From contig CAWBZI010000006.1 in the NCBI GenBank assembly GCA_963793265.1, positions 672,001 through 736,000 of the forward strand: a stretch of DNA of 64,000 nucleotides, in the 5' to 3' direction. The notes beneath the pieces were generated by a model. That model was not told the DNA's origin, searched no databases, and saw only the letters and a list, made by a program, of their open reading frames with translations. This document shows, one piece after another, positions 1-64,000 of this stretch. This DNA comes from an uncultured cyanobacterium (GTDB taxonomy: Bacteria; Cyanobacteriota; Cyanobacteriia; Phormidesmidales; Phormidesmidaceae). Within the stretch, counting starts at the first letter, position 1. Every line of letters starts with the position of its first letter. The position numbers were made by a program, and so were the translations under genes.

Positions 1-1538
1 GTTTCCTCTGTTGAGTGCCCAGATTGTCCAGATTGACCTTCGGGAGCCGCCAGCAAAATCCGCGAGGCCAAAAGCGGCGTCACAAACCGCGCCACCAGCG
101 TAGAAAACATCGTCGAAACCGCCACCGTCACCCCAAACGGCTGAAAAAACTGCCCCGGAATGCCGCCCATAAACGCGACCGGAATAAAAACAGCCACCAC
201 CGTCGCCGTTGTTGTCACCACGGCCAAACCCACCTCAGCCGAAGAATCAATCGCCGCCTGAGTCGGCGGCTTACCCATTGCAATATGCCGCTCGATATTC
301 TCAATTTCAACAATCGCATCGTCTACCAAATTACCCACCGCCAGCGTCAGCGCCAGCAGCGTCATACTGTTGAGCGAATAGCCCAGCGCGTTAATTACCG
401 TAAATGTTGGGATAATAGAAAGCGGCAGCGCTACTGCCGTAATCAGCGTTGTTCGCCAGTTTCGCAAAAAGCAGCCAACGACAACAACAGCCAGCACAGA
501 TCCCAGCAAAAGCGCCTCAATCGAAGCCTTATACGCCTCACGCACATCTGTTGCCCGCGTGAAAATAAGCTGTAGCTGCACGTCATCTGGCAAAGTCTCT
601 TCAAGCTGCGCGATCTCTTGAACAACACCATCTTCGACAGTTGCCAGCAAGCTACCGTTACTGCGAAATACGCCAAACGAAACCACCGGCTGAGAGTCTA
701 CAATTGCACCCTCACGAACTTCTGCGGGGCCGTCAGTCACCGCCGCTAAAGACTGTAAAGGGACTGTTTCGCCAGTCGGTAAGTCTATGCTGAGCGATCG
801 CAAAGCCGCCAAACTCTCTGCGGTACTATTCGCCCTGCCCAACGCCCGTACGCTTTGTTCCTGGCCCGACACTTGCGATCGCCCGCCCGGCAAATTACGG
901 TTAAATTCCTTAACCTGCTCATTCACCTGCGCAGCACTAATCCCATAAGCATTGAGCTGCCCAGCGTCTAGCGCCACGCTAATCTCTCGATCAACCCCGC
1001 CAATTCTCTCTACCTCAGCTACGCCCTTAACAGACATCAGCGCCGGACTAATCGTGCGATCAACCAAATCACTGAGCGCTTCAACAGGTTGCGTCTCGGA
1101 GCGAACCGCGTAGGTAAGAATCGCGCCGTCGTCGTAGCGCAACTGCTGAATGGTCATGCTTTCAGCGTAGGGGGCTAAGTCCTCACGAATGCGGGCGATC
1201 GCATCGCGCACCCCGTCCATAATCTCATCGGTTTCGGCCCCCAAATCAAACCGCACCGCCGTGTAGGCATAGCCGTCACTCACCGACGAATAAATCTCAT
1301 CGACATCGCCTAGCCCGGCAACCGCGTCCTCTACTTTTTTAGTAAACTGCGTCTCTAGCTCCTGTGGCCCCGCACCCGCATAAGCGGTTTCAATTGTGAC
1401 AATCGGCAGGTCAATATTAGGGTTAGCATCAATACCGAGCTGCAAAAAAGAGACAATGCCCGCCAGCGTCAGCACCAAAAACAGCACCAGCGTCGGTACC
1501 GGATTCCGAATAGACCAGCCAGGAGCGGTAATACTCAT
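1..1538 (-). CDS. RND efflux transporter permease (AcrB/AcrD/AcrF family), 5' part; runs off the left edge
   Basis: Not in the ORF track. Minus strand from ATG at 1538 reads MSITAPGWSIRNPVPTLVLFLVLTLAGIVSFLQLGIDANPNIDLPIVTIETAYAGAGPQELETQFTKKVEDAVAGLGDVDEIYSSVSDG, a typical AcrB N-terminus. It starts 2 nt after the stop of the membrane-fusion gene. Confidence 0.92.
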   Translation of the reverse strand, partial: MSITAPGWSIRNPVPTLVLFLVLTLAGIVSFLQLGIDANPNIDLPIVTIETAYAGAGPQELETQFTKKVEDAVAGLGDVDEIYSSVSDGYAYTAVRFDLGAETDEIMDGVRDAIARIREDLAPYAESMTIQQLRYDDGAILTYAVRSETQPVEALSDLVDRTISPALMSVKGVAEVERIGGVDREISVALDAGQLNAYGISAAQVNEQVKEFNRNLPGGRSQVSGQEQSVRALGRANSTAESLAALRSLSIDLPTGETVPLQSLAAVTDGPAEVREGAIVDSQPVVSFGVFRSNGSLLATVEDGVVQEIAQLEETLPDDVQLQLIFTRATDVREAYKASIEALLLGSVLAVVVVGCFLRNWRTTLITAVALPLSIIPTFTVINALGYSLNSMTLLALTLAVGNLVDDAIVEIENIERHIAMGKPPTQAAIDSSAEVGLAVVTTTATVVAVFIPVAFMGGIPGQFFQPFGVTVAVSTMFSTLVARFVTPLLASRILLAAPEGQSGQSGHSTEE

Positions 1539-1540
1539 GA

Positions 1541-2935
1541 CTACTGCACCGCGTCTACAGTATCACCATCTTGTAAATAGCTAGCGCCACCGACGATAAT
1601 CTGACTGCCTGCACTTACACCAGAGAGTACTTCAACGGTTGGCTGCTCAGCTTTCGATGTCGTTGAACTAATTTGACTGGCCACCTCAACCGGATTCGCC
1701 TGCACTTTATTGTCGGAGCCGAGCGTATATACCAACGTTGTGCCGTCAGGCTGAGCGATCGCCGCTGCCGCCGGAATCACCACACTTCGCCGCCGCCCAG
1801 TCACCATCTCGGCCTGCAAAAACATCCCTGGCCGTAACTGACGCTCATCGTTAATCGAAACTCTCACCGTCGCCTGCCGACTGTCAGCATCTAAAGTCGG
1901 ATCTATCGTGCGAACGCTACCCTGCACCGTTAGTTCCGAATTCTGTTCAGGCGAGCGATCAGCCGCCGCGCTCATCACCACAGGCGCACCTACCTGAATC
2001 TGTTCGAGCTGCGCCTGCGATGGCTCCAAGGCTAGCTCCAACTGTCCGTTTTCGATCAGGCTATACAAAGGCGTCGAGGCTGAGGCCGTATCTCCGATGG
2101 TCATTAATCGTTCGGCAACAATGCCATCAGTAGGGGCCGTAACGACTGTTTGTGATCGCTGCGCCTGAATCTTATTAATCTCCGCTAGCCGACTAGCAAC
2201 ACTTGCCCGAGCGCTGTCAATATTAGCCGCTGCTACTGCCACATTCCCTTGAGCCGTCGCCGCCTCAATCTGGCGCGTACCAAGCTGTTCCTGGCTGACC
2301 GCACCCTCACGATACAGCGAACTGTAGCGACTCACGTCAACGCCTGCGGCCGCTTGTAGTACCTGGGCTTGGGCAAAGGCGACTTCCTGTTGTTCTAGTT
2401 CAGCTTGAGCCTGAGCAAGATTTGCTTCAGCTTGAGCAAGATCGGCCTGTAAAAGGCTGCTGTCTAGTATGGCGATTATCTGTCCGGTTTGGACGCGATC
2501 GCCCGCCCTCACCCTCATCTCTACAATCGGCAACCCGCTCACCGCAGGCGTCACCCGCAGCAAGTCCTTTGGCACCACAGTTCCCGTCAGCGACAGCGAA
2601 CTTTCAACTGTCGCAAGCTGAGCCGTTTGCAGCGTCACGCTTTGAGCAGGCGCGCGATCTGTTGCAGCAGTCAAAGCTGTATTAGAAGCTGTATCGACAT
2701 CTGCCTGTTCTGCCTGGTTTTCTTGCACCTGAGCCACCAAAAACCGTCCGCCGCCAAAAGCGAGCCAGGATACAGCTAATCCTAAGAAGAGACTTTTTGG
2801 CCCCCAAAGGAGACGAACTTGTGTGCCTATTCGACCAATTAGAGAAGGTTTGTGAATCGGCGTTCCTAATTGAGAGATGGGACGAAGCACTAGATTCTCG
2901 TCAAAGTCTTTTGAGGAATGTTTTGGGTGGCTCAA
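1541..2935 (-). CDS. RND efflux periplasmic adaptor (membrane fusion protein)
   Basis: N-terminal TM segment, lipoyl-like halves (VRAGDRVQTGQIIAILD; VTAPTDGIV), coiled-coil hairpin, LRPGMF motif; adjacent to the AcrB-type gene. Exact start uncertain. Confidence 0.9.
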   Translation of the reverse strand: MSHPKHSSKDFDENLVLRPISQLGTPIHKPSLIGRIGTQVRLLWGPKSLFLGLAVSWLAFGGGRFLVAQVQENQAEQADVDTASNTALTAATDRAPAQSVTLQTAQLATVESSLSLTGTVVPKDLLRVTPAVSGLPIVEMRVRAGDRVQTGQIIAILDSSLLQADLAQAEANLAQAQAELEQQEVAFAQAQVLQAAAGVDVSRYSSLYREGAVSQEQLGTRQIEAATAQGNVAVAAANIDSARASVASRLAEINKIQAQRSQTVVTAPTDGIVAERLMTIGDTASASTPLYSLIENGQLELALEPSQAQLEQIQVGAPVVMSAAADRSPEQNSELTVQGSVRTIDPTLDADSRQATVRVSINDERQLRPGMFLQAEMVTGRRRSVVIPAAAAIAQPDGTTLVYTLGSDNKVQANPVEVASQISSTTSKAEQPTVEVLSGVSAGSQIIVGGASYLQDGDTVDAVQ

Positions 2936-2983
2936 GGAAATAAAGCTCCTGACGAGAAGAATAGTTTTGTTTAGCGTAGGGGC

Positions 2984-5659
2984 CTAACCAACAAACTCGA
3001 ACGTATTCGTATCGAACAAGCTCAAATCTTCCTCATCTTTAATCACACCAACCAAATCGTTTTGATAGAAGATAGCAGTGCCGTCTTTAACCCCCTTCAC
3101 GTCCTGACCTAGAACGTAGTCACTAGCGCTACCCCGCAGGCGGATGCGATCGCCCTCTTTCGCTTTAAAGTCATCAACCAGGCCATAGTCACTATTGCCA
3201 CCGCCTAAATAGAACACATTATTCGCATCACCTAAAACAAACGTATCAGCACCCTTCTCACCCTTCAGCTTATCTTGCTCGCCTTGGCCAAATCCACTGC
3301 TCGTATCAACCCCAAAGAGCAAATCGTCGCCGTCATCGCCTTTAATCTCATCTGAGCCTAGCCCGCCAAATATGGTGTCGTTGCCTTTCGTGCCGTCTAC
3401 TTTCTCACTCTTGTCGCTGCCTTGAACGGTATTAGCGCTTCCAGGCGCGGCGGTTAAAGCCTGGCCTGGCGCTGTATTCCCTAACTCAGTTCTAAGCGCG
3501 TCAGTAAAAGAGCCCTCTCTATCAGGATCGAAGATAGACCCCAGGCCGCTAGCAACATTGCCCTGATCAAAAAAGCCAAGGCCCGTAGAAACGTTGTTAT
3601 CACCGCCAGGAAGCCTTTCGTCAGTGACAAAAGATCCGGTAATATCGGTTACCTGAATGTTGCCGCGCCCCGTTACAACCGGATCAACACCCTTCTGCTT
3701 ACCCACAAACTTTTCCAGCTTGCCCTTCTCACTATCCAAGCGTGCGACCCAGCCGTCAATCGATTCGCCCGCCTGCTTCTTACCGCCCAAAGAGCCCTCC
3801 GTAAAGCCCGTGACAATCACGCTGCCTCGATCGTCTACAGCCACGCCAGTTGCATAGTCGGCTTTCTCTTTTGCGCCCACCTGCTGAATCCACTGGTCGT
3901 TCAAATCACTGTCAAACTTAGCGACAAAAGCATTCGTATCACCGTTGCTAGCGCCCTTGCTGTCTTTGCCTTTCCCGCCCAGCTTGCCAATGGTATAGCC
4001 CGTCAAATAAACGTTGTCCTGCGCGTCTACTGTCAAATCGCTAAAGTACGCACCATCGTCATCTTGAGAACCAATTTGCTTGGTCACAAGCTGAGTACCC
4101 TCGGGCGTAAACTTAGTCACCCACACGTCAAAGTTCTCAGAATCTGCGTTTGACTTATCGCCCAAATTGCCGTTCGTCCAGCCCGAAGCAAAGACGTTAC
4201 CCTGACTATCTGTATCAACCGCCCAGCCAAAATCTAGCCCCTCATCAACGCTACCAAACTGCTGTACCCACTGCACGTTCCCGGTCGGATCGACCTTGGC
4301 TAGATACGCGTCGTACTTCAGCAGCAGCCGCGAAGGGTCAGACTCTTTTGAGAGCCCTTGAGTCCAACCCACTACGTAGGAGTTGCCCGCCTCATCTACG
4401 GCTAAGTCGTAGCTTTCATCAAAAAATGGCGTAATGCTCAGCGGAAAAGGAGCCTCTGGATCGCGAATTTGAGTGAACCAGCCCTGAGCACCCGAGTTTT
4501 TATCGAAGGTGCCAACCCAAGAGTCATCTTGAGCTGAAAAGTCGAAGATTTCTCGGTTCTGGTTTTCTTTAATCGCCAGGCCCGAAACAAAGACGCGATC
4601 GCCCTGTACCTGCAAGCCAAACGCCGTACTCGCAAACGCTGGATTAGCCGTATCGCCTGCCAGTACGCCAGGATTAAACTGCTGGCCCCAAATAAAATCA
4701 CCACTGCCAGCATCGAGCTTCGCAACCCAGGCATCCTGCTCTGCTGACTTCAGCGAGCCGACTAAGTTACCGCTGGTATCGCCTGCTAAATAGACGCCGC
4801 CCTCATTGTCAGTTACCACTTCAAAGGCGCTATCGCTACCCGCCGAGCCAATCTGACGCAGCCAAAGCTGATTGCCGTTATTGTTGTACTTGGCAATCCA
4901 CACGTCGCCGTTACCCTGGTTTGCACCGCCCAGGCTACCGCTCGTAGAGCCCACCACATAGATATTGCCTGCATCGTCGATCGTGGTGTTTTGTCCCTGA
5001 TCAACACCGGGCGTTGTGAGCTGAACAATGTCCTTATCACCGCCTTTTTTGGCTTTATCGCCAACAAACCTGAAAACGTCTTTATCCTTAATGTCGTAGT
5101 CTTGCTCAGGCGTAGAAACAATAAAGCCCACTAAATCAGGCGCAATGCCACCGTTATAAAAAATAGCTTCGCCGCTTACTGGCTGAGCAAGCCCGTCCAC
5201 CTGAAGATCGTTGGTTTCAAAGAGAAAATATTCGTCAGACTTTCCGTGCAACTGAATTACGTCATCGGTGGCATCGAAGTCGTAGATAACTGCAAATTCA
5301 TTAGCACCGACGAGGTTACTGGTGAATAAAGTAGACTGATCAGAAGCCGTGTAGAAGGGTCTGCTTTCGTCACCGAGTACGAAGCGATCGCTCCCAACAG
5401 AAGGAATATTTTTATCTAAGATGCCGAAGGGTCGAGTCTCGTTTGAGATACCGACGATAATCTCAAACTCATCGGCAGAATTATCAAACAGATCGCCAAA
5501 GAGAAAGTCGATATTGGTTTCAGGGTAGGTCGCCGCCGGATCGAAGGCATAGATAGTATCGCTACCGGAGCGGCCAAAAACAGCCTCAAACTCAGCAGTG
5601 TTAGAGCCACCTACTAAGTCGCTAGCGGGCGTAAGAAGAGAGACGCTAAAATTTTCCAT
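2984..5659 (-). CDS. CylK/BrtB-like protein: N-terminal Ca-binding domain, SBBP-repeat beta-propeller, C-terminal RTX region
   Basis: Repeated blades (DDAGNIYVVGSTSGSL...DVWIAKY; DSQGNVFASGWTNG...DVWVTKF), N-terminal DRFVLGD...FY...FAVIYDFDATDDVIQLHG segment, GGxGxD repeats at the C-terminus. Lies in a cluster with a CylC-type halogenase. Confidence 0.75.
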   Translation of the reverse strand: MENFSVSLLTPASDLVGGSNTAEFEAVFGRSGSDTIYAFDPAATYPETNIDFLFGDLFDNSADEFEIIVGISNETRPFGILDKNIPSVGSDRFVLGDESRPFYTASDQSTLFTSNLVGANEFAVIYDFDATDDVIQLHGKSDEYFLFETNDLQVDGLAQPVSGEAIFYNGGIAPDLVGFIVSTPEQDYDIKDKDVFRFVGDKAKKGGDKDIVQLTTPGVDQGQNTTIDDAGNIYVVGSTSGSLGGANQGNGDVWIAKYNNNGNQLWLRQIGSAGSDSAFEVVTDNEGGVYLAGDTSGNLVGSLKSAEQDAWVAKLDAGSGDFIWGQQFNPGVLAGDTANPAFASTAFGLQVQGDRVFVSGLAIKENQNREIFDFSAQDDSWVGTFDKNSGAQGWFTQIRDPEAPFPLSITPFFDESYDLAVDEAGNSYVVGWTQGLSKESDPSRLLLKYDAYLAKVDPTGNVQWVQQFGSVDEGLDFGWAVDTDSQGNVFASGWTNGNLGDKSNADSENFDVWVTKFTPEGTQLVTKQIGSQDDDGAYFSDLTVDAQDNVYLTGYTIGKLGGKGKDSKGASNGDTNAFVAKFDSDLNDQWIQQVGAKEKADYATGVAVDDRGSVIVTGFTEGSLGGKKQAGESIDGWVARLDSEKGKLEKFVGKQKGVDPVVTGRGNIQVTDITGSFVTDERLPGGDNNVSTGLGFFDQGNVASGLGSIFDPDREGSFTDALRTELGNTAPGQALTAAPGSANTVQGSDKSEKVDGTKGNDTIFGGLGSDEIKGDDGDDLLFGVDTSSGFGQGEQDKLKGEKGADTFVLGDANNVFYLGGGNSDYGLVDDFKAKEGDRIRLRGSASDYVLGQDVKGVKDGTAIFYQNDLVGVIKDEEDLSLFDTNTFEFVG

Positions 5660-5914
5660 GGTTTCCGATTGAATAAGACCCGGCGGGCCAGGTTGAAAGT
5701 CTTTAGAAGAGGGCTGTCGCGCTTGGAAAAGTATGCTACCTCTGTTAGGGACTGCAAAAGTATGGCGATAGTTTCCTTAAAGTAAGCTTTTTTGCGGTGG
5801 AAATTTAATAAAGTTATGTATCAAATAAATGACTGCATTGGTTTTAGAGTCAAGGCTTTCTTCGCTGCTGAGGATCTAAAGATTAAATAAACTGTTTCAC
5901 CGTTATTTGCTGAA

Positions 5915-5999
5915 GCCCTCACCCCAGCCCTCTCCCAAAAGGAGAGGGAGCCGGATTCAAAGTCCTTCTCCCTTGGGGAGAAGGATTTAGGATGAGGGC
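5915..5999. repeat. Short composite palindromic dispersed repeat (REP-like)
   Basis: Outer arms GCCCTCA...TGAGGGC enclose two hairpins, CCCTCTCC-caaaa-GGAGAGGG and TCCTTCTCCC-ttg-GGGAGAAGGA. Confidence 0.7.
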
Positions 6000-6088
6000 C
6001 TCGATGTGTGTAGATTACTGAGTCCTCATTCTTAATAAAAATCGAAAAACCATTCAATAGCATACTTTCGCAGGCTCTTTACATACTT

Positions 6089-6976
6089 TTATGGTGATAA
6101 AAAAGTCATCACAAAGGCCAAACAAACCACGGCATTGCCCACCGGAATAAAAAAGTTGTCGGTGCCTCTTGGGGCTACTAGCTCGATTACGGTTGTGAGC
6201 GTGGCGATCGCCAGCGCTAAGCACCACCAGGGCAGCGGCAGTTGGTTAAAGCTAGCCACTAGCAGTAGCGGGATGAGGCTGCCGAAAAAGACTGCACTTG
6301 TGCCTAATACTGACTTACGGTTGATTTGGCCGATGCCCCAAACGTGTAGCTTTTGCTTGCCCCAAGTAGTGCCTACTAGCTCACCGAGCGCGTCGCCTAT
6401 CGTCAGCGGTAAAAAGACAAAGAAGGAGAACAGCACTAAGTTAGCCGGGTCGGCAACGCTGCCGCGAGCGAGATGATCAATCACTGCTAGCGGCAAAAGG
6501 TTCAGAAAAGAACAGCGTGCGGCAAATAGATTTTTGCGTCCGTAAACGCCATCTCGAATACGGCTAGAAGCGCCGTACATAAGCCCCGCCAGGCCATATA
6601 TTTTGTTTGAGTGATAGCTAATAATGCTCAGCCCCAGCACAAAAATTTGATAGGCCAGCGTTGCGATTAAGGCCACCTCTGTGTCTTTGATCACTAAGTT
6701 AAGAATGGCGAGCTGCCAGAAGCCAGCGACGATATGTAGCAGCTTACGAGAGAGTCCATCTACTACGCACAGCTTGCGATCACCATAGCGATCAACAAAG
6801 TAGTCGAGGTTGAAGTAGTGGGAGCGATCGGAGAACACGAGCTTGCGATCGCCCGAAGGCATCCCGATATAGGCCATCAGCTTCCACTTAAACCAGGCAA
6901 ACGCAGGATAAAGAATCAGAAGTTCTACGCCGAAAATAACGACATATATCAGCGCAATCGAAGAGAGATTTATCAT
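6089..6976 (-). CDS. Membrane CTP-dependent polyprenol/diacylglycerol kinase family protein (dolichol/phytol kinase-like)
   Basis: RKLLHI, GDALGELVGTTWGK, RKSVLGT and GTDNFFIP motifs; multiple TM helices. ATG at 6976 overlaps the MFS stop (TGATG), so it is preferred over the track start 7081. Confidence 0.75.
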   Translation of the reverse strand: MINLSSIALIYVVIFGVELLILYPAFAWFKWKLMAYIGMPSGDRKLVFSDRSHYFNLDYFVDRYGDRKLCVVDGLSRKLLHIVAGFWQLAILNLVIKDTEVALIATLAYQIFVLGLSIISYHSNKIYGLAGLMYGASSRIRDGVYGRKNLFAARCSFLNLLPLAVIDHLARGSVADPANLVLFSFFVFLPLTIGDALGELVGTTWGKQKLHVWGIGQINRKSVLGTSAVFFGSLIPLLLVASFNQLPLPWWCLALAIATLTTVIELVAPRGTDNFFIPVGNAVVCLAFVMTFLSP

Positions 6977-8568
6977 CAAAGAGAAGTCATTGTTTGAGTA
7001 GAACCGTCCGCATTTGGACTCGAACGAATGCAGGTAAAGCTCAGCCCTGCGCCGACTAATAGCGCGATGCCACAGGCCCACACCACGCTATGCAAGCCAG
7101 AAACAAACGCCTGATGAATTGTCTGCTCTAGGGTGACTAAAGAGACGGTTGAAGCATCACCTAAAGCCGCGAGCAGGCGATCAGGGCGGGTCGCCCCATG
7201 GCCCAGCGCTTCAGCAACAACAGCTTGCGCGGCGGCAGGCGCTAGGCCCAACTCAAAGAGCGATCGCCCCAAAGAGAGCCCGAGCCCCTGCGTAAACACG
7301 CTGCCCTGCACCGCAATTCCCAAAGCGCCCCCCAAGCGAGTACTGGTGTTCAACAAAGCGGCGGCAACCCCCGACTGGGCGGCGGGGGCACTCCCCATGC
7401 CCGCAGCCGTGAGCGGAGAGAGCGTGAAGCCTACGCCAAATCCTACGAGCATAAGCTGCCAAAGCATAGCGATGTAGGGCGTGTTTGCCTGCACCTGCCA
7501 GAGAGAAAGGACACCGACAGCCGCGAGTAAAAAGCCTGCTGTGATTGCTTTTCGCCAGCCTAGACGGGCGGAGGCGTAGCCCGAGACTATTGAGGCTAAA
7601 ATAAACGCGCCGTTAAGCGGTAAAAATCGTATGCCCGTCGCGACGGCTGAGTAGCCCTGTACCTGCTGTAGGAACAAGCTAAACAGAAATAACAGGCTCA
7701 CTAGCATAAAGAACAATAGGGCATTTACCACAATCGCACTGGCAAATGTCGGCTGTGAAAATAGCCTCAGCGGCAGCATCGGGTAGGCGCTGCGAGATTC
7801 GATGAAGATAAAGGCAGCAGCACTGCTGAGGGTGAGTAGTCCTAAGATGAGCGATCGCCCCGAGAACAAGCTTGCGCCCTCGCTGCCAGTCAGCATGGTC
7901 ACCAGTGTCGCCAGCGTGACGACGCTTAGCACCATCCCAGGGAAATCTAACCGCCGTTTTTGCAGCGATCGCCGCCCCATCTTTCTGCTCATCGGCACCG
8001 CCCGGCAAGTTAGCCAAAAGGTCGCTACGCCCAAAGGCACGTTCAGAAAAAAGATACTTCGCCAGCCCAAACTATCGACCAAAACGCCACCTAAAGCAGG
8101 CCCAACAATCAGCGCCAACCCCGATACGCCCGACCAGATACCAATCGCCTTAGTTCTCTCTTTTGGGTTAGGAAACACATCGGACAAAATTGCGAGCGAT
8201 GTGGGCAGTAGAGCCGCTGCGCCAATGCCCTGTAACAGGCGTCCTGCGATCGCCATTTGCCCGCCTGCCGCCAGCCCCACCCAAACCGAAGCGCCGACAA
8301 ATACCAGCAGCCCCAACAAAAAGACTTGCCTGCGCCCGTACATGTCCCCTAACAAACCCGCAGGCAGCACCAAACAAGCAATCGGCAACAGATAGCCATT
8401 CAGCATCCATTGCAGCCCAGTAACAGACAGGCCCAAATTAGCCTGCAGGCTTGGCAGCGCCACATTCACCACCGTATCGTCAAGCGCTGACATGCCCAAA
8501 GCAAGGCACATAGCTATCAGGGTCATTGTTTGAGTTTTGGTAGAAACACCTTCAGCCGTAAGCGTCAT
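6976..8568 (-). CDS. MFS drug/metabolite exporter, DHA2 (14-TM) type
   Basis: LDDTVVNVALPSL, GLLGDMYGRRQVF, GRLLQGIGAA, GPALGGVLV motifs. ATG at 8568 overlaps the upstream TGA (ATGA). Confidence 0.92.
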   Translation of the reverse strand: MTLTAEGVSTKTQTMTLIAMCLALGMSALDDTVVNVALPSLQANLGLSVTGLQWMLNGYLLPIACLVLPAGLLGDMYGRRQVFLLGLLVFVGASVWVGLAAGGQMAIAGRLLQGIGAAALLPTSLAILSDVFPNPKERTKAIGIWSGVSGLALIVGPALGGVLVDSLGWRSIFFLNVPLGVATFWLTCRAVPMSRKMGRRSLQKRRLDFPGMVLSVVTLATLVTMLTGSEGASLFSGRSLILGLLTLSSAAAFIFIESRSAYPMLPLRLFSQPTFASAIVVNALLFFMLVSLLFLFSLFLQQVQGYSAVATGIRFLPLNGAFILASIVSGYASARLGWRKAITAGFLLAAVGVLSLWQVQANTPYIAMLWQLMLVGFGVGFTLSPLTAAGMGSAPAAQSGVAAALLNTSTRLGGALGIAVQGSVFTQGLGLSLGRSLFELGLAPAAAQAVVAEALGHGATRPDRLLAALGDASTVSLVTLEQTIHQAFVSGLHSVVWACGIALLVGAGLSFTCIRSSPNADGSTQTMTSL

Positions 8569-9806
8569 GGGGCTTGCCTGGCAGGAGAGCATAATACGGG
8601 AGCCGCTTCACTCGCCTGACTATCAGCCAAACGCGCCTGTAAAAGATCTAGCACCTCAAAAATGCCGTTGTTCTCAAGCGCTGCTGCATTCGCCCGATAG
8701 CGCTCCAAGGTCGAACCATCGAGTAACTGTTCGACCGCTTTGGGCACCTGCTTAAAACTCTTAAGCACAATACCTACCGCTTTCTCTTTTACCCAGTCGG
8801 TGTTGTAGCGCTCGTGAATCAAAGTGGCTCTATTACACTCTGTAATCACCGGCAGATTCATCACCAGCGCTTCGCTCAGGCTACCGGGGCCAGGCTTACC
8901 AATAAAAAAGTCCGAGAGCTGCATGTAGTAGGGCATATCTTCGGTAAAGGCAACCACGTGCCGCTGCTGCTCTCCCGGTAGCTGCTTTAGCGCGTCCGCT
9001 AGCGCTTCGTTGCGGCCACACACAAAAATAAGCTGGAGGTCGCGCTCAAATCGCTCTAGACTTTCGGCAATATCCACCATCACCTGAGCCCCGTTACCGC
9101 CAAACATCACAATGCCCGTCAGCTTGTCAGCAGCGAGTCCCAGCTTTTGCCGCTCAGCAGCAATGTCTAGCTCAGGGCACTGATAGAACTTGGGGTGAAG
9201 CATCATGCCCGAAGATTTCATGAGAAGAGAGTCATCGACGCCTAGCGTTTGGGCTTGTGCGATCGCCTTCTCAGTCGCGCAAACAGTCGTACAGCTTGCC
9301 TCTGGCTCTAGCCAAAAAGCCGGTGGGTAGTCAGCCAAATCACCCATCACCGTCACGTAAGGCACGCCCGGCCTGGCCGCTTCAAGACTTTTCGAGAGCC
9401 CTTTGTTGTACAGCGGCATCACCGACACCACCAAATCAGGCTGTTGCTTGCGCCAGTGCTGCTCAAAAAACCGAAAGCCCACGTCATAGTTCAGCGCCAC
9501 CATGAACTTATTAAGCCGCATTTTCAGCGGCCACATCCAAGTCCAGCCGCTCTTGAGCATCAGATTGTACAAATCATGGCCGCTCATGCCAAACAGCTCA
9601 TAGGCATTTTGAATCTCATTTTGCGCGGTCAGCTCAGTGATGATCTCATCCATATCTGTCGCCTGAAATTCCCAAGGCAGATCCCTTTGTTCAGCCGCCG
9701 CTTTTAGCGCTCGGTAAGCCGCATAGTGTCCGCCACCGCCTTGCCCTGTGACAACATTTACTTTTAACTTTTTTTGAGAGACGGTTGAAACCATCGGTTG
9801 TATCAT
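8565..9806 (-). CDS. GT28 / MGDG-synthase-like glycosyltransferase
   Basis: GGGHYAA N-terminal loop, QPDLVVSVMP, VMFGGNG, FVCGRNEAL, DFFIGKPGPGSLSEAL. Confidence 0.88.
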   Translation of the reverse strand: MIQPMVSTVSQKKLKVNVVTGQGGGGHYAAYRALKAAAEQRDLPWEFQATDMDEIITELTAQNEIQNAYELFGMSGHDLYNLMLKSGWTWMWPLKMRLNKFMVALNYDVGFRFFEQHWRKQQPDLVVSVMPLYNKGLSKSLEAARPGVPYVTVMGDLADYPPAFWLEPEASCTTVCATEKAIAQAQTLGVDDSLLMKSSGMMLHPKFYQCPELDIAAERQKLGLAADKLTGIVMFGGNGAQVMVDIAESLERFERDLQLIFVCGRNEALADALKQLPGEQQRHVVAFTEDMPYYMQLSDFFIGKPGPGSLSEALVMNLPVITECNRATLIHERYNTDWVKEKAVGIVLKSFKQVPKAVEQLLDGSTLERYRANAAALENNGIFEVLDLLQARLADSQASEAAPVLCSPARQAP

Positions 9807-9906
9807 TGTTTTACCCTATGAGTCGAATTACTACTACACATCTTGTCTCAGAGCCCCAAAGTGGGGACGGGGGCCAGCAAATAACTAATTTTTCTCTAAA
9901 AACTTG

Positions 9907-11046
9907 TCATACCAAAGCCGGTTGCCGCGCAATCTCTTTTTCAAAGATCCCCAGCGCTCGAATAACCGCCTGATCCATGTTGTAATACTTGTAATCGCCC
10001 AAGCGGCCTGCAAACAAAACGCTGCCGTTGAGCTTTTTAGCGTCTTTAAGATAGAGAGAAAGGCGATCGCGATTTTCAGCTCTTGGAATGGGATAATACG
10101 GATCGTTTCGCCCTGGAATATACGCCTGTGGAAACTCTCTTACAAGCGTCGTCTTTGGCGAAACCTGGCCCGTCAGATACTTCTGCTCAGTAATACGAGT
10201 AATGTCATAGTCGTTAGGATAGTTCACCGTTCCTACTTCCTGATAAAACGCCTGATCCAACGTTTCAAAACGAAAGTCAATACTGCGGTAGGGCATTTCC
10301 CCATGAGCATAGTCAAAGAAGGCGTCAATCGGCCCGGTGCACACCGCTCGATTAAAAGAGATATCGTCTATCACCTCTTTATAGTCCGTATTAAGTAAAA
10401 CCTTGATGTTGGGATGATTGAGCATCTGCCCAAACATTTCGGTGTAGCCCTGCTTTGGCATCGCCTGATAGGGATCTTGAAAATAGCGATCGTCCCGGCT
10501 GATATAAATCGGTACCCGCGCCGTAACGCCACTATCTAGCTCCTCTGGCCTCAGGTTCCACTGCTTTTGCGTATAGCGCAAAAATACATTGTCGTAAATG
10601 TAGTCGGCCAAAAAGCCCAGGTCGCCGCTACTAGACTCCTTGAGCTTCAATATCGGCACCTTTTTACCAAAGCCAAAGTTTTGCAGCAAAAGCCCTTCTA
10701 GCTTTTCGGCATAGCTCGGTGGAAACAGCGCGTACAGCGTATTGAGGTTAAACGGAATCGGTACTTTTTTACCCTCAACGACGCCTAGCACATGATGATA
10801 GTAAGGTCGCCACTGCGTAAATTGAGACAGATAGTCCCACACTTCTTTAGACTTTGTGTGAAAAATGTGCGGCCCGTATTTATGAATTAAATGGCCGTGC
10901 TCGTTGTAGTAGTCATAGGCATTTCCCCCAATATGATTGCGCTTTTCAACAATTAGCACCCGCTGCTCAAGCTGAGTTGCAATCCGTTCAGCGAGCACAC
11001 AGGCCGAGTAGCCCGCCCCAATTATCAACCAGTCAAATTTCATCAT
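9907..11046 (-). CDS. glf: UDP-galactopyranose mutase
   Basis: IIGAGYS...EKRNHIGGNAYD...HKYGPHIFHT, RDDRYFQD, PYYP, GRLGDYKYYNMDQA signatures. Confidence 0.96.
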   Translation of the reverse strand: MMKFDWLIIGAGYSACVLAERIATQLEQRVLIVEKRNHIGGNAYDYYNEHGHLIHKYGPHIFHTKSKEVWDYLSQFTQWRPYYHHVLGVVEGKKVPIPFNLNTLYALFPPSYAEKLEGLLLQNFGFGKKVPILKLKESSSGDLGFLADYIYDNVFLRYTQKQWNLRPEELDSGVTARVPIYISRDDRYFQDPYQAMPKQGYTEMFGQMLNHPNIKVLLNTDYKEVIDDISFNRAVCTGPIDAFFDYAHGEMPYRSIDFRFETLDQAFYQEVGTVNYPNDYDITRITEQKYLTGQVSPKTTLVREFPQAYIPGRNDPYYPIPRAENRDRLSLYLKDAKKLNGSVLFAGRLGDYKYYNMDQAVIRALGIFEKEIARQPALV

Positions 11047-11070
11047 GCTAATCCACGCAACAATATTTTT

Positions 11071-12708
11071 CTAACGAAACGCCACCGTAACCACGTTTGA
11101 ATCCCTTTGGCCATCCGACCGTTCGACGACCGGCTCATCCACCGCCCACCCCGCCGCGCCCGATAGCCGCTGCACCAGATGCTCGGCAACTCGAATAGCG
11201 TTTGCAACAATTGTCAGCGTCGGATTCAGCGCCGCACTAGACGGAAAAAAGCTGCCGTCTACCACATAGAGATTGTCTACATCGTGCGTTTGGCAGTTTA
11301 GATCAAGCACCGAAGTCTGCGGATCTTCTCCAAACCGGCAGGTGCCGCACTGATGTCCGACATCCTTCAGCTCCATTTCTGTTGTGAAGGTCACCGACAG
11401 CGGATCGAGAGACTTTAGCACGCCCTTCCAGCGCTCAATTAGGCGATTAAACGCCTCGTCGTTATTTGGCGTATACTCCAACACAATTTTGCTCTCTTCA
11501 CCAGCACCCTCTAGCCGAATTCGATTGTTTAAATCGGGTAAATCTTCTCCGATTAAAAACCAGGGTGTCGTTCTAGCCGCCGCTGCCTTGAAAATTGCCA
11601 TTGGAATTAGCTTGCTAGGAATAAACGGCGGACTGCTAGTAGCCGCGCGCTCAGCGTTAACGTCTCCAAGCGTTTGAATGTGACCCATAGGATAAGGAAA
11701 GTCTGCCTCGCCCCAGTAATAGTCATTAATCGCCATAGTTTTTGAATAAACTGTCGGGTTCGGCCTGAGCCCCAGTGAAACTAGCGCGCAAATCTTGTGA
11801 CGCATGAAGTTACGCCCAACCAGATCAGAACTGTTGGCTAGGCCATTCGGATGCTGTTCGTTAGCAGAGCGCAAAAGCAGCACCGCCGAGTTGAGCGCGC
11901 CTGCTGAGACAACAACAATATCGGCAGAGAATAAGTAAGTCTCGCCGTTTATTTGAGTCTCTACAGCCGTCACCTTTTTACCCGTCGCGTCCGTGTGCAG
12001 CCGGGTCACCTTAGCGTGCGTCTTAAGCGTGACGTTGGGATACATCATCGTCGGCCTGATCCCATTCACATCTCCGTCAGCTTTGGCATTCACCATGCAA
12101 GGAAACCCATCGCAGGTTTCACAGCGCACGCACTCACTTAAAGATCTATTTGCCTCATTGAGCTTCAGGCCCAAAGGCTGATAGGCAGGATGAAGTCCTT
12201 TCGCCTTGAGCGCTTCACCAATTTCAGCAATCCGGGGCTCGTGGCTAATCGGTGGGAACGGGAACGGTGAATCGCTTGGGGGTTCAGTGGGGTCAGTATC
12301 GCGCAAGCCGTGCACATCAAAGAGCTTTTCGGCCTCGGTGTAATAGGGCTCAAAGTCGCTGTACTTTAGCGGCCATTCAGGCGAAATGCCGCCCTTGTGC
12401 TCCACTTCATCAAAGTCTCTTTCGCGCAGGCGGTAGTGGGCGCTACCGTAAAACTTAGTGTTGCCACCGACAAAATAGTGCGTAAAGGGGCGAAAAGGAT
12501 TGCCGTCTTTGTCGTACCATTCTTCGGCAGTGCGGTAGCGATCGCGCCCATACACTGCTTCCGCATCCCAATTCTCTTTTTCTCTCGGCAAAAAACCACC
12601 GCGCTCTAGCACCAGCACCTTTTTCCCACTCGGCGCAAGCACTCTAGCCAAAGTTCCCCCGGCGGCTCCAGTGCCGATGATGATGATGTCGTAGTCGGTG
12701 CTTTGCAT
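11071..12708 (-). CDS. GMC family FAD oxidoreductase
   Basis: IIGTGAAGG FAD loop, VGGNTKFYG, HQCGTCRFG, NLYVVDGSFFPSSAALNPTLTIVANA. Confidence 0.92.
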   Translation of the reverse strand: MQSTDYDIIIIGTGAAGGTLARVLAPSGKKVLVLERGGFLPREKENWDAEAVYGRDRYRTAEEWYDKDGNPFRPFTHYFVGGNTKFYGSAHYRLRERDFDEVEHKGGISPEWPLKYSDFEPYYTEAEKLFDVHGLRDTDPTEPPSDSPFPFPPISHEPRIAEIGEALKAKGLHPAYQPLGLKLNEANRSLSECVRCETCDGFPCMVNAKADGDVNGIRPTMMYPNVTLKTHAKVTRLHTDATGKKVTAVETQINGETYLFSADIVVVSAGALNSAVLLLRSANEQHPNGLANSSDLVGRNFMRHKICALVSLGLRPNPTVYSKTMAINDYYWGEADFPYPMGHIQTLGDVNAERAATSSPPFIPSKLIPMAIFKAAAARTTPWFLIGEDLPDLNNRIRLEGAGEESKIVLEYTPNNDEAFNRLIERWKGVLKSLDPLSVTFTTEMELKDVGHQCGTCRFGEDPQTSVLDLNCQTHDVDNLYVVDGSFFPSSAALNPTLTIVANAIRVAEHLVQRLSGAAGWAVDEPVVERSDGQRDSNVVTVAFR

Positions 12709-12746
12709 AGTTGTGTTCCTTAAGATAATCCCTTTATCGAATCGAG

Positions 12747-13589
12747 CTAAACAGTCAGCACTGCCTTATCAGCTTCCTTCTCCATTTGCCTTTGCGCACA
12801 GTCTTTATTTGTCTCCACAACGCCCACCTTGCGCAAAATGCGATCGCTCAACTCAGGCGAAAACTGAGAAAGCGCTACAAATACCTTATTCGTCAAACCG
12901 TCCAGCATCACCTCGGGCTGATTCTGCAAAATCACCTGAACCACCACATCCGCAACAGCCTCAGGCGGCGTCACCTTCATCCCCTCAGGAGCCTCTGTTT
13001 CCAAAGCGTGAAACATCCCCGCGTCCGTAATCCCAGGGCACACCACCGAAACATTTACAGGCGAATCCGACAGCTCCAGCCGCACCCCTTCCGACCAGTT
13101 AATCAGCGCCGCTTTCGTCGCAGAATACACGCTGTTAAAGGGCGCGCCTCGCTTACCGGCTCCCGAGGAGATGTTGACAATGTGCCCTGAAGCTCTAGCC
13201 AACATGTCAGGTAGGAGCAGGCGAGCCAGCGCCATCGGAGCCAAAATATTAGTTGCCGTCATCGTTTGAATGTCGTCTAGCGAATAGTTTTGAAAGGCTC
13301 GAAACTTCTCAATAGCCGCGTTGTTGATCAGCACGTCTACTGACCCCATGCGCTGTTCTATTTCACTGACTAAATCAGGCATGTCTTGGATGTTTTGCAG
13401 GTCGAAAGGGAGCGCGATCGCCCGGCACCCGCTGTCTTCCAAAGTTTGAACAAGGGCATCCAAAGGCGCAGGCGATCGCCCCACGCACACCACATTCGCC
13501 TTTTGATCAGCTAGAGCCTTTGCGATCACACTCCCAATACCGCCAGCCGCGCCCGTCAATAAAACAGTTTTTTGAGCCAGTGTTTTCAC
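12747..13589 (-). CDS. Short-chain dehydrogenase/reductase
   Basis: TGAAGGIG, INNAA, catalytic YSATK. Confidence 0.92.
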   Translation of the reverse strand: MKTLAQKTVLLTGAAGGIGSVIAKALADQKANVVCVGRSPAPLDALVQTLEDSGCRAIALPFDLQNIQDMPDLVSEIEQRMGSVDVLINNAAIEKFRAFQNYSLDDIQTMTATNILAPMALARLLLPDMLARASGHIVNISSGAGKRGAPFNSVYSATKAALINWSEGVRLELSDSPVNVSVVCPGITDAGMFHALETEAPEGMKVTPPEAVADVVVQVILQNQPEVMLDGLTNKVFVALSQFSPELSDRILRKVGVVETNKDCAQRQMEKEADKAVLTV

Positions 13590-13594
13590 AATTA

Positions 13595-14770
13595 CTATCT
13601 CCGAGAAAGATTGAGTTCTACAGGTTGAGCCACTTCAGGTTGCCAGAGGTCGTCACTAGAAAGAATCTCTTCTAAAATGTCTACGACTTCAAAAGCGGCC
13701 CGGTTACGATAGCCGTTCACACGGGCCTGCACTTGGGCAAACCTCTCAGGCTGCAACAGCGCCGCTAATGCCTCGTCTATCTGCCCAAAGCTAGACACCA
13801 CCGTACCAAAGTCGTTTTGCCTCAGCCAGTCAGCCGTGGCCCGCTCTTGAAAAAGGGTCATCACGTTGTTGCATTCGGTGACCACAGGCAGGCCCAGTGC
13901 GATCGCCTCACTCACCCCAACGCTCCCCGGCTTGCCTATAAAGAAATCAGCCGTCTTCATCAAAGTCGGTAGCTCCTTAGTAAAGCCTTCTACGTGCTTG
14001 ACATAGCGAGTCGGCAGCTCTCGTAGCGCCTCAGCAAGCCGCTGATTACGACCGCACACAAAAATAAGCTGTAGCGGCTGATTGCCCTCGTTTAGCCGCT
14101 GAGCAATCTCCAACATTTCCTGCGATCCGTGGCTACCAAAGCACACCAGCCCCGTTGGCAAATCAGGGTGCAGCCCTAGCCTCTGCCGTTGGGCCACCGG
14201 ATCGACCGTGACCGGCTGATCGTAGCGGGGATGAATCACCACGCCCGAGGTATGAAAAAGACTCTCATCCGCATAGCCCATTGCTTTCGCCTGCTGTGCG
14301 ACCGTAGCAGAAGGGCAGATCATGAGCTGGTCTTGAGGCTCGATCCAGAAGTGTTCAGGGCAGTCGGCAAAGTCTGTTACAGAGGTGATAAAAGGCGTGC
14401 CCGGCAGCGCTTTCCCGACGCTTTCGCACAGCACCCGATTCATCAGGGGCATTAATGAAACCACCATATCGGGCTGCTGCTGCTGCCAGTATTTTGTCAG
14501 CTTCTTCATCCATATGCTGTGCATAACCTGAATGCGAGCTTTGAAAATCGGCACAGAAATTGGATCGTTGATCCGCTTGGCCCACTTGCGTTTGAGAATC
14601 CAGGTGTTGTAAAAGTGCTGTGCAAACGTGGTGTCTAAAACATCTTCGAGCACTTCCACAATTTCGACCTGCCAGGGCAAACCGCGACTCTCAATTACTT
14701 CTTTTAGCGCATTAGCGGTACTGCGATGCCCTGCGCCCATATCGTAAATTGCGAAGATTACTTTTTTCAT
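13595..14770 (-). CDS. Second GT28 / MGDG-synthase-like glycosyltransferase
   Basis: MGAGHRSTA, QPDMVVSLMP, FVCGRNQRL, DFFIGKPGSVGVSEA; clearly paralogous to 8565-9806. Confidence 0.88.
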   Translation of the reverse strand: MKKVIFAIYDMGAGHRSTANALKEVIESRGLPWQVEIVEVLEDVLDTTFAQHFYNTWILKRKWAKRINDPISVPIFKARIQVMHSIWMKKLTKYWQQQQPDMVVSLMPLMNRVLCESVGKALPGTPFITSVTDFADCPEHFWIEPQDQLMICPSATVAQQAKAMGYADESLFHTSGVVIHPRYDQPVTVDPVAQRQRLGLHPDLPTGLVCFGSHGSQEMLEIAQRLNEGNQPLQLIFVCGRNQRLAEALRELPTRYVKHVEGFTKELPTLMKTADFFIGKPGSVGVSEAIALGLPVVTECNNVMTLFQERATADWLRQNDFGTVVSSFGQIDEALAALLQPERFAQVQARVNGYRNRAAFEVVDILEEILSSDDLWQPEVAQPVELNLSRR

Positions 14771-15669
14771 AATGAAGTTAGAGGAGTCGGTTGTTTTACG
14801 GGAGCAGGCAGCGGAACTTCTTTGCAGGCTGTTGATTGGTTGGCCTTCTGACGATTGCTTTGAGTGATACCAAGCCAGTCGTTAGAAAGGTCGGCTAGCA
14901 CAGGAAAAATCTGTTCTAGCGCCAGCAGCAGTCGAGTCACAGCTTCTATCCCCCAGTTTTGATTGACAATTACCTCACGGCGGCGATGCAATACCGCATT
15001 GAGAACAGCTTTTGCCACGGTTTGAGAGTGCGATCGCCCCGCCAAAAAAGGCGCTTCTACCCCGGTATCAGCCAGCATCCCCTGGTCAACTACATACCCT
15101 GGACAAATGGCAGACACGCCAATTTGCGAACCAGCAAGCTCCTGGCGCAAAGAGTGATTCCACATCAACAGACCAGCCTTACTTGCCGCATAGGCGCTGT
15201 CAAAGGGATGGCCTTTCTTACTTGCCAAAGAGGCCATATTCACCACATGCCCCTCACCGTTCATCTGCGGCAACAGCAGCCGAGTCAGCGCCATCGCCGC
15301 CAGCAAATTCACCCGAACCACGCGCTCTATCTCGTCTAATCCATAGTCTTGAAAGGCTCGGTAGATTTCAATACCAGCATTGTTGATCAAGATATCAACC
15401 CGGCCCGACGCCATGTTCTTAGCCCGCTGATCAATCTGCCGGGAAAGCTCAGGTATGCGAGCAGTCTCGTTGAGATCGAAAGCAATACCGACCGCCTGCA
15501 CACCATATAGCTCAACGCTTGCTTGCCAGCTATCTAGCTGAGATTGAGATCTGGCAATGCCGATAATGTGGACACCCTGCTGCGCAAAAGCTCTCGAAAT
15601 CTCTAAGCCAATACCGCGCGAGGCTCCGGTCAATACGGCTGTTTTTCCTGACAGTGATAGTCTGTTCAC
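14767..15669 (-). CDS. Short-chain dehydrogenase/reductase
   Basis: TGASRGIG, INNAG, YAASK; paralog of 12747-13589 (IEIYRAFQDY vs IEKFRAFQNY). Confidence 0.92.
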   Translation of the reverse strand: MNRLSLSGKTAVLTGASRGIGLEISRAFAQQGVHIIGIARSQSQLDSWQASVELYGVQAVGIAFDLNETARIPELSRQIDQRAKNMASGRVDILINNAGIEIYRAFQDYGLDEIERVVRVNLLAAMALTRLLLPQMNGEGHVVNMASLASKKGHPFDSAYAASKAGLLMWNHSLRQELAGSQIGVSAICPGYVVDQGMLADTGVEAPFLAGRSHSQTVAKAVLNAVLHRRREVIVNQNWGIEAVTRLLLALEQIFPVLADLSNDWLGITQSNRQKANQSTACKEVPLPAPVKQPTPLTSL

Positions 15670-17540
15670 GAACCCGTTCCTCCAACTATTGCAGGTTGAG
15701 ATCTTGGCACCTTCAAATCAGGCAAATACCGTCCGCCTAGCTCTATCTGCGAGGTTTCTATTCCCTGCTCAATTCGGTTAAGCAAATAGGACAAATCGCT
15801 AGCCAGCAGATTAATCCCATGATCAGGTTCTACCATGCCCACCAGCGACAAAGGCCGCTGCTTGCTGCTTGCAAGCTGATGAATGCTCAAAAAGTTGAAC
15901 ACCCCTGACTCGTAGGTACCGCAGGGAACTGCTGGATTTTCGACGCCTGCAAAGTCTTCTTGATCGCCAAACCAGTCCCGATCTGGGTAGCCGTGAAAGT
16001 GAATAATGGGCGCGCCGTTTTCGATGAGTTCTGGCGTGTAGAGCGCCGTTGCTAGCGCGATCGCAATCATCACATACGTATCATAAGAAGGCTTGATATC
16101 GGTCTTAGTAACATCAGCCCCTTCAGGCACCTGCAACTGCAACCTATCGTTGATTCCAAGCCGCACAATGTCGCGAGCAGGATCTAAGTTTGTTTTGTCA
16201 GCTCCCGAGCGCGAGCACACTAGCCAAATATCAGGAATCTGTTTGTAAATGGTTTGACTGCCAATCTGCGTTTTAAGATATCGTCGGCCTGCTTCGTTTT
16301 GTCTGATCTCTTCAAAAGAAAAGCCTGCCACGGGCGCAAGAGACTGCCAGTCTTCAGCAAAAATTTCTACAGCACCAAAATACTGTGGCGGCTCGGCATA
16401 GGCAACAAATCCGTAAGAGACGCCCGTTCTACCGTTGACGATCGCACTTACAATGTCGCGATGCGATCGCCTGCGAACCACTTCAGCCAGCTTAAAGCCA
16501 GAGGGGAACAGACCTGTTGTCGCTAAAGATTTGCTAAGGTCTATCAGCTTTTGAGCATAGGTAGAACGCTGAGGTGCGTAGTGGCCCAGATTAAAGCGGC
16601 TGAGGGGTAAAGGCGCAATGGGGACGTAGATTTTAGGGATGAGCGATCGCAGCACAAACGACTCAAGCTTCTCTCTATCAAACAAAGAATCCGACAGATT
16701 CATGTTCAAAATAGAAATTTTGTCAGCCGATACACCAATCACAATCTCTGAGAACTGACTGACCAGCGTATTTACGCCCAGCGCAATCTTTTGAGCATAG
16801 GGTAATTCAGCCTCTACAAAGGTTGGGTCTATCTCAGTGAGCAGCACCACCTGAGTCGCCGTCGGATCTTCTAGCCGTTGAATCGCATGGTCTTCGGCCC
16901 AACCAATTCGCTGGGTAATTTCAGCCACCGAAGCCGGAGCCCCTCGCCACGCTGAAAACTTATACAGGTTCTCAGCAATATAGCTTTTGGCTTTGTTGAT
17001 AGGACGCTCTACATCAATCACCGCGCTAATATCGCTGCGAACCACCGACATCGCAGGCCGTTTGTCTATCGGCAGTTTAGCCACTAGCGGCCCCACCACA
17101 GGCGGCAAATAGTAAAACTCGCGAGTCGCATCGGCCCAGGGCACAATCTCAACGCCATACGCTTGCAAAGTAGTTTCTAGCGCACACCGTAGCTGCAAAA
17201 CGCTATCGGCAATCTTTTTATGCGGTGGCAGCGGGCGAAAAGTCACGCTTAGCTGCCTGGCCATCACCTCTGGATCGACCACAGGAGAAGCATCTTGCCC
17301 GCCGCCAATAAGCTGCCCGATAGTGCGCAGGCTCAGACCGCTAGACGTTGTGCTATTAGCTGCTGGGCCTGTTGTTTTTTGCGTTAAAAGCTGAAGAATC
17401 TCAGCTTTATTTTCAGCAATATCAGCCTTAAGCTGCGGGCTTAACGATCCTTTGGGCGCGTTAATGCGCAACTTGTCACGATCGGCCCATAGCCGGACGC
17501 CTTTACTATCGAGTTGGTGAATCAGTTGCGCAATTGTCAT
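15666..17540 (-). CDS. Protein with N-terminal TubC-N (beta-hairpin) docking domain and C-terminal class II aldolase/adducin-like metal-binding domain
   Basis: N-terminus MTIAQLIHQLDSKGVRLWADRDKLRINAPKGSLSPQLKADIAENKAEILQLL matches TubC-N docking domains. C-terminal RSGADKTNL...KPSYD...IIHFHG...PCGTYE...EPDHG parallels the class II aldolase pattern. Confidence 0.65.
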   Translation of the reverse strand: MTIAQLIHQLDSKGVRLWADRDKLRINAPKGSLSPQLKADIAENKAEILQLLTQKTTGPAANSTTSSGLSLRTIGQLIGGGQDASPVVDPEVMARQLSVTFRPLPPHKKIADSVLQLRCALETTLQAYGVEIVPWADATREFYYLPPVVGPLVAKLPIDKRPAMSVVRSDISAVIDVERPINKAKSYIAENLYKFSAWRGAPASVAEITQRIGWAEDHAIQRLEDPTATQVVLLTEIDPTFVEAELPYAQKIALGVNTLVSQFSEIVIGVSADKISILNMNLSDSLFDREKLESFVLRSLIPKIYVPIAPLPLSRFNLGHYAPQRSTYAQKLIDLSKSLATTGLFPSGFKLAEVVRRRSHRDIVSAIVNGRTGVSYGFVAYAEPPQYFGAVEIFAEDWQSLAPVAGFSFEEIRQNEAGRRYLKTQIGSQTIYKQIPDIWLVCSRSGADKTNLDPARDIVRLGINDRLQLQVPEGADVTKTDIKPSYDTYVMIAIALATALYTPELIENGAPIIHFHGYPDRDWFGDQEDFAGVENPAVPCGTYESGVFNFLSIHQLASSKQRPLSLVGMVEPDHGINLLASDLSYLLNRIEQGIETSQIELGGRYLPDLKVPRSQPAIVGGTGS

Positions 17541-17582
17541 GGTGTTGAGATCTCTACTTAGATCTGTAGTTAGGTCTTTGAA

Positions 17583-17927
17583 CTAAATCTCAAAGAGGTC
17601 GCTATCGTCAGTAGCGAGTTCTTCAACAATGTGAGCCGAAAGAGAGTCGATGGTAGGACAGTTCCAAATGACGAGCGGAGAAATTTCAAGACCGAAGCGC
17701 TGCTTGCCCTGGGTGGCGATCGCCATTGCCTGCACGGAATCTAAACCATAGCTGTGAAAGGGCGATCGCGTATCGATATCATCCGCCTCTATGCCGAGCT
17801 GTCCGGCCACTTGTTCAGCGAGCCAGTCTTGAATATCAGCTAAGTCCATTGGCAAACTTTCACTGAGTCCAGGCACGGTAGGAGAAGTATTTTTAACGCT
17901 TTGCTGAGCTGTTGATGGAGTAGTCAT
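17583..17927 (-). CDS. Standalone acyl carrier protein with acidic C-terminal docking motif
   Basis: IQDWL...FHSYGLDSVQA phosphopantetheine site, PTIDSLS, C-terminus DDSDLFEI. Start could be 17978. Confidence 0.88.
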   Translation of the reverse strand: MTTPSTAQQSVKNTSPTVPGLSESLPMDLADIQDWLAEQVAGQLGIEADDIDTRSPFHSYGLDSVQAMAIATQGKQRFGLEISPLVIWNCPTIDSLSAHIVEELATDDSDLFEI

Positions 17928-17943
17928 GGTCGTAAAAACACCG

Positions 17944-20472
17944 TTAGTTGTTATTGATTGCCCGAGAACGCTCTGCATAATAAAGACTCTTCATCGCGTT
18001 GTTTTTGACAGGCCGCTGAGTAGGCACTTGGCGAGAAGCAAACCAGTAAGACGAGCGCTCAAATGGATAGGTCGGCAGCGGCATTTTTTGTCGGCAATAG
18101 CCCGCATCAAAAACCGCCCAGTCAACCTCAGCGCCACTCACAAACAGCTCACCCAAATGAGAGAGAAGCTGCGGCCAAATCTCTATCCCATCCTGCATAG
18201 CTAGCAGCTTTACAGCCCCCAACTCTGCTTTACTCAGGCATCCAAACACAGATCCCTCTACGCCCATACACAGCGCTATGTCATAGCCCGAAAGTCCGGT
18301 TAACGGCAGCTTTTTATAGGTGTCTGGATGATCGCTCGCAGAGACAAACTGCGATACTGCTTGCTGCAACAGTGGGCTATAGGCATTAACGCGCACCTCA
18401 GTAAAAGCGTGGGGAGAAGAAGGGCTAATAGGGGCAGAAATAGCAGCGGTAGCCGCAGAGAGTAGCGGTAGGTGAGGCAGTTTGTAGGTGAGTGACGCAG
18501 CGCTCCAAAGCGGTGTTGTTAGCGGTAAAGACAGCAGGGGCAGCACTTCTCTAATATCTAACAGACCGGAAACGCAGGCTGCGACATATTCGCCTAAGCC
18601 TCTGCCCATCACAGCTCTAGGCACAATGCCCCAGGTTTGCCAGAGGGTGCTAAGCGCGTAGCTCGCGGCAAATCCACTCACCCGTGCCACCGCTGGCTCA
18701 GTTGCAAAAGAAGCCGTTAGGCGGAGCTGCCTCCCAACCAGGCGCGAGCAGAGATCGAAGGATTCGCGGAACACAGGCTGCGTTTTGTACAGGTGGTTGC
18801 CCAGGGCCAAGGTGCCTGCTGTCGCTGGTTCAGGAAAGTAAAACACTATCTTAGGGCGCTTTCTCCTCTGCGCTTTGCCGGTAATAAACTGACTGGCCAG
18901 CAAAGTCTCTTCGCCTTCTGCAAACTGGGCAAGCTGCTGTTGTAAGTGCGATCGCGAATGACTCACCAAACAAAGCCGCTCGGCAAAGTGAGTGCGCCCG
19001 GTATTTGCGGCAAAGCAGATATCGGCCAAGGAAGTCTCGGGCTGTGAGGTAGCAGCCATGCTCCCCTGTCCGCTAAGTAAAAAGTCACTGTAGCGCTGTG
19101 CTAAAGCTCGCAAAGCCGTTTTACTTTTGGCTGTCATCGCAAAAACATGATGCGACCTATCGCCATAAAGCGCGCTGTCGGCAAGTCTCACACCAACCGG
19201 CGTTTCCTCAATCACCAAATGAGCATTCGTGCCGCCAAATCCAAACGTACTCACGCCCGCTATACGAGGTCGCGAGCCGCGCTGCCAGGGTTTACCCGCC
19301 GCCAAAATCTCAAACAATCCGTCATTCAAATCAACATAGTCATTCGCCCGCTCAAAATTTAGCTGCGGCGGAATCTCGCCGTGCTGCAACGCCAGCACTA
19401 CCTTAATCAGGCTGGCAATGCCCGAAGCCGCCTCTAAGTGACCGATACTCGGCTTCAGCGAGCCAATCGTACAGGCTTCTTTACGCCCCGCTGCTAGCAC
19501 CTTTCTCAACGCCTTAAATTCGATGGCATCCCCCAAGGGCGTTCCTACCGCGTGTGCTTCTACATAGTCAACCTCTGCGGGAGTAACAGAACTATTTGCC
19601 AAGCTCTGTTGAATTAAAGCCTGCTGAGCGCGACCGTTAGGAGCAACCATGCTGTTGCTCAATCCATCTTGATTAACAGCCGAACCGCGAATAACAGCCA
19701 AAATATTATCACCATCAGCGATCGCATCATTCAACCGCTTTAGCACCACCACCCCGCAGCCCTCACCTCTCACATAGCCATCGGCATTAGCATCAAAGGG
19801 TCGGCATTCGCCTTTAGCCGAGAGCAGCCCAGTCTGCGAAGAGGAGATCATCGAGTCGGGTGAGAGAATGAGATTAACGCCGCCTGCAATGCCCAGGTTT
19901 GTCTCTTGTGATCGCAAACTCTGCATCGCTAAATGCACAGCTACCAGCGAAGAAGAACAGGCAGCATCTACCGCCATACTCGGCCCTCTTAAGTCCAACA
20001 GATACGAAAGCCGGTTGGCTGTAATCGACATTGTGGTGCCCGTGCCGCTATGCGGGCCAATGCAGTCAAAGTCTTTGTACAGCAGGCGGTGGTAGTCAAT
20101 CGTGCACAGCCCCGTAAACACGCCCGTAGCGCTACCGCCCAAGCCCATCGGAGCAACGCCCGCATGTTCAAGTGCCTCCCATGCCACCTCTAAAAACAAG
20201 CGCTGTTGCGGATCGATATGGGCAGCTTCAGCATCACTGATACCGAAAAAAGACGCGTCAAATTGATCAACATCCTTTAAGAAGCCGCCCCGACAGCTAC
20301 TCATTTTCCCGGCGATGCGAGGGTCAGGATCGTAAAAGTGTGCACTCTCCCAGCGCTCAGTTGGAACCGTGCTAATGGCGCGATCGCCGCTTTGCAACAA
20401 ACGCCAAAAGGCTTCGGGACTATTCGCCTGTGGGAACCGGCAGCCAATGCCGATAATTGCAATAGGTTCCAT
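17944..20472 (-). CDS. Type I PKS: ketosynthase plus degenerate acyltransferase
   Basis: EPIAIIGIGCRFP, DPQQRLFLE, DAACSSSL (Cys), EAHAVGT (His), GHLEAASG (His), LPTYPFER. The AT active site reads GRGLGEY instead of GHSxGE. Confidence 0.92.
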   Translation of the reverse strand: MEPIAIIGIGCRFPQANSPEAFWRLLQSGDRAISTVPTERWESAHFYDPDPRIAGKMSSCRGGFLKDVDQFDASFFGISDAEAAHIDPQQRLFLEVAWEALEHAGVAPMGLGGSATGVFTGLCTIDYHRLLYKDFDCIGPHSGTGTTMSITANRLSYLLDLRGPSMAVDAACSSSLVAVHLAMQSLRSQETNLGIAGGVNLILSPDSMISSSQTGLLSAKGECRPFDANADGYVRGEGCGVVVLKRLNDAIADGDNILAVIRGSAVNQDGLSNSMVAPNGRAQQALIQQSLANSSVTPAEVDYVEAHAVGTPLGDAIEFKALRKVLAAGRKEACTIGSLKPSIGHLEAASGIASLIKVVLALQHGEIPPQLNFERANDYVDLNDGLFEILAAGKPWQRGSRPRIAGVSTFGFGGTNAHLVIEETPVGVRLADSALYGDRSHHVFAMTAKSKTALRALAQRYSDFLLSGQGSMAATSQPETSLADICFAANTGRTHFAERLCLVSHSRSHLQQQLAQFAEGEETLLASQFITGKAQRRKRPKIVFYFPEPATAGTLALGNHLYKTQPVFRESFDLCSRLVGRQLRLTASFATEPAVARVSGFAASYALSTLWQTWGIVPRAVMGRGLGEYVAACVSGLLDIREVLPLLSLPLTTPLWSAASLTYKLPHLPLLSAATAAISAPISPSSPHAFTEVRVNAYSPLLQQAVSQFVSASDHPDTYKKLPLTGLSGYDIALCMGVEGSVFGCLSKAELGAVKLLAMQDGIEIWPQLLSHLGELFVSGAEVDWAVFDAGYCRQKMPLPTYPFERSSYWFASRQVPTQRPVKNNAMKSLYYAERSRAINNN

Positions 20473-20559
20473 ATTCTGTATACTCCAGGGGCCTCTACGA
20501 GTAAGAGGTTAGAAAGAGATTCTTTGCGGCAATAAGCCTGCAACTGTGGTGACCACAAA

Positions 20560-21939
20560 CTAGGCCGCTGTCTCAAAAAACTGTTTCATCGTTTGCTTGT
20601 TCGCCGCTAGCGCGCTCAAAATAGCGCCCCGACTTTCCATAGCGCCCATCGTCCGATTGACGGGCCACAGATAGTCCACATCAGCAAAAAAGTCTTGCAG
20701 TTCCTTCAGCAATCGCTGCCGATTAGCCGCTGCCGTATGAATACCGCTGTGCTCCTGGCACAGACATTTCTCCATCCAGTGCCTTGCTTCTGTTTTAGAG
20801 AAACCAAACGCAGAAGACTGTAGCAGTTGATACAACAGTTCTAAAATAGTGAAATCATCGGCAAAATAACGGTGAGGCAGCACCGCCGAAAGCCCGCCCA
20901 GCGTGCCTTTTTGCATTTTCAAGATAATGCTGTTGGCGACTATCTTTTCGTAGGCACTCGGCGCTGAGAAGGCTTTGTACAAATCTCTTGCAAGCAGCTT
21001 GGAGATAGTAGTGTGAAAAGCCTCATCTAAAAAGTGATAGCGCGAGATAGCCGTTGGCGCAGGCACCGAGTCTCCTTTGTTTTCTAGCTGCTTGGCATGT
21101 TTGGCGATCGCATGTTCCATATTCTTCAAATACAGGTTCGCAATCATCCGAATGGTATAGAACTGGCAGGCCATAAACGGCGAGCCTGCCCCCCAGCTAA
21201 AGCCATAAAAGCTTTGCCACGGTAGCGACGGGCCAATAGAACGCCCCAGCATCCCCGCCGTCGGTGCCTTCAAGATAAATCGACTATCTTGTTCAACCGT
21301 TTGCAAATACTGGGAGTATTGATGGGGTTGTTTCCCAGCTGTTCTAGCAACCTGTCGAAGCGCGTAATACTGATAGGTTGGCAGCTTCTTTTTGCCCAGC
21401 ATCAGCTTATACGAGTTCCACTTCAGCAGCGCATTGAGCCCCGAGCGCCCAATTAATGCCGTCGCCGTCATCAGACCCACCTTACGGAAAGCCTTAATAT
21501 GATCGTGCTCCTGTTCTGTTTCAAAAGCCAGCTCAGAAGCCAGCGTATCGTAGCCGCCAATCGACTCAAACACGCTAGCTGTCACCTGGTTATACATCAC
21601 CGTTTCGGTTTCCGAATTAGAGATGTAGTTGTAGTTTGCAAACCAGCTCAGATGGTTGAGCGCTAGCTTTTGAGCTTCGGTAGCCTCAGCGTATAAAGGC
21701 GTGCCGTACAGCAAAGAATGGCTGGGATCGCTCCAGAGGCGATCGCGATTCTTTTGATAGCTAAACGTCCGGCTCAAGTCAGCAATTTTCTCGGTATAGT
21801 CAGAATCAAGATTGTTGCGATAGGTCGTCTCAACCAGCCTGGACGTTTTACGCGTCAGCGCGTCATGGGCAGAACGTCTAGACCTTTGGTTAGTTTTTTG
21901 GTCGGCTTTTTGGTCAGGTAGTGCATTAGCAACTGTCAT
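20560..21939 (-). CDS. CylC-type dimetal-carboxylate aliphatic halogenase (AurF-like fold)
   Basis: SLLYGTPLY...QKLALNHL, SETET, ETEQEHDHIKAF and SRYHFLDEAFHTT metal-ligand motifs; ~460 aa; directly after FAAL-ACP. ATG at 21939 has an upstream AGGAG. Confidence 0.85.
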   Translation of the reverse strand: MTVANALPDQKADQKTNQRSRRSAHDALTRKTSRLVETTYRNNLDSDYTEKIADLSRTFSYQKNRDRLWSDPSHSLLYGTPLYAEATEAQKLALNHLSWFANYNYISNSETETVMYNQVTASVFESIGGYDTLASELAFETEQEHDHIKAFRKVGLMTATALIGRSGLNALLKWNSYKLMLGKKKLPTYQYYALRQVARTAGKQPHQYSQYLQTVEQDSRFILKAPTAGMLGRSIGPSLPWQSFYGFSWGAGSPFMACQFYTIRMIANLYLKNMEHAIAKHAKQLENKGDSVPAPTAISRYHFLDEAFHTTISKLLARDLYKAFSAPSAYEKIVANSIILKMQKGTLGGLSAVLPHRYFADDFTILELLYQLLQSSAFGFSKTEARHWMEKCLCQEHSGIHTAAANRQRLLKELQDFFADVDYLWPVNRTMGAMESRGAILSALAANKQTMKQFFETAA

Positions 21940-21944
21940 AGACT

Positions 21945-22208
21945 CTACGATTCTCCTAAATAACAAACCAAGCTTTCCACTGTCGGATAGTCATACAGCA
22001 AAGTAGGATCGACTTCTTTACCTAGCCAGTCTTCAAGATCTCCGGTCAAGCCGATGGCCGCCGAAGAGTCTAAGCCATAGCTATCAAAGGGCACTTCGGT
22101 ATCAATCTCATCAGAGCTTATTTCTAAAAGTCCTGATAAATAGGCAACAATCCACGCTCTAATCTCTTCATCTGTAACGTTAGAAACCTGTCTTTCTTTA
22201 ACTTCCAT
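21945..22208 (-). CDS. Acyl carrier protein (FAAL partner)
   Basis: IRAWIVAYL...FDSYGLDSSAA...PTLLYDYPTVESL. Confidence 0.93.
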   Translation of the reverse strand: MEVKERQVSNVTDEEIRAWIVAYLSGLLEISSDEIDTEVPFDSYGLDSSAAIGLTGDLEDWLGKEVDPTLLYDYPTVESLVCYLGES

Positions 22209-22549
22209 CTAAAAAACCTTTATTTTCATGTACTTGTAGAATAATTGCTCACTTATCTCGGCAGCTAAACTTAGCAAGATGAGTGACGAATGTTTTAGGC
22301 AGCACGCGCCTGAGTCGCTAGTCTAAAATACTGGTTAAATCTCAAGCCAAAGTTTTAGAGAAGGGAGTCACCTGCTACCTGGCTTCAAACATCCAATCTC
22401 TCTTGAATTGATTGGTAAGTTTGATACGCTGTAATCAGGCCGCAATCGGAAGGCTGAAGAGGAAAAACAAAAAAATTACTCTCTGTGCTATCTCTCTTTG
22501 TTATGTAGACCGATTCGCTCAAAGGTTGTTCCGATCTATTTCTTCTTTT

Positions 22550-24436
22550 TTATGATTTATTTTTCCTCTCTATTGTCTTTAAAATTGAATCTACCTCGCT
22601 TTGAATTTTGACAAATTCACTTTTGTGCGTCGGGCTCTCACTCCAGTCTTTTACAATTGCCAGCTCTCCCGATAAAAACAGATCGCGGCAGCGGTAGCGC
22701 TGAAGTTTTCCACTAGAGGTTTTGGGAATGCTCCCAGGCTTTACCAGCAAAGTTGCATACACTTGCAGGTCGTGAGCTGCCGCGATCGCCCGACGAACAC
22801 AGCCACTCACCGCCACTACATCTAGCTTACGCACGTGCGATCGCGCTACCTCCGAGACAATCACCAGCCGCTCTTTGCCTTTATGCTCTATCGAAAAAGC
22901 TGCGATCGCCCCCACCTTCAAAGCCGCATGAGCTGTCTCCAACGTTCGCTCAATATCCTGAGGGTAATAGTTTTTCCCTCGAATAATCATCACATCTTTA
23001 ATGCGCCCAGTCACAAACAGCTCTTGACCTTCTAAAAAGCCCAGATCTCCCGTCCGCAAAAATGGCCCCGCAAAAGTATCTGCCGTATAGGCTTGAAAAG
23101 TCTGCGAAGTCTCCTCGGGCTTTCGCCAATAGCCTTTGGCCACGCTTTCGCCCTGCACCCAGATCTCACCCACTTCACCAGACGAACAACACGTCAGCGT
23201 CTCAGGATGAACAATCTTCACGCGCTGATCCTGCAGGCTTTGGCCGCAGCCAACAACCGTCACAAACCCGAAATCATTCTTCTTATTCTTGTCAGCTTCA
23301 CCGACCGCTTCCACTTGATGTTGACCAAGCTTTTGGGCATCAACGTGTTTTATTGTTGGCTTCGCGGCTATCTCACCGCCCGATACGATTAGGGTTGTCT
23401 CAGCCATGCCATAGCAAGGATAGAAAGCCTCACTGCTAAAGCCGTAGGGCTCAAAAACTTCACCAAACCGGGCCAGGGTGTCAGCGCGAATAGGCTCTGC
23501 CCCGGTAAAGGCAACCTGCCAACTGCTCAGATCAAGACCTTTTAGCGGTGCCGGATTCTCTTCACGTGAGAGCAAAATTTGGGCTTTGCGAGCACATAAA
23601 TCGTAGGCAAAATCTGGCCCGCCGCTGGTTGTTCCTCTATAGTCAGAAACGGCTCGCAGCCAGCGTAAAGGCTTTTGCAAAAAATCAACCGGAGACATCA
23701 GCGTTACTTCAAAGCCGCCGTATAGTGGCTGAAGAATACCCCCAATCAAACCCATATCGTGATACGGCGGTAGCCAGATAACGCCTTTGCTATCTGCACT
23801 ATGACCAAAGCAACGGTGAATTGCTGCTAGGTTATGCAACAGATTTTCTTGAGTGACCATGACACCCTTAGGCGTACCTGTCGATCCCGAAGTGTACTGT
23901 AAGAACGCAAGCGAACTAGGCGTAGCGTTGCGATCCCAAAAGTGGGCGTCTGCTGGCACATCTTCTGTAATCACATCTACCGAAAGCCACGGAATATCTG
24001 CTAAAGGCGATGATTCGTCAAACCATTTTCCAATCTTGTCGGCTAGATCAGCTGTGGTGAGGACAGCCGTTGCCGCTGAATCATCCACAATAGAAAGCAG
24101 CCGCAGCAGCTTTTGGTTTTTACGGGGAGGATAAGCCGGTACCGCCGTAACCCCTGCGTACAGGCATCCCAAGAAGGCTGTCACAAAATCCAGACCGGGA
24201 GAGAACAGCAGCAGCGCCCGCCCGCCTGTGATGTTAAGCGATCGCAAATGAGCAGCTACCGCCCGAGCCCGAGCCCGCAGCGTTTGATAGTCCATCTGAC
24301 CATCAGGCACCTCGCCTCTTCGCAAGTACCGATAGGCAAGGTCGTGCGGCTGATGCTGCGCGCGATAGTCTAACAGTTCAGTGAAGCTCAAACCTGCCGG
24401 AACAATCTCTGATGAGATCTGTAAAGTTGTTGTCAC
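22550..24436 (-). CDS. Fatty acyl-AMP ligase (FAAL)
   Basis: AFLQYTSGSTGTPKGV, WLPPYHDMGLIG, YPCYGMAETTL, FLRTGDLGF, IPKTSSGKLQR. Confidence 0.94.
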   Translation of the reverse strand: MTTTLQISSEIVPAGLSFTELLDYRAQHQPHDLAYRYLRRGEVPDGQMDYQTLRARARAVAAHLRSLNITGGRALLLFSPGLDFVTAFLGCLYAGVTAVPAYPPRKNQKLLRLLSIVDDSAATAVLTTADLADKIGKWFDESSPLADIPWLSVDVITEDVPADAHFWDRNATPSSLAFLQYTSGSTGTPKGVMVTQENLLHNLAAIHRCFGHSADSKGVIWLPPYHDMGLIGGILQPLYGGFEVTLMSPVDFLQKPLRWLRAVSDYRGTTSGGPDFAYDLCARKAQILLSREENPAPLKGLDLSSWQVAFTGAEPIRADTLARFGEVFEPYGFSSEAFYPCYGMAETTLIVSGGEIAAKPTIKHVDAQKLGQHQVEAVGEADKNKKNDFGFVTVVGCGQSLQDQRVKIVHPETLTCCSSGEVGEIWVQGESVAKGYWRKPEETSQTFQAYTADTFAGPFLRTGDLGFLEGQELFVTGRIKDVMIIRGKNYYPQDIERTLETAHAALKVGAIAAFSIEHKGKERLVIVSEVARSHVRKLDVVAVSGCVRRAIAAAHDLQVYATLLVKPGSIPKTSSGKLQRYRCRDLFLSGELAIVKDWSESPTHKSEFVKIQSEVDSILKTIERKNKS

Positions 24437-24506
24437 AAGACGAAGCCTCTCTCATTTATTGTCAATAAAACAAATGTCAGCGCCTACAAGGTCGATCTCC
24501 CAATCT

Positions 24507-24576
24507 CCCCTGCCCCTCTCTGGCCTCTAAACCTTGACCATAAACATAGTAAGGTTAACTCAGAGAGGGGCAGGGG
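24507..24576. other. Long GC-rich stem-loop between RTX gene and FAAL
   Basis: Perfect 16-bp arms CCCCTGCCCCTCTCTG (24507-24522) / CAGAGAGGGGCAGGGG (24561-24576), with inner AACCTT/AAGGTT pairing. Confidence 0.7.
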
Positions 24577-24594
24577 GCAACACCCTACATCGCC

Positions 24595-25845
24595 CTATAC
24601 GAAGTGAGCACTATACTCTAGGCTAATGTGCGCCGTATTTTGTAAGAAGGCAATGCGATCGCCCTGAAATAAAATCTGCGTGCTACCATCACTTTCTTGC
24701 ACAGCATAATCACTCGCTGAGCCCGAGAGCACAAGCTTATCTTTGCCCACCATAAAGTCAGCAATTCCGGCAAAATCATGAACACCATCACCGACGTAAT
24801 AAGCGCCATTAGCATCGCCCAAAACAAACTTGTCGTAGCCATCGCCGCTGATAATAAAGTCTTGCTCACCGCGACCCGCGTTTTTAGCGTCCGTGCCATT
24901 CAAGATATCATCACCCAGCAGTCCGGTAAGCGTATCGTCGCCCGCGCCGCCTTCTAGAAAGTCACCGCCGACGCCGCCAATCATCGTGTCGTCGCCATGA
25001 CCACCAAAGATGCGATCGCTGCCACCACCACCTTCTAGCGTATCATCGCCACCCGCGCCGTATATCTTGTCGTCGCCCGCGCCACCTTCTATTATGTTGT
25101 CTTCATCATCACCAACAATATCGTCATTAAAGGCCGTGCCCACCACATTCTCGATACTGCTCAGGTGCTCACGACCATAAATACCATCGGCAAACTCTTC
25201 TTCTAAGTCAACGCGCACCGCACCTTTGCTATCCAAGAAAGAAACCGTGTCGTTGCCAAAGCCGCCGTCGAGAAAGTCTAGGCCATCGCCGCCCTGCAAA
25301 AAGTCGTTACCGTTTCCACCGAACAATTCATCGTCACCGTTGCCGCCAAATAGATCGTCATTGCCATGGTCGCCAAAGAGAGTATCGTCGCCATTGTCAC
25401 CAAAGAGAAAGTCGTTACCATCTTCTCCTTCTAGCAGATCGTTGCCATCGCCACCGTGAATGTTGTCGATGCCGTCGCCGCCAAATAGCTCGTCGTTACC
25501 GAGCCCACCTTTAAGCAAATCATTGCCATCATCGCCCCATAACTCATCGTGACCGCTACCCCCAATTAAGGTATCGTCACCGTTGCCACCTGTGAGTTCA
25601 TCATCACCGTTGCCACCGTCTACAACGTCGTTACCATCTTCTCCTTCTACAAAGTCATCGCCATCGCCGCCATATAGCTTGTCGTAGCCGTCGCCACCAA
25701 AGATTTCATCGTGACCGCCTAAGCCAAAAAGGATGTCGTTGCCACCAAATCCATCAATCCAGTCGCTTTCGCCGGTACCAAATAGCTCATTAAAACCGTC
25801 ATCGCCCTCAACCCGATTGAAGGTCCAATACGAAAAGAATCCCAT
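24595..25845 (-). CDS. RTX (hemolysin-type Ca-binding) repeat protein
   Basis: Long arrays of GGxGxDxLx nonapeptides; C-terminal GEQD...DKFVLGDA...ADF...DKLVLSGSASDY domain. Confidence 0.9.
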   Translation of the reverse strand: MGFFSYWTFNRVEGDDGFNELFGTGESDWIDGFGGNDILFGLGGHDEIFGGDGYDKLYGGDGDDFVEGEDGNDVVDGGNGDDELTGGNGDDTLIGGSGHDELWGDDGNDLLKGGLGNDELFGGDGIDNIHGGDGNDLLEGEDGNDFLFGDNGDDTLFGDHGNDDLFGGNGDDELFGGNGNDFLQGGDGLDFLDGGFGNDTVSFLDSKGAVRVDLEEEFADGIYGREHLSSIENVVGTAFNDDIVGDDEDNIIEGGAGDDKIYGAGGDDTLEGGGGSDRIFGGHGDDTMIGGVGGDFLEGGAGDDTLTGLLGDDILNGTDAKNAGRGEQDFIISGDGYDKFVLGDANGAYYVGDGVHDFAGIADFMVGKDKLVLSGSASDYAVQESDGSTQILFQGDRIAFLQNTAHISLEYSAHFV

Positions 25846-26318
25846 AAATTAATGCCTTGTGAGTAATTCTGATAGGAAGGTGAACTATTTGCTGCTGTTG
25901 ACGCTGTGGTTAACAGCAGCAAATAGTTCATCACATCAGTAAAACTATCACATAACTTAGTTATGTTTACTTTCGCATAATTGGGGATTTATAAAAATAA
26001 GAACTCAGTAGCATATCTACAAATATTTCTGATTCTTCCTAAATATCTCTATGACTGTAGGAATGTCAGCTATGTTCCTGATCCCCTGCAAACAACACTT
26101 TTAAATATGAAAGTGCTATGTTTTTGCGTTGACTATATCTAATAAGACACATAAATTGCGTTCTGTTGCATTCACATTAGCCAGATATATATCAGAAATT
26201 GTCAGACAAAAGGAAAACTTATAATTCGTATTTGATATTACATTCCTGATTTGCGCTGATCCTAGCGAATCAGAATACTTTTTAGGATAGACTTAAACAC
26301 ATGCAGATTCAGTTACCG

Positions 26319-26334
26319 ATAGATGTTTATCTAT
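26319..26334 (+). promoter_or_regulatory. CcmR/NdhR-type LysR operator ATAG-N8-CTAT upstream of sbtA
   Basis: Exact ATAG-ATGTTTAT-CTAT ~180 nt upstream of sbtA, a known CcmR target gene. Confidence 0.75.
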
Positions 26335-26435
26335 ATTAAAACGGGTTGAATACAGCTTCGCTCCCTGCCACGTTCAGAAAAAGGCCACCTCTGGACACCC
26401 TAGCTGCAGGTTTTCTCGTAGCAACTCTGCTGTCG

Positions 26436-26463
26436 GGGTGAAGCGCTTCACCCTTTCTTTTCT
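26436..26463 (+). promoter_or_regulatory. Terminator-like hairpin plus U-tract upstream of the sbtA start
   Basis: Perfect palindrome GGGTGAAGCGCTTCACCC followed by TTTCTTTTCT. Confidence 0.5.
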
Positions 26464-26510
26464 CAACTTTGTTAAAGCTCACTTATTGCAGTTTAAGGAG
26501 GAGTTCCATC

Positions 26511-27897
<1,387 letters not shown>

Positions 27898-27923
27898 CTA
27901 CAGACAACGCAGATCTCAATACG

Positions 27924-27961
27924 AGTCTACGGAGGGAACATTATTGCCTTCGTAGACTTTT
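27924..27961 (+). terminator. Intrinsic terminator after sbtB
   Basis: AGTCTACGGAGG / CCTTCGTAGACT stem followed by TTT. Confidence 0.65.
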
Positions 27962-28015
27962 CACGTAATAGCGATGTTTTCCAAGGTGTCCAAAAGCTAG
28001 AGAAAATGGACTATT

Positions 28016-28147
28016 CTAATCCTCAAAAATCTTTGCAATAGTTGCCATTGGCAGAAATAAAGATGTGTCGCGATCTTCAAAAGGAATAAAGTCATACTTT
28101 AGCCAGAACGCCTTTGCACTATCGTCAATGGCATCTACGATTACGCT
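28016..28147 (-). pseudogene. C-terminal remnant of a GNAT acetyltransferase toxin (TacT/AtaT-like)
   Basis: Minus strand translates SVIVDAIDDSAKAFWLKYDFIPFEDRDTSLFLPMATIAKIFED*; most of the gene is missing. Confidence 0.75.
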
Positions 28148-28223
28148 ATCTAAACCTAGCCGAGAAGGGATTTTGAGTTGTCACAATAGCTGCAATACAC
28201 CTAAATTAACTGGCCAGAGAACA

Positions 28224-28689
28224 CTAAGCGTCAATAGTGTACTTTCTTCTATATTGAGATGCTGCGGCTCCGAGATTCTTAGAAGGTGCAGGTGGATCGT
28301 CTATAGCCTCAATGAATATTGCTGGGTCTCTATCAGAGAGAGACAGTCTTTCGTGCTCTTTAATAGAGCTGTTGCGATATAAGAAAAATAATGGCTGAAA
28401 CCACTGCTACATAAAGCATTCAGCGATTTTACTCAAAAAACGTCTGAATTCGCTGCTATATAAGGGTTACAGCGATTTTTGAGTCTTATTACGCAACACG
28501 TCTAATAACTTCAATTGCCCGCTCTACCGTAGCGTCTGTAATGAAGCTAGTAAGATCCTGTCCAGCCAAAGCTGCCGCCTTCTTTAAAATGGCTTTGTTT
28601 TGAGCAGTCACACGGCAGTGAACTCTCTCGATTTTTCCTTTGGGTGCAGCAGTCATCGTTTTACACAGCTGGATTGGCTTTGAAGACAT
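28224..28689 (-). pseudogene. DUF1778 (TacA-like RHH) antitoxin interrupted by a MITE
   Basis: N-half ...RVTAQNKAILKKAAALAGQDLTSFITDATVERAIEVI continues in frame as KEHERLSLSDRDPAIFIEAIDDPPAPSKNLGAAASQYRRKYTIDA* once 28366-28507 is removed. Confidence 0.85.
28366..28502. mobile_element. 137-bp MITE
   Basis: 19-bp imperfect terminal inverted repeats (15/19 match), flanked by TAATA duplication at 28361-28365 and 28503-28507. Confidence 0.85.
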
Positions 28690-28757
28690 CCAGGCTTGCC
28701 TCAGCTATGCCAGCGCTGCGCTCAAGTCTGAAAAAGTTTAGAACACGTTACCAACTA

Positions 28758-31263
28758 TCAAGACAGACAAGCACTAGCGCTGACTCGTGAGATTTGTTGA
28801 GGTGCGCGGATATCTGAGAACAAGGCGATCACACGCCCAAAACAATCCCCATAACTCACCTCACCACTTTCAAGCATACTCAGCCCACACTGAAAATGCG
28901 CCTCCGCCAAATCGCACTGCGCCCCAATCTTTTCACACAGCTCTATCGCCTGAGCATGAAGCACCAAAGCCGCCGCATACTCACCCTGCTGCCGATGCAA
29001 AACAGCCAGTCCAGTTAGCGCCTTCGCCTTCACCTGTATGTAATGGCCCGACTCTGCAAATTCAATTGCTCTTTCATATAAAACGTTAGCTTTTTGCAAG
29101 TCGCCCAGACTATTAAACGTTTGACCCAATAGCTGTAGAGAAGTAGGCAGAGCGTCCGTGTCGATCGGCAGAGCCAGCCGTCAGCTTTCCATAAAGACTG
29201 TTAGCAAGCTTAGCGGCCCTGTCATCTCCTAAGTAGGCATACACTAAGGCCAATCCCACCTTTGCTTTATCAGCCCACGCTTGATGAGCCGTACCCGAGG
29301 CCAGCGCAATCACCTCTTCAAACTGTTCAGCCGCCTGCGCAAGCTCCCATAGATCTATGGAGTAGAGGCCAATGCTCAAGTGTGCATCTACTACAAGCAT
29401 TTGAAAGTAATAGGTATCGCGATCGCACGAAAGCAACACCCCCTGTTCAAAATCACACTCTAAATATTGTTCTACTTGAGCACCCTGCGGCAAAGCCTGC
29501 CGCCGCTGAGACTGTTCTACTTCAGCCTCAGCTAGCGTTTTCTCCTGACAGGCGATCGCACTATGAATCCGCCCCGTAATCCAATACACATCGCCCAAAA
29601 TATTATTCAGCTCACTCCGCCCCTGCTCCACGTGAGGCAGCACTTGAGTAATCGCATTAATCACCGGCTGCAATAGCCCCATCCGATACAGGCTACTCGC
29701 CAGCGGCAAAAACTGATGCCACCGATTATGACGACTTTGCAACAGCACCGCAGCAGCGCCATCATAGTCTTGCGCCGCAATCAAATGGTAGTAAGCCTCA
29801 AGCGCTTGCAGGCCATCTTCTACCGACACGATTTGGCTCACGCGATCGCGCCAATACCCAGCCGCCGAGTAATTCGCCCGCAGCCACTCGCCCTCTAGCC
29901 GCAGCCGAGAAATCGCCACCGCCCGGCTCACTGGATGTAGCCAATAGTTGCCCTTGCGAAACTCCAACAAAGAACGATCCCGCAAAGAATTTATCGTTTG
30001 CCTGTGCTGATCAGAGTTAATATCCCACATCAGCGCCGCGATCGCCTCAGCCCTCAGCGTCGGCTGCTCTTGGTACCGATAGCAGCCCAGCCGACAAAAC
30101 ACCTTATACGCATCATCATCCAACGCCTGCAACCGAGACACCTGACTCACTACCAAATTCCGTAAGTCAGTCGGCCCCAGCAAATCGGTTTCATTCTCCT
30201 GCCAATAAGCCGCCAAATCCCCCTCAAAGTCTTCTAATACCGCCGCATACACAATCTCCATTGCCTTAGCATTGCCACCATAGGCCCGATGCATTTTAAC
30301 CAGTATGCTCTCATTTTCTACCGTGATTCCAGTTGCAAAAAACTGTTGCCAAGCCTCTACACTCAGCCCTGGCAACCTGTAGTGGTGCACCTTTACACCC
30401 GGTTCGCAGAGGCGATCGCGACTCGTCATTACCACGCTCACCCGCGCATCTATCAGCATCCGCAACAGCTCTACATAGCGGCGATGCTGAGCAATCAACT
30501 GACCGTTTCTATCCAACGCAGGCTCCAAATTATCAATCAGTACGCCCGTCGAGAAACCAGTGCGATCGCCTGAGAGCAAACGCTGCTTCAGCCGACTCAG
30601 CGTCACCCCAAACGCTCGCCCCGGCTCCTCGTCAAAATGCTGTCGCAGCCACTCTTCTGCGACGCTCTCAGCCGGTGTGATGTTCGCCGACTCTTTCGCC
30701 ATCGGCAGCTCAAACACTCGCTCAAACCGCTGGCAATACTGCTGCGCAAGCGTCGTCTTACCAATGCCGCCCTCCCCCTGAATAACAATCATCTGGTGAG
30801 TCTGAGCGAGCGTGTGTAGCGTTTGGAGCGCTTGAGTTCTACCTACAAAAATAGGAATTGTAGCCGTAGCGTCAGCGGCGATGAGTGGCAGCAAGGTTGG
30901 CACTAAAGCCTGTGAAGCAGCCTGTGAAGAATACTGGGGAAAGGCCGGTCTAGCGACGCTGGCAATGGATTCGTAGGTGTTGGGCGCGGCGTTTTTGACC
31001 GTGCGTTTGACACGGTTGATTAGGCGCGATCGCAAATTTCCTTTCGTGATGCGCTCGCCCAAAGCCTCCGACAGCACCCGCCAAAGCTGAGAGGCCACAT
31101 CCTTAATATGGCCTTCGCTATAGCCTGCAGCCGACGCCACCTGCGAATAGGTGCGACCCTGCCAGCTCTGCTGAATAATCCGGCTTTGCAAATCGCTCAA
31201 ATGTTGGCCGGTGCGCTCATACAGCAGTTGGTCAGCATACTCAATCGCCGTATCTATCCTCAT
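28758..31263 (-). pseudogene. N-terminal HTH + NB-ARC-like P-loop NTPase + TPR regulator, split by a 1-nt frameshift near 29139
   Basis: GEGGIGKTT, VLIDNLE, MTSR, HPV motifs. ...AYF-t-LQLLGQTFNSLG joins ORF 29113-31263 to the TPR ORF 28758-29129 if one base is removed. Confidence 0.8.
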
Positions 31264-31505
31264 ATCGCCCCGTGCTCTATCGCTATCACTCCTCGTTCAA
31301 AAGTAGACTACCAGCTACGCGCTGGATGTTCCGAACACAGCGAACCCTTTTGCCCCAGCTTATTGAGAGTTCACTGAGTCTTCATCATGACATCCCTTTG
31401 CGTAGTCTCAGCGCCATCCTACTTTTAACCAGACTTTTTCCGACTGACATTCTCCCGCCGTAACCCTAACTTGATAGGTGAAGCCACTCTTAGAGGCCAT
31501 CCACC

Positions 31506-32171
31506 TTGCTCGCAATGTCGTCACTAAAGCCCAGCCACACGCCGATAAGAATCGCCGCCCTATCGGTAAATAAAACAACATATGAAACGAACTATCTAAG
31601 CGACAGACAGCTTAGCGATCGCATAGAAAATACCGTTCAAACGCATCTCTCACTAGATAACTTACAACAGCTTCTCAAGCAAGCCATCTCGCAACAAATC
31701 ACTTTAGAACAACAAACTAGAACGCGCGCTCAGTCGGCTATGGTTTCAGCGATCGCTCCCGACTCTATCAGCTCCGAATCCGCCACTATAGAATCCATCG
31801 CCACAGCGTACGGCACCACCTGCGTTCTCATCTGGCAGTCCCTCTGGCACCCCACCCCTCTTTCAAAATTTAGTCAGCAAATCCAGCAGCTCTGCCTCAC
31901 CTGGGCAGCCGCAAAACGACACTCATCCGGCCATCCCTTCTTAGCTAATCACCCCACATCCTTTGCCGCCCTCCAAGCCAAATGGCAAAACCCACATATC
32001 CAAGCCACCCTTCGCAGTACAACCGCCCAGCTTCAAAACCATCCTTTCTACGCCAGCACCCTCTACGACTACCCGACCTGCTGGGCCTACCTTTTCGGCT
32101 GCACCATCCATCAACTATTGCAGTGGAATCACCAGCTAACTCCATGCACACTGCGGGAATTATGGCCTTGA
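31506..32171 (+). CDS. Hypothetical protein
   Basis: 221-aa ORF divergent from the NB-ARC gene and upstream of uppS; no recognised motif. Confidence 0.5.
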   Translation: MLAMSSLKPSHTPIRIAALSVNKTTYETNYLSDRQLSDRIENTVQTHLSLDNLQQLLKQAISQQITLEQQTRTRAQSAMVSAIAPDSISSESATIESIATAYGTTCVLIWQSLWHPTPLSKFSQQIQQLCLTWAAAKRHSSGHPFLANHPTSFAALQAKWQNPHIQATLRSTTAQLQNHPFYASTLYDYPTCWAYLFGCTIHQLLQWNHQLTPCTLRELWP

Positions 32172-32255
32172 CGCTCTCCCCCTTTCTCGCTATATCTCCC
32201 TCAAAAATAATCTCTTCGCCGTCTTTCTCTCAGCCAAAAGCGCTGCCAACCCTTC

Positions 32256-33038
32256 ATGAATCCATACGCCATCCTCCCTACCGATCTCAACCCTGAGTGC
32301 CTACCCAAACACGTCGCCGTCATTATGGATGGCAACGGACGCTGGGCCAATCAGCGTGGCCTCCCCCGTGTCGCCGGACACCGCCAGGGCGCAAAAGTCC
32401 TCAAAGATCTGCTGCGCTGCTGCAAAGACTGGGGTATCGGAGCCCTCACTACCTACGCCTTCTCTACTGAAAACTGGCGCAGGCCCACGTCTGAAGTAGA
32501 CTTTTTGATGGTTCTCTTTGAGAAGATGCTGCGAAAAGAGCTAAAAGAAATGCACAAAGAAGGCGTACGCATTCGCTTTATCGGAGATTTGTCTGAGCTG
32601 TCACCCGCTTTGCAAAGAGAGATAGATAGGGCTATGGAAGAAACAGCAGGCAATACTGCTATTGACTTTAATGTTGCAATTAACTACGGCAGTCGAAACG
32701 AGATTGTTCATGCGTGTCAGCAGGTCGCTCAAAAGGTAGAAAGTGGCGAGCTTACCTCAACCGATGTCAGTGAAGATATTATTTCTCAGCACCTATACAC
32801 GGCAGGTTGCGACCCCGATTTACTGGTTCGCACCAGCGGCGAGCAGCGCCTTAGCAACTTTCTACTCTGGCAGCTTGCCTACACAGAAATGTATTTTACC
32901 AATGCCTTTTGGCCTGACTTTGACCGGGGAGAATTTCACCGGGCATTGCAGACTTTTCAGGGGCGCGATCGCCGCTTTGGCAATGCAAAAGATGCGGTAG
33001 CACAGGTGCGCATAGAAGAACCAGCGCTTACAGCATAA
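32256..33038 (+). CDS. uppS: cis-isoprenyl diphosphate synthase (UppS family)
   Basis: [54 protein letters not shown]. Confidence 0.93.
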
Positions 33039-33089
33039 GCGGTTGACAATGCAGCAATCATTATTGTCAACGATTTTTATTGCATCTCC

Positions 33090-33179
33090 TGTAGGGGCAC
33101 AAGGCATTGCGCCCTCCGGCCTTCGAATTCGGTTTTGCAGTGCACCCAGCCGGAGGGCGTAAGGTCTTACGCCCCTACA
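33090..33179. repeat. GTAG-type REP doublet (REPIN-like)
   Basis: TGTAGGGGC...GCGCCCTCCGGC and GCCGGAGGGCGT...GCCCCTACA in inverted orientation between convergent genes. Confidence 0.75.
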
Positions 33180-33204
33180 ATTCCGGTGCGATTAGAGGTT
33201 AATT

Positions 33205-33723
33205 CTAAGGCGCGATCGCCCCACCCGATAAATTATCCAACGCACCTGCAACCTGCTGAATCACCTCATTTCCACAAGCCCCTAACTGATGCCGCCCGCC
33301 CAAATAACGCGGGTCATTATAAGCAATCTGCACCTGCCCGGCCTCATCCTCCCAAATCAACATTTTCTGCGGCAAATCAATTGCAATACTCTGACTGCAC
33401 TGCATCAGCGGCGTACCCAGCTTAGGATTACCAAAAATCACCACCCGCGTCGGTTGCAAATCAAGCCCCGCTCCCTCAGCATTCTGCGCATGATCCACCG
33501 TCGCAAAAACGTTAAGACCTCTCTCTTCTAAAATGCCAACAAAGCGCCGTTCTGTTTCTTCTACGCTGTGAGGACTTTCTTTTATTACCAGTCCAGTCGG
33601 GGTCGGTACAGGTAGCGATCGCCCAGCCCCAACACCTATTCCCAGCGCGATCGCACCACCTAAAACAGCCGCACCACCCATCACCAAGATCTTTCTTTTC
33701 ACAGCACTTTTAGTAAACAACAA
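33205..33723 (-). CDS. DUF302 domain protein with N-terminal signal/TM
   Basis: FATVDHAQNA, VIFGNPKLGTPLMQ, IDLPQKMLIWED. Confidence 0.85.
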   Translation of the reverse strand: MLFTKSAVKRKILVMGGAAVLGGAIALGIGVGAGRSLPVPTPTGLVIKESPHSVEETERRFVGILEERGLNVFATVDHAQNAEGAGLDLQPTRVVIFGNPKLGTPLMQCSQSIAIDLPQKMLIWEDEAGQVQIAYNDPRYLGGRHQLGACGNEVIQQVAGALDNLSGGAIAP

Positions 33724-33746
33724 TTTTTAGTAAACAACAATAGAAT

Positions 33747-34616
33747 TCAGCGCTCTGGATCGACCGCACTATAAATTGCAGAATAATCCGCATCGGCCAG
33801 CCCCTGTGCGATCGCCTTACTCGCCACCTTACTCACCCCTGCTGCCACTGTCGCATCAATTCCCTGCGCCTGCGCGGCCTGCACAAACAAATTCATATCC
33901 TTTAACAGGTGCTTCGTTGGAAAATTAGGGTTTGCAAAATTGCGATCACACATCCGCGCCAGCTTCTTATCAAACGTCGGCGCATACAGCGCACTTTCCC
34001 GCACCACCTGCATAAACTTCTCGATATCCAATCCTTCACGCTGTACCAATCCCAAACTCATCGAAAACGCCGCCGTCAGCGTTCCAATGAGCTGATTCAT
34101 TGCCAGCTTAGTTGCCGCCGCCGCACCCACTGGCCCCATTAGTTGAGGATCAGGCCCAAAGCACTTAAGCACTGGTAGCCACCGCTCATACTGCTCAGGG
34201 GTAGCGCCGACCATTAATATCAGCTCGCCCGCCTTCACCTGTGGAATGCTGCCCAGTACAGGCGACTCAAAGTAAGCACCGCCCGCCGCCTCAACCTTCT
34301 TAGCTAGCTCACGGCTTTCATCCGGCGCAATCGTCCCCATTTGTAGCAGCGTCCGATCCTTTAGCGCGGCAGGCTGCGCAAGCACCGCCGCCTCAATCGC
34401 CGCCGCATCACTCAGCATCGTAATTGTCATCTCAGCCGAAAGCAGCACATCAGTCGCCGTTGCGGCTGAATGAATGCCCGCCGATTGCAAAGGTATTAGC
34501 TTTGTAGCCGAGCGATTCCAAGCGGTTACCTCAAAGCCAGAGCGCTGTAGCTGCAGAGCCATCGGCCCACCCATGAGCCCAGTGCCAACAATGCCGATTT
34601 GCTTTTCAGAGTGCAT
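33747..34616 (-). CDS. beta-hydroxyacid dehydrogenase family (3-hydroxyisobutyrate dehydrogenase / glyoxylate-succinic semialdehyde reductase-like)
   Basis: GIVGTGLMGGPMA, SPVLGS, KLAMN, FPTKHLLKD. Confidence 0.88.
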   Translation of the reverse strand: MHSEKQIGIVGTGLMGGPMALQLQRSGFEVTAWNRSATKLIPLQSAGIHSAATATDVLLSAEMTITMLSDAAAIEAAVLAQPAALKDRTLLQMGTIAPDESRELAKKVEAAGGAYFESPVLGSIPQVKAGELILMVGATPEQYERWLPVLKCFGPDPQLMGPVGAAAATKLAMNQLIGTLTAAFSMSLGLVQREGLDIEKFMQVVRESALYAPTFDKKLARMCDRNFANPNFPTKHLLKDMNLFVQAAQAQGIDATVAAGVSKVASKAIAQGLADADYSAIYSAVDPER

Positions 34617-34860
34617 AAGCTAAGTGCCCAAGTCCTAAAAATTCACTGTTTCTATCATAAGAGTCCTTCGCCCTTGCTAAATGGCTCTGGTGCTGTTCAT
34701 AGAAAGGTTAAAAACACGTCAAGGATTCATTACAGAATTCTTAAGAGCTTGTAATATTTCAGACAGAATACTAGGACTTGCTTATAGCCTGAATAAGAAT
34801 GGCCTTCTTAGCTAGTCTTTTTCGACTAGCGGCTCACTTTACTACACTTTTGGAAGACTC

Positions 34861-35844
34861 ATGGCAAAGAAGAAATCTGGCACATCCACAGCGACCGCAA
34901 AACTGAATGGGGCAGAGACGGAAGCCAAGGTTGCAAAAGGTGGCGCTCAGGAGAAAAAGGTTGAGGACAAAGCTGAAAAGAATAGCGCTGGCAAAGGCAA
35001 AGAGAAAAAGGCTGAAAAGAGTAGTGCTAGCAAAAGCAAGGGCAAGGATAAAAAAGAAAAGAAGCACAAAAAGCTGAGCAAGAAGGTTTACAAGGCAGAG
35101 TTAGAGCGCCTGCAAAGAGAGCTGGTTAAGCTTCAGTATTGGGTGAAAGATAAAGGTCTGAAGGTTGTTGTACTGTTTGAAGGTAGAGACGCAGCGGGTA
35201 AAGGTGGGGCGATTAAGCGCATTTCTGAATGCTTGAATCCTCGCATCTGTAAGGTTGTGGCGCTAGGAACACCTACTGATAAAGAGAAAGGGCAGTGGTA
35301 TTTTCAGCGATATGTGGCACAGCTTCCGTCAGCGGGCGAAATCGCTTTGTTCGACCGTAGCTGGTACAACAGAGCGGGCGTAGAGCGGGTAATGGGCTTT
35401 TGTACTCATCAGGAATATGTTGAGTTTCTGCGCTCTTGCCCTGAGTTTGAGCATATGCTGCAACGGGCTGGCATCGTTTTAGTCAAATACTGGTTCTCAG
35501 TGAGCGATGATGAGCAAGAAAAACGCTTCCAGGATCGCCTTGAAGATCCGGCTAAGCGGTGGAAGCTCAGCCCAATGGATTTAGAAGCACGGGCTAGATG
35601 GGTGGAATATTCAAAGGCTAAAGACGATATGTTTGCAGCCACAGATACGACCAGATCGCCCTGGAACGTAGTAGAAGCAGACGATAAAAAGAGCGCCCGG
35701 CTCAACTGCATCAGCCATTTGCTCAGCCAAATTGAATACGAAGATCTCACACCGCCGCCGCTCAAGCTGCCTAAGCGTCAAAAGAATATAGACTACGAGC
35801 GCCCACCGATGGAAACCCAGAATTTCGTGCCACAGAAATATTGA
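34861..35844 (+). CDS. ppk2: Polyphosphate kinase 2
   Basis: FEGRDAAGKGGAI, WYFQRY, FDRSWYNRAGVERVMGFC, KRWKLSPMD; Lys-rich N-terminal extension. Confidence 0.95.
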   Translation: MAKKKSGTSTATAKLNGAETEAKVAKGGAQEKKVEDKAEKNSAGKGKEKKAEKSSASKSKGKDKKEKKHKKLSKKVYKAELERLQRELVKLQYWVKDKGLKVVVLFEGRDAAGKGGAIKRISECLNPRICKVVALGTPTDKEKGQWYFQRYVAQLPSAGEIALFDRSWYNRAGVERVMGFCTHQEYVEFLRSCPEFEHMLQRAGIVLVKYWFSVSDDEQEKRFQDRLEDPAKRWKLSPMDLEARARWVEYSKAKDDMFAATDTTRSPWNVVEADDKKSARLNCISHLLSQIEYEDLTPPPLKLPKRQKNIDYERPPMETQNFVPQKY

Positions 35845-35866
35845 GGTTTCTGAGCTAAGGTTTCAT

Positions 35867-36409
35867 ATGGCTAAACAGTACGAACAAATCACAGAGGCTC
35901 ACCGCTCTTTTATAGAACAGCAGAAAATGTTTTTCGTTGGCACAGCAGGCGCACAGGGCCGCGTCAATGTGTCGCCAAAAGGGTTAGACAGCCTGCGGGT
36001 GCTCAATCCTAATCGGGTTGTTTGGCTCAGCGTAACGGGTAGCGGCAATGAGAGCGCAGCGCATGTTTTAGAAAATGGCCGAATGACGGTGATGTTCTGT
36101 TCTTTTGAAGGAGCACCGATGATTTTGCGGCTGTACGGAGAGGCAAAAGTTGTTTACCCTCGCGATGCTGAATGGGATGTGCTAGTACAAGAGTTTCCTG
36201 AAGTGCCAGGCACACGGCAGCTATTCGACCTGTCGGTGAGTATGGTGCAAACCTCCTGTGGGATGGCGGTGCCGCTGTATGAGTATCAAGAAGATCGTGA
36301 GATGCTGAATAGCTGGGCGCAAAAGAAAGGCCCCGAAGGTATCGGAGCCTACTGGGAAGAGAAGAATCAGGTCAGTATTGATGGAATGCCAACTCAGATC
36401 TTTAAATAA
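35867..36409 (+). CDS. Pyridoxamine 5'-phosphate oxidase-like FMN-binding protein
   Basis: FFVGTA...VNVSPKG, TGSGNESAAH, RMTVMFCSFEGAPMILRLYG, QTSCGMAVP. Confidence 0.85.
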   Translation: MAKQYEQITEAHRSFIEQQKMFFVGTAGAQGRVNVSPKGLDSLRVLNPNRVVWLSVTGSGNESAAHVLENGRMTVMFCSFEGAPMILRLYGEAKVVYPRDAEWDVLVQEFPEVPGTRQLFDLSVSMVQTSCGMAVPLYEYQEDREMLNSWAQKKGPEGIGAYWEEKNQVSIDGMPTQIFK

Positions 36410-36412
36410 CGA

Positions 36413-36952
36413 CTAGCTAACAAGCTGCCGCGTTTTATTGAAGTCAGGAGACTGTATGCTCAGCGAGTCTGCCATTGGATGCTGTAGCTCGTGATGGAAC
36501 AGAAGGCAGTCTCTTTTGAGCCATTCGTAGCGATCGGGTAGGCACATGGCCATGGCAATGACTTTAGGCGAATCGAGCGTGTCGCCAAAGCCGCCGCGTA
36601 CCGATACCTTGAAGCCCTTTAGCTCGGTTAAAAACTGGGCTGTATCTGTACGAATGACAGGCGGACGTTTGGCAGGCAGGGCGATCGCCATTTGCGCAAA
36701 CAGCTTTTGCTGCCAGCGATCGCCTGTTGGCATATAGCCATCAATATCGTTCGCAACATTAGCAAGCAGCCGCTCAGCACCCATACAAACGCTTTGCAAA
36801 TTCACCGAAATTCCCGCCACCATCAAATCAAAAGAATCAGCGTCCTCGTGATATTCAGCGAGTACGTCTAAGAACTTAGTGACTTTTTCGACGGTTAAGC
36901 TGATTTTCTCTAACTCATCCCAATTTTTGTCGAAGAGCGCCTGGTAATCCAC
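36413..36952 (-). CDS. HepT-like (HEPN) protein with degenerate catalytic motif
   Basis: LQSVCMGAERLLANVANDIDGYMPTGDRWQQKLFAQMA...RPPVI resembles the HepT-like family; the expected FRH motif reads FKV. Confidence 0.65.
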   Translation of the reverse strand: MDYQALFDKNWDELEKISLTVEKVTKFLDVLAEYHEDADSFDLMVAGISVNLQSVCMGAERLLANVANDIDGYMPTGDRWQQKLFAQMAIALPAKRPPVIRTDTAQFLTELKGFKVSVRGGFGDTLDSPKVIAMAMCLPDRYEWLKRDCLLFHHELQHPMADSLSIQSPDFNKTRQLVS

Positions 36953-37094
36953 GTGTCGGTGACCTGTTTGCTAGAGGGGTATCTTGATGCATCAACAAAC
37001 GGCTGACCAGACTAACAATCCGGCCAGCCGCGCTGACGTTATCATGCCCAAACCCTAAGATCCAGATCACAAATTAAGTGAGTTTACTGGCCTT

Positions 37095-39203
37095 CTACTG
37101 GGCCTTCTGCACGGTGGCATATTCACCTGTAAGCTTGCCTAACTGCTGCACAAGCAGGCTTAAGAACAGGCCAACATCTGTGACGACGCCCGTGGACTCA
37201 ACCGAACCGCGATCGCTCAGCTTCGTCACCACCGCCGGGTTAATATCCACACACACCATCTTCACACCTGCGGGTGTCATATTCCCTACCCCAATCGAGT
37301 GCAGCATCGTCGAGAGCATCAAGATTAAATCCGCCCCTTCGATCAAACGCGCATAGTCCGTCTGCGCCTCTATCAGGTTCATCTTCGTATCGGGCAGCGG
37401 GCCATCGTCACGAATGGAGCCCGCTAAGGAAAACGGCACGTTGTTTTTTACGCACTCATACATCACGCCGCTGGTAAGTGCGCCTTTTTCAACCGCGTTG
37501 GCAATGCTGCCATACCGACGGATCGTGTTAATCGCTTTGAGGTGATGACGGTGACCGCCCTGAACAGAAACGCCGCGTTTCATGTCCATACCGAGCGAAG
37601 TGCCCATCATCGACTGCTCAATATCATGCACCGCGATCGCATTCCCACCTAACAAAGCATGGATATAACCACCTTTGATCAGCTTCTTCAAATGCTCACT
37701 GCCGCCCGTATGAATTACTACCGGGCCAGCCGTGACCACGACTTTGCCACCGCGATCACGAATCCGCCGCAAATCCCAGGCAATCTGCTCAACGACTAGC
37801 TCTACTCGGCGTTCACTAGAAACGCCCGCACCCATAAAGCTAAAGTCATCTGTTTTCTTTTTCAGCGAAGGAGCCGTACGCAAAGTATGAATACCTTTAC
37901 TGCCGACCACAACGTCTTCGCCTACTTTTAAATCGCGCAAAAGCTTGCAGGTCGCAACAGGCTTACCGGCTTCATGGGTAATCGCGATCGCCCCATCCAT
38001 ACGCTGCCCCTGTACCCGATACCAGTGGTCGCCAATCAGCACTTCCGAAGGATAAATCGTCGTTACGTAAAAGTCATCAGGCGCAACGCCGTCTTGCACC
38101 ACGGCCTCCAATTTTGCAGGGGTCGCTTCTTGGGGCAAACTCACTGCGCCCAGGTCAATAAGCTGACCCATAATGTCATCCATCACCGTAGTATCTGGCG
38201 CGACCACTTTCACCTCAGCAACAGATGTGTCTTGGCGCTGAGCCCCCAAATCAAAATTAAGCACCTGGAAGCTGCCACCGCCAGTGGTGATCGTATCGAG
38301 CGCCCGATTGACGATGCCAGAATCTAACAGGTGACCTTCTAAATGCACGACTCTGCTTTGAATGGTAGAGACTTTAGGCGTCTGTTTCTTAGGCTCAACA
38401 ACTTTAAGCGTTAGGCACTTAGCTGCACCGCCTGCTTTTAAGAACTCAGTCAAAGGCGTTTCTTCTATGGTAAAACCGCGATCGCCTAAAGCCTTTTTCA
38501 GCGTATCGCTCGCCTGATTCATCACCACAACTTTGCCAACATTCACCGTATTGCAGGCAAAGTTAATCGCATCGACTTCTTCAACGACAATTCGCTTTTC
38601 TTCAGGCACCCGCATTTCAATCAGCCGATTAGAATACGCATCAAAAGCAGGCGGATAGTACATCAAATACCCGCCTTCTAAAGGGCAAAAGCACGTATCC
38701 AAATGATAGAACCGGCTGTCTACAAGCCGCAGAGACAGTACCTCTACGTCTAGCCACTCAGCTAGGTAAGGATGAGAATCTAGCTCAGAGCGAAACCCAT
38801 AACCGGCCCACAGCCAGCCGCCAGCGCGATCGATCAGCGCGTCACCGGCCCCTTCAAACGGAAGACTTTTAGGTAGCGTATGCACCGTAAAGCCATTGTC
38901 TTCAAACCACTTTTGGAAAAAAGGCTCCTCGCCCTGACGCTCAGGATGCAAAAACCGGCTAAGCACAACGCGATCGCCCAGCACCAGCCCTGCATTCGCC
39001 GCAAACACCATATCCGGCCAGCCTTTCTCAGGCTCTACCAGCTCCACCGTCACATGCTTTTTCAGCACGCCGTACAGCTTATTCCACTGGGCCTCAGCGC
39101 GCTCCCGCGACGAACGGTGAATATTGCCTTCCATCCATGGATTGATTACATAGTCCACATCGTAATGGTGGGGCGGGCACATCAAAATTCGCATATCGGT
39201 CAT
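37095..39203 (-). CDS. argZ: Arginine dihydrolase / ornithine cyclodeaminase (ArgZ/AgrE)
   Basis: N-terminal amidinotransferase fold (INPWM, FEGAGD, FYHLDTCF, GGAAKCLTL), EGHLLDSG middle domain, LAGSIRDDGPLPDT C-domain. ATG at 39203 follows AGGAGG. Confidence 0.93.
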   Translation of the reverse strand: MTDMRILMCPPHHYDVDYVINPWMEGNIHRSSRERAEAQWNKLYGVLKKHVTVELVEPEKGWPDMVFAANAGLVLGDRVVLSRFLHPERQGEEPFFQKWFEDNGFTVHTLPKSLPFEGAGDALIDRAGGWLWAGYGFRSELDSHPYLAEWLDVEVLSLRLVDSRFYHLDTCFCPLEGGYLMYYPPAFDAYSNRLIEMRVPEEKRIVVEEVDAINFACNTVNVGKVVVMNQASDTLKKALGDRGFTIEETPLTEFLKAGGAAKCLTLKVVEPKKQTPKVSTIQSRVVHLEGHLLDSGIVNRALDTITTGGGSFQVLNFDLGAQRQDTSVAEVKVVAPDTTVMDDIMGQLIDLGAVSLPQEATPAKLEAVVQDGVAPDDFYVTTIYPSEVLIGDHWYRVQGQRMDGAIAITHEAGKPVATCKLLRDLKVGEDVVVGSKGIHTLRTAPSLKKKTDDFSFMGAGVSSERRVELVVEQIAWDLRRIRDRGGKVVVTAGPVVIHTGGSEHLKKLIKGGYIHALLGGNAIAVHDIEQSMMGTSLGMDMKRGVSVQGGHRHHLKAINTIRRYGSIANAVEKGALTSGVMYECVKNNVPFSLAGSIRDDGPLPDTKMNLIEAQTDYARLIEGADLILMLSTMLHSIGVGNMTPAGVKMVCVDINPAVVTKLSDRGSVESTGVVTDVGLFLSLLVQQLGKLTGEYATVQKAQ

Positions 39204-39574
39204 GGGATTATCCTCCTTGAAAACACGCTGGCAAAAACACTGCAAGGCAGCAGGTTAAATAACGAAAAAATACCAGGACTTAAAAGCTTATATAAATACG
39301 GGCTTAAAAACATGTAGAGGCGATCGCCAATCACAGGAGAATTTCACAAGCTACACGCACAAGTAAATTTCAGAGGCCAATCCCGTAGCGCACAAAACAG
39401 CGCATTACGCATCGATATTTCTATGCCTAAAGATAGATGCCTGAATTACGCTAATAATAGTCGCTTTTACTCAGCACAACAGAACATGTAAAACGCCTCT
39501 TTAATCAAACATTTAGCAACAGATTTATGCGCATAACAGAACGATTGCGTTTCGACACACAACAGAAATATTAT

Positions 39575-39588
39575 GTAGCATCTGCTAC
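39575..39588. promoter_or_regulatory. Putative NtcA box GTA-N8-TAC upstream of argZ
   Basis: GTA-GCATCTGC-TAC, near-palindromic, ~370 nt upstream of argZ. Confidence 0.5.
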
Positions 39589-40144
39589 TTAAAGAGATTG
39601 CGTACGCCTATCCAATAGCCAGTAAATCCTTTAGCACCACAGGGATTGAGCACGATTTACAAATTATTAGCACACAAGCCTATGTCAGGAAATCATAACC
39701 AAAAGGCTTTCTTTGGCAGAAAAGGGTGATGTAAAATACCGATGTAGGAATAAAGGAGTATCGAACTGTTGATTATTGTTTTGTTTGAATGGTAAAACAA
39801 AATTTACTTAGTTAAGAACGACGAAACAATAAGCTTATGCGCACGTCACTAAAGGGCTCGCAAGGGACAGATTGAAGTTAGGTTGCTGAGAAAGGAATTT
39901 CTGAGGACAGCAACCAGAAATAAATACTAAAACAGATACTAAAACAAAAAGATTCCTTGAGGAAATCTTAAATATCTAGGGCAGATACTTAATCTGTACT
40001 GGAAGGAGCGGTGCCTAATACCTGATACGCCACTGAATCGCAGCAGATAGCCAAAAACCCATAAGACTTTCCTATCGATGCTATCAGGATCTAATATTGA
40101 AATTACCCCAACAAGCCTATAACCTTAGTAGTAAGCTTGCTAAA

Positions 40145-40160
40145 TGTATCCCCTTTTACA
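40145..40160. promoter_or_regulatory. Putative NtcA box TGTA-N8-TACA
   Basis: TGTA-TCCCCTTT-TACA ~190 nt upstream of the DUF4327 gene. Confidence 0.5.
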
Positions 40161-40348
40161 GAAAGGAAGGATGTTTTGATCGGGTTTTGATTGAACTGAC
40201 GACATAACGCATAGCGCTCAGAAGTATCTCAGTTTCCACAGACAGTATTTTCACAGTTTGTTTTCGCAAAAGAAACAGGTCTGCTAGAGCTTATTGATTG
40301 CTCTTAACTCCCCATTATTCATTCACACCTTACATCAAGGAACACATC

Positions 40349-40573
40349 ATGCTCAAAGAAGCACGTCAGTATTCAATCAATGTCATTCAAGACGAAGTAC
40401 GCGCCCTGGTTACAAAAGGCTCGATTGGTAAGCAAAATCAAATCTATTCGCTATCTCGTTACTTTGGTGATAGAGAGTGGCCTGTGGTTGAAAGGATTTT
40501 GGAAACTAACGACTACTTGCTAAGAGACTACGTTTACGACCTTATTGGTCAAGAGTCTTGGGCGAGCGACTAA
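40349..40573 (+). CDS. DUF4327 family small cyanobacterial protein
   Basis: YSINVIQDEVRALV...IYSL...EW..VE..LE.NDYLLRD...DLIG.E.W pattern. Confidence 0.8.
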   Translation: MLKEARQYSINVIQDEVRALVTKGSIGKQNQIYSLSRYFGDREWPVVERILETNDYLLRDYVYDLIGQESWASD

Positions 40574-40667
40574 GTTTGCAGAGCCCTCACAAGCTCTCTA
40601 TTTCAAGAGTTCTTTTAGGCTGTTGGCTAAGATTCCCAACCAAGTCGATACAAACTATATTTAAGAC

Positions 40668-40705
40668 AAGTCCGCTCAAACCTAAATCTGAGCGGACTTA
40701 TTTTT
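40668..40705 (+). terminator. Intrinsic terminator between convergent genes
   Basis: AAGTCCGCTCA / TGAGCGGACTT stem followed by ATTTTT. Confidence 0.7.
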
Positions 40706-40756
40706 ATGAGATAGTCTTTTCATGAGATAGTCATGAGAACTTCGGCTGTACGAACG

Positions 40757-40996
40757 TTAGATATACGAACTGCCTTTCAGCGGAGGTTTATTCAGATTAG
40801 CTTTGCCAACAACGTATATCATTTCGCAGGGGTCATCCACTCTTTTAGAGGCCCCTCTTAGCTCAAAACCAATTACCTTTCCATCCTCGTTGTAGTCCAG
40901 AATCAGACCTGGGGAAAGCTGGGCAGTTTCTTCGATCAAGTCCTTATTAAACGAAACCTGCAAAATATCTTTATCTGAATCGTAGAGTACTTTCAT
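40757..40996 (-). CDS. DUF2283 family protein
   Basis: MKVLYDSDKDIL...PGLILDYNEDGKVIGFELRGASKR. Confidence 0.85.
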   Translation of the reverse strand: MKVLYDSDKDILQVSFNKDLIEETAQLSPGLILDYNEDGKVIGFELRGASKRVDDPCEMIYVVGKANLNKPPLKGSSYI

Positions 40997-41236
40997 GTGA
41001 ACGTTCGCAAAATGCTAGAGAGTGGCCCACTTTGGATTTAAGTAGCTGTATTCAATGATAAGGCGAGAGAAACCACTACGGCGAATTTAAAACAGACGGC
41101 AAAAGTGGCTGACATGCGATCGCTAAAACCACGCTCGTAAAAACGCAGTGAGTGTGTCTTAAAAGACAGTCAAAAAAACCACTAACTAGCATTGTATGGT
41201 TAAAGATAAGCCATCTGCTGTTTTGCTCACGTCATA

Positions 41237-42955
41237 TTGGACTCGATACTCGTTATGCCTAGTTTTGAAAGAAAGGCGGCGAAGCCCGCTACGATTCGCC
41301 CAATCGGCGTATATGTTCTTTCCGGGCTGGCAACGGCTGATACCGCGAGCGGCAAGCGACTATTGGCAGTCGATACGCTGCGGGGTTACTTGGTAGAGGT
41401 TGACCTAAAAACGAACAACACCACTATTTTAAATTCTCATCAGGTCGCTGAATGGATTGGCGCAACGGGGCTCGCAGTTGCAGACGGCACCGTCTGGTTT
41501 ACGCAAGGGGCCTCTGTTTTTAAGTGCGCGCTTAAAGGTGTTTCTGAGAACGCAGCCGAGCTAGTACCCCTGACACCAGAGTTTTTTGCGAAGCTCGCTT
41601 ATCCTGCTGATGGGGTGGCTGTTTGGGGTTCCGATGTCTATGTAACCTGTGAAAAGTCTGGGCATATTCATGTTTACGACCAGCAAAGCGCAGAGCTTAA
41701 AGGTGAGTTTCGTCAGCCGGGCGTTGGGGTTGAAAACATTACGGCGACTGAAGATGAGCTTTGGGTATGCGATCGCACAGAGCAATCCGTCTACTGTCTA
41801 GAAAGATCTAATGGCTCAGTAAAGTTCAGCGTCATCACCCCGTTTAGCTCACCCACCGGCATCACGCTCTTTCCGCAAGATTCAGGCCAGCCCCCCGTTT
41901 GCTACGTTGCCTACGCGAATGAAGAAGCCTATATTCGTGACGATCCAAACGCGGCTAATCCTTACCAGCTTACGTTTCGCGATCGCACCTTCATCCACCC
42001 CCTCTTCATCCATCACAACGAGCAAGCCCGCTACACCCTCTCCAACGGCTACCTCACCGAACTTTCCTACGTCGAAGAACTCCTCCCACTCGAAGACGTA
42101 CCCGCCCTTAGCAACGTAGAATGGCGCATTGCGCTGCCTGCCGACACCCCACGACAAAAAGTCCGCCATGTAGAAGCCATCGGCCACCCCTTCACTGAAG
42201 AAATTCAGGACGGTCAGCGCGTCGCCGTTTATAAATTCGATGGGCTTACCCCGACCCAAGCAGGCTTAGTCGGCTGGAAAGCTGTCGTCGAAATGTATAG
42301 CATCAAGTACAGCCTGACGCCGCTTGACGTAACCGCAACGCCGCCGCTCTCAGAAGAATTTCAGCAGCGCTATCTGGTTGATGATGACGAGCTAGCTATG
42401 GACTCAGACATCATCCAGGCAGCGGCCAAAGAAGCCGTTGGTAGCGAAACCAACATCTTGCGTAAAGCACTCAGAATCCGTAACTACGTCTACGATCAGC
42501 TTTCATACGGCATCCAGCCCAAAATCGACACCCCTGATATTGCCCTCAAGCGTGGCGTCGGTTCCTGTGGTGAATACGTCGGCGTTTTGCTCGCACTCTT
42601 TCGCCTAAACGGCATTGCCTGCCGCACCATTGGCCGCTACAAGTGCCCACAAACGCCAGAGATGCGAAATCTTCCTTTAGAACCTGACTATAACCACGTG
42701 TGGCTAGAGTTCTACATTCCAGATATCGGCTGGCTTCCTATGGAATCAAACGTAGATGACGTAATTGATCGCGGCCCGTATCCTACTCGATTCTTCATGG
42801 GGCTCGCCTGGTACCACACCGAACTGGGCAAAGGCATTCCCTTCGGCAAGCTCAAAGCAGACAACAGACCCGAAAAGTTCTCGTTAGGAAATCTCGCCAT
42901 CAACCATATTCGCTTTACGATACTAGATGAGCTAGATCCATCTGATTCCGCGTAA
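41237..42955 (+). CDS. Transglutaminase-like domain protein with N-terminal beta-propeller
   Basis: GSCGEY (Cys), NHVWLEFY (His), GWLPME. Start may be ATG 41255. Confidence 0.85.
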   Translation: MDSILVMPSFERKAAKPATIRPIGVYVLSGLATADTASGKRLLAVDTLRGYLVEVDLKTNNTTILNSHQVAEWIGATGLAVADGTVWFTQGASVFKCALKGVSENAAELVPLTPEFFAKLAYPADGVAVWGSDVYVTCEKSGHIHVYDQQSAELKGEFRQPGVGVENITATEDELWVCDRTEQSVYCLERSNGSVKFSVITPFSSPTGITLFPQDSGQPPVCYVAYANEEAYIRDDPNAANPYQLTFRDRTFIHPLFIHHNEQARYTLSNGYLTELSYVEELLPLEDVPALSNVEWRIALPADTPRQKVRHVEAIGHPFTEEIQDGQRVAVYKFDGLTPTQAGLVGWKAVVEMYSIKYSLTPLDVTATPPLSEEFQQRYLVDDDELAMDSDIIQAAAKEAVGSETNILRKALRIRNYVYDQLSYGIQPKIDTPDIALKRGVGSCGEYVGVLLALFRLNGIACRTIGRYKCPQTPEMRNLPLEPDYNHVWLEFYIPDIGWLPMESNVDDVIDRGPYPTRFFMGLAWYHTELGKGIPFGKLKADNRPEKFSLGNLAINHIRFTILDELDPSDSA

Positions 42956-42978
42956 ACGTTATTTAACCCGTATCTTCC

Positions 42979-43908
42979 ATGAACAACAAATATTCTCTTA
43001 TTATCCACGGCGGGGCAGGGGCACTAGAAGACCTTAAATACGAAGCGGGTGAATCAGAATTTAAGACCAGCATTATCGAGATTTTAGAAGCCGGTCGTCA
43101 GCGGCTTGAGAAAGGAGACTCGGCCCTAGATGTTGTTGAATTCTGCGTCAACTTACTAGAAGACAATCCGCTTTACAACGCAGGCAAAGGATCTGTTCTC
43201 AATGAAAACGGTCAGGTAGAAATGGACGCGGCCCTGATGAATGGTAGCGATCTGAGTGCAGGTGCGGTTACCTGTGTCAAGAACGTCAAGAATCCGATCT
43301 CTCTTGCTCGCCAGGTGCTAGAACAGGGCGACCACGTAATGCTCGCAGCCGAGGGTGCACTAGAGTTTGCCAAATTCTGCAACGCGCCCCTACGCCCCGA
43401 CGACTATTTCATCACCCAGCCGCGCATCAAGCAGCTCGAAGAAGCCATAGCAGCCGGACGTATGACTCTTGACCATGAGCGCATTAAGCCCGCGCAGAAA
43501 TTAGGCACCGTGGGCGCTGTCGCTCAAGACGTTGAAGGAAACCTCGCAGCGGCCACTTCTACCGGCGGCCTAGTCAACAAGCGCTGGGGCCGAGTCGGCG
43601 ATACGCCGGTAGTGGGTGCAGGCGTCTTTGCCGACAACGAAACCTGCGCAGTCTCGGCTACAGGATACGGCGAACAGTTCCTTCGCACCGTCCTTTCTAA
43701 AACAGTTTCGGACTACGTTCACTTCAAAGGCATGAGCGCCAGCGAAGCAGCTAAAGCAGGCATTGAGTATCTGGTTGCAAAGGTAAACGGCGAAGGCGGT
43801 GTAATCGTGATTGATGGCGAGGGTCGTTGTGCGGCGGCTCAATCCACCTCTGGCCTTATCCACGGCTGGATTGAGTCAGGGGAAGAAGCCATCTGTAAGC
43901 TAGGCTGA
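42979..43908 (+). CDS. iaaA: Isoaspartyl peptidase / L-asparaginase (Ntn hydrolase)
   Basis: IIHGGAG, LEDNPLYNAGKGS, GTVGAVA nucleophile, ATSTGG, GRVGDTP, SATGYGE. Confidence 0.92.
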   Translation: MNNKYSLIIHGGAGALEDLKYEAGESEFKTSIIEILEAGRQRLEKGDSALDVVEFCVNLLEDNPLYNAGKGSVLNENGQVEMDAALMNGSDLSAGAVTCVKNVKNPISLARQVLEQGDHVMLAAEGALEFAKFCNAPLRPDDYFITQPRIKQLEEAIAAGRMTLDHERIKPAQKLGTVGAVAQDVEGNLAAATSTGGLVNKRWGRVGDTPVVGAGVFADNETCAVSATGYGEQFLRTVLSKTVSDYVHFKGMSASEAAKAGIEYLVAKVNGEGGVIVIDGEGRCAAAQSTSGLIHGWIESGEEAICKLG

Positions 43909-43925
43909 TAAAAGTAAAGGAACAA

Positions 43926-44744
43926 ATGATGAGAGCTGCTATTATCGGCTGCGGATACGTGGGAACAGCAGTTGCCCAGCGCTGGAAAGAGCAAGGGCTA
44001 GATGTGCTAGCGACGACCACTCGTCAGGAGCGGGTCGAGGATCTGAGTGTGATCGCTCATAAAGTAGAAGTGCTAGTCGGGGCAGATAGCGATCACCTCC
44101 AAGCTGTCCTTTCAGATCGCCAAATCGTCCTCCTCTGCGTCGCCTCCAAACGTGGGTCAAGCTATGCCGACACCTACCTCAAAACCGCCCAAACTATCGC
44201 CAAAGTGCTCCCGCATACGCCCGTAGAACAGCTCATCTACACCAGCAGTTGCTCCGTTTACGGCCAGCACAACGGCGCTTGGGTCACCGAACTCATGCCG
44301 CCCAAGCCCATTACTGACAATGGCAAAATTATTGAACAAACTGAAGAGACTTTGCTTTCGGCTACTAGCCCACAGCAAAAGGTGTGCGTGCTGCGGCTCG
44401 GCGGCATTTATGGGCCTGGTAGAACCTTAGAGAGAATCTACAGCCGTGCTGCGGGAACAACGCGGCCAGGCAAAGGAGAAGAAGGCACTAACTGGGTGCA
44501 CTTGAACGATATTGTAGAAGGGATTGACTGGGCTAGAACGCGGCAGCTATCGGGCCTGTATAACTTGGTGCAGGATGAAGTGTTGACAGTGAGAGAGTTG
44601 ATTGATGAGGTGTGCGATCGCCACAACATAGCCCCCGTCACCTGGGATGAAAGCCAGCCCAGCACCCGCAAAAACGTTCGCGTTTCCAACGGCAAAATCA
44701 AAAAGACTGGCTACGAATTTGTTCATCCGACCTTCGAGCTATAG
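43926..44744 (+). CDS. Atypical SDR / NAD-dependent epimerase
   Basis: IIGCGYVG, YTSSCSVYG, LRLGGIYGPGR, NWVHLNDI. Confidence 0.88.
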   Translation: MMRAAIIGCGYVGTAVAQRWKEQGLDVLATTTRQERVEDLSVIAHKVEVLVGADSDHLQAVLSDRQIVLLCVASKRGSSYADTYLKTAQTIAKVLPHTPVEQLIYTSSCSVYGQHNGAWVTELMPPKPITDNGKIIEQTEETLLSATSPQQKVCVLRLGGIYGPGRTLERIYSRAAGTTRPGKGEEGTNWVHLNDIVEGIDWARTRQLSGLYNLVQDEVLTVRELIDEVCDRHNIAPVTWDESQPSTRKNVRVSNGKIKKTGYEFVHPTFEL

Positions 44745-44775
44745 CTGACCTGTAGTCGTCTACAAACCTAAGCAG

Positions 44776-44964
44776 CTATGCCATTTCACGACAGGAGTTA
44801 GCGCATGCCCGGCAAGACTTGGCGCAGCGCTGGCAGTGATCAAACTCGTGAGAACCGCACTCTTCAGCACAGCGATCACACGCATCCGCACACACACTGC
44901 ACACTGCCTGATGCACCGTCGACTGACGCGACAACCTACCGTTTGATATATCGTAAAGCGACAT
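44776..44964 (-). pseudogene. C-terminal half of a four-helix-bundle copper-storage protein (DUF326/Csp-like)
   Basis: CSVCADACDRCAEEC...HCQRCAKSCRACANSCREMA Cys repeats; the N-terminal Cys-rich half is absent. Confidence 0.65.
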
Positions 44965-44974
44965 TCAGCCTGAG

Positions 44975-45772
44975 CTACAGCACATCTGGATCGATACCCA
45001 ACTCACGCAGCTTCGCTACCAATACGGCATTGCGACTGCGTTCTTTGTCAACCTGCTGCTGTGCCGCTATTGCTTTTTGCTGCTCTTCGTCAGCCTGCCG
45101 CTGTGCCGCTATTGCTTTTTGCTGCTCTTCGTCAGCCTGCTGTAGCGCTAGCTCAGTAGCTTCCTCTAAGGTAGGCACCAGCGCCCCATCAGCCGTAAAA
45201 AATCTCAGCGCGCCTTCACGAACGCCCAGATATAGCCCCAACTGCTGACTCCACAGATGACCTGACTCGTTAGGCTCCAGTGCTCTATAAGTGCCACCTA
45301 CCAACTGAAAGCCCTGAAACTCCGAACCGTTAGGATCAAACCAAAAGTAGTCAGGGGTGCGAAATATGTCTTGATAGAGCTGCTTTTTCAAGCCGCGATC
45401 CACCTTTGCTGTCGAGGCTGAAAGCAGTTCTATGATGACGTTGGGATATTTTCCGTCTTCCTCCCACACAACCCAGCTGTTTCTAGGACGTTTCTCGGTG
45501 CCTAACACGACAAAAAAGTCTGGTCCTCTAAAATCTTCAGACTTCCGGCGACGCTGGCTGTAGTAAACCGTTAGATTTCCCGCCGCGAAGTAGTCAGTAC
45601 GGTCTTTCCAAAGCCAGTCTAAGCACTTGAGCAGCAGTACCATCTGCTGTAGGTGAAGGTAGGTTTCCAAAGGGGGTTCATCGCTATAGAGATTACCAGG
45701 GGGAAACACTACCTCATCTATTGGCGTGTCGCTAGGGATATCTTTGATATATTCAGGCGCTAAGGGAGACAT
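44975..45772 (-). CDS. Uma2 family PD-(D/E)xK endonuclease-like protein
   Basis: SDEPPLETYLH, FRGPDFFVV, SWVVWEEDGKYPNVIIELLS, YFWFDP, LRELGIDPD tail. Confidence 0.92.
   Translation of the reverse strand: MSPLAPEYIKDIPSDTPIDEVVFPPGNLYSDEPPLETYLHLQQMVLLLKCLDWLWKDRTDYFAAGNLTVYYSQRRRKSEDFRGPDFFVVLGTEKRPRNSWVVWEEDGKYPNVIIELLSASTAKVDRGLKKQLYQDIFRTPDYFWFDPNGSEFQGFQLVGGTYRALEPNESGHLWSQQLGLYLGVREGALRFFTADGALVPTLEEATELALQQADEEQQKAIAAQRQADEEQQKAIAAQQQVDKERSRNAVLVAKLRELGIDPDVL
45056..45139. repeat. 42-bp tandem duplication in the Uma2 coiled-coil tail
   Basis: Two near-identical copies encoding QADEEQQKAIAAQ(R/Q). Confidence 0.9.
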
Positions 45773-45812
45773 AGCCGCTCACGTGCTTAGATAGCTTCAG
45801 TTTAGCTTGCAG

Positions 45813-48800
45813 TTACGAATCGACGCCTTCAATTGGGGCAAATCCTTGACGCTGAACGTTCTCAGTTACCGTGCGTGGGTCTAAAAACTGAAGGAGGTAG
45901 TCGGGGCCACCTGCTTTAGAGCCAACGCCGGAGAGCTTAAAGCCGCCGAAGGGCTGGCGACCGACAATAGCGCCCGTACAGGTGCGGTTGATATAAAGGT
46001 TGCCAACTTCAAAGTCTTCATAAGCTCGGTCGATATGGGAGGGTGTGCGCGAGTAGAGGCCACCTGTTAAAGCAAAGTTAGTATTGTTGGCAATTTCTAG
46101 AGCATCCTCAAAGTTTTCAGCCTTCAGTACTGCGAGCACTGGCCCAAATATCTCCTCTTGGGCAATCACCCCGTCAGGCTTCACATCTGTGAAAATTACA
46201 GGCCCAACAAAGTACCCTTTCTCAGGCGCAGACAGCTCTAACGCTAGCGTAGCTTCTTCCTTACCCTTCGCAATATAGCCCTGAATGTTCTTCTGAGCAG
46301 CCGCATCAATTACCGGCCCCACTCTAGTTGCCGGATCTTTTGCAATCCCCACGTTCAAAGACTTTGTGGCTTCTATCAGCCGCGCTACAAAAGTCTTGTA
46401 AATAGAGGCCACCACCACCACACGAGAGCAGGCAGAACACTTTTGTCCGCTATAGCCGAAGGCAGAATAAACCACGCCCTGCACGGCCTGATCAAGGTCG
46501 GCACTCTCATCAATAACAATCGCGTTTTTACCGCCCATCTCTGCAACAACGCGCTTCAGATGCTTTTGCCCCGGCTGCAAAATAGCCGCATCTGCATATA
46601 TCTGGCAGCCCACTTCTTGAGAGCCTGTGAACACAATCATATTCACGTCTTTGTGCTTCACCAGATGATTGCCCACCGTAGAGCCTTTGCCCGGAAGATA
46701 CTGGAAAACACCCTTGGGAATACCCGCTTCTATCAAAATTTCTGAGAGCTTAGCGGCAATTACAGAAGTCACAGCAGCAGGCTTGAGCATGACGCAGTTT
46801 CCAGTCACCAAAGCTGCTACAGTCATGCCGGTAGGGATTGCGAGCGGGAAGTTCCAGGGAGAGATGACCAGCACCAAGCCTTTTGCCTGATAGAAATAGC
46901 GATCGCGCTCCCCTGCCACGTCATAAGCAATCTCTTGATCCAACCGCTCCATCTCAGCCGCATAATAATCGCAAAAATCTATCGCCTCCGATACTTCCGC
47001 ATCCGCCTGCTGCATGGGCTTACCGCCTTCAAACACCATCCAAGCATTCAGCTCATGACGCCGTTCTTCTAGCAGCTCGCCTGCCCGTCGAATAATTCCA
47101 GCCCGCTCACTCGCAGGCGTTTTCTTCCAGCCCTTAAAGGCCGCTTTAGCCGCTTCAACCGCCTGATCGGCCTGTTCAATATTAATTTGACCAATCGTAC
47201 CGACCACCTCATCGGGATCACACGGATTTACAGAGTTGATAGTGTCTGCTGTCTCAACAGACTCCCCATCAAGCACGGGCCAATAGGTTTTACCAAGCTG
47301 TTGTTGAACAGCATTCAAGCTGGCGTTAGCATCTCTTCTTAGTGCAACAGCGGCATAGTCGGTATCGGCTGCCAAATTAATCCGCGTGATCGAGTCATTA
47401 TCAGAGACAATCGGCACAGGCAGCACTTCGTCCTCATCTCTATCGCCTTCACCCCAGCTCGGAATCGCCAGAAGCTCTGCCGATGGGCGATCTTCTAAGC
47501 TCTGCTTTAAGAACGAACTGTTCGCAGTGTTTTCTAAAAGGCGACGGATGAGATAGGCCATACCGGGAATCAAATCACCGTAGGGGCAATAGACTCGGAC
47601 GCGGTGACCTTGCTTGACAAGGGCGGTGGCAATGGTATCAGCCATGCCGTATAGCACCTGAAATTCGATATTGCGAGAGGGAATATTCAGAGCGTTTACA
47701 ATCGCTAAAGCATGAGCCTGCGACCTGACGTTATGGCTCCCAATCGCCGCATATAGAACGTCGTAGTTCTCTAGCAGCAGCGCCGTCATGCGCTCAAAGT
47801 TCGCATCGGTTGAAGACTTGTGATTATAAACAGGCGTTGGCCAAAAATTCTGACGAGCCGTAATGGTTTCTTGATCCCAATAAGCGCCTTTTACCAGGCG
47901 AACGGTGATGGGTGTACCGCGCTCTTTGGCCCACGCAATTAAATCCTGCAAGTCCTGATAGCTATCGCGCAGATATGCTTGAAGCGTGATCCCCAAATCA
48001 CTACGCTCTTTGAACTCATCTTCATTCAACAGCTTTTTCAGCGCCGCTAAGGTCGCATCTTTGTAGCGATACTGTTCCATGTCGAAGTGAACAGCTACGC
48101 CTAGCTCTTTTGCCCGACGTAGCAGTGTCCGAATATGCGCAGCCACCTTACTTTCCGAGCCTTCCACATCTAACGGATCGAACTGTGAATAAAAGGCTGT
48201 TAGCTTCATCGTCACCTGCACTTTAGGCAGCGGCTCGCCGTCAGCAACATCTACCTGTGGCACCTGCGACCACTTCTTAGACGCCTCAGTCAAACGCTCC
48301 ATCAGCAGCAGATACTGATCGAGATAAGCCTGTGCTTCTTTCTCAGTGACCACCGCCTCGCCCAGCAGATCTACCGTAAAGGTCATCGACTGCTTGCGAA
48401 TGCGCTCAATGCTTTTAAGCACCTGCGTCATGTTCTCACCCGCAACGTATTTACGGGCAAGCGTTTCTACCGCACCCGAGAGCGTGGTGGCAGCAACATT
48501 TGCAGGCATAGAATTAGGATCTGCAAAGTTCAGCAGGCTTTTGAGCGCCTGCGGAACTTCAACGCTTTTGTCGCCTAGATATTCTTGCAGGTGCCGGGCG
48601 ATTTCAGGCTTAGAAGTGAGCGCTGGTAAACAGTCGATGAGGCGGAACATCTGCACGCGCAGACCCGGATTATCCATCGTCCAGCTCAGCAGCTTATCGT
48701 CCCATTTAAGCTGATCTCTCACTTTAGAGAAGAGTGACTTTTTGCCTTTGCTATCGGCTAAAAGCTGCTGGGCGATCGCCTGCGTTTGATCCTCATAGTC

Positions 48801-48863
48801 ACTGCGAACGTCATCAACCCGATTGCTAACTTGACTATCAGAGCGAGCGGCACTAATCACCAT
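45813..48863 (-). CDS. putA: Bifunctional proline dehydrogenase / P5C dehydrogenase
   Basis: DLLGEAV, VRLVKGAYWD, AYLIRRLLENTAN, ISPWNFPLAI, AEMGGKN, GQKCSACSR, QPFGGFKLSG. Confidence 0.96.
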   Translation of the reverse strand: MVISAARSDSQVSNRVDDVRSDYEDQTQAIAQQLLADSKGKKSLFSKVRDQLKWDDKLLSWTMDNPGLRVQMFRLIDCLPALTSKPEIARHLQEYLGDKSVEVPQALKSLLNFADPNSMPANVAATTLSGAVETLARKYVAGENMTQVLKSIERIRKQSMTFTVDLLGEAVVTEKEAQAYLDQYLLLMERLTEASKKWSQVPQVDVADGEPLPKVQVTMKLTAFYSQFDPLDVEGSESKVAAHIRTLLRRAKELGVAVHFDMEQYRYKDATLAALKKLLNEDEFKERSDLGITLQAYLRDSYQDLQDLIAWAKERGTPITVRLVKGAYWDQETITARQNFWPTPVYNHKSSTDANFERMTALLLENYDVLYAAIGSHNVRSQAHALAIVNALNIPSRNIEFQVLYGMADTIATALVKQGHRVRVYCPYGDLIPGMAYLIRRLLENTANSSFLKQSLEDRPSAELLAIPSWGEGDRDEDEVLPVPIVSDNDSITRINLAADTDYAAVALRRDANASLNAVQQQLGKTYWPVLDGESVETADTINSVNPCDPDEVVGTIGQINIEQADQAVEAAKAAFKGWKKTPASERAGIIRRAGELLEERRHELNAWMVFEGGKPMQQADAEVSEAIDFCDYYAAEMERLDQEIAYDVAGERDRYFYQAKGLVLVISPWNFPLAIPTGMTVAALVTGNCVMLKPAAVTSVIAAKLSEILIEAGIPKGVFQYLPGKGSTVGNHLVKHKDVNMIVFTGSQEVGCQIYADAAILQPGQKHLKRVVAEMGGKNAIVIDESADLDQAVQGVVYSAFGYSGQKCSACSRVVVVASIYKTFVARLIEATKSLNVGIAKDPATRVGPVIDAAAQKNIQGYIAKGKEEATLALELSAPEKGYFVGPVIFTDVKPDGVIAQEEIFGPVLAVLKAENFEDALEIANNTNFALTGGLYSRTPSHIDRAYEDFEVGNLYINRTCTGAIVGRQPFGGFKLSGVGSKAGGPDYLLQFLDPRTVTENVQRQGFAPIEGVDS

Positions 48864-48946
48864 CTAAAAAAGTCTCCTAACTTCCTATTAACCTTTCAAA
48901 AATTCAACCAAGATCCAGCTTTCAAGCCTACAAGAACCACGGGCAC

Positions 48947-48978
48947 AAAAGCATGATCCAGAAGGAATGGATCATACC
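48947..48978 (-). terminator. Hairpin plus short U-tract between cphA and putA
   Basis: Minus strand GTATGATCCA-ttccttc-TGGATCATGC-TTTT. Confidence 0.55.
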
Positions 48979-49027
48979 TGTACAAATCTCTAATCCCAAC
49001 CGTATAGCGCCTAATTACATCGGCGAA

Positions 49028-51979
49028 TTAGTGCACAGCCGCATTAGCAGGCGTCGAACTATTGAGCCCCTTCACGCCGCCCGCAGCAGCGCCAACCTTA
49101 GCATCCTTGATCTCCTTGATAGGATTATTAGGAAACGCCATCCCCTTCGGACTATCAGCAGATTCCTTCAGTTCTCCCGCACCTTCAATCAGCGGATTAC
49201 GCGCCTTGATAATCTCAATTGCCGCGCTCACGCTCTCAGGCAAGATCACCACCAACCCATCATCAGGGGCGTTGTCTAAAGCCCATGCGATCGCCTCGGC
49301 CTCATCCAAACAAATCTTGTGAGTACCGCTCTTATCTTCACACTCAGCACTCAAATCAGGCTGACTGCTTCCGCCGTCATCAGCATCGCTACTCTCAGCC
49401 TCCACACCTTTCGGCCCAAAACCTGTCCCTGCTTTTACCGTCACCTTCTCAACTTCAGGTGCTTGGCTAGCATCACTCGCCGCCACCGCATCCGTCTGAA
49501 TCTCGACCTCAACTGATTTGCCGACAATGCCCTTCGCAATCAGTTTGGCCACCTCACCCGGCTCACGTCCGCGCCTATCGCGATCTTCTTTTATCACCAC
49601 ACGATCAAATATCTGTGCTGATAGCTCGCCTAGCGCAACCAAATCTTCATCGCGGCGATCGCCCGGCGCACCAATCACGCCCACCGACTCACCCGGCCAG
49701 TTTTTCACAAAGCTACCCACGGCCTCATAACCAGCCGGATTGTGGGCGTAGTCAACCAGCGCATGAAAGCGACCCATATTGAACAGATTCATTCGACCTG
49801 GGATTTGCCCAGACGTTGCCTTGAAGCTCTTCAGCGCCGCGCGAATATCTTCTATTTTCACGCCTTGTACAAAGCCAACTAAGCTGGCAGCAAGGGCATT
49901 AGCAATCATAAAGGGCGCGCGTCCAGCCATCGTCACCGGCACGTTTTCGGCCTTTTCAATGCGTAAGAGCCAGTCGCGCTGCAAAATTGATAGGTAGCCT
50001 TCTTCGTAGACTGCGGCCACACCGCCTGCTTGAACGTGCGATCGCACCAACTCATTCTCAGCGTCCATCGAGAAATAAGCCACCTTAGCCCGCACACGCT
50101 CAGCCATCGCCACTACGCGCTCATCATCGGCATTTAGCACCACATAGCCCTCCGTTCGGACGGACTCTGCCACCACCGCTTTAAGCTTAGCAAGCTGATC
50201 TATCGTGTCGATATCGCCAATGCCCAGGTGATCGGCTGCTACGTTTAGCACCACGCCCACATCACACTGCTTAAAGGCAAGACCAGAGCGCAGTAACCCG
50301 CCTCGTGCTGTTTCCAATACCGCCATCTCTACCGTCGGATCTTGCAAAATCATCCGAGCACTCTGAGGCCCAGTCGTGTCGCCTTTTTCTACAAGATGGT
50401 CGCCTAGATAAATACCATCGGTCGTAGTAAAACCAACCACATCGTATACCTGACGGAAAATATGAGCCGTCAGCCGCGTTGTCGTCGTTTTCCCATTTGT
50501 CCCTGTGATCGCCACAATCGGAATCCGCGTCGGCTGATTGGGCGGCAGCAACATGTCCATAATCGGGCCAGCCACATTGCGCGGTACGCCCACGCTAGGA
50601 GCCACATGCATCCGCAGTCCTGGTGCAGCATTCACTTCCACAATCACGCTGTTGGTCACCTTCATTGGCTGGGAAATGTCGGTCGTGACAATATCAATGC
50701 CAGCCACATCTAAGCCAATCAAGCGAGACGCGCGCTCTGCAATCCAAATCGTCTCAGGATGGATCTCATCGGTTCGATCAATCGCAACGCCGCCTGTACT
50801 TAAGTTCGCAGTTTCTCTCAGATAGCAGATCTCGCCTGCTTCTAAAACGCTATCGAGCGTCAGCTTCTGAGTTCGCAACAGCTTTTCTGTGGTTTTATCG
50901 AACTGTATGTGAGTCAGAATATTATCGTGACCTTCGCCTCTACGGGGGTCTTTGTTTTCTTTCTCAACCAGCGCCTCAATCGTATCTTTGCCGTTGCCAA
51001 TCACGTGCGCGGGCACCCGTTCGGCCACCGCAATCACCTTATGATTCACCACCAAAACGCGGTGATCGCGGCCCCGATAAAAGTGCTCTACAATCACGCC
51101 ATCCGACACCTCACGAGCCTTGTCGTAGGCAATCTCAGCCTCTTCCCAAGTCTCGATTTCTAACGTAATACCGCGTCCGTGATTGCCGTTCAAAGGCTTC
51201 ACCACAATCGGATAGCCGCCTAAATAGTCCAGCGCATCTTCCATCTCACGCAGCGAATACACCACGCTACCTTTAGGTACCGGAATCCCAGCGCCTGCCA
51301 GCATCAGCTTTGTGCTTTCCTTATCACAGGCCAGTTCCACACCTAAAATGTTGCTATAGGCTGTTAGCGAAGCCTGTATACGCTTTTGATATTTGCCGTA
51401 GCCAAACTGAAGCAAATTACGCACGTCTAGCTCAAACCAGGGAATTTTGCGCGCTTCTGCCTCGCGTACCAAAGCTTCCGTACTAGGCCCTAGCGCCGCT
51501 TTTATCTTGAGATCTCTGAGATCTTCTAAGTCTTTTTGCAGCTCGGTGTTGGGATAGCCACCCGTCTCGACAATGCTTTCACAGATACGTAAAGCCGCTC
51601 TAGCCGCATAGCGCCCGGCCTGCTCGTTTTCATATTCAAACACAACCTGATAAACGCCAGGCGTTGCCGTTTCACGGGTACGGCCAAAGCCAACGTCCAT
51701 ACCGGCTAATGACTGTAATTCAATCGCAACATGTTCCATAATGTGACCCATCATGGTACCTTCCTGAAGCCGCTGCAAAAAGCCGCCTCTGTAGCCTGGA
51801 GAGCAAAAGTGCTCTATCAAGCTAGGCAGCGTGGTGAGCAGGCCATCGTAAAAGCCATCGATAGTATCAGAAGGACGATCTGCGAGTTCCTCCAGATCCA
51901 AGCGAACAACGATTAGGTTGGTATAACCGATGCTCCAGTAGTTGGGGCCGCGTAGCGTTTGGGTCTTGAGAATTTCCAT
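49028..51979 (-). CDS. cphA: Cyanophycin synthetase
   Basis: LRGPNYWS, EHFCSPG...GGF, LGPST, ATP-grasp VKPLNGNHGRG, ITGTNGKTTT, VLETARGG, DYAHNP, GDRRDED. Confidence 0.97.
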   Translation of the reverse strand: MEILKTQTLRGPNYWSIGYTNLIVVRLDLEELADRPSDTIDGFYDGLLTTLPSLIEHFCSPGYRGGFLQRLQEGTMMGHIMEHVAIELQSLAGMDVGFGRTRETATPGVYQVVFEYENEQAGRYAARAALRICESIVETGGYPNTELQKDLEDLRDLKIKAALGPSTEALVREAEARKIPWFELDVRNLLQFGYGKYQKRIQASLTAYSNILGVELACDKESTKLMLAGAGIPVPKGSVVYSLREMEDALDYLGGYPIVVKPLNGNHGRGITLEIETWEEAEIAYDKAREVSDGVIVEHFYRGRDHRVLVVNHKVIAVAERVPAHVIGNGKDTIEALVEKENKDPRRGEGHDNILTHIQFDKTTEKLLRTQKLTLDSVLEAGEICYLRETANLSTGGVAIDRTDEIHPETIWIAERASRLIGLDVAGIDIVTTDISQPMKVTNSVIVEVNAAPGLRMHVAPSVGVPRNVAGPIMDMLLPPNQPTRIPIVAITGTNGKTTTTRLTAHIFRQVYDVVGFTTTDGIYLGDHLVEKGDTTGPQSARMILQDPTVEMAVLETARGGLLRSGLAFKQCDVGVVLNVAADHLGIGDIDTIDQLAKLKAVVAESVRTEGYVVLNADDERVVAMAERVRAKVAYFSMDAENELVRSHVQAGGVAAVYEEGYLSILQRDWLLRIEKAENVPVTMAGRAPFMIANALAASLVGFVQGVKIEDIRAALKSFKATSGQIPGRMNLFNMGRFHALVDYAHNPAGYEAVGSFVKNWPGESVGVIGAPGDRRDEDLVALGELSAQIFDRVVIKEDRDRRGREPGEVAKLIAKGIVGKSVEVEIQTDAVAASDASQAPEVEKVTVKAGTGFGPKGVEAESSDADDGGSSQPDLSAECEDKSGTHKICLDEAEAIAWALDNAPDDGLVVILPESVSAAIEIIKARNPLIEGAGELKESADSPKGMAFPNNPIKEIKDAKVGAAAGGVKGLNSSTPANAAVH

Positions 51980-52133
51980 AAGATTCGTAGGCGCATTTCT
52001 TTATCGCCAATGATCTAGATACAACGTGGGTAGCTTTTTCGTCTGTTTTTTAACTCTTTAGCCTTCTAACTCTCTATGGATTTCGGCACGTTTGGAATGT
52101 CAAAAACCCTTAGAGAAAAGTCGTTAAACGACA

Positions 52134-52976
52134 CTAGAATAGAAGAGAACGATTTTTATAATCATACCGATCGCCTCGATTTAGCACATGCAATTTAAGG
52201 TTATGCAGGCTAAGAGGAGCCGTATCTTCGGCCCTGACATAGTTGGTATGGCTCAGGTGACCCGAATCAATCACGGTAATAGAGCCTTTGCCTAGCACTT
52301 GAAAAGTACCGTCGCCAGCAAGAGCGATGCAGGTGTCTTCATCAATGCCAATACCTAGCTTGTCAGGGTTGGCTGCGATCGCACTGAGCAAGCGCGCCAT
52401 TCGATTTCGATTGTGAAAATGTTGGTCAACAAGCAACTCAGGAACAATTGCTAGGCCCACTGATAAGTCTACCAGAGCTTTGTTAGGTGATTCACCGCTG
52501 CTGCCGCCTGCGATCATTTTTTCGCCCATCATGGCTGCGCCTGCGCTCGTACCTGCTAGGACGACTCTGCCCGCTGCGAGCTTTGCTCTAATCGCTTTGA
52601 TCAGGCGCGTATCACCGAGCAGATCGCACAGGCGCACCTGATCGCCGCCGGTAACAAAGATGCCGCTACAGTCATTAAGCGCATCTATCCACCGTGATTC
52701 TTCGCACTCTTCACGATGGCGAATGTCCATCACCTGGACTTGCTTTGCGCCCATTTTGGTAAAAATTTGATAGTAGCGATCGCCCACAATCGTAGGCTCT
52801 CGCGAGGCTGCTGGGATGATACCAATCGTTGCCATATCGCCACCGGCACTTTCAAAAAAAGCCTTGAGGATATCACAACCATTCGTTTTATCTTCTGCCC
52901 CACCAATGATCATCACTGGGTACCGGGTAGAAATTGTCATAGACTGTTGAGCCAAACGAGATTGCAGTTCCAGCAT
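52134..52976 (-). CDS. cphB: Cyanophycinase
   Basis: IIGGAEDK, TGGDQ, GTSAGAA, DQHFHNRNRMARL, GIDEDT; upstream of cphA. Start may be 53006 or 52940. Confidence 0.96.
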   Translation of the reverse strand: MLELQSRLAQQSMTISTRYPVMIIGGAEDKTNGCDILKAFFESAGGDMATIGIIPAASREPTIVGDRYYQIFTKMGAKQVQVMDIRHREECEESRWIDALNDCSGIFVTGGDQVRLCDLLGDTRLIKAIRAKLAAGRVVLAGTSAGAAMMGEKMIAGGSSGESPNKALVDLSVGLAIVPELLVDQHFHNRNRMARLLSAIAANPDKLGIGIDEDTCIALAGDGTFQVLGKGSITVIDSGHLSHTNYVRAEDTAPLSLHNLKLHVLNRGDRYDYKNRSLLF

Positions 52977-53223
52977 AAAACTATCCCAGCGATTTATTAA
53001 CGTCATGCACCAAAAGCAGTCCTAAACAACCGAATTAACGTCTAAGTCTCCCTACGTGAATTCATGGTCTAGTTTAGAACGCTAACACCCCGCACTCTAT
53101 CAAGGCTTCATGACATGGTTTTGTATAAAATTTAACTAGAGCTTAATTTTTAGCGAGTGAGTGAGGGGGCTTTACAATGGTGATCAGTCGCGATCCCTAT
53201 CTATTGAATCCTTAACTACAAAC

Positions 53224-53490
53224 ATGAGCAAAGAAGAAGTTAACCAGTCTATCGAAGCGCTCCATGCTGAAATTGCGCAGCTTGATACACCAGATACTGC
53301 GGTGAGAGAAAAGTTGCTAGCGCTGATCAGCGATGTTGAAAAGCAAATGCAAGATCCTGATAGCGTGGCGCACAAGGAAGCAAACTTACAAAATCTGCCA
53401 TCGTTAATAGAGCAGTTTGAAAGCGAGCACCCCAAAGTGACGACGACACTGGGTCGATTGCTCAATACGCTTAGCAGCCTTGGTATCTAG
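53224..53490 (+). CDS. DUF4404 family protein
   Basis: ...FESEHPKVTTTLGRLLNTLSSLGI C-terminus. Confidence 0.8.
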   Translation: MSKEEVNQSIEALHAEIAQLDTPDTAVREKLLALISDVEKQMQDPDSVAHKEANLQNLPSLIEQFESEHPKVTTTLGRLLNTLSSLGI

Positions 53491-53503
53491 TTACGTTTAA
53501 GCG

Positions 53504-53992
53504 TTATCCATGGCAGTGCTTGAAGAGTTTTCCGCTGCCGCACCAGCAGGGCTCGGTTCGCTTAGGCTGATAGGGCAGTAGCATTTCGCCCGTGGTATAC
53601 AGCCAGCGACCCGATGACTTGATGAAGTGCGATCGCTCGTGCATCTGCCTCACCTCACCTACAGACTGAGCCATCAACACTGATCCTGCTGGCTGATAGG
53701 CGGCAACAAATTCTACAATGCCGGTTTTGTCTCTAGTCTTGCCTTTTTGAGTGCTGACGATTAACAAGTTCAGCCAGCGGGTGTTCTTTATGCTTTGAGC
53801 AAGGCTGGCGCGCGTCTCAGGCGTTTTGTGCGTGGCGATCAGGTAGTCAATTTGGCCCTGATGAAAGGCGGTATAGCGCGATCGCATCAAGGCTTCTGCG
53901 GTAGGGGCGCTCACTTCACCGGCTAAATACAGCCCGCAGCAGTTTGATAGCGTCTTTTGAGAACCACACGGGCATAAAGCCGACTCGCTCAC
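53504..53992 (-). CDS. YchJ family SEC-C motif protein
   Basis: CPCGS...CC, TAEALMRSRYTAF, HERSHF, C-terminal PCWCGSGKLFKHCHG. Confidence 0.9.
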   Translation of the reverse strand: MSESALCPCGSQKTLSNCCGLYLAGEVSAPTAEALMRSRYTAFHQGQIDYLIATHKTPETRASLAQSIKNTRWLNLLIVSTQKGKTRDKTGIVEFVAAYQPAGSVLMAQSVGEVRQMHERSHFIKSSGRWLYTTGEMLLPYQPKRTEPCWCGSGKLFKHCHG

Positions 53993-54357
53993 GACTTGCC
54001 GCCATCCACACTGATCAGCCCAGGGCCGTTTGCAATCGTCATTAGTAGCCCGCCAATCAGGGCCAGATTTTTTAAAAAGCCAGTCAAATCTCCTGGCAAA
54101 GGATGAAAGAGTAGCGTCGTTGGAATCAGGAACAAAATGAGCAGCACAGCGCCTACTTTTGTCTTGTAGCCCAGCACTAAAGAAATTGCACCTAGCAGCA
54201 AAAAGACGACGGTTCCAACTGCCAGCACAGGCGCAGCAGGCAACCCCTTTTCGCTAATGGCTGATACGAGTCCTTGGAATCCAGTGAGATGATTAATCCC
54301 CGAGTTCAAAAAGATAAGTGCTAGGCAAATGCGGCCTGCTAAAGGGAGATAAGCCAT
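53989..54357 (-). CDS. DoxX family membrane protein
   Basis: GRICLALIF, FLIPTTLLFH, FLKNLALIGGLL...GPG. Confidence 0.88.
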   Translation of the reverse strand: MAYLPLAGRICLALIFLNSGINHLTGFQGLVSAISEKGLPAAPVLAVGTVVFLLLGAISLVLGYKTKVGAVLLILFLIPTTLLFHPLPGDLTGFLKNLALIGGLLMTIANGPGLISVDGGKS

Positions 54358-54511
54358 AGATAGATTGAGCCTCTAGATCCGATAAAGAGGTATTTTAACG
54401 ATTTCATGGACGACGTAGATGAGAGGCGCATAATTTACGCAACTTCCAATCAACTTCAAACTGACCAGACCGCGCTGCCGCTAAAATAGACGCACCCGCC
54501 AAGTAGTACTT

Positions 54512-55834
54512 ATGTCTCAGTCTGTCTCTGTACCTACCGACACTATCCCCGAAGTCCTTCCAGGCATAGCGCTTTCTCAGCAGCAGTGGCAAAGCTTGCA
54601 GGCGCTCGAAGATTTTGTGAATAGCGATGAGAAAATCTATCTACTAACAGGCTATGCGGGCACAGGCAAAACGACGCTGCTACAGGCGCTCATTGCCAGG
54701 TTGCAGCAGCAGTACGATGCTAGACCGATTGCGCTCACGGCCCTGAGTAATAAGGCGACTAAGGTATTGCAGGCGATGGCCTATCGGTGGGGCTGCGAAG
54801 TAGACTGCATGACCTGCTGTAAGCTGCTGGGCTTAAGGCCAGTGATTGATAAGGAAACGGGCGGGCAGAAGTTTGAGCCGGATCGCGATCGCAAAAATCT
54901 CACCACTGAATACGATTTGGTCGTGGTAGACGAATGCTCCATGATCAATCAGGAGATGTGGGAGCTGCTAGTTAATTCAGTTTCAAGACTCACCGATGGT
55001 ACGCAGCTATTGTTTGTAGGCGATTCGGCTCAGCTACCGCCTGTAGGTGAAGAAGAAGCCCCTTGCTTTGAAAGAATTTTCCACCGCAGCGATCTCACTG
55101 AAGTCATTCGCTATGGCGGCGCAATCGGCCTGCTAGCTGAAGACATTCGCACCAACTTAGAGCGGCCCGCTATGCCGCAGCCCAGCAACGACTATAACGA
55201 GGCCCACACCGAAGGCATTTTCACCGTGCCGCAGCCGCAGTGGGAAAAGCTCATGCTTAGGGCCTTTAAGAGCAAAGCCTACGAAAAAGACCCCGACCAC
55301 GTGCGCGTACTGGCCTACACTAACGCTAGAGTCAACTACCTAAACAACAAAATTCGCGCGGCCATTTATGGCGACAAAGCCGCCCGATTCGTTTCAGGCG
55401 AGCGGCTAATCGCCAAAAACGTCTGCATGGGCAAAGACCGCATTCTCCTGCAAACTTCTGAAGAGTGCATGGTGATGGAAGCCTATCTGGTGCGCTTTGA
55501 AGGCTGGCTGGTATGGGAGCTAGAGATCGTCACTGAAGACCATCAGGAAAAGAAGCTCAGGGTTCTGCACGAGGATGAACAAACGCGCTTTAAAGGACTT
55601 CTGTCTGATTACTCCGAAAAAAAGCAGTGGATGGCCTTTTGGGACTACAAGCAGCTTTTTCACGAGCTGAGCTACGCCTACAGCCTTACCGTCCACAAAA
55701 GCCAGGGCTCTACCTTTCAAGACGTATTCGTAGACGTGCCTAATCTGATGCTGAATCGCAAAGTCACCGAGCGCAACCAGCTTTACTACGTGGCATTTAC
55801 GCGGGCAGCAAAGCGGCTGTTTTTATGCCGGTAG
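54512..55834 (+). CDS. SF1B helicase (Dda/RecD-like)
   Basis: GYAGTGKTT, VVDECSM, VGDSAQLPPV, YSLTVHKSQGST, YVAFTRA. Confidence 0.9.
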   Translation: MSQSVSVPTDTIPEVLPGIALSQQQWQSLQALEDFVNSDEKIYLLTGYAGTGKTTLLQALIARLQQQYDARPIALTALSNKATKVLQAMAYRWGCEVDCMTCCKLLGLRPVIDKETGGQKFEPDRDRKNLTTEYDLVVVDECSMINQEMWELLVNSVSRLTDGTQLLFVGDSAQLPPVGEEEAPCFERIFHRSDLTEVIRYGGAIGLLAEDIRTNLERPAMPQPSNDYNEAHTEGIFTVPQPQWEKLMLRAFKSKAYEKDPDHVRVLAYTNARVNYLNNKIRAAIYGDKAARFVSGERLIAKNVCMGKDRILLQTSEECMVMEAYLVRFEGWLVWELEIVTEDHQEKKLRVLHEDEQTRFKGLLSDYSEKKQWMAFWDYKQLFHELSYAYSLTVHKSQGSTFQDVFVDVPNLMLNRKVTERNQLYYVAFTRAAKRLFLCR

Positions 55835-56236
55835 TTCTGTCGCCATCGGACTACAAAACTCTATCAGTGTGCCTTCTATCGCACGGACATAGGCAACCGT
55901 TTGCCCCCAAGGTTTCTCTTTAGGCGGCGCGACTGGCAGCGCCCCTTCATCTAGCGCCTTTTTATAGTCGGCCTCTACATCCTTGCTCACCAGCGCTAGC
56001 TCAAAGCCAAACGGCGTTTTCTCTAAGTCAGACTTCTGATAAAGCCCTTGCAGATTTGTTTGCCCTAAATCATGCGAAGCAAAGGCCAAAACGGTTTCTC
56101 CCGTTTGCAGCTCGCCGTAGTCAACCGTGCCGCCATCCTCATACACCATCCGCGTTTCAAACCCAAACGCTCGGGTGTAAAAGTCCATTGTTTTGTTCAC
56201 GTCAGCGACATAAATAATCACGTATCCTAGTTTCAT
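55823..56236 (-). CDS. VOC/glyoxalase family protein
   Basis: YVIIYVADV...FYTRAFG, PKEKPWGQTVAYVR...LIE. Confidence 0.88.
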   Translation of the reverse strand: MKLGYVIIYVADVNKTMDFYTRAFGFETRMVYEDGGTVDYGELQTGETVLAFASHDLGQTNLQGLYQKSDLEKTPFGFELALVSKDVEADYKKALDEGALPVAPPKEKPWGQTVAYVRAIEGTLIEFCSPMATELPA

Positions 56237-56276
56237 TCGCTATACCTATTTACGTACCTTTTAATCTCTGATCATT

Positions 56277-56849
56277 ATGACGACTGTTGCAATTATCTAT
56301 TTTTCAGGCGAAGGCCACACCCACAGCATGGCCGAATCTTTTGCCGAAGGCGTGAAGTCTGTTGAAGATACCACCGCCAAACTATTCAGAATTACCGGGG
56401 ATCAGATCGTCGAGGGTCGCTGGCAGGGTGAAGACACCCTTGCTGAGATTAGTCGCTGCGAGGCGATTGTGCTGGGCTCGCCAACCTATATGGGTGGCGT
56501 AGCAGCGCAGCTCAAAGCCTTTATAGACGCAGCGGGCGGCATCTGGTTCAGCCAGGGCTGGAAAGACAAAATTGCAGGTGGATTTACCCACTCGGGTTCT
56601 CCTAGCGGCGATAAGCAGGGTACGCTGCTCTACCTGGCAACTCACGCGGCGCAGCACAGCATGATTTGGATGGGGCCAGGCGTTATGCCTGACGAAACTG
56701 GCGTTAACCGCTTGGGCTCATTCTTAGGCGCGATGGGCAGCGGACATGAGGAGAACGTTGATGAAGGCGATCTCAAAACGGCTTGGTTGTATGGACAACG
56801 AATTGCTAAGGCGAGTCATGCGGTAAAGGCACTGGCTGGTGATAAATAG
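56277..56849 (+). CDS. Flavodoxin-like WrbA / NAD(P)H-dependent FMN protein
   Basis: YFSGEGHT, GSPTYMGGVAAQLKAF, WKDKIAGGFT, GDKQGTL. Confidence 0.88.
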   Translation: MTTVAIIYFSGEGHTHSMAESFAEGVKSVEDTTAKLFRITGDQIVEGRWQGEDTLAEISRCEAIVLGSPTYMGGVAAQLKAFIDAAGGIWFSQGWKDKIAGGFTHSGSPSGDKQGTLLYLATHAAQHSMIWMGPGVMPDETGVNRLGSFLGAMGSGHEENVDEGDLKTAWLYGQRIAKASHAVKALAGDK

Positions 56850-58494
56850 AAGGTCTAAGGTGCTGCTCTGCTCGATTGAGCGCTTCTAGCCGACTGGCTA
56901 GCGTATTCTCAGGTGGCAGCATGTCCAAAATGCCCAGCGCACTTAGCCGCTGCTGGGCATGGCCTTTGGCTCCTACGATAAAAACAAGCCGCTGCTTGGC
57001 GATCGCATCTCCCACAATATTCTCAATCGCCAGCGCCGCCGTCACCCCCACTCTAGGCGCATCCGCCAAGTCCAAAATCAGCGCCTCAAACTGATTGACG
57101 ATCGTCATTCGCTGCGAAATCGTCCTAGCCGCACCAAAGCTCATTGGCCCGCTCAGGCGAAACAGCAGCAACCGGCCTTCCATCGTGGCCAGAAGCGATC
57201 GCTCCTCTTCAGTCAGGCTTTCATCATCCGGGCTCACAATTGCCCGCACGTGCTTCCGCTGCTCATCGGTAACGGTTTTCACCGTCAGCAAATTCGACAC
57301 AAAAATGCCCGCCCCCACCGCCGTAATTAAATCGACAAACACGGTCAAAAACAGCACACCGTACATCACCCAGGCCGCCTTCCAAGACACCCGATGCGCC
57401 CGCTTCAAAAAGCTCCAGTCAATAATATCGATTCCGACCTTCATTAAAATACCGGCCAGCACCGCCAGCGGAATCTGCCCAGTAATCGAGCCTGCACCCA
57501 GCACCACCATCAATAGAATGAGCGCGTGAACAATGCCCGACAGCGGCGTCTTCCCGCCCGACTTCACATTGATTACCGTACGCATCGTTGCCCCGGCTCC
57601 CGGCAGGCCGCCCATCAGCCCAGACACCATATTGCCGATTCCCTGACCAATCAGCTCGCGGTCAGAGTCATGCTGAGTGCGCGTAATATTGTCAGCCACC
57701 AAAGAGGTGAGCAGTGAGTCAATCGCGCCCAAAGTGGCCAGCACTAGGCCGTAGCCGAGCATATCACGCAGGGCTTCTGGGTTAAATTCTGGTCGTTGAA
57801 AGGTAGGTAGGCCGTTAGGAATATCACCAATACGCGGCACTGCATCGCTTGCCAGCAGTAAAGAAACACCAGTGACGACAACCAGCGCGACCAGCGGCGC
57901 AGGCAAGATTCGATTGATCTTGCGTGGCATACCAAAAACAATTACCAGCGTCAGCAAACCTAAGCTCGCTGCCGTCCAGTTTGCTTGGGCAATCACGCTC
58001 GACACCGCAGCAATAGAATCGGTCACACTACCGGAGCCAACAGCCCCAAAAAAGGGTGCAATTTGCAGCACCAAAATAATCACGCCAATGCCTGACATAA
58101 AGCCCGAGATCACCGTGTAGGGCATGAGCGTGATGTAGTCGCCCAAGCGCAGTAGCCCAAAGCAAACTTGAAACAGCCCGCCCAGCATCACAACGGTAAA
58201 AACCATTGCGACACCAGCCTCAGGATACTTAGCGACTAATCCTGTAAAAACGGTGGACATCACCACCGTCATCGGGCCAGTAGGGCCCGATATCTGCGAT
58301 GGCGTGCCGCCAAAGAGCGCCGCGAAAAAGCCGGTTGCGATCGCACCATAAAGCCCGGCTTCTGCACCTAAACCCGAGGAGACACCGAAGGCCAAAGCGA
58401 GCGGGAGAGCAACCACTGCTGCCGTCATCCCGCCAAAAAAGTCGCCGCGCAAGTTTTGGAAGCTAAGCCGGTTAATCTTAATCGCACGAGCCAT
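56806..58494 (-). CDS. SulP/SLC26 anion transporter with STAS domain (BicA-like bicarbonate transporter)
   Basis: GDFFGGMTAAVVALPLALAFG, GPTGPM, LGAIDSLLTS, GAGATMRT, GPMSFGAA. Confidence 0.9.
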   Translation of the reverse strand: MARAIKINRLSFQNLRGDFFGGMTAAVVALPLALAFGVSSGLGAEAGLYGAIATGFFAALFGGTPSQISGPTGPMTVVMSTVFTGLVAKYPEAGVAMVFTVVMLGGLFQVCFGLLRLGDYITLMPYTVISGFMSGIGVIILVLQIAPFFGAVGSGSVTDSIAAVSSVIAQANWTAASLGLLTLVIVFGMPRKINRILPAPLVALVVVTGVSLLLASDAVPRIGDIPNGLPTFQRPEFNPEALRDMLGYGLVLATLGAIDSLLTSLVADNITRTQHDSDRELIGQGIGNMVSGLMGGLPGAGATMRTVINVKSGGKTPLSGIVHALILLMVVLGAGSITGQIPLAVLAGILMKVGIDIIDWSFLKRAHRVSWKAAWVMYGVLFLTVFVDLITAVGAGIFVSNLLTVKTVTDEQRKHVRAIVSPDDESLTEEERSLLATMEGRLLLFRLSGPMSFGAARTISQRMTIVNQFEALILDLADAPRVGVTAALAIENIVGDAIAKQRLVFIVGAKGHAQQRLSALGILDMLPPENTLASRLEALNRAEQHLRPSIYHQPVPLPHDSP

Positions 58495-58710
58495 AGATAA
58501 GGTCACATAACAGCTCAGACTTCAGATGGTAAACGGAAATGAGGACACCGAGAGCAGCATTCGTTACTGGCGACTATTCTTAAGCGTTTTTTGAGGATGG
58601 TTAAGACTTTGTGAGCACCTCAGCGACAAACGTGATTTTTTATACCTTAACCGTGCGTTTGGGCATCTTAAACCTAGTTTTTGTGCCCAATATTTACGTA
58701 GTCGGTAGCT

Positions 58711-59184
58711 ATGAACACACCCTTTCGCAATAGTCCGAACGCCCACCGTATGTTGCAGCGAATGCCAGCGGAAATAAGCGCCACGTTCTCTGCCGGGCAA
58801 GTTCAGGCGATAGAAGCTGCGCTAGTCCCTCGTACGCATGTAATAGACGTGCGGCTGTCGCTGCCTTTTTTAGGCAAGGGAGCCTACTTAGTATTCGCTG
58901 CAGGGCCGAACAAACGCGCGCACTATCGAAATCTACAGAACGGCAACCCATTCGTAATGCCCGCCGTGCTAGCCAGCGCCTTTGTTGGCGCAATCTCTAT
59001 CTTTGGGCTAGTTCAGCTCAACGGTAGCGCGCTGCTGCAAGAGCCCGATCCTGTCTTTGCTCAAGGTGAAGAGTTTCACCCCACCATCGTGCCGTTTAAA
59101 AAAAACCGACAGGAGTGCGAAGAGAGCGGCAGACAGTGGACAGATGAAAAGTGTATTGATACCGTCCACGATCCTGACTTTTGA
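58711..59184 (+). CDS. Hypothetical membrane protein
   Basis: 157-aa ORF with one TM segment and a C-terminal CxxxGxxW...C...HDPDF motif. Confidence 0.65.
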   Translation: MNTPFRNSPNAHRMLQRMPAEISATFSAGQVQAIEAALVPRTHVIDVRLSLPFLGKGAYLVFAAGPNKRAHYRNLQNGNPFVMPAVLASAFVGAISIFGLVQLNGSALLQEPDPVFAQGEEFHPTIVPFKKNRQECEESGRQWTDEKCIDTVHDPDF

Positions 59185-59306
59185 TGACTTTTCTTTAGAT
59201 AGCTGTTCTTTAGCTGTCTTTTGTATAGGGGCCTAGCGCCAAGATTGAGACGCGCGCTCTGCTGTGAATTCGGGAAAATTAGAGCTATCAGCCAGCGCCC
59301 TACACC

Positions 59307-60731
59307 ATGAAAACTCCCGTGCATCCTCAAATACAGAGAACATTGGCGGCTATTGTAGTCACCGATGCGGTGGGCTTTAGTCGGCATATGTCGCGGGACG
59401 AAGACAGAGCGCTCTCTATTATCAATCGGGATCTTCAGCTCATTTCAGAACTGTGCGAGTTCTTTGAGGGCCAAATTTTGAAGACGGTGGGGGACGGGGT
59501 GCTGATGTACTTTGTGAGCGCTGTTCAGGCGGCTGCTTGCGCGGTAGAAATGCAAAAGACTTTTGCTAGTTTCGCAAAAAACGGGAAGGCCGACGAGCAT
59601 TTTACCCACAGAGTTGGGGTGCACTTAGGCGATATCTTTTTTAACGAGCAAGACATGATGGGCACTGGGGTAAATGTCGCCGCCCGGCTCGAGGCCGAGG
59701 CAAAGCCCGGTGCTATTTGTATGTCGCAGGTAGTGTATGACGTTGTAAAGTCGCGGCTGGAGCTGGATGCAAGCTACATCGGTCAGCTAGATCTTAAAAA
59801 TATTGAAGAGGCCGTCGCGGCCTATCACGTGTGGCCGTTGGGGATGCGCCCAAAGGAAAGTACCGAAGATACCACTGAGGCGATCGCACCTCTCACAGTC
59901 ACCCCAATCAGCGCCGCGCTTAAAGTATTGCTAGAGCATCCCAACAGCCGCCGCATCAAAAAACTGCTGTACGGCACACACCAGTCGGTCTGGGAAAATG
60001 ACGCTGAGGTACTTGAAAGCGTTTCACTCAGGCTGCTAGTAGAATCACTCACCGAACGCAATACCACCTTAGAAGACTGCCGACGCAGCCTTTATCGAAT
60101 CGTCGGCACGCTTAACCGGCAGGCAGAATACACACAGGTTGCCGATGTTATTCTTGAAAACTTAGAAGACTTCTACTCCGATATCACCAGCATTAAAGCC
60201 GACGCATCCGCTTCAATTGCCGATCCGCGCAAGGTGCTATATCGAGATATTGCCGAGCAGCTAGAGCAAACGTCTGATGTGATTCGGATGAAGAAAATGC
60301 TTTACTGCCTGTGCTACGACAGTTGGGAGAATAATGGCGATCGCATCAGTGCGATTCAAACTGTCACACTCGTATCAGAGCTATACCAGCAGGTAAGCAC
60401 CCTGCAAGGATTACAAAACAGACTGCGCGCTATTTTGCTGAGGCTGAACCGAAAAAACAAATACGCGCCTATTGCCAACCTGATCTTTGAAGAATGTCAG
60501 ATTCTCTATCCAGAAGCCAATAGCCACGTTTCAATGCCGGGTGCGGTAGAAGAGGGTGCAACAGATGGCACCATAGAGCCGGAGGATTTATCGGGTGATA
60601 ACACTCAGATAAACGTCCGTAGCGAACCGGCGCAGCGGTGGGCGGCTATGCCATCAGAGAGTAACAGCAAGAGTCATCAGAAAAATAAAGGAGGAGCGAC
60701 TCGATTAATGCGCTCCACCGCCTTTACATAG
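59307..60731 (+). CDS. Class III adenylate/guanylate cyclase with two C-terminal helical repeats
   Basis: TDAVGFS, KTVGDG, RVGVHLGD, DMMGTGVNVAARLE, LKNI. Confidence 0.88.
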   Translation: MKTPVHPQIQRTLAAIVVTDAVGFSRHMSRDEDRALSIINRDLQLISELCEFFEGQILKTVGDGVLMYFVSAVQAAACAVEMQKTFASFAKNGKADEHFTHRVGVHLGDIFFNEQDMMGTGVNVAARLEAEAKPGAICMSQVVYDVVKSRLELDASYIGQLDLKNIEEAVAAYHVWPLGMRPKESTEDTTEAIAPLTVTPISAALKVLLEHPNSRRIKKLLYGTHQSVWENDAEVLESVSLRLLVESLTERNTTLEDCRRSLYRIVGTLNRQAEYTQVADVILENLEDFYSDITSIKADASASIADPRKVLYRDIAEQLEQTSDVIRMKKMLYCLCYDSWENNGDRISAIQTVTLVSELYQQVSTLQGLQNRLRAILLRLNRKNKYAPIANLIFEECQILYPEANSHVSMPGAVEEGATDGTIEPEDLSGDNTQINVRSEPAQRWAAMPSESNSKSHQKNKGGATRLMRSTAFT

Positions 60732-60790
60732 CACCTTTACATAGCAAAAGTCAGATATGATCGCTATTGTGAATAGCAAAGGGTCAGCAA

Positions 60791-61768
60791 ATGGGCGCTC
60801 CAACAGTATTTATCGATGGCGAAGCAGGGACAACCGGCCTACAGATTTATCAGCGCCTAGCAAAACGTGATGACATCCAGGTGATTAGCATTGATGCTGA
60901 CAAACGGAAAGATGCTGATGAACGCGCCAAGCTGTTGAACGCTGCTGATATTTCAATTTTATGTTTGCCAGATGACGCAGCTCGCGAAGCGGTGAGCTGG
61001 GTGACCAATCCCAAAGCCAGAATTTTAGACGCGAGCACCGCCTATAGAACTGCTGAGGACTGGGCCTATGGATTTCCTGAGCTAAAAGAGGGTCAGCGCG
61101 ATCGCATTGCGACCTCTACGCGGGTCAGCAATCCGGGCTGCTATCCAACTGGCTTTTTAGCAGTTGTTTCCCCTTTAGTGCAAGCAAAGCTGCTGCCTGC
61201 CGACCTACCCTTGACGGTGAATGCGATTTCTGGCTACTCAGGCGGCGGCAAAAAGCTTATTGCCCAGTACGAGGGCTTCCGTACTGATAGCCCTGACGAC
61301 GAATCTACCGCGCCTTACAGTCCGTACGGGCTGGCGTTTGGACATAAGCACGTCAAGGAAATGCAGGTATATGCAGGGATCAACCACACGCCGCTGTTTA
61401 TTCCAGCAGTGGGTGATTTTGAGCAGGGAATGTTGGTACAAGTCCCTTTGCCGCTGTGGTCTTTAGAGAAGCCGCCTACCGGAAAGCAGTTACACGGTGC
61501 GCTGAGTAAGCACTACGACAACGAGCCGTTTGTGCAGGTGATGCCTTATGGCGATCGCACCCTACTGCGCGACGGCAACTTTTTAGAAGCCAAAAGCGCT
61601 AACCACACCAATGAAGTTCAGCTCTTTGTCTTTGCTAACGACAATACCCAAGAAGCCCTACTCGTGGCCCGCCTTGACAATCTAGGCAAAGGAGCTTCGG
61701 GCGCTGCTGTGCAAAATCTCAATATTATGCTGGGTTTGCCTGAGTCGTCAGGCTTGATTGCAGCCTGA
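60791..61768 (+). CDS. argC: N-acetyl-gamma-glutamyl-phosphate reductase (type 2)
   Basis: FIDGEAGTTGLQI, DASTAYR, SNPGCYPTG, SGYSGGGK, DNLGKGASGAAVQN. Confidence 0.95.
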   Translation: MGAPTVFIDGEAGTTGLQIYQRLAKRDDIQVISIDADKRKDADERAKLLNAADISILCLPDDAAREAVSWVTNPKARILDASTAYRTAEDWAYGFPELKEGQRDRIATSTRVSNPGCYPTGFLAVVSPLVQAKLLPADLPLTVNAISGYSGGGKKLIAQYEGFRTDSPDDESTAPYSPYGLAFGHKHVKEMQVYAGINHTPLFIPAVGDFEQGMLVQVPLPLWSLEKPPTGKQLHGALSKHYDNEPFVQVMPYGDRTLLRDGNFLEAKSANHTNEVQLFVFANDNTQEALLVARLDNLGKGASGAAVQNLNIMLGLPESSGLIAA

Positions 61769-62368
61769 GAAAGCCTCTATCGTTAGCATCTGAACTTTGT
61801 TGTTGTTCATAATAAAAGAGTGCAGAGCAGGTACTTCGACAAGAACATCATGCACGTGCATTTTCGATTCTTCAGCCCCTACAACAACATCATTGATTTC
61901 ATCACCAAACAGGCTTGCCCTACCAGTCGGGCCAATATTGCCTGTGATGATGGTGTAAGGACACATTAGCGCTGACAACCGTTCGTAAAACTCAAGGCTC
62001 GCCATATTTGCACCACTTTGCCCAGCGAACCAGGCAAAAGGCGGTAGACGATTGGCTAGTCTTGCCAGTCGAGGGGATTGATTCGGCGGAGCGAGCATCA
62101 CCACATGAGCAGGCAGAGGAAACTCAGCAGTCGAGAGGGCCGCACGGACGAGAATACCCCCCATAGAATGGCTCACGATACCGTAGGAACCTAGCGCAGA
62201 GAGCTTTCTGAGGCGAGCACGCAGCTTAATGACAATATCGTCAAACGACTGCAAGAGCGTGGTGTAGCCAAAGAACTCCGGCGCATGACCAGCCCTCTTC
62301 AATACCTTGCCCATACCTGACATAGAGAACGGTGTACGACCGAGGCCGTGAATTAAAAGAATATTCAT
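61748..62368 (-). CDS. Alpha/beta hydrolase (lipase/esterase-like)
   Basis: IHGLGR oxyanion loop, SHSMGG nucleophile elbow, ND and HSFIM. Confidence 0.85.
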   Translation of the reverse strand: MNILLIHGLGRTPFSMSGMGKVLKRAGHAPEFFGYTTLLQSFDDIVIKLRARLRKLSALGSYGIVSHSMGGILVRAALSTAEFPLPAHVVMLAPPNQSPRLARLANRLPPFAWFAGQSGANMASLEFYERLSALMCPYTIITGNIGPTGRASLFGDEINDVVVGAEESKMHVHDVLVEVPALHSFIMNNNKVQMLTIEAFSGCNQA

Positions 62369-62433
62369 GATTATTTTCTTAAACGCCCGGCTGTTATAGT
62401 TGCTCCTACGACAAGTATGGAAGTAATACTCTC

Positions 62434-62823
62434 ATGGTTCAAGTAAAGATTACCGGCTGCGCAGCGAGTCTAAACCCAATTAAGGCTCAGCTCTCTGATA
62501 TTGTTCATCAGTGCTTACAAGAAGCCATCGGAACACCAGAGAACAAACGCTTTCAACGGTTCTTTTCAATGGAGCCAGAAAACTTCTACTACCCAGCAGA
62601 CAGATCGACGCAATACACCATCATTGAAATTGTAATGTTTGAAGGTCGTTCTGTTGCTGCAAAAAAGAAACTCACCCATCTTCTTTTCAAGAGAATTTAC
62701 CAGCAGCTCAATATTGCCGTTGCAGATCTTGAAATCGTGATGTTCGAGCTGCCTAAGCATAACTGGGGTATTCGAGGCGTCCCTGGTGATGAATTAGTGC
62801 TGAATTATATTGTTGAGGCTTAG
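62434..62823 (+). CDS. Tautomerase family protein
   Basis: KRFQRF, RSTQYTIIEI.MFEGRSVAAKKKL, NWGIRG; has Val rather than Pro after Met. Confidence 0.8.
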   Translation: MVQVKITGCAASLNPIKAQLSDIVHQCLQEAIGTPENKRFQRFFSMEPENFYYPADRSTQYTIIEIVMFEGRSVAAKKKLTHLLFKRIYQQLNIAVADLEIVMFELPKHNWGIRGVPGDELVLNYIVEA

Positions 62824-63065
62824 CAGCTAAGGCTTAGTAGTATCAACATATAAAATAAACATCTAACCATTAGATGAATTGAACGCGTCAACAAACACAC
62901 CAACAGGGATAGAACATATTCTCGCTTGCTGTGTAACTATACGATCAGCAACTACTGAGCTAATCACAAATAACCCATAGACGTATCCCTTTGGTAGAAC
63001 CCATAGGTAATGCGGGTCTGGAAATGTTTAGCCCTCAATTATACATACATAAGGAGATTCACTTC

Positions 63066-63485
63066 ATGAACATCGGTACATCAATCAAAAAAGGTCTTTT
63101 CGTATCAGCATCTGTTCTGTCCGCAGCAGGTTTGCTGGCAGTCATGCCGCTATCAGCTAGTGCTCAGATGATGGAAGATCGCGTGATTAGAGATGACGCT
63201 GCCGTAGAATCTTCACAAGAAATGCGTGAAGGCGACACCGCAATAACGGGTGACGAAGATACCATGCAAATGTCTGAAGATATGGATATGGACATGGACA
63301 CCACTGAAGCTGCTGAAATGGAGGACGACAGTTTCGTTCAAACAACTGAAATGGAAATGGAGGACACAGGCACAACTTACTCTACGCCTACAACAACGTC
63401 TCCAACCTATTCCAATGTCTCTGACGACGATGATAGTGACACATCCACAACTTATTCCAGCACGAGCCCACGTGCCCTTTGGTAA
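63066..63485 (+). CDS. Secreted acidic low-complexity protein
   Basis: AAGGAG RBS, Sec signal ending ASA-Q, D/E/M/T-rich body, terminal PRALW. Confidence 0.7.
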   Translation: MNIGTSIKKGLFVSASVLSAAGLLAVMPLSASAQMMEDRVIRDDAAVESSQEMREGDTAITGDEDTMQMSEDMDMDMDTTEAAEMEDDSFVQTTEMEMEDTGTTYSTPTTTSPTYSNVSDDDDSDTSTTYSSTSPRALW

Positions 63486-63550
63486 ATTGACTGAAGTAAG
63501 CTACCTAACTAAGCTGCTCGGTTAGATGTTTGGTTAGATTAGGTAACAAC

Positions 63551-63591
63551 AAAAAGCCTCTCCTTTGTGAAATAGAAAGGAGAGGCTTTTT
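63551..63591. terminator. Bidirectional intrinsic terminator
   Basis: AAAAAGCCTCTCCTTT-loop-AAAGGAGAGGCTTTTT between convergent genes. Confidence 0.85.
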
Positions 63592-63669
63592 GATATGCTA
63601 TAAAAAATGTCTTCTAGCCTCTATAGCTGTGCATTCTTTGAGTTCAGTCTTACAAAAGTTACTCAATAG

Positions 63670-64000
63670 CTAAGGCTCAACGACAACAGGCGTACCAAGC
63701 GCGACCAAATCGTATAGCTCTCGAACGTGCTCATTATACATACGAACGCAGCCATGGGAGGCAGCAGTGCCAACTGATTCTCGATTAGGCGTGCCGTGGA
63801 AACCGATCACGTTATTATCGTCTGTCCAGAATGCAATCCAGCGATCGCCCAGCGGATTATCTGGCCCCGGTGCCATCACTTCATCGGTCAATGGATTTGT
63901 CCAACCCGGATCAACGAGCTTGTGAAACACGCTAAATTCGCCAGTAGGCGTTTCCCAACCGGCCCGGCCAACGGCTACCGGATAGCTAGCTTCTACCGTC
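63670..64000 (-). CDS. L,D-transpeptidase (YkuD) C-terminal part; starts beyond the right edge
   Basis: YPVAVGRAGWETPTGEF, NPLGDRWIAF, IGFHGT...SHGCVRM. Confidence 0.92.
   Translation of the reverse strand, partial: TVEASYPVAVGRAGWETPTGEFSVFHKLVDPGWTNPLTDEVMAPGPDNPLGDRWIAFWTDDNNVIGFHGTPNRESVGTAASHGCVRMYNEHVRELYDLVALGTPVVVEP

Follow-up and report, generated by a model that had tools for sequence, protein, structure and literature searches.

In the literature that we searched, a reaction has been described for only three enzymes of the CylK family, yielding a C-C bond, an ester and an ether, respectively. CylK (PDB 7RON/7ROO/7FH6-8) acts as a Friedel-Crafts alkylase in the biosynthesis of cylindrocyclophanes, and its chloride pocket is defined by T84, R105, Y473 and F499 (PMC8916777). 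BrtB O-alkylates fatty acids in the biosynthesis of bartolosides (PMC7081238). NglO, encoded in the nostochloroside (ngl) cluster of Nostoc punctiforme ATCC 29133, is a resorcinol-free CylK homologue for which the use of a hydroxyl was demonstrated in 2024, the products being ether-linked oligomers. The mid-chain O6 is favored as the attacking oxygen, O2 being still possible, and the authors consider that a hydrophobic pocket disfavors a nucleophile next to the sugar; deletion of nglO alters aggregation and motility, and the role of NglG is given as a hypothesis only (PMC10849952). Among 53 candidate enzymes with the Arg105/Tyr473 pair, 10 (19%) cluster with CylI (PMC8916777).

We analyzed a 64-kb window of cyanobacterial DNA in which all the genes described below are on the reverse strand. 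The open reading frame at 2984 to 5659 has an ATG start, located at the same place in homologues, and codes for an 891-aa protein that, as judged from its sequence and a structural model, is a predicted alkyl-halide-displacing enzyme of the CylK family, encoded beside a CylC-type halogenase. It is composed of an N-terminal Ca-binding beta-roll domain (aa 1-205; 5045 to 5659), a seven-bladed SBBP beta-propeller (aa ~208-650; 3710 to 5038), a clade-typical linker with two predicted helices and an LPxGDN motif (aa ~655-735; 3455 to 3697), and RTX repeats with a C-terminal beta-roll module (aa ~740-891; 2984 to 3442). The Pfam matches (SBBP, E 6.6e-32 over five stretches; HemolysinCabind, aa 755-782, E 6.9e-11) and an AlphaFold model (pLDDT 88.0, pTM 0.83) agree with the Ca-binding domain, propeller and RTX tail described in the original prediction. 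The N-terminal beta-roll and the C-terminal domain of the protein are related to each other (33% identity over 123 aa).

A Foldseek search with the model retrieved CylK structures with E values of 1.6e-40 to 3.9e-38, the next match being at 6e-08. Residues 1-653 of the model superimpose on residues 76-662 of CylK across both domains (VIA Z 47.8, rmsd 2.1 Å, 552 aligned), whereas unrelated propellers reach a Z of 32.8 at best and match the propeller part only. The model thus has the fusion of an N-terminal Ca-binding beta-roll to a seven-bladed propeller that characterizes the CylK family. The presence of this CylK-type N-terminal domain and of the Arg/Tyr pair described below rules out a generic SBBP adhesin or RTX surface protein; the NCBIfam model for LipL53-type SBBP proteins gives a score of 162, well below its cut-off of 400. 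The first ~75 residues of CylK are missing in the superposition, and a circular permutation in which the C-terminal linker would replace the missing N-terminal helices found no support (hhalign probability 0.9%, E 0.06). The prediction that this architecture is common to CylK thus holds for the two-domain fold, whereas the RTX tail is a feature of NglO (PMC10849952) and not of CylK.

The RTX tail likely serves for secretion or surface binding. It is 37.5% identical to the tail of the RTX repeat protein encoded at the head of the cluster (24595 to 25845), and it is absent from many members of the clade. No type I secretion ABC gene was found in the cluster. A link to export is seen in six members of the clade, in which the enzyme is fused behind half of an MFS transporter.

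All four chloride-pocket positions of CylK are kept, with T10, R30, Y449 and F477 corresponding to T84, R105, Y473 and F499. By alignment, Arg30 (5570 to 5572) matches CylK Arg105 and NglO Arg84, and Tyr449 (4313 to 4315) matches CylK Tyr473 and NglO Tyr460, so the proposed halide-binding pair is in place. Glu415 (4415 to 4417) occupies the position of the nucleophile-activating base, Asp440 in CylK and Glu428 in NglO, and it is invariant in the 110 aligned homologues. R30, E415 and Y449 are found together in 108 of them, at ~44-74% identity, the other two having a gap at R30. The resorcinol contact E374 of CylK is replaced by Thr (T345), H391 by Leu and L438 by Phe. NglO has a Gly at the CylK 374 position, where the six commonest states among the homologues, S, T, G, A, P and N, account for 108 of 110. 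The clade also has specific active-site loops before E415 and before Y449, with a nearly invariant ExDPSRxLLKYD motif.

Over the core, the protein has 40% identity with the NglO type and 37% with the CylK type, compared with 56-89% within the NglO type, and the chemistry of either enzyme is therefore not transferable by orthology. In an LG+G4 tree of 33 of the 64 rows aligned after one truncated row (L194) was left out, built without a mixture model, without an outgroup and without BrtB, the protein belongs to a clade of its own (100/100 support), separate from the NglO clade (100/99). The NglO type is the nearest neighbor in the unrooted tree, with a split supported at 100/99. This separation and the low core identity rule out orthology with NglO. 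The protein is not CylK proper, the resorcinol C-alkylase, either: a joint clade with CylK was rejected (AU p 0.008, with the same 33 rows), and E415/T345 stand in place of Asp440/Glu374. The clade may already be among the 286 tips of a published tree (PMC8916777). It is common in filamentous cyanobacteria. A full-length search of 401 genomes of the phylum, with two candidates scored per genome, gave four matches, which are not the basis of the counts given here, and a scan of genome contigs gave one locus.

The original prediction stressed the lack of a resorcinol pathway, and this was borne out. There is no resorcinol synthase within the window, and three type III PKS queries as well as PF00195 and PF02797 gave no match to a CylI-type type III PKS in the genome, which is 98.97% complete. 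PF00195 is a weak probe by itself, having missed one real type III PKS out of three at E 1e-5, and for this reason PF02797 and direct tblastn were also used. Queries with DarA/DarB retrieved only FabH from the whole genome, where the only KAS III C-terminal match lies between plsX-like and fabD-like genes. No resorcinol pathway hidden elsewhere in the genome was found by these searches.

Rather, the genes of the locus identify the cluster, at the sequence level, as a variant of the ngl pathway, its closest precedent. Its gene order runs parallel to that published for ngl, and the FAAL, ACP, halogenase, KS, NglG and SDR1 components are 44-65% identical to those of an ngl-order cluster. The fatty acyl-AMP ligase (FAAL; 22550 to 24436; 55% to the ngl type) is followed by ACP1 (21945 to 22208) with an LDS motif, and by the CylC-type dimetal halogenase (20560 to 21966), which has QExxH at 152 and HxxDExxH at 311 and is 44% identical to the ngl-type and 45% to the cyl-type enzymes. 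A single PKS (17944 to 20472) consists of a KS, whose Cys-His-His triad is kept with an HAVGT variant, and a degenerate AT that lacks the GHSxG serine, with no KR, DH, ER or TE. ACP2 (17583 to 17978), also with an LDS motif, precedes the NglG-like protein (15666 to 17540; 54% to the ngl-type NglG), the proposed chain-release enzyme. This protein comprises a docking part, a CoaB-like middle and a class II aldolase fold (H514, H516, H574, D487); its model aligns with class II aldolases (Z 14.0, rmsd 3.5, 191 aligned), and its sequence agrees with the ngl-type NglG at all 10 active-site positions tested, with no usable Atlas match.

The following genes code for SDR1 (14767 to 15669; NglH-like, 49%), predicted to reduce a ketone to give a 1,2-diol, GT28/MGDG-synthase-like glycosyltransferase a (13595 to 14770), SDR2 (12747 to 13589), which travels with a GMC oxidoreductase (11071 to 12708) of predicted sugar-oxidizing activity, a UDP-galactopyranose mutase (9907 to 11046; TIGR00031 above cut-off), the only copy found in the genome, and GT28 glycosyltransferase b (8565 to 9806). 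GT28 enzymes are not known to act as galactofuranosyl transferases. Next come a DHA2-type MFS exporter (6976 to 8592) and a membrane protein that resembles dolichol/phytol kinases (6089 to 7081; Atlas lead 0.94), without a Pfam match; the true start of the latter gene is probably downstream of 7081, and the gene is accessory in related clusters. Beyond the CylK-family gene are an RND membrane-fusion protein gene (1541 to 2935) and the N-terminal part of an RND efflux pump gene (3 to 1538; 1225 aa in the genome). An ALO-type oxidase and a DegT aminotransferase are encoded immediately beyond the window. Like the cluster described here with its RTX protein at the head, the published ngl cluster has an adjoining RTX gene, Npun_R3354. 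Scans for promoters and terminators did not rise above the level expected by chance (15 vs 14.6 and 26 vs 22.8, respectively).

Within the genus, close orthologues of the enzyme do co-occur with CylC, the lack of which would have spoken against the original prediction. Close orthologues of the enzyme (>=64% in the N-domain) are present in 9 of 46 same-genus genomes, and these are the same nine that have a close CylC orthologue (>=75%). A total of 19 clusters were sampled, some of which are kin and hence not independent; that table was seeded by NglG matches, and co-occurrence with NglG is thus built in. SDR1 follows NglG in 18 of the 19, and the cluster in the window shares a single PKS without a ketoreductase with 14 of them. 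The clade mostly accompanies UDP-galactopyranose mutase and GT28 enzymes. The smallest cluster, in genome G420, has 12 genes.

Some observations would fit a loss of halide activity, with the protein serving to bind Ca at the surface or to bind lipids, and the pathway ending at the chlorinated glycolipid. One same-genus genome (G413; 95% complete) has an orphan clade member with all key residues and no CylC or NglG match, the copy in G577 has no cluster genes nearby, and the cluster of G473 lacks the enzyme in the 34 kb fetched. CylC is also missing in 11 of 53 organisms with Arg/Tyr enzymes (PMC8916777). However, the key residues are kept in nearly all the diverged homologues aligned, the gene is retained with the halogenase cluster in the two families sampled, and no other SBBP gene was found in the genome. 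Loss of activity is therefore improbable in our view.

We consider it rather likely, by analogy with the ngl system, that the enzyme cross-links a chlorinated alkanediol galactofuranoside through ether bonds, with the C2-OH of the diol or a sugar OH displacing chloride. In the proposed route, FAAL would load ACP1 with a fatty acid, which the CylC-type enzyme would then chlorinate at a mid-chain position. The KS, its AT being dead, would pass the chain to ACP2 either unextended or after a single extension. Chain release might then fall to the NglG-like aldolase, which would add one hydroxymethyl carbon taken from a sugar phosphate; the resulting ketone would be reduced to a 1,2-diol by SDR1. 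Galactofuranose, supplied via the mutase, and further tailored sugars would be attached by the GT28 enzymes and the lipid exported by the MFS/RND pumps. At or outside the cell surface, as suggested by the RTX tail and the Ca-dependent fold, R30, Y449, T10 and F477 would bind the C-Cl group, and E415 would deprotonate the hydroxyl for SN2 attack. As there is no KR domain to generate the mid-chain OH favored for NglO, the diol C2-OH or a sugar OH is the most likely nucleophile, although the KS triad is kept, so that a mid-chain OH could also arise from one extension and subsequent reduction by an SDR. That the sugar hydroxyl in particular is O-alkylated, on galactofuranose or a tailored sugar, by a widespread class of surface enzymes that would use the chlorinated lipid chain to build a sugar-linked polyether coat or a macrocycle, is conceivable but doubtful.

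The original prediction also proposed that the nucleophile might be new. This overstates the novelty, as NglO already provides a resorcinol-free CylK homologue that uses a hydroxyl with the same three-part architecture. A hydroxyl, of a sugar or of the diol, is the live option. Of the other candidates put forward, a carboxylate is possible, but the Arg of BrtB is missing, and phosphate and enolate found little support. In a BrtB-like esterification, the chlorinated glycolipid would alkylate a carboxylate, either that of a free fatty acid or that of a sugar acid produced by GMC or ALO-type oxidases. The Glu at the base position is common to BrtB (PMC8916777), the free fatty acids that BrtB uses need no cluster gene (PMC7081238), both oxidases are encoded in or next to the window, and the nearby invariant-like Arg444 could replace BrtB's Arg. 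Yet that Arg, the proposed carboxylate binder at CylK 374 (PMC8916777), is a Thr here and a Gly in NglO, and GMC is present in only 9 of the 19 sampled clusters, so we regard ester formation as quite unlikely.

The clade-specific loops leave some room for another nucleophile or geometry, such as intramolecular closure to a cyclic ether or a macrocycle, conversion of the chloride to an alcohol by hydrolysis, or attack by a phosphate, an enolate C or the N of an amino sugar. A DegT gene and a kinase-like gene are at hand, and the aldolase step would yield an enolisable ketone. However, the kinase-like gene is present in 5 and DegT in 2 of the 19 clusters, and both are absent from that of G420; their patchy distribution implies that neither supplies a family-wide nucleophile, and phosphate or amine in this role is disfavored. 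The presence of SDR1 after NglG in most clusters argues for reduction of the ketone, against an enolate, and NglO forms no macrocycles (PMC10849952), against cyclization. As a whole, this set of options is unlikely.

Devoid of the KR step behind O6, the cluster is a natural truncation, and its product would thus be a direct test of whether a sugar OH or the C2-OH of the diol can be used by the family. With its 12 genes, the minimal cluster of G420 offers a compact system to study the unexplained NglG chain release. Given how common the clade is in filamentous cyanobacteria, its product may be a surface polymer that has been overlooked. Biocatalysis would benefit from an enzyme that selectively forms ethers with unactivated secondary alkyl chlorides. 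If true, sugar-hydroxyl O-alkylation would add a fourth type of reaction to the family and give enzymatic access to sugar-ether glycolipids like those that the NglO paper compares with the nigricanosides (PMC10849952).

Compared with CylK, to which it is 37-38% identical and which likewise has a CylC-type halogenase as its partner, the 891-aa protein has an additional RTX tail. It shares with BrtB the Arg/Tyr pair and the Glu at the base position (PMC8916777), as well as C-O bond formation, shown for BrtB and proposed here, but T345 replaces the Arg of BrtB at the CylK 374 position, a comparison made through published residues only. With NglO it has in common the order of the Ca-binding domain, propeller and C-terminal RTX region and the Arg/Glu/Tyr triad; the two are 34% identical overall, the protein described here having extra loops and the ~80-aa linker. 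At the level of the cluster, the three PKSs of ngl (NglD, KS-AT-KR-ACP; NglE, fully reducing; NglF, C-Q-H) contrast with the single KR-less one here, and its GT4-type transferase, epimerase and methyltransferase with the GT28 enzymes and the mutase, ruling out identity with the published cluster. The GMC and SDR2 proteins are only 23% and 27% identical to those of ngl, respectively, and the exporter is of the DevBC type in ngl but of the MFS/RND types here. Both clusters nevertheless begin with an RTX gene, end with exporters and have the FAAL-ACP-CylC-PKS-NglG-SDR core without a resorcinol synthase, together with a GMC and a second SDR type. What is new, on the basis of sequence, is that the enzyme represents a clade of its own, not orthologous to NglO, in a cluster without the KR step behind NglO's favored nucleophile.

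The CylK-like enzyme (2984-5659, minus strand, 891 aa) starts at the same point as its homologues and comprises a beta-roll domain (aa 1-205), a propeller (aa 208-650), a linker (aa 655-735) and an RTX tail (aa 740-891). SBBP (E 6.6e-32) and RTX repeats (E 6.9e-11) were recognized by Pfam, and together with the fold match they bear out the architecture originally predicted, i.e., a Ca-binding-type N-terminal domain, an SBBP propeller and an RTX tail. CylK entries were its PDB relatives (E about 1e-87 with the single sequence, 3e-140 with a profile), and a Foldseek search with its AlphaFold model (pLDDT 88.0) retrieved CylK at E 1.6e-40, the next match being at 6e-08. Superposition by VIA placed residues 1-653 onto CylK 76-662 (Z 47.8, rmsd 2.1 Å, 552 residues), with both domains matching, whereas unrelated propellers reached Z values up to 32.8 over the propeller part alone; a grouping with generic SBBP proteins was thus not observed. 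Within the protein, the N-terminal domain is akin to the C-terminal module (33% over 123 aa); it also resembles the tail of the RTX protein encoded at 24595-25845. No second SBBP gene was found in the genome.

According to the available text of PMC8916777, the chloride pocket of CylK is composed of R105, Y473, F499 and T84, and D440 and E374 contact the resorcinol. L160 served as a CylK stand-in for mapping these positions; it aligns with the PDB CylK over nearly its entire length (1301 bits), and its gene adjoins a type III PKS gene. The corresponding pocket is T10, R30, Y449 and F477, and the halide-binding Arg and Tyr are therefore in place (R30 and Y449 for R105 and Y473). Elsewhere, D440 corresponds to E415, E374 to T345, H391 to L361 and L438 to F413. 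Chemistry of some other kind is, in our judgement, unlikely. R30, E415 and Y449 occur together in 108 of the 110 homologues aligned (out of 120 listed), the remaining two being gapped at R30. As far as the published descriptions at hand extend, BrtB and NglO also have Glu at the base position, but the Arg of BrtB at CylK position 374 is missing here; ester formation, as by BrtB, would fit the former feature and not the latter, and is improbable.

The gene belongs to a cluster running on the minus strand from 25845 to 3, in the order RTX protein, FAAL, ACP, CylC-type halogenase, KS-AT PKS, ACP, docking-domain protein, SDR, GT28, SDR, GMC oxidoreductase, UDP-galactopyranose mutase, GT28, MFS, kinase-like membrane protein, CylK-like enzyme, MFP and RND. 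The halogenase carries both motifs described in the available text of PMC12101540, and the mutase, for which no second copy turned up in the genome, scores above the NCBIfam cut-off. Genome-wide searches with two Pfam models and three protein queries found no type III PKS, and a DarB-like query matched FabH only (20%), so that the lack of a resorcinol synthase, noted earlier for the window, extends to the genome as far as these searches reach. A second CylC-like gene (29%; G000:C1:1006566-1007702, L193:8552-9721) is flanked by Rieske proteins in a catalogued Rieske-type cluster, with no CylK-like gene nearby.

To the left of the window, a convergent plus-strand operon (G000:C6:660243-669859, L198:4343-13959) encodes a GT28, a DegT aminotransferase, a GT28-ALO oxidase fusion (876 aa), two MFS proteins and an FG-GAP protein. 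Because the related clusters L061 and L075 contain these gene types, the operon is probably the remainder of the cluster, which would extend about 12 kb past the window; its gene content hints that an amino sugar and as many as four glycosylations are involved. In three public metagenome runs, drawn from two studies (macroalgae, sediment), contigs span the cluster in long stretches that differ little from it; since one run may be the source sample, this argues only against an assembly artefact. Two intergenic stretches (5920-6000 and 9820-9900) show a higher contig depth in metagenomes, along with loose contig ends, and are likely dispersed repeats; a short ORF overlapping one of them (5821-6063) probably does not represent a gene. 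At 37095-53006 lie nitrogen-storage genes of an ordinary kind (ArgZ-like, PutA, cyanophycin synthetase, cyanophycinase-like).

Close orthologues of the enzyme occur in 9 of 46 same-genus genomes (in pieces in G419), and the identical nine carry a close halogenase orthologue, consistent with the proposed co-occurrence with CylC. A tenth genome, G413, encodes a clade member of lower similarity in which every key residue is kept (L157:10893-12875, an orphan amid housekeeping genes); neither CylC nor NglG was matched in that genome, and the case speaks against a strict link. That the window enzyme is likewise uncoupled, or non-catalytic, could be argued from this case, but sits poorly with the conserved residues, and appears unlikely.

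We also fetched both halves of the FAAL-CylC-PKS-NglG cluster in 20 related, NglG-seeded genomes, excluding ngl-order and Pfa-like clusters. The clade enzyme was present in 19 (exception G473), accompanied by CylC and PKS (19/19 each), SDR1 and GT28 (18/19 each), mutase (16/19), the SDR2-GMC pair (9/19), a kinase-like gene (5/19) and DegT (2/19); none of the 19 had a type III PKS or DarB-like gene. The minimal cluster (G420) consists of RTX, FAAL, ACP, CylC, PKS, ACP, NglG, SDR1, one GT28, mutase, enzyme, MFP and RND.

Fourteen of these 19 clusters have one short PKS, and five have an NglD-like KR module and a KS with the C-Q-H triad. No KR was found in the window PKS (17944-20472) or in the six other single-PKS clusters scanned, the rest being too short for one. 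The window PKS has the KS variant HAVGT and a dead AT; HAVGT likewise replaces HGTGT in all 17 other single PKSs examined, none of which showed the GHSxG serine of the AT. This combination may mark a non-elongating, hand-over KS. The KS tree placed single-PKS KSs weakly with first-module KSs rather than with NglF, which is compatible with either chain extension or transfer only.

The docking-domain protein (15666-17540, 624 aa) resembles NglG, the docking-domain and aldolase protein proposed as release enzyme by the ngl authors, who noted several hundred homologues (available text of PMC10849952). Its C-terminal half has a class II aldolase fold (Z 14.0, rmsd 3.5, 191 aligned; Foldseek E 1e-05), and its middle domain resembles CoaB (Z about 10). 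H514, H516, H574 and D487 are invariant in 100 homologues; Cys540 is invariant as well. Within one heterocyst-type family (f7), 124 of 301 genomes had an NglG match. Many such genes follow Pfa/heterocyst-glycolipid-like PKS genes (L078, L080, L086, L092), with no CylK-like gene in the stretches fetched, suggesting a general, uncharacterised chain-release chemistry.

In the pathway we propose, the chloro-acyl-ACP would hand its chain to the second ACP, and the NglG-like enzyme would add one sugar-phosphate carbon and release a hydroxyketone, through an enediolate/retro-Claisen route by analogy with class II aldolases. SDR1 would yield a 1,2-diol, the GT28 enzymes would attach galactofuranose and other sugars, and the lipid would be exported by the pumps; the CylK-like enzyme would link monomers through SN2 ether formation. 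Such O-alkylation of a hydroxyl is the reading we moderately favor. Some clusters of the clade have a KR module and others have none, so that any nucleophile shared by the whole family must be either the C2-OH of the diol or a sugar OH, except if one extension and SDR reduction gave a mid-chain OH. In our judgement, if a hydroxyl is alkylated, the C2-OH leads, though short of an even chance, a sugar OH is a serious contender, and a mid-chain OH is rather unlikely; over all chemistries considered, a sugar hydroxyl would be a somewhat unlikely outcome.

Several relatives have unusual forms. A 1740-aa protein (G573, L158:14059-19281) is built from two NglO-like units in tandem, which share 58% and 54% with the NglO-type core and each retain T/R/E/Y/F. 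In P0081, P0089, P0107, P0117, P0119 and L072:7061-10144, a clade enzyme that has no RTX tail is fused behind the initial ~290 aa of a DHA2 MFS transporter. A further CylK-like clade (8 rows, L175 to L182, SH-aLRT 100) has CylC directly adjoining; in L176, DarB-like, PfaD-type and NglG genes are neighbors, and L175 and L182 each contain two different CylK-type genes. In the single-PKS/NglG clusters of G423 (L052/L192) and G419 (L188/L189), a sulfotransferase takes the place of GT28 and the CylK-type enzyme is a different one, which points to sulfated variants of the chloro-lipid.

In a maximum-likelihood tree of 33 cores (unrooted, BrtB not included), the window enzyme fell into its own clade of 16 rows (support 100/100), apart from the CylK type (100/100) and the NglO type (100/99), the latter being its neighbor; a quick tree of 64 rows agreed. 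A joint clade with CylK was rejected (AU p 0.008). The enzyme is a member of the CylK family and an orthologue of neither CylK nor NglO. The full-text literature searched, which included few subscription papers, yielded no mutase/GT28 version of the cluster and no fourth characterised CylK-type enzyme, although supplementary drawings of PMC8406957 and PMC7081238 may depict such a cluster. Nothing further came from the available text of PMC11264947 and PMC10088813.

A CylK homologue without a resorcinol pathway is the usual case, since, of 53 candidates bearing the Arg/Tyr pair, only 10 share a cluster with CylI (available text of PMC8916777). The ngl cluster was itself selected for CylC and CylK without CylI. 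The available text of PMC10849952 describes the ngl products as chlorinated C21 alkanediol glycolipids, joined by NglO via ether formation in up to eight units. The original prediction was right that the enzyme is resorcinol-free but missed this precedent, and the nucleophile that it suggested may be new need not be, hydroxyl use being known from NglO. The same source gives NglO as having R84/E428/Y460 and a C-terminal RTX domain, which CylK lacks, and favors the KR-derived O6 as nucleophile while leaving O2 possible. The genes of one cluster, L083/L084, follow the published ngl order; its CylK homologue, with Arg at 84, Glu at 428 and Tyr at 460, was taken as NglO stand-in. This cluster resembles the window cluster in FAAL (55%), ACP (65%), halogenase (44%), KS (about 50%), NglG (54%) and SDR1 (49%) but differs in SDR2 (27%) and GMC (23% only), and its CylK-type enzyme is 34% identical overall and 40% in the core. 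By analogy, the window enzyme most likely works like NglO.
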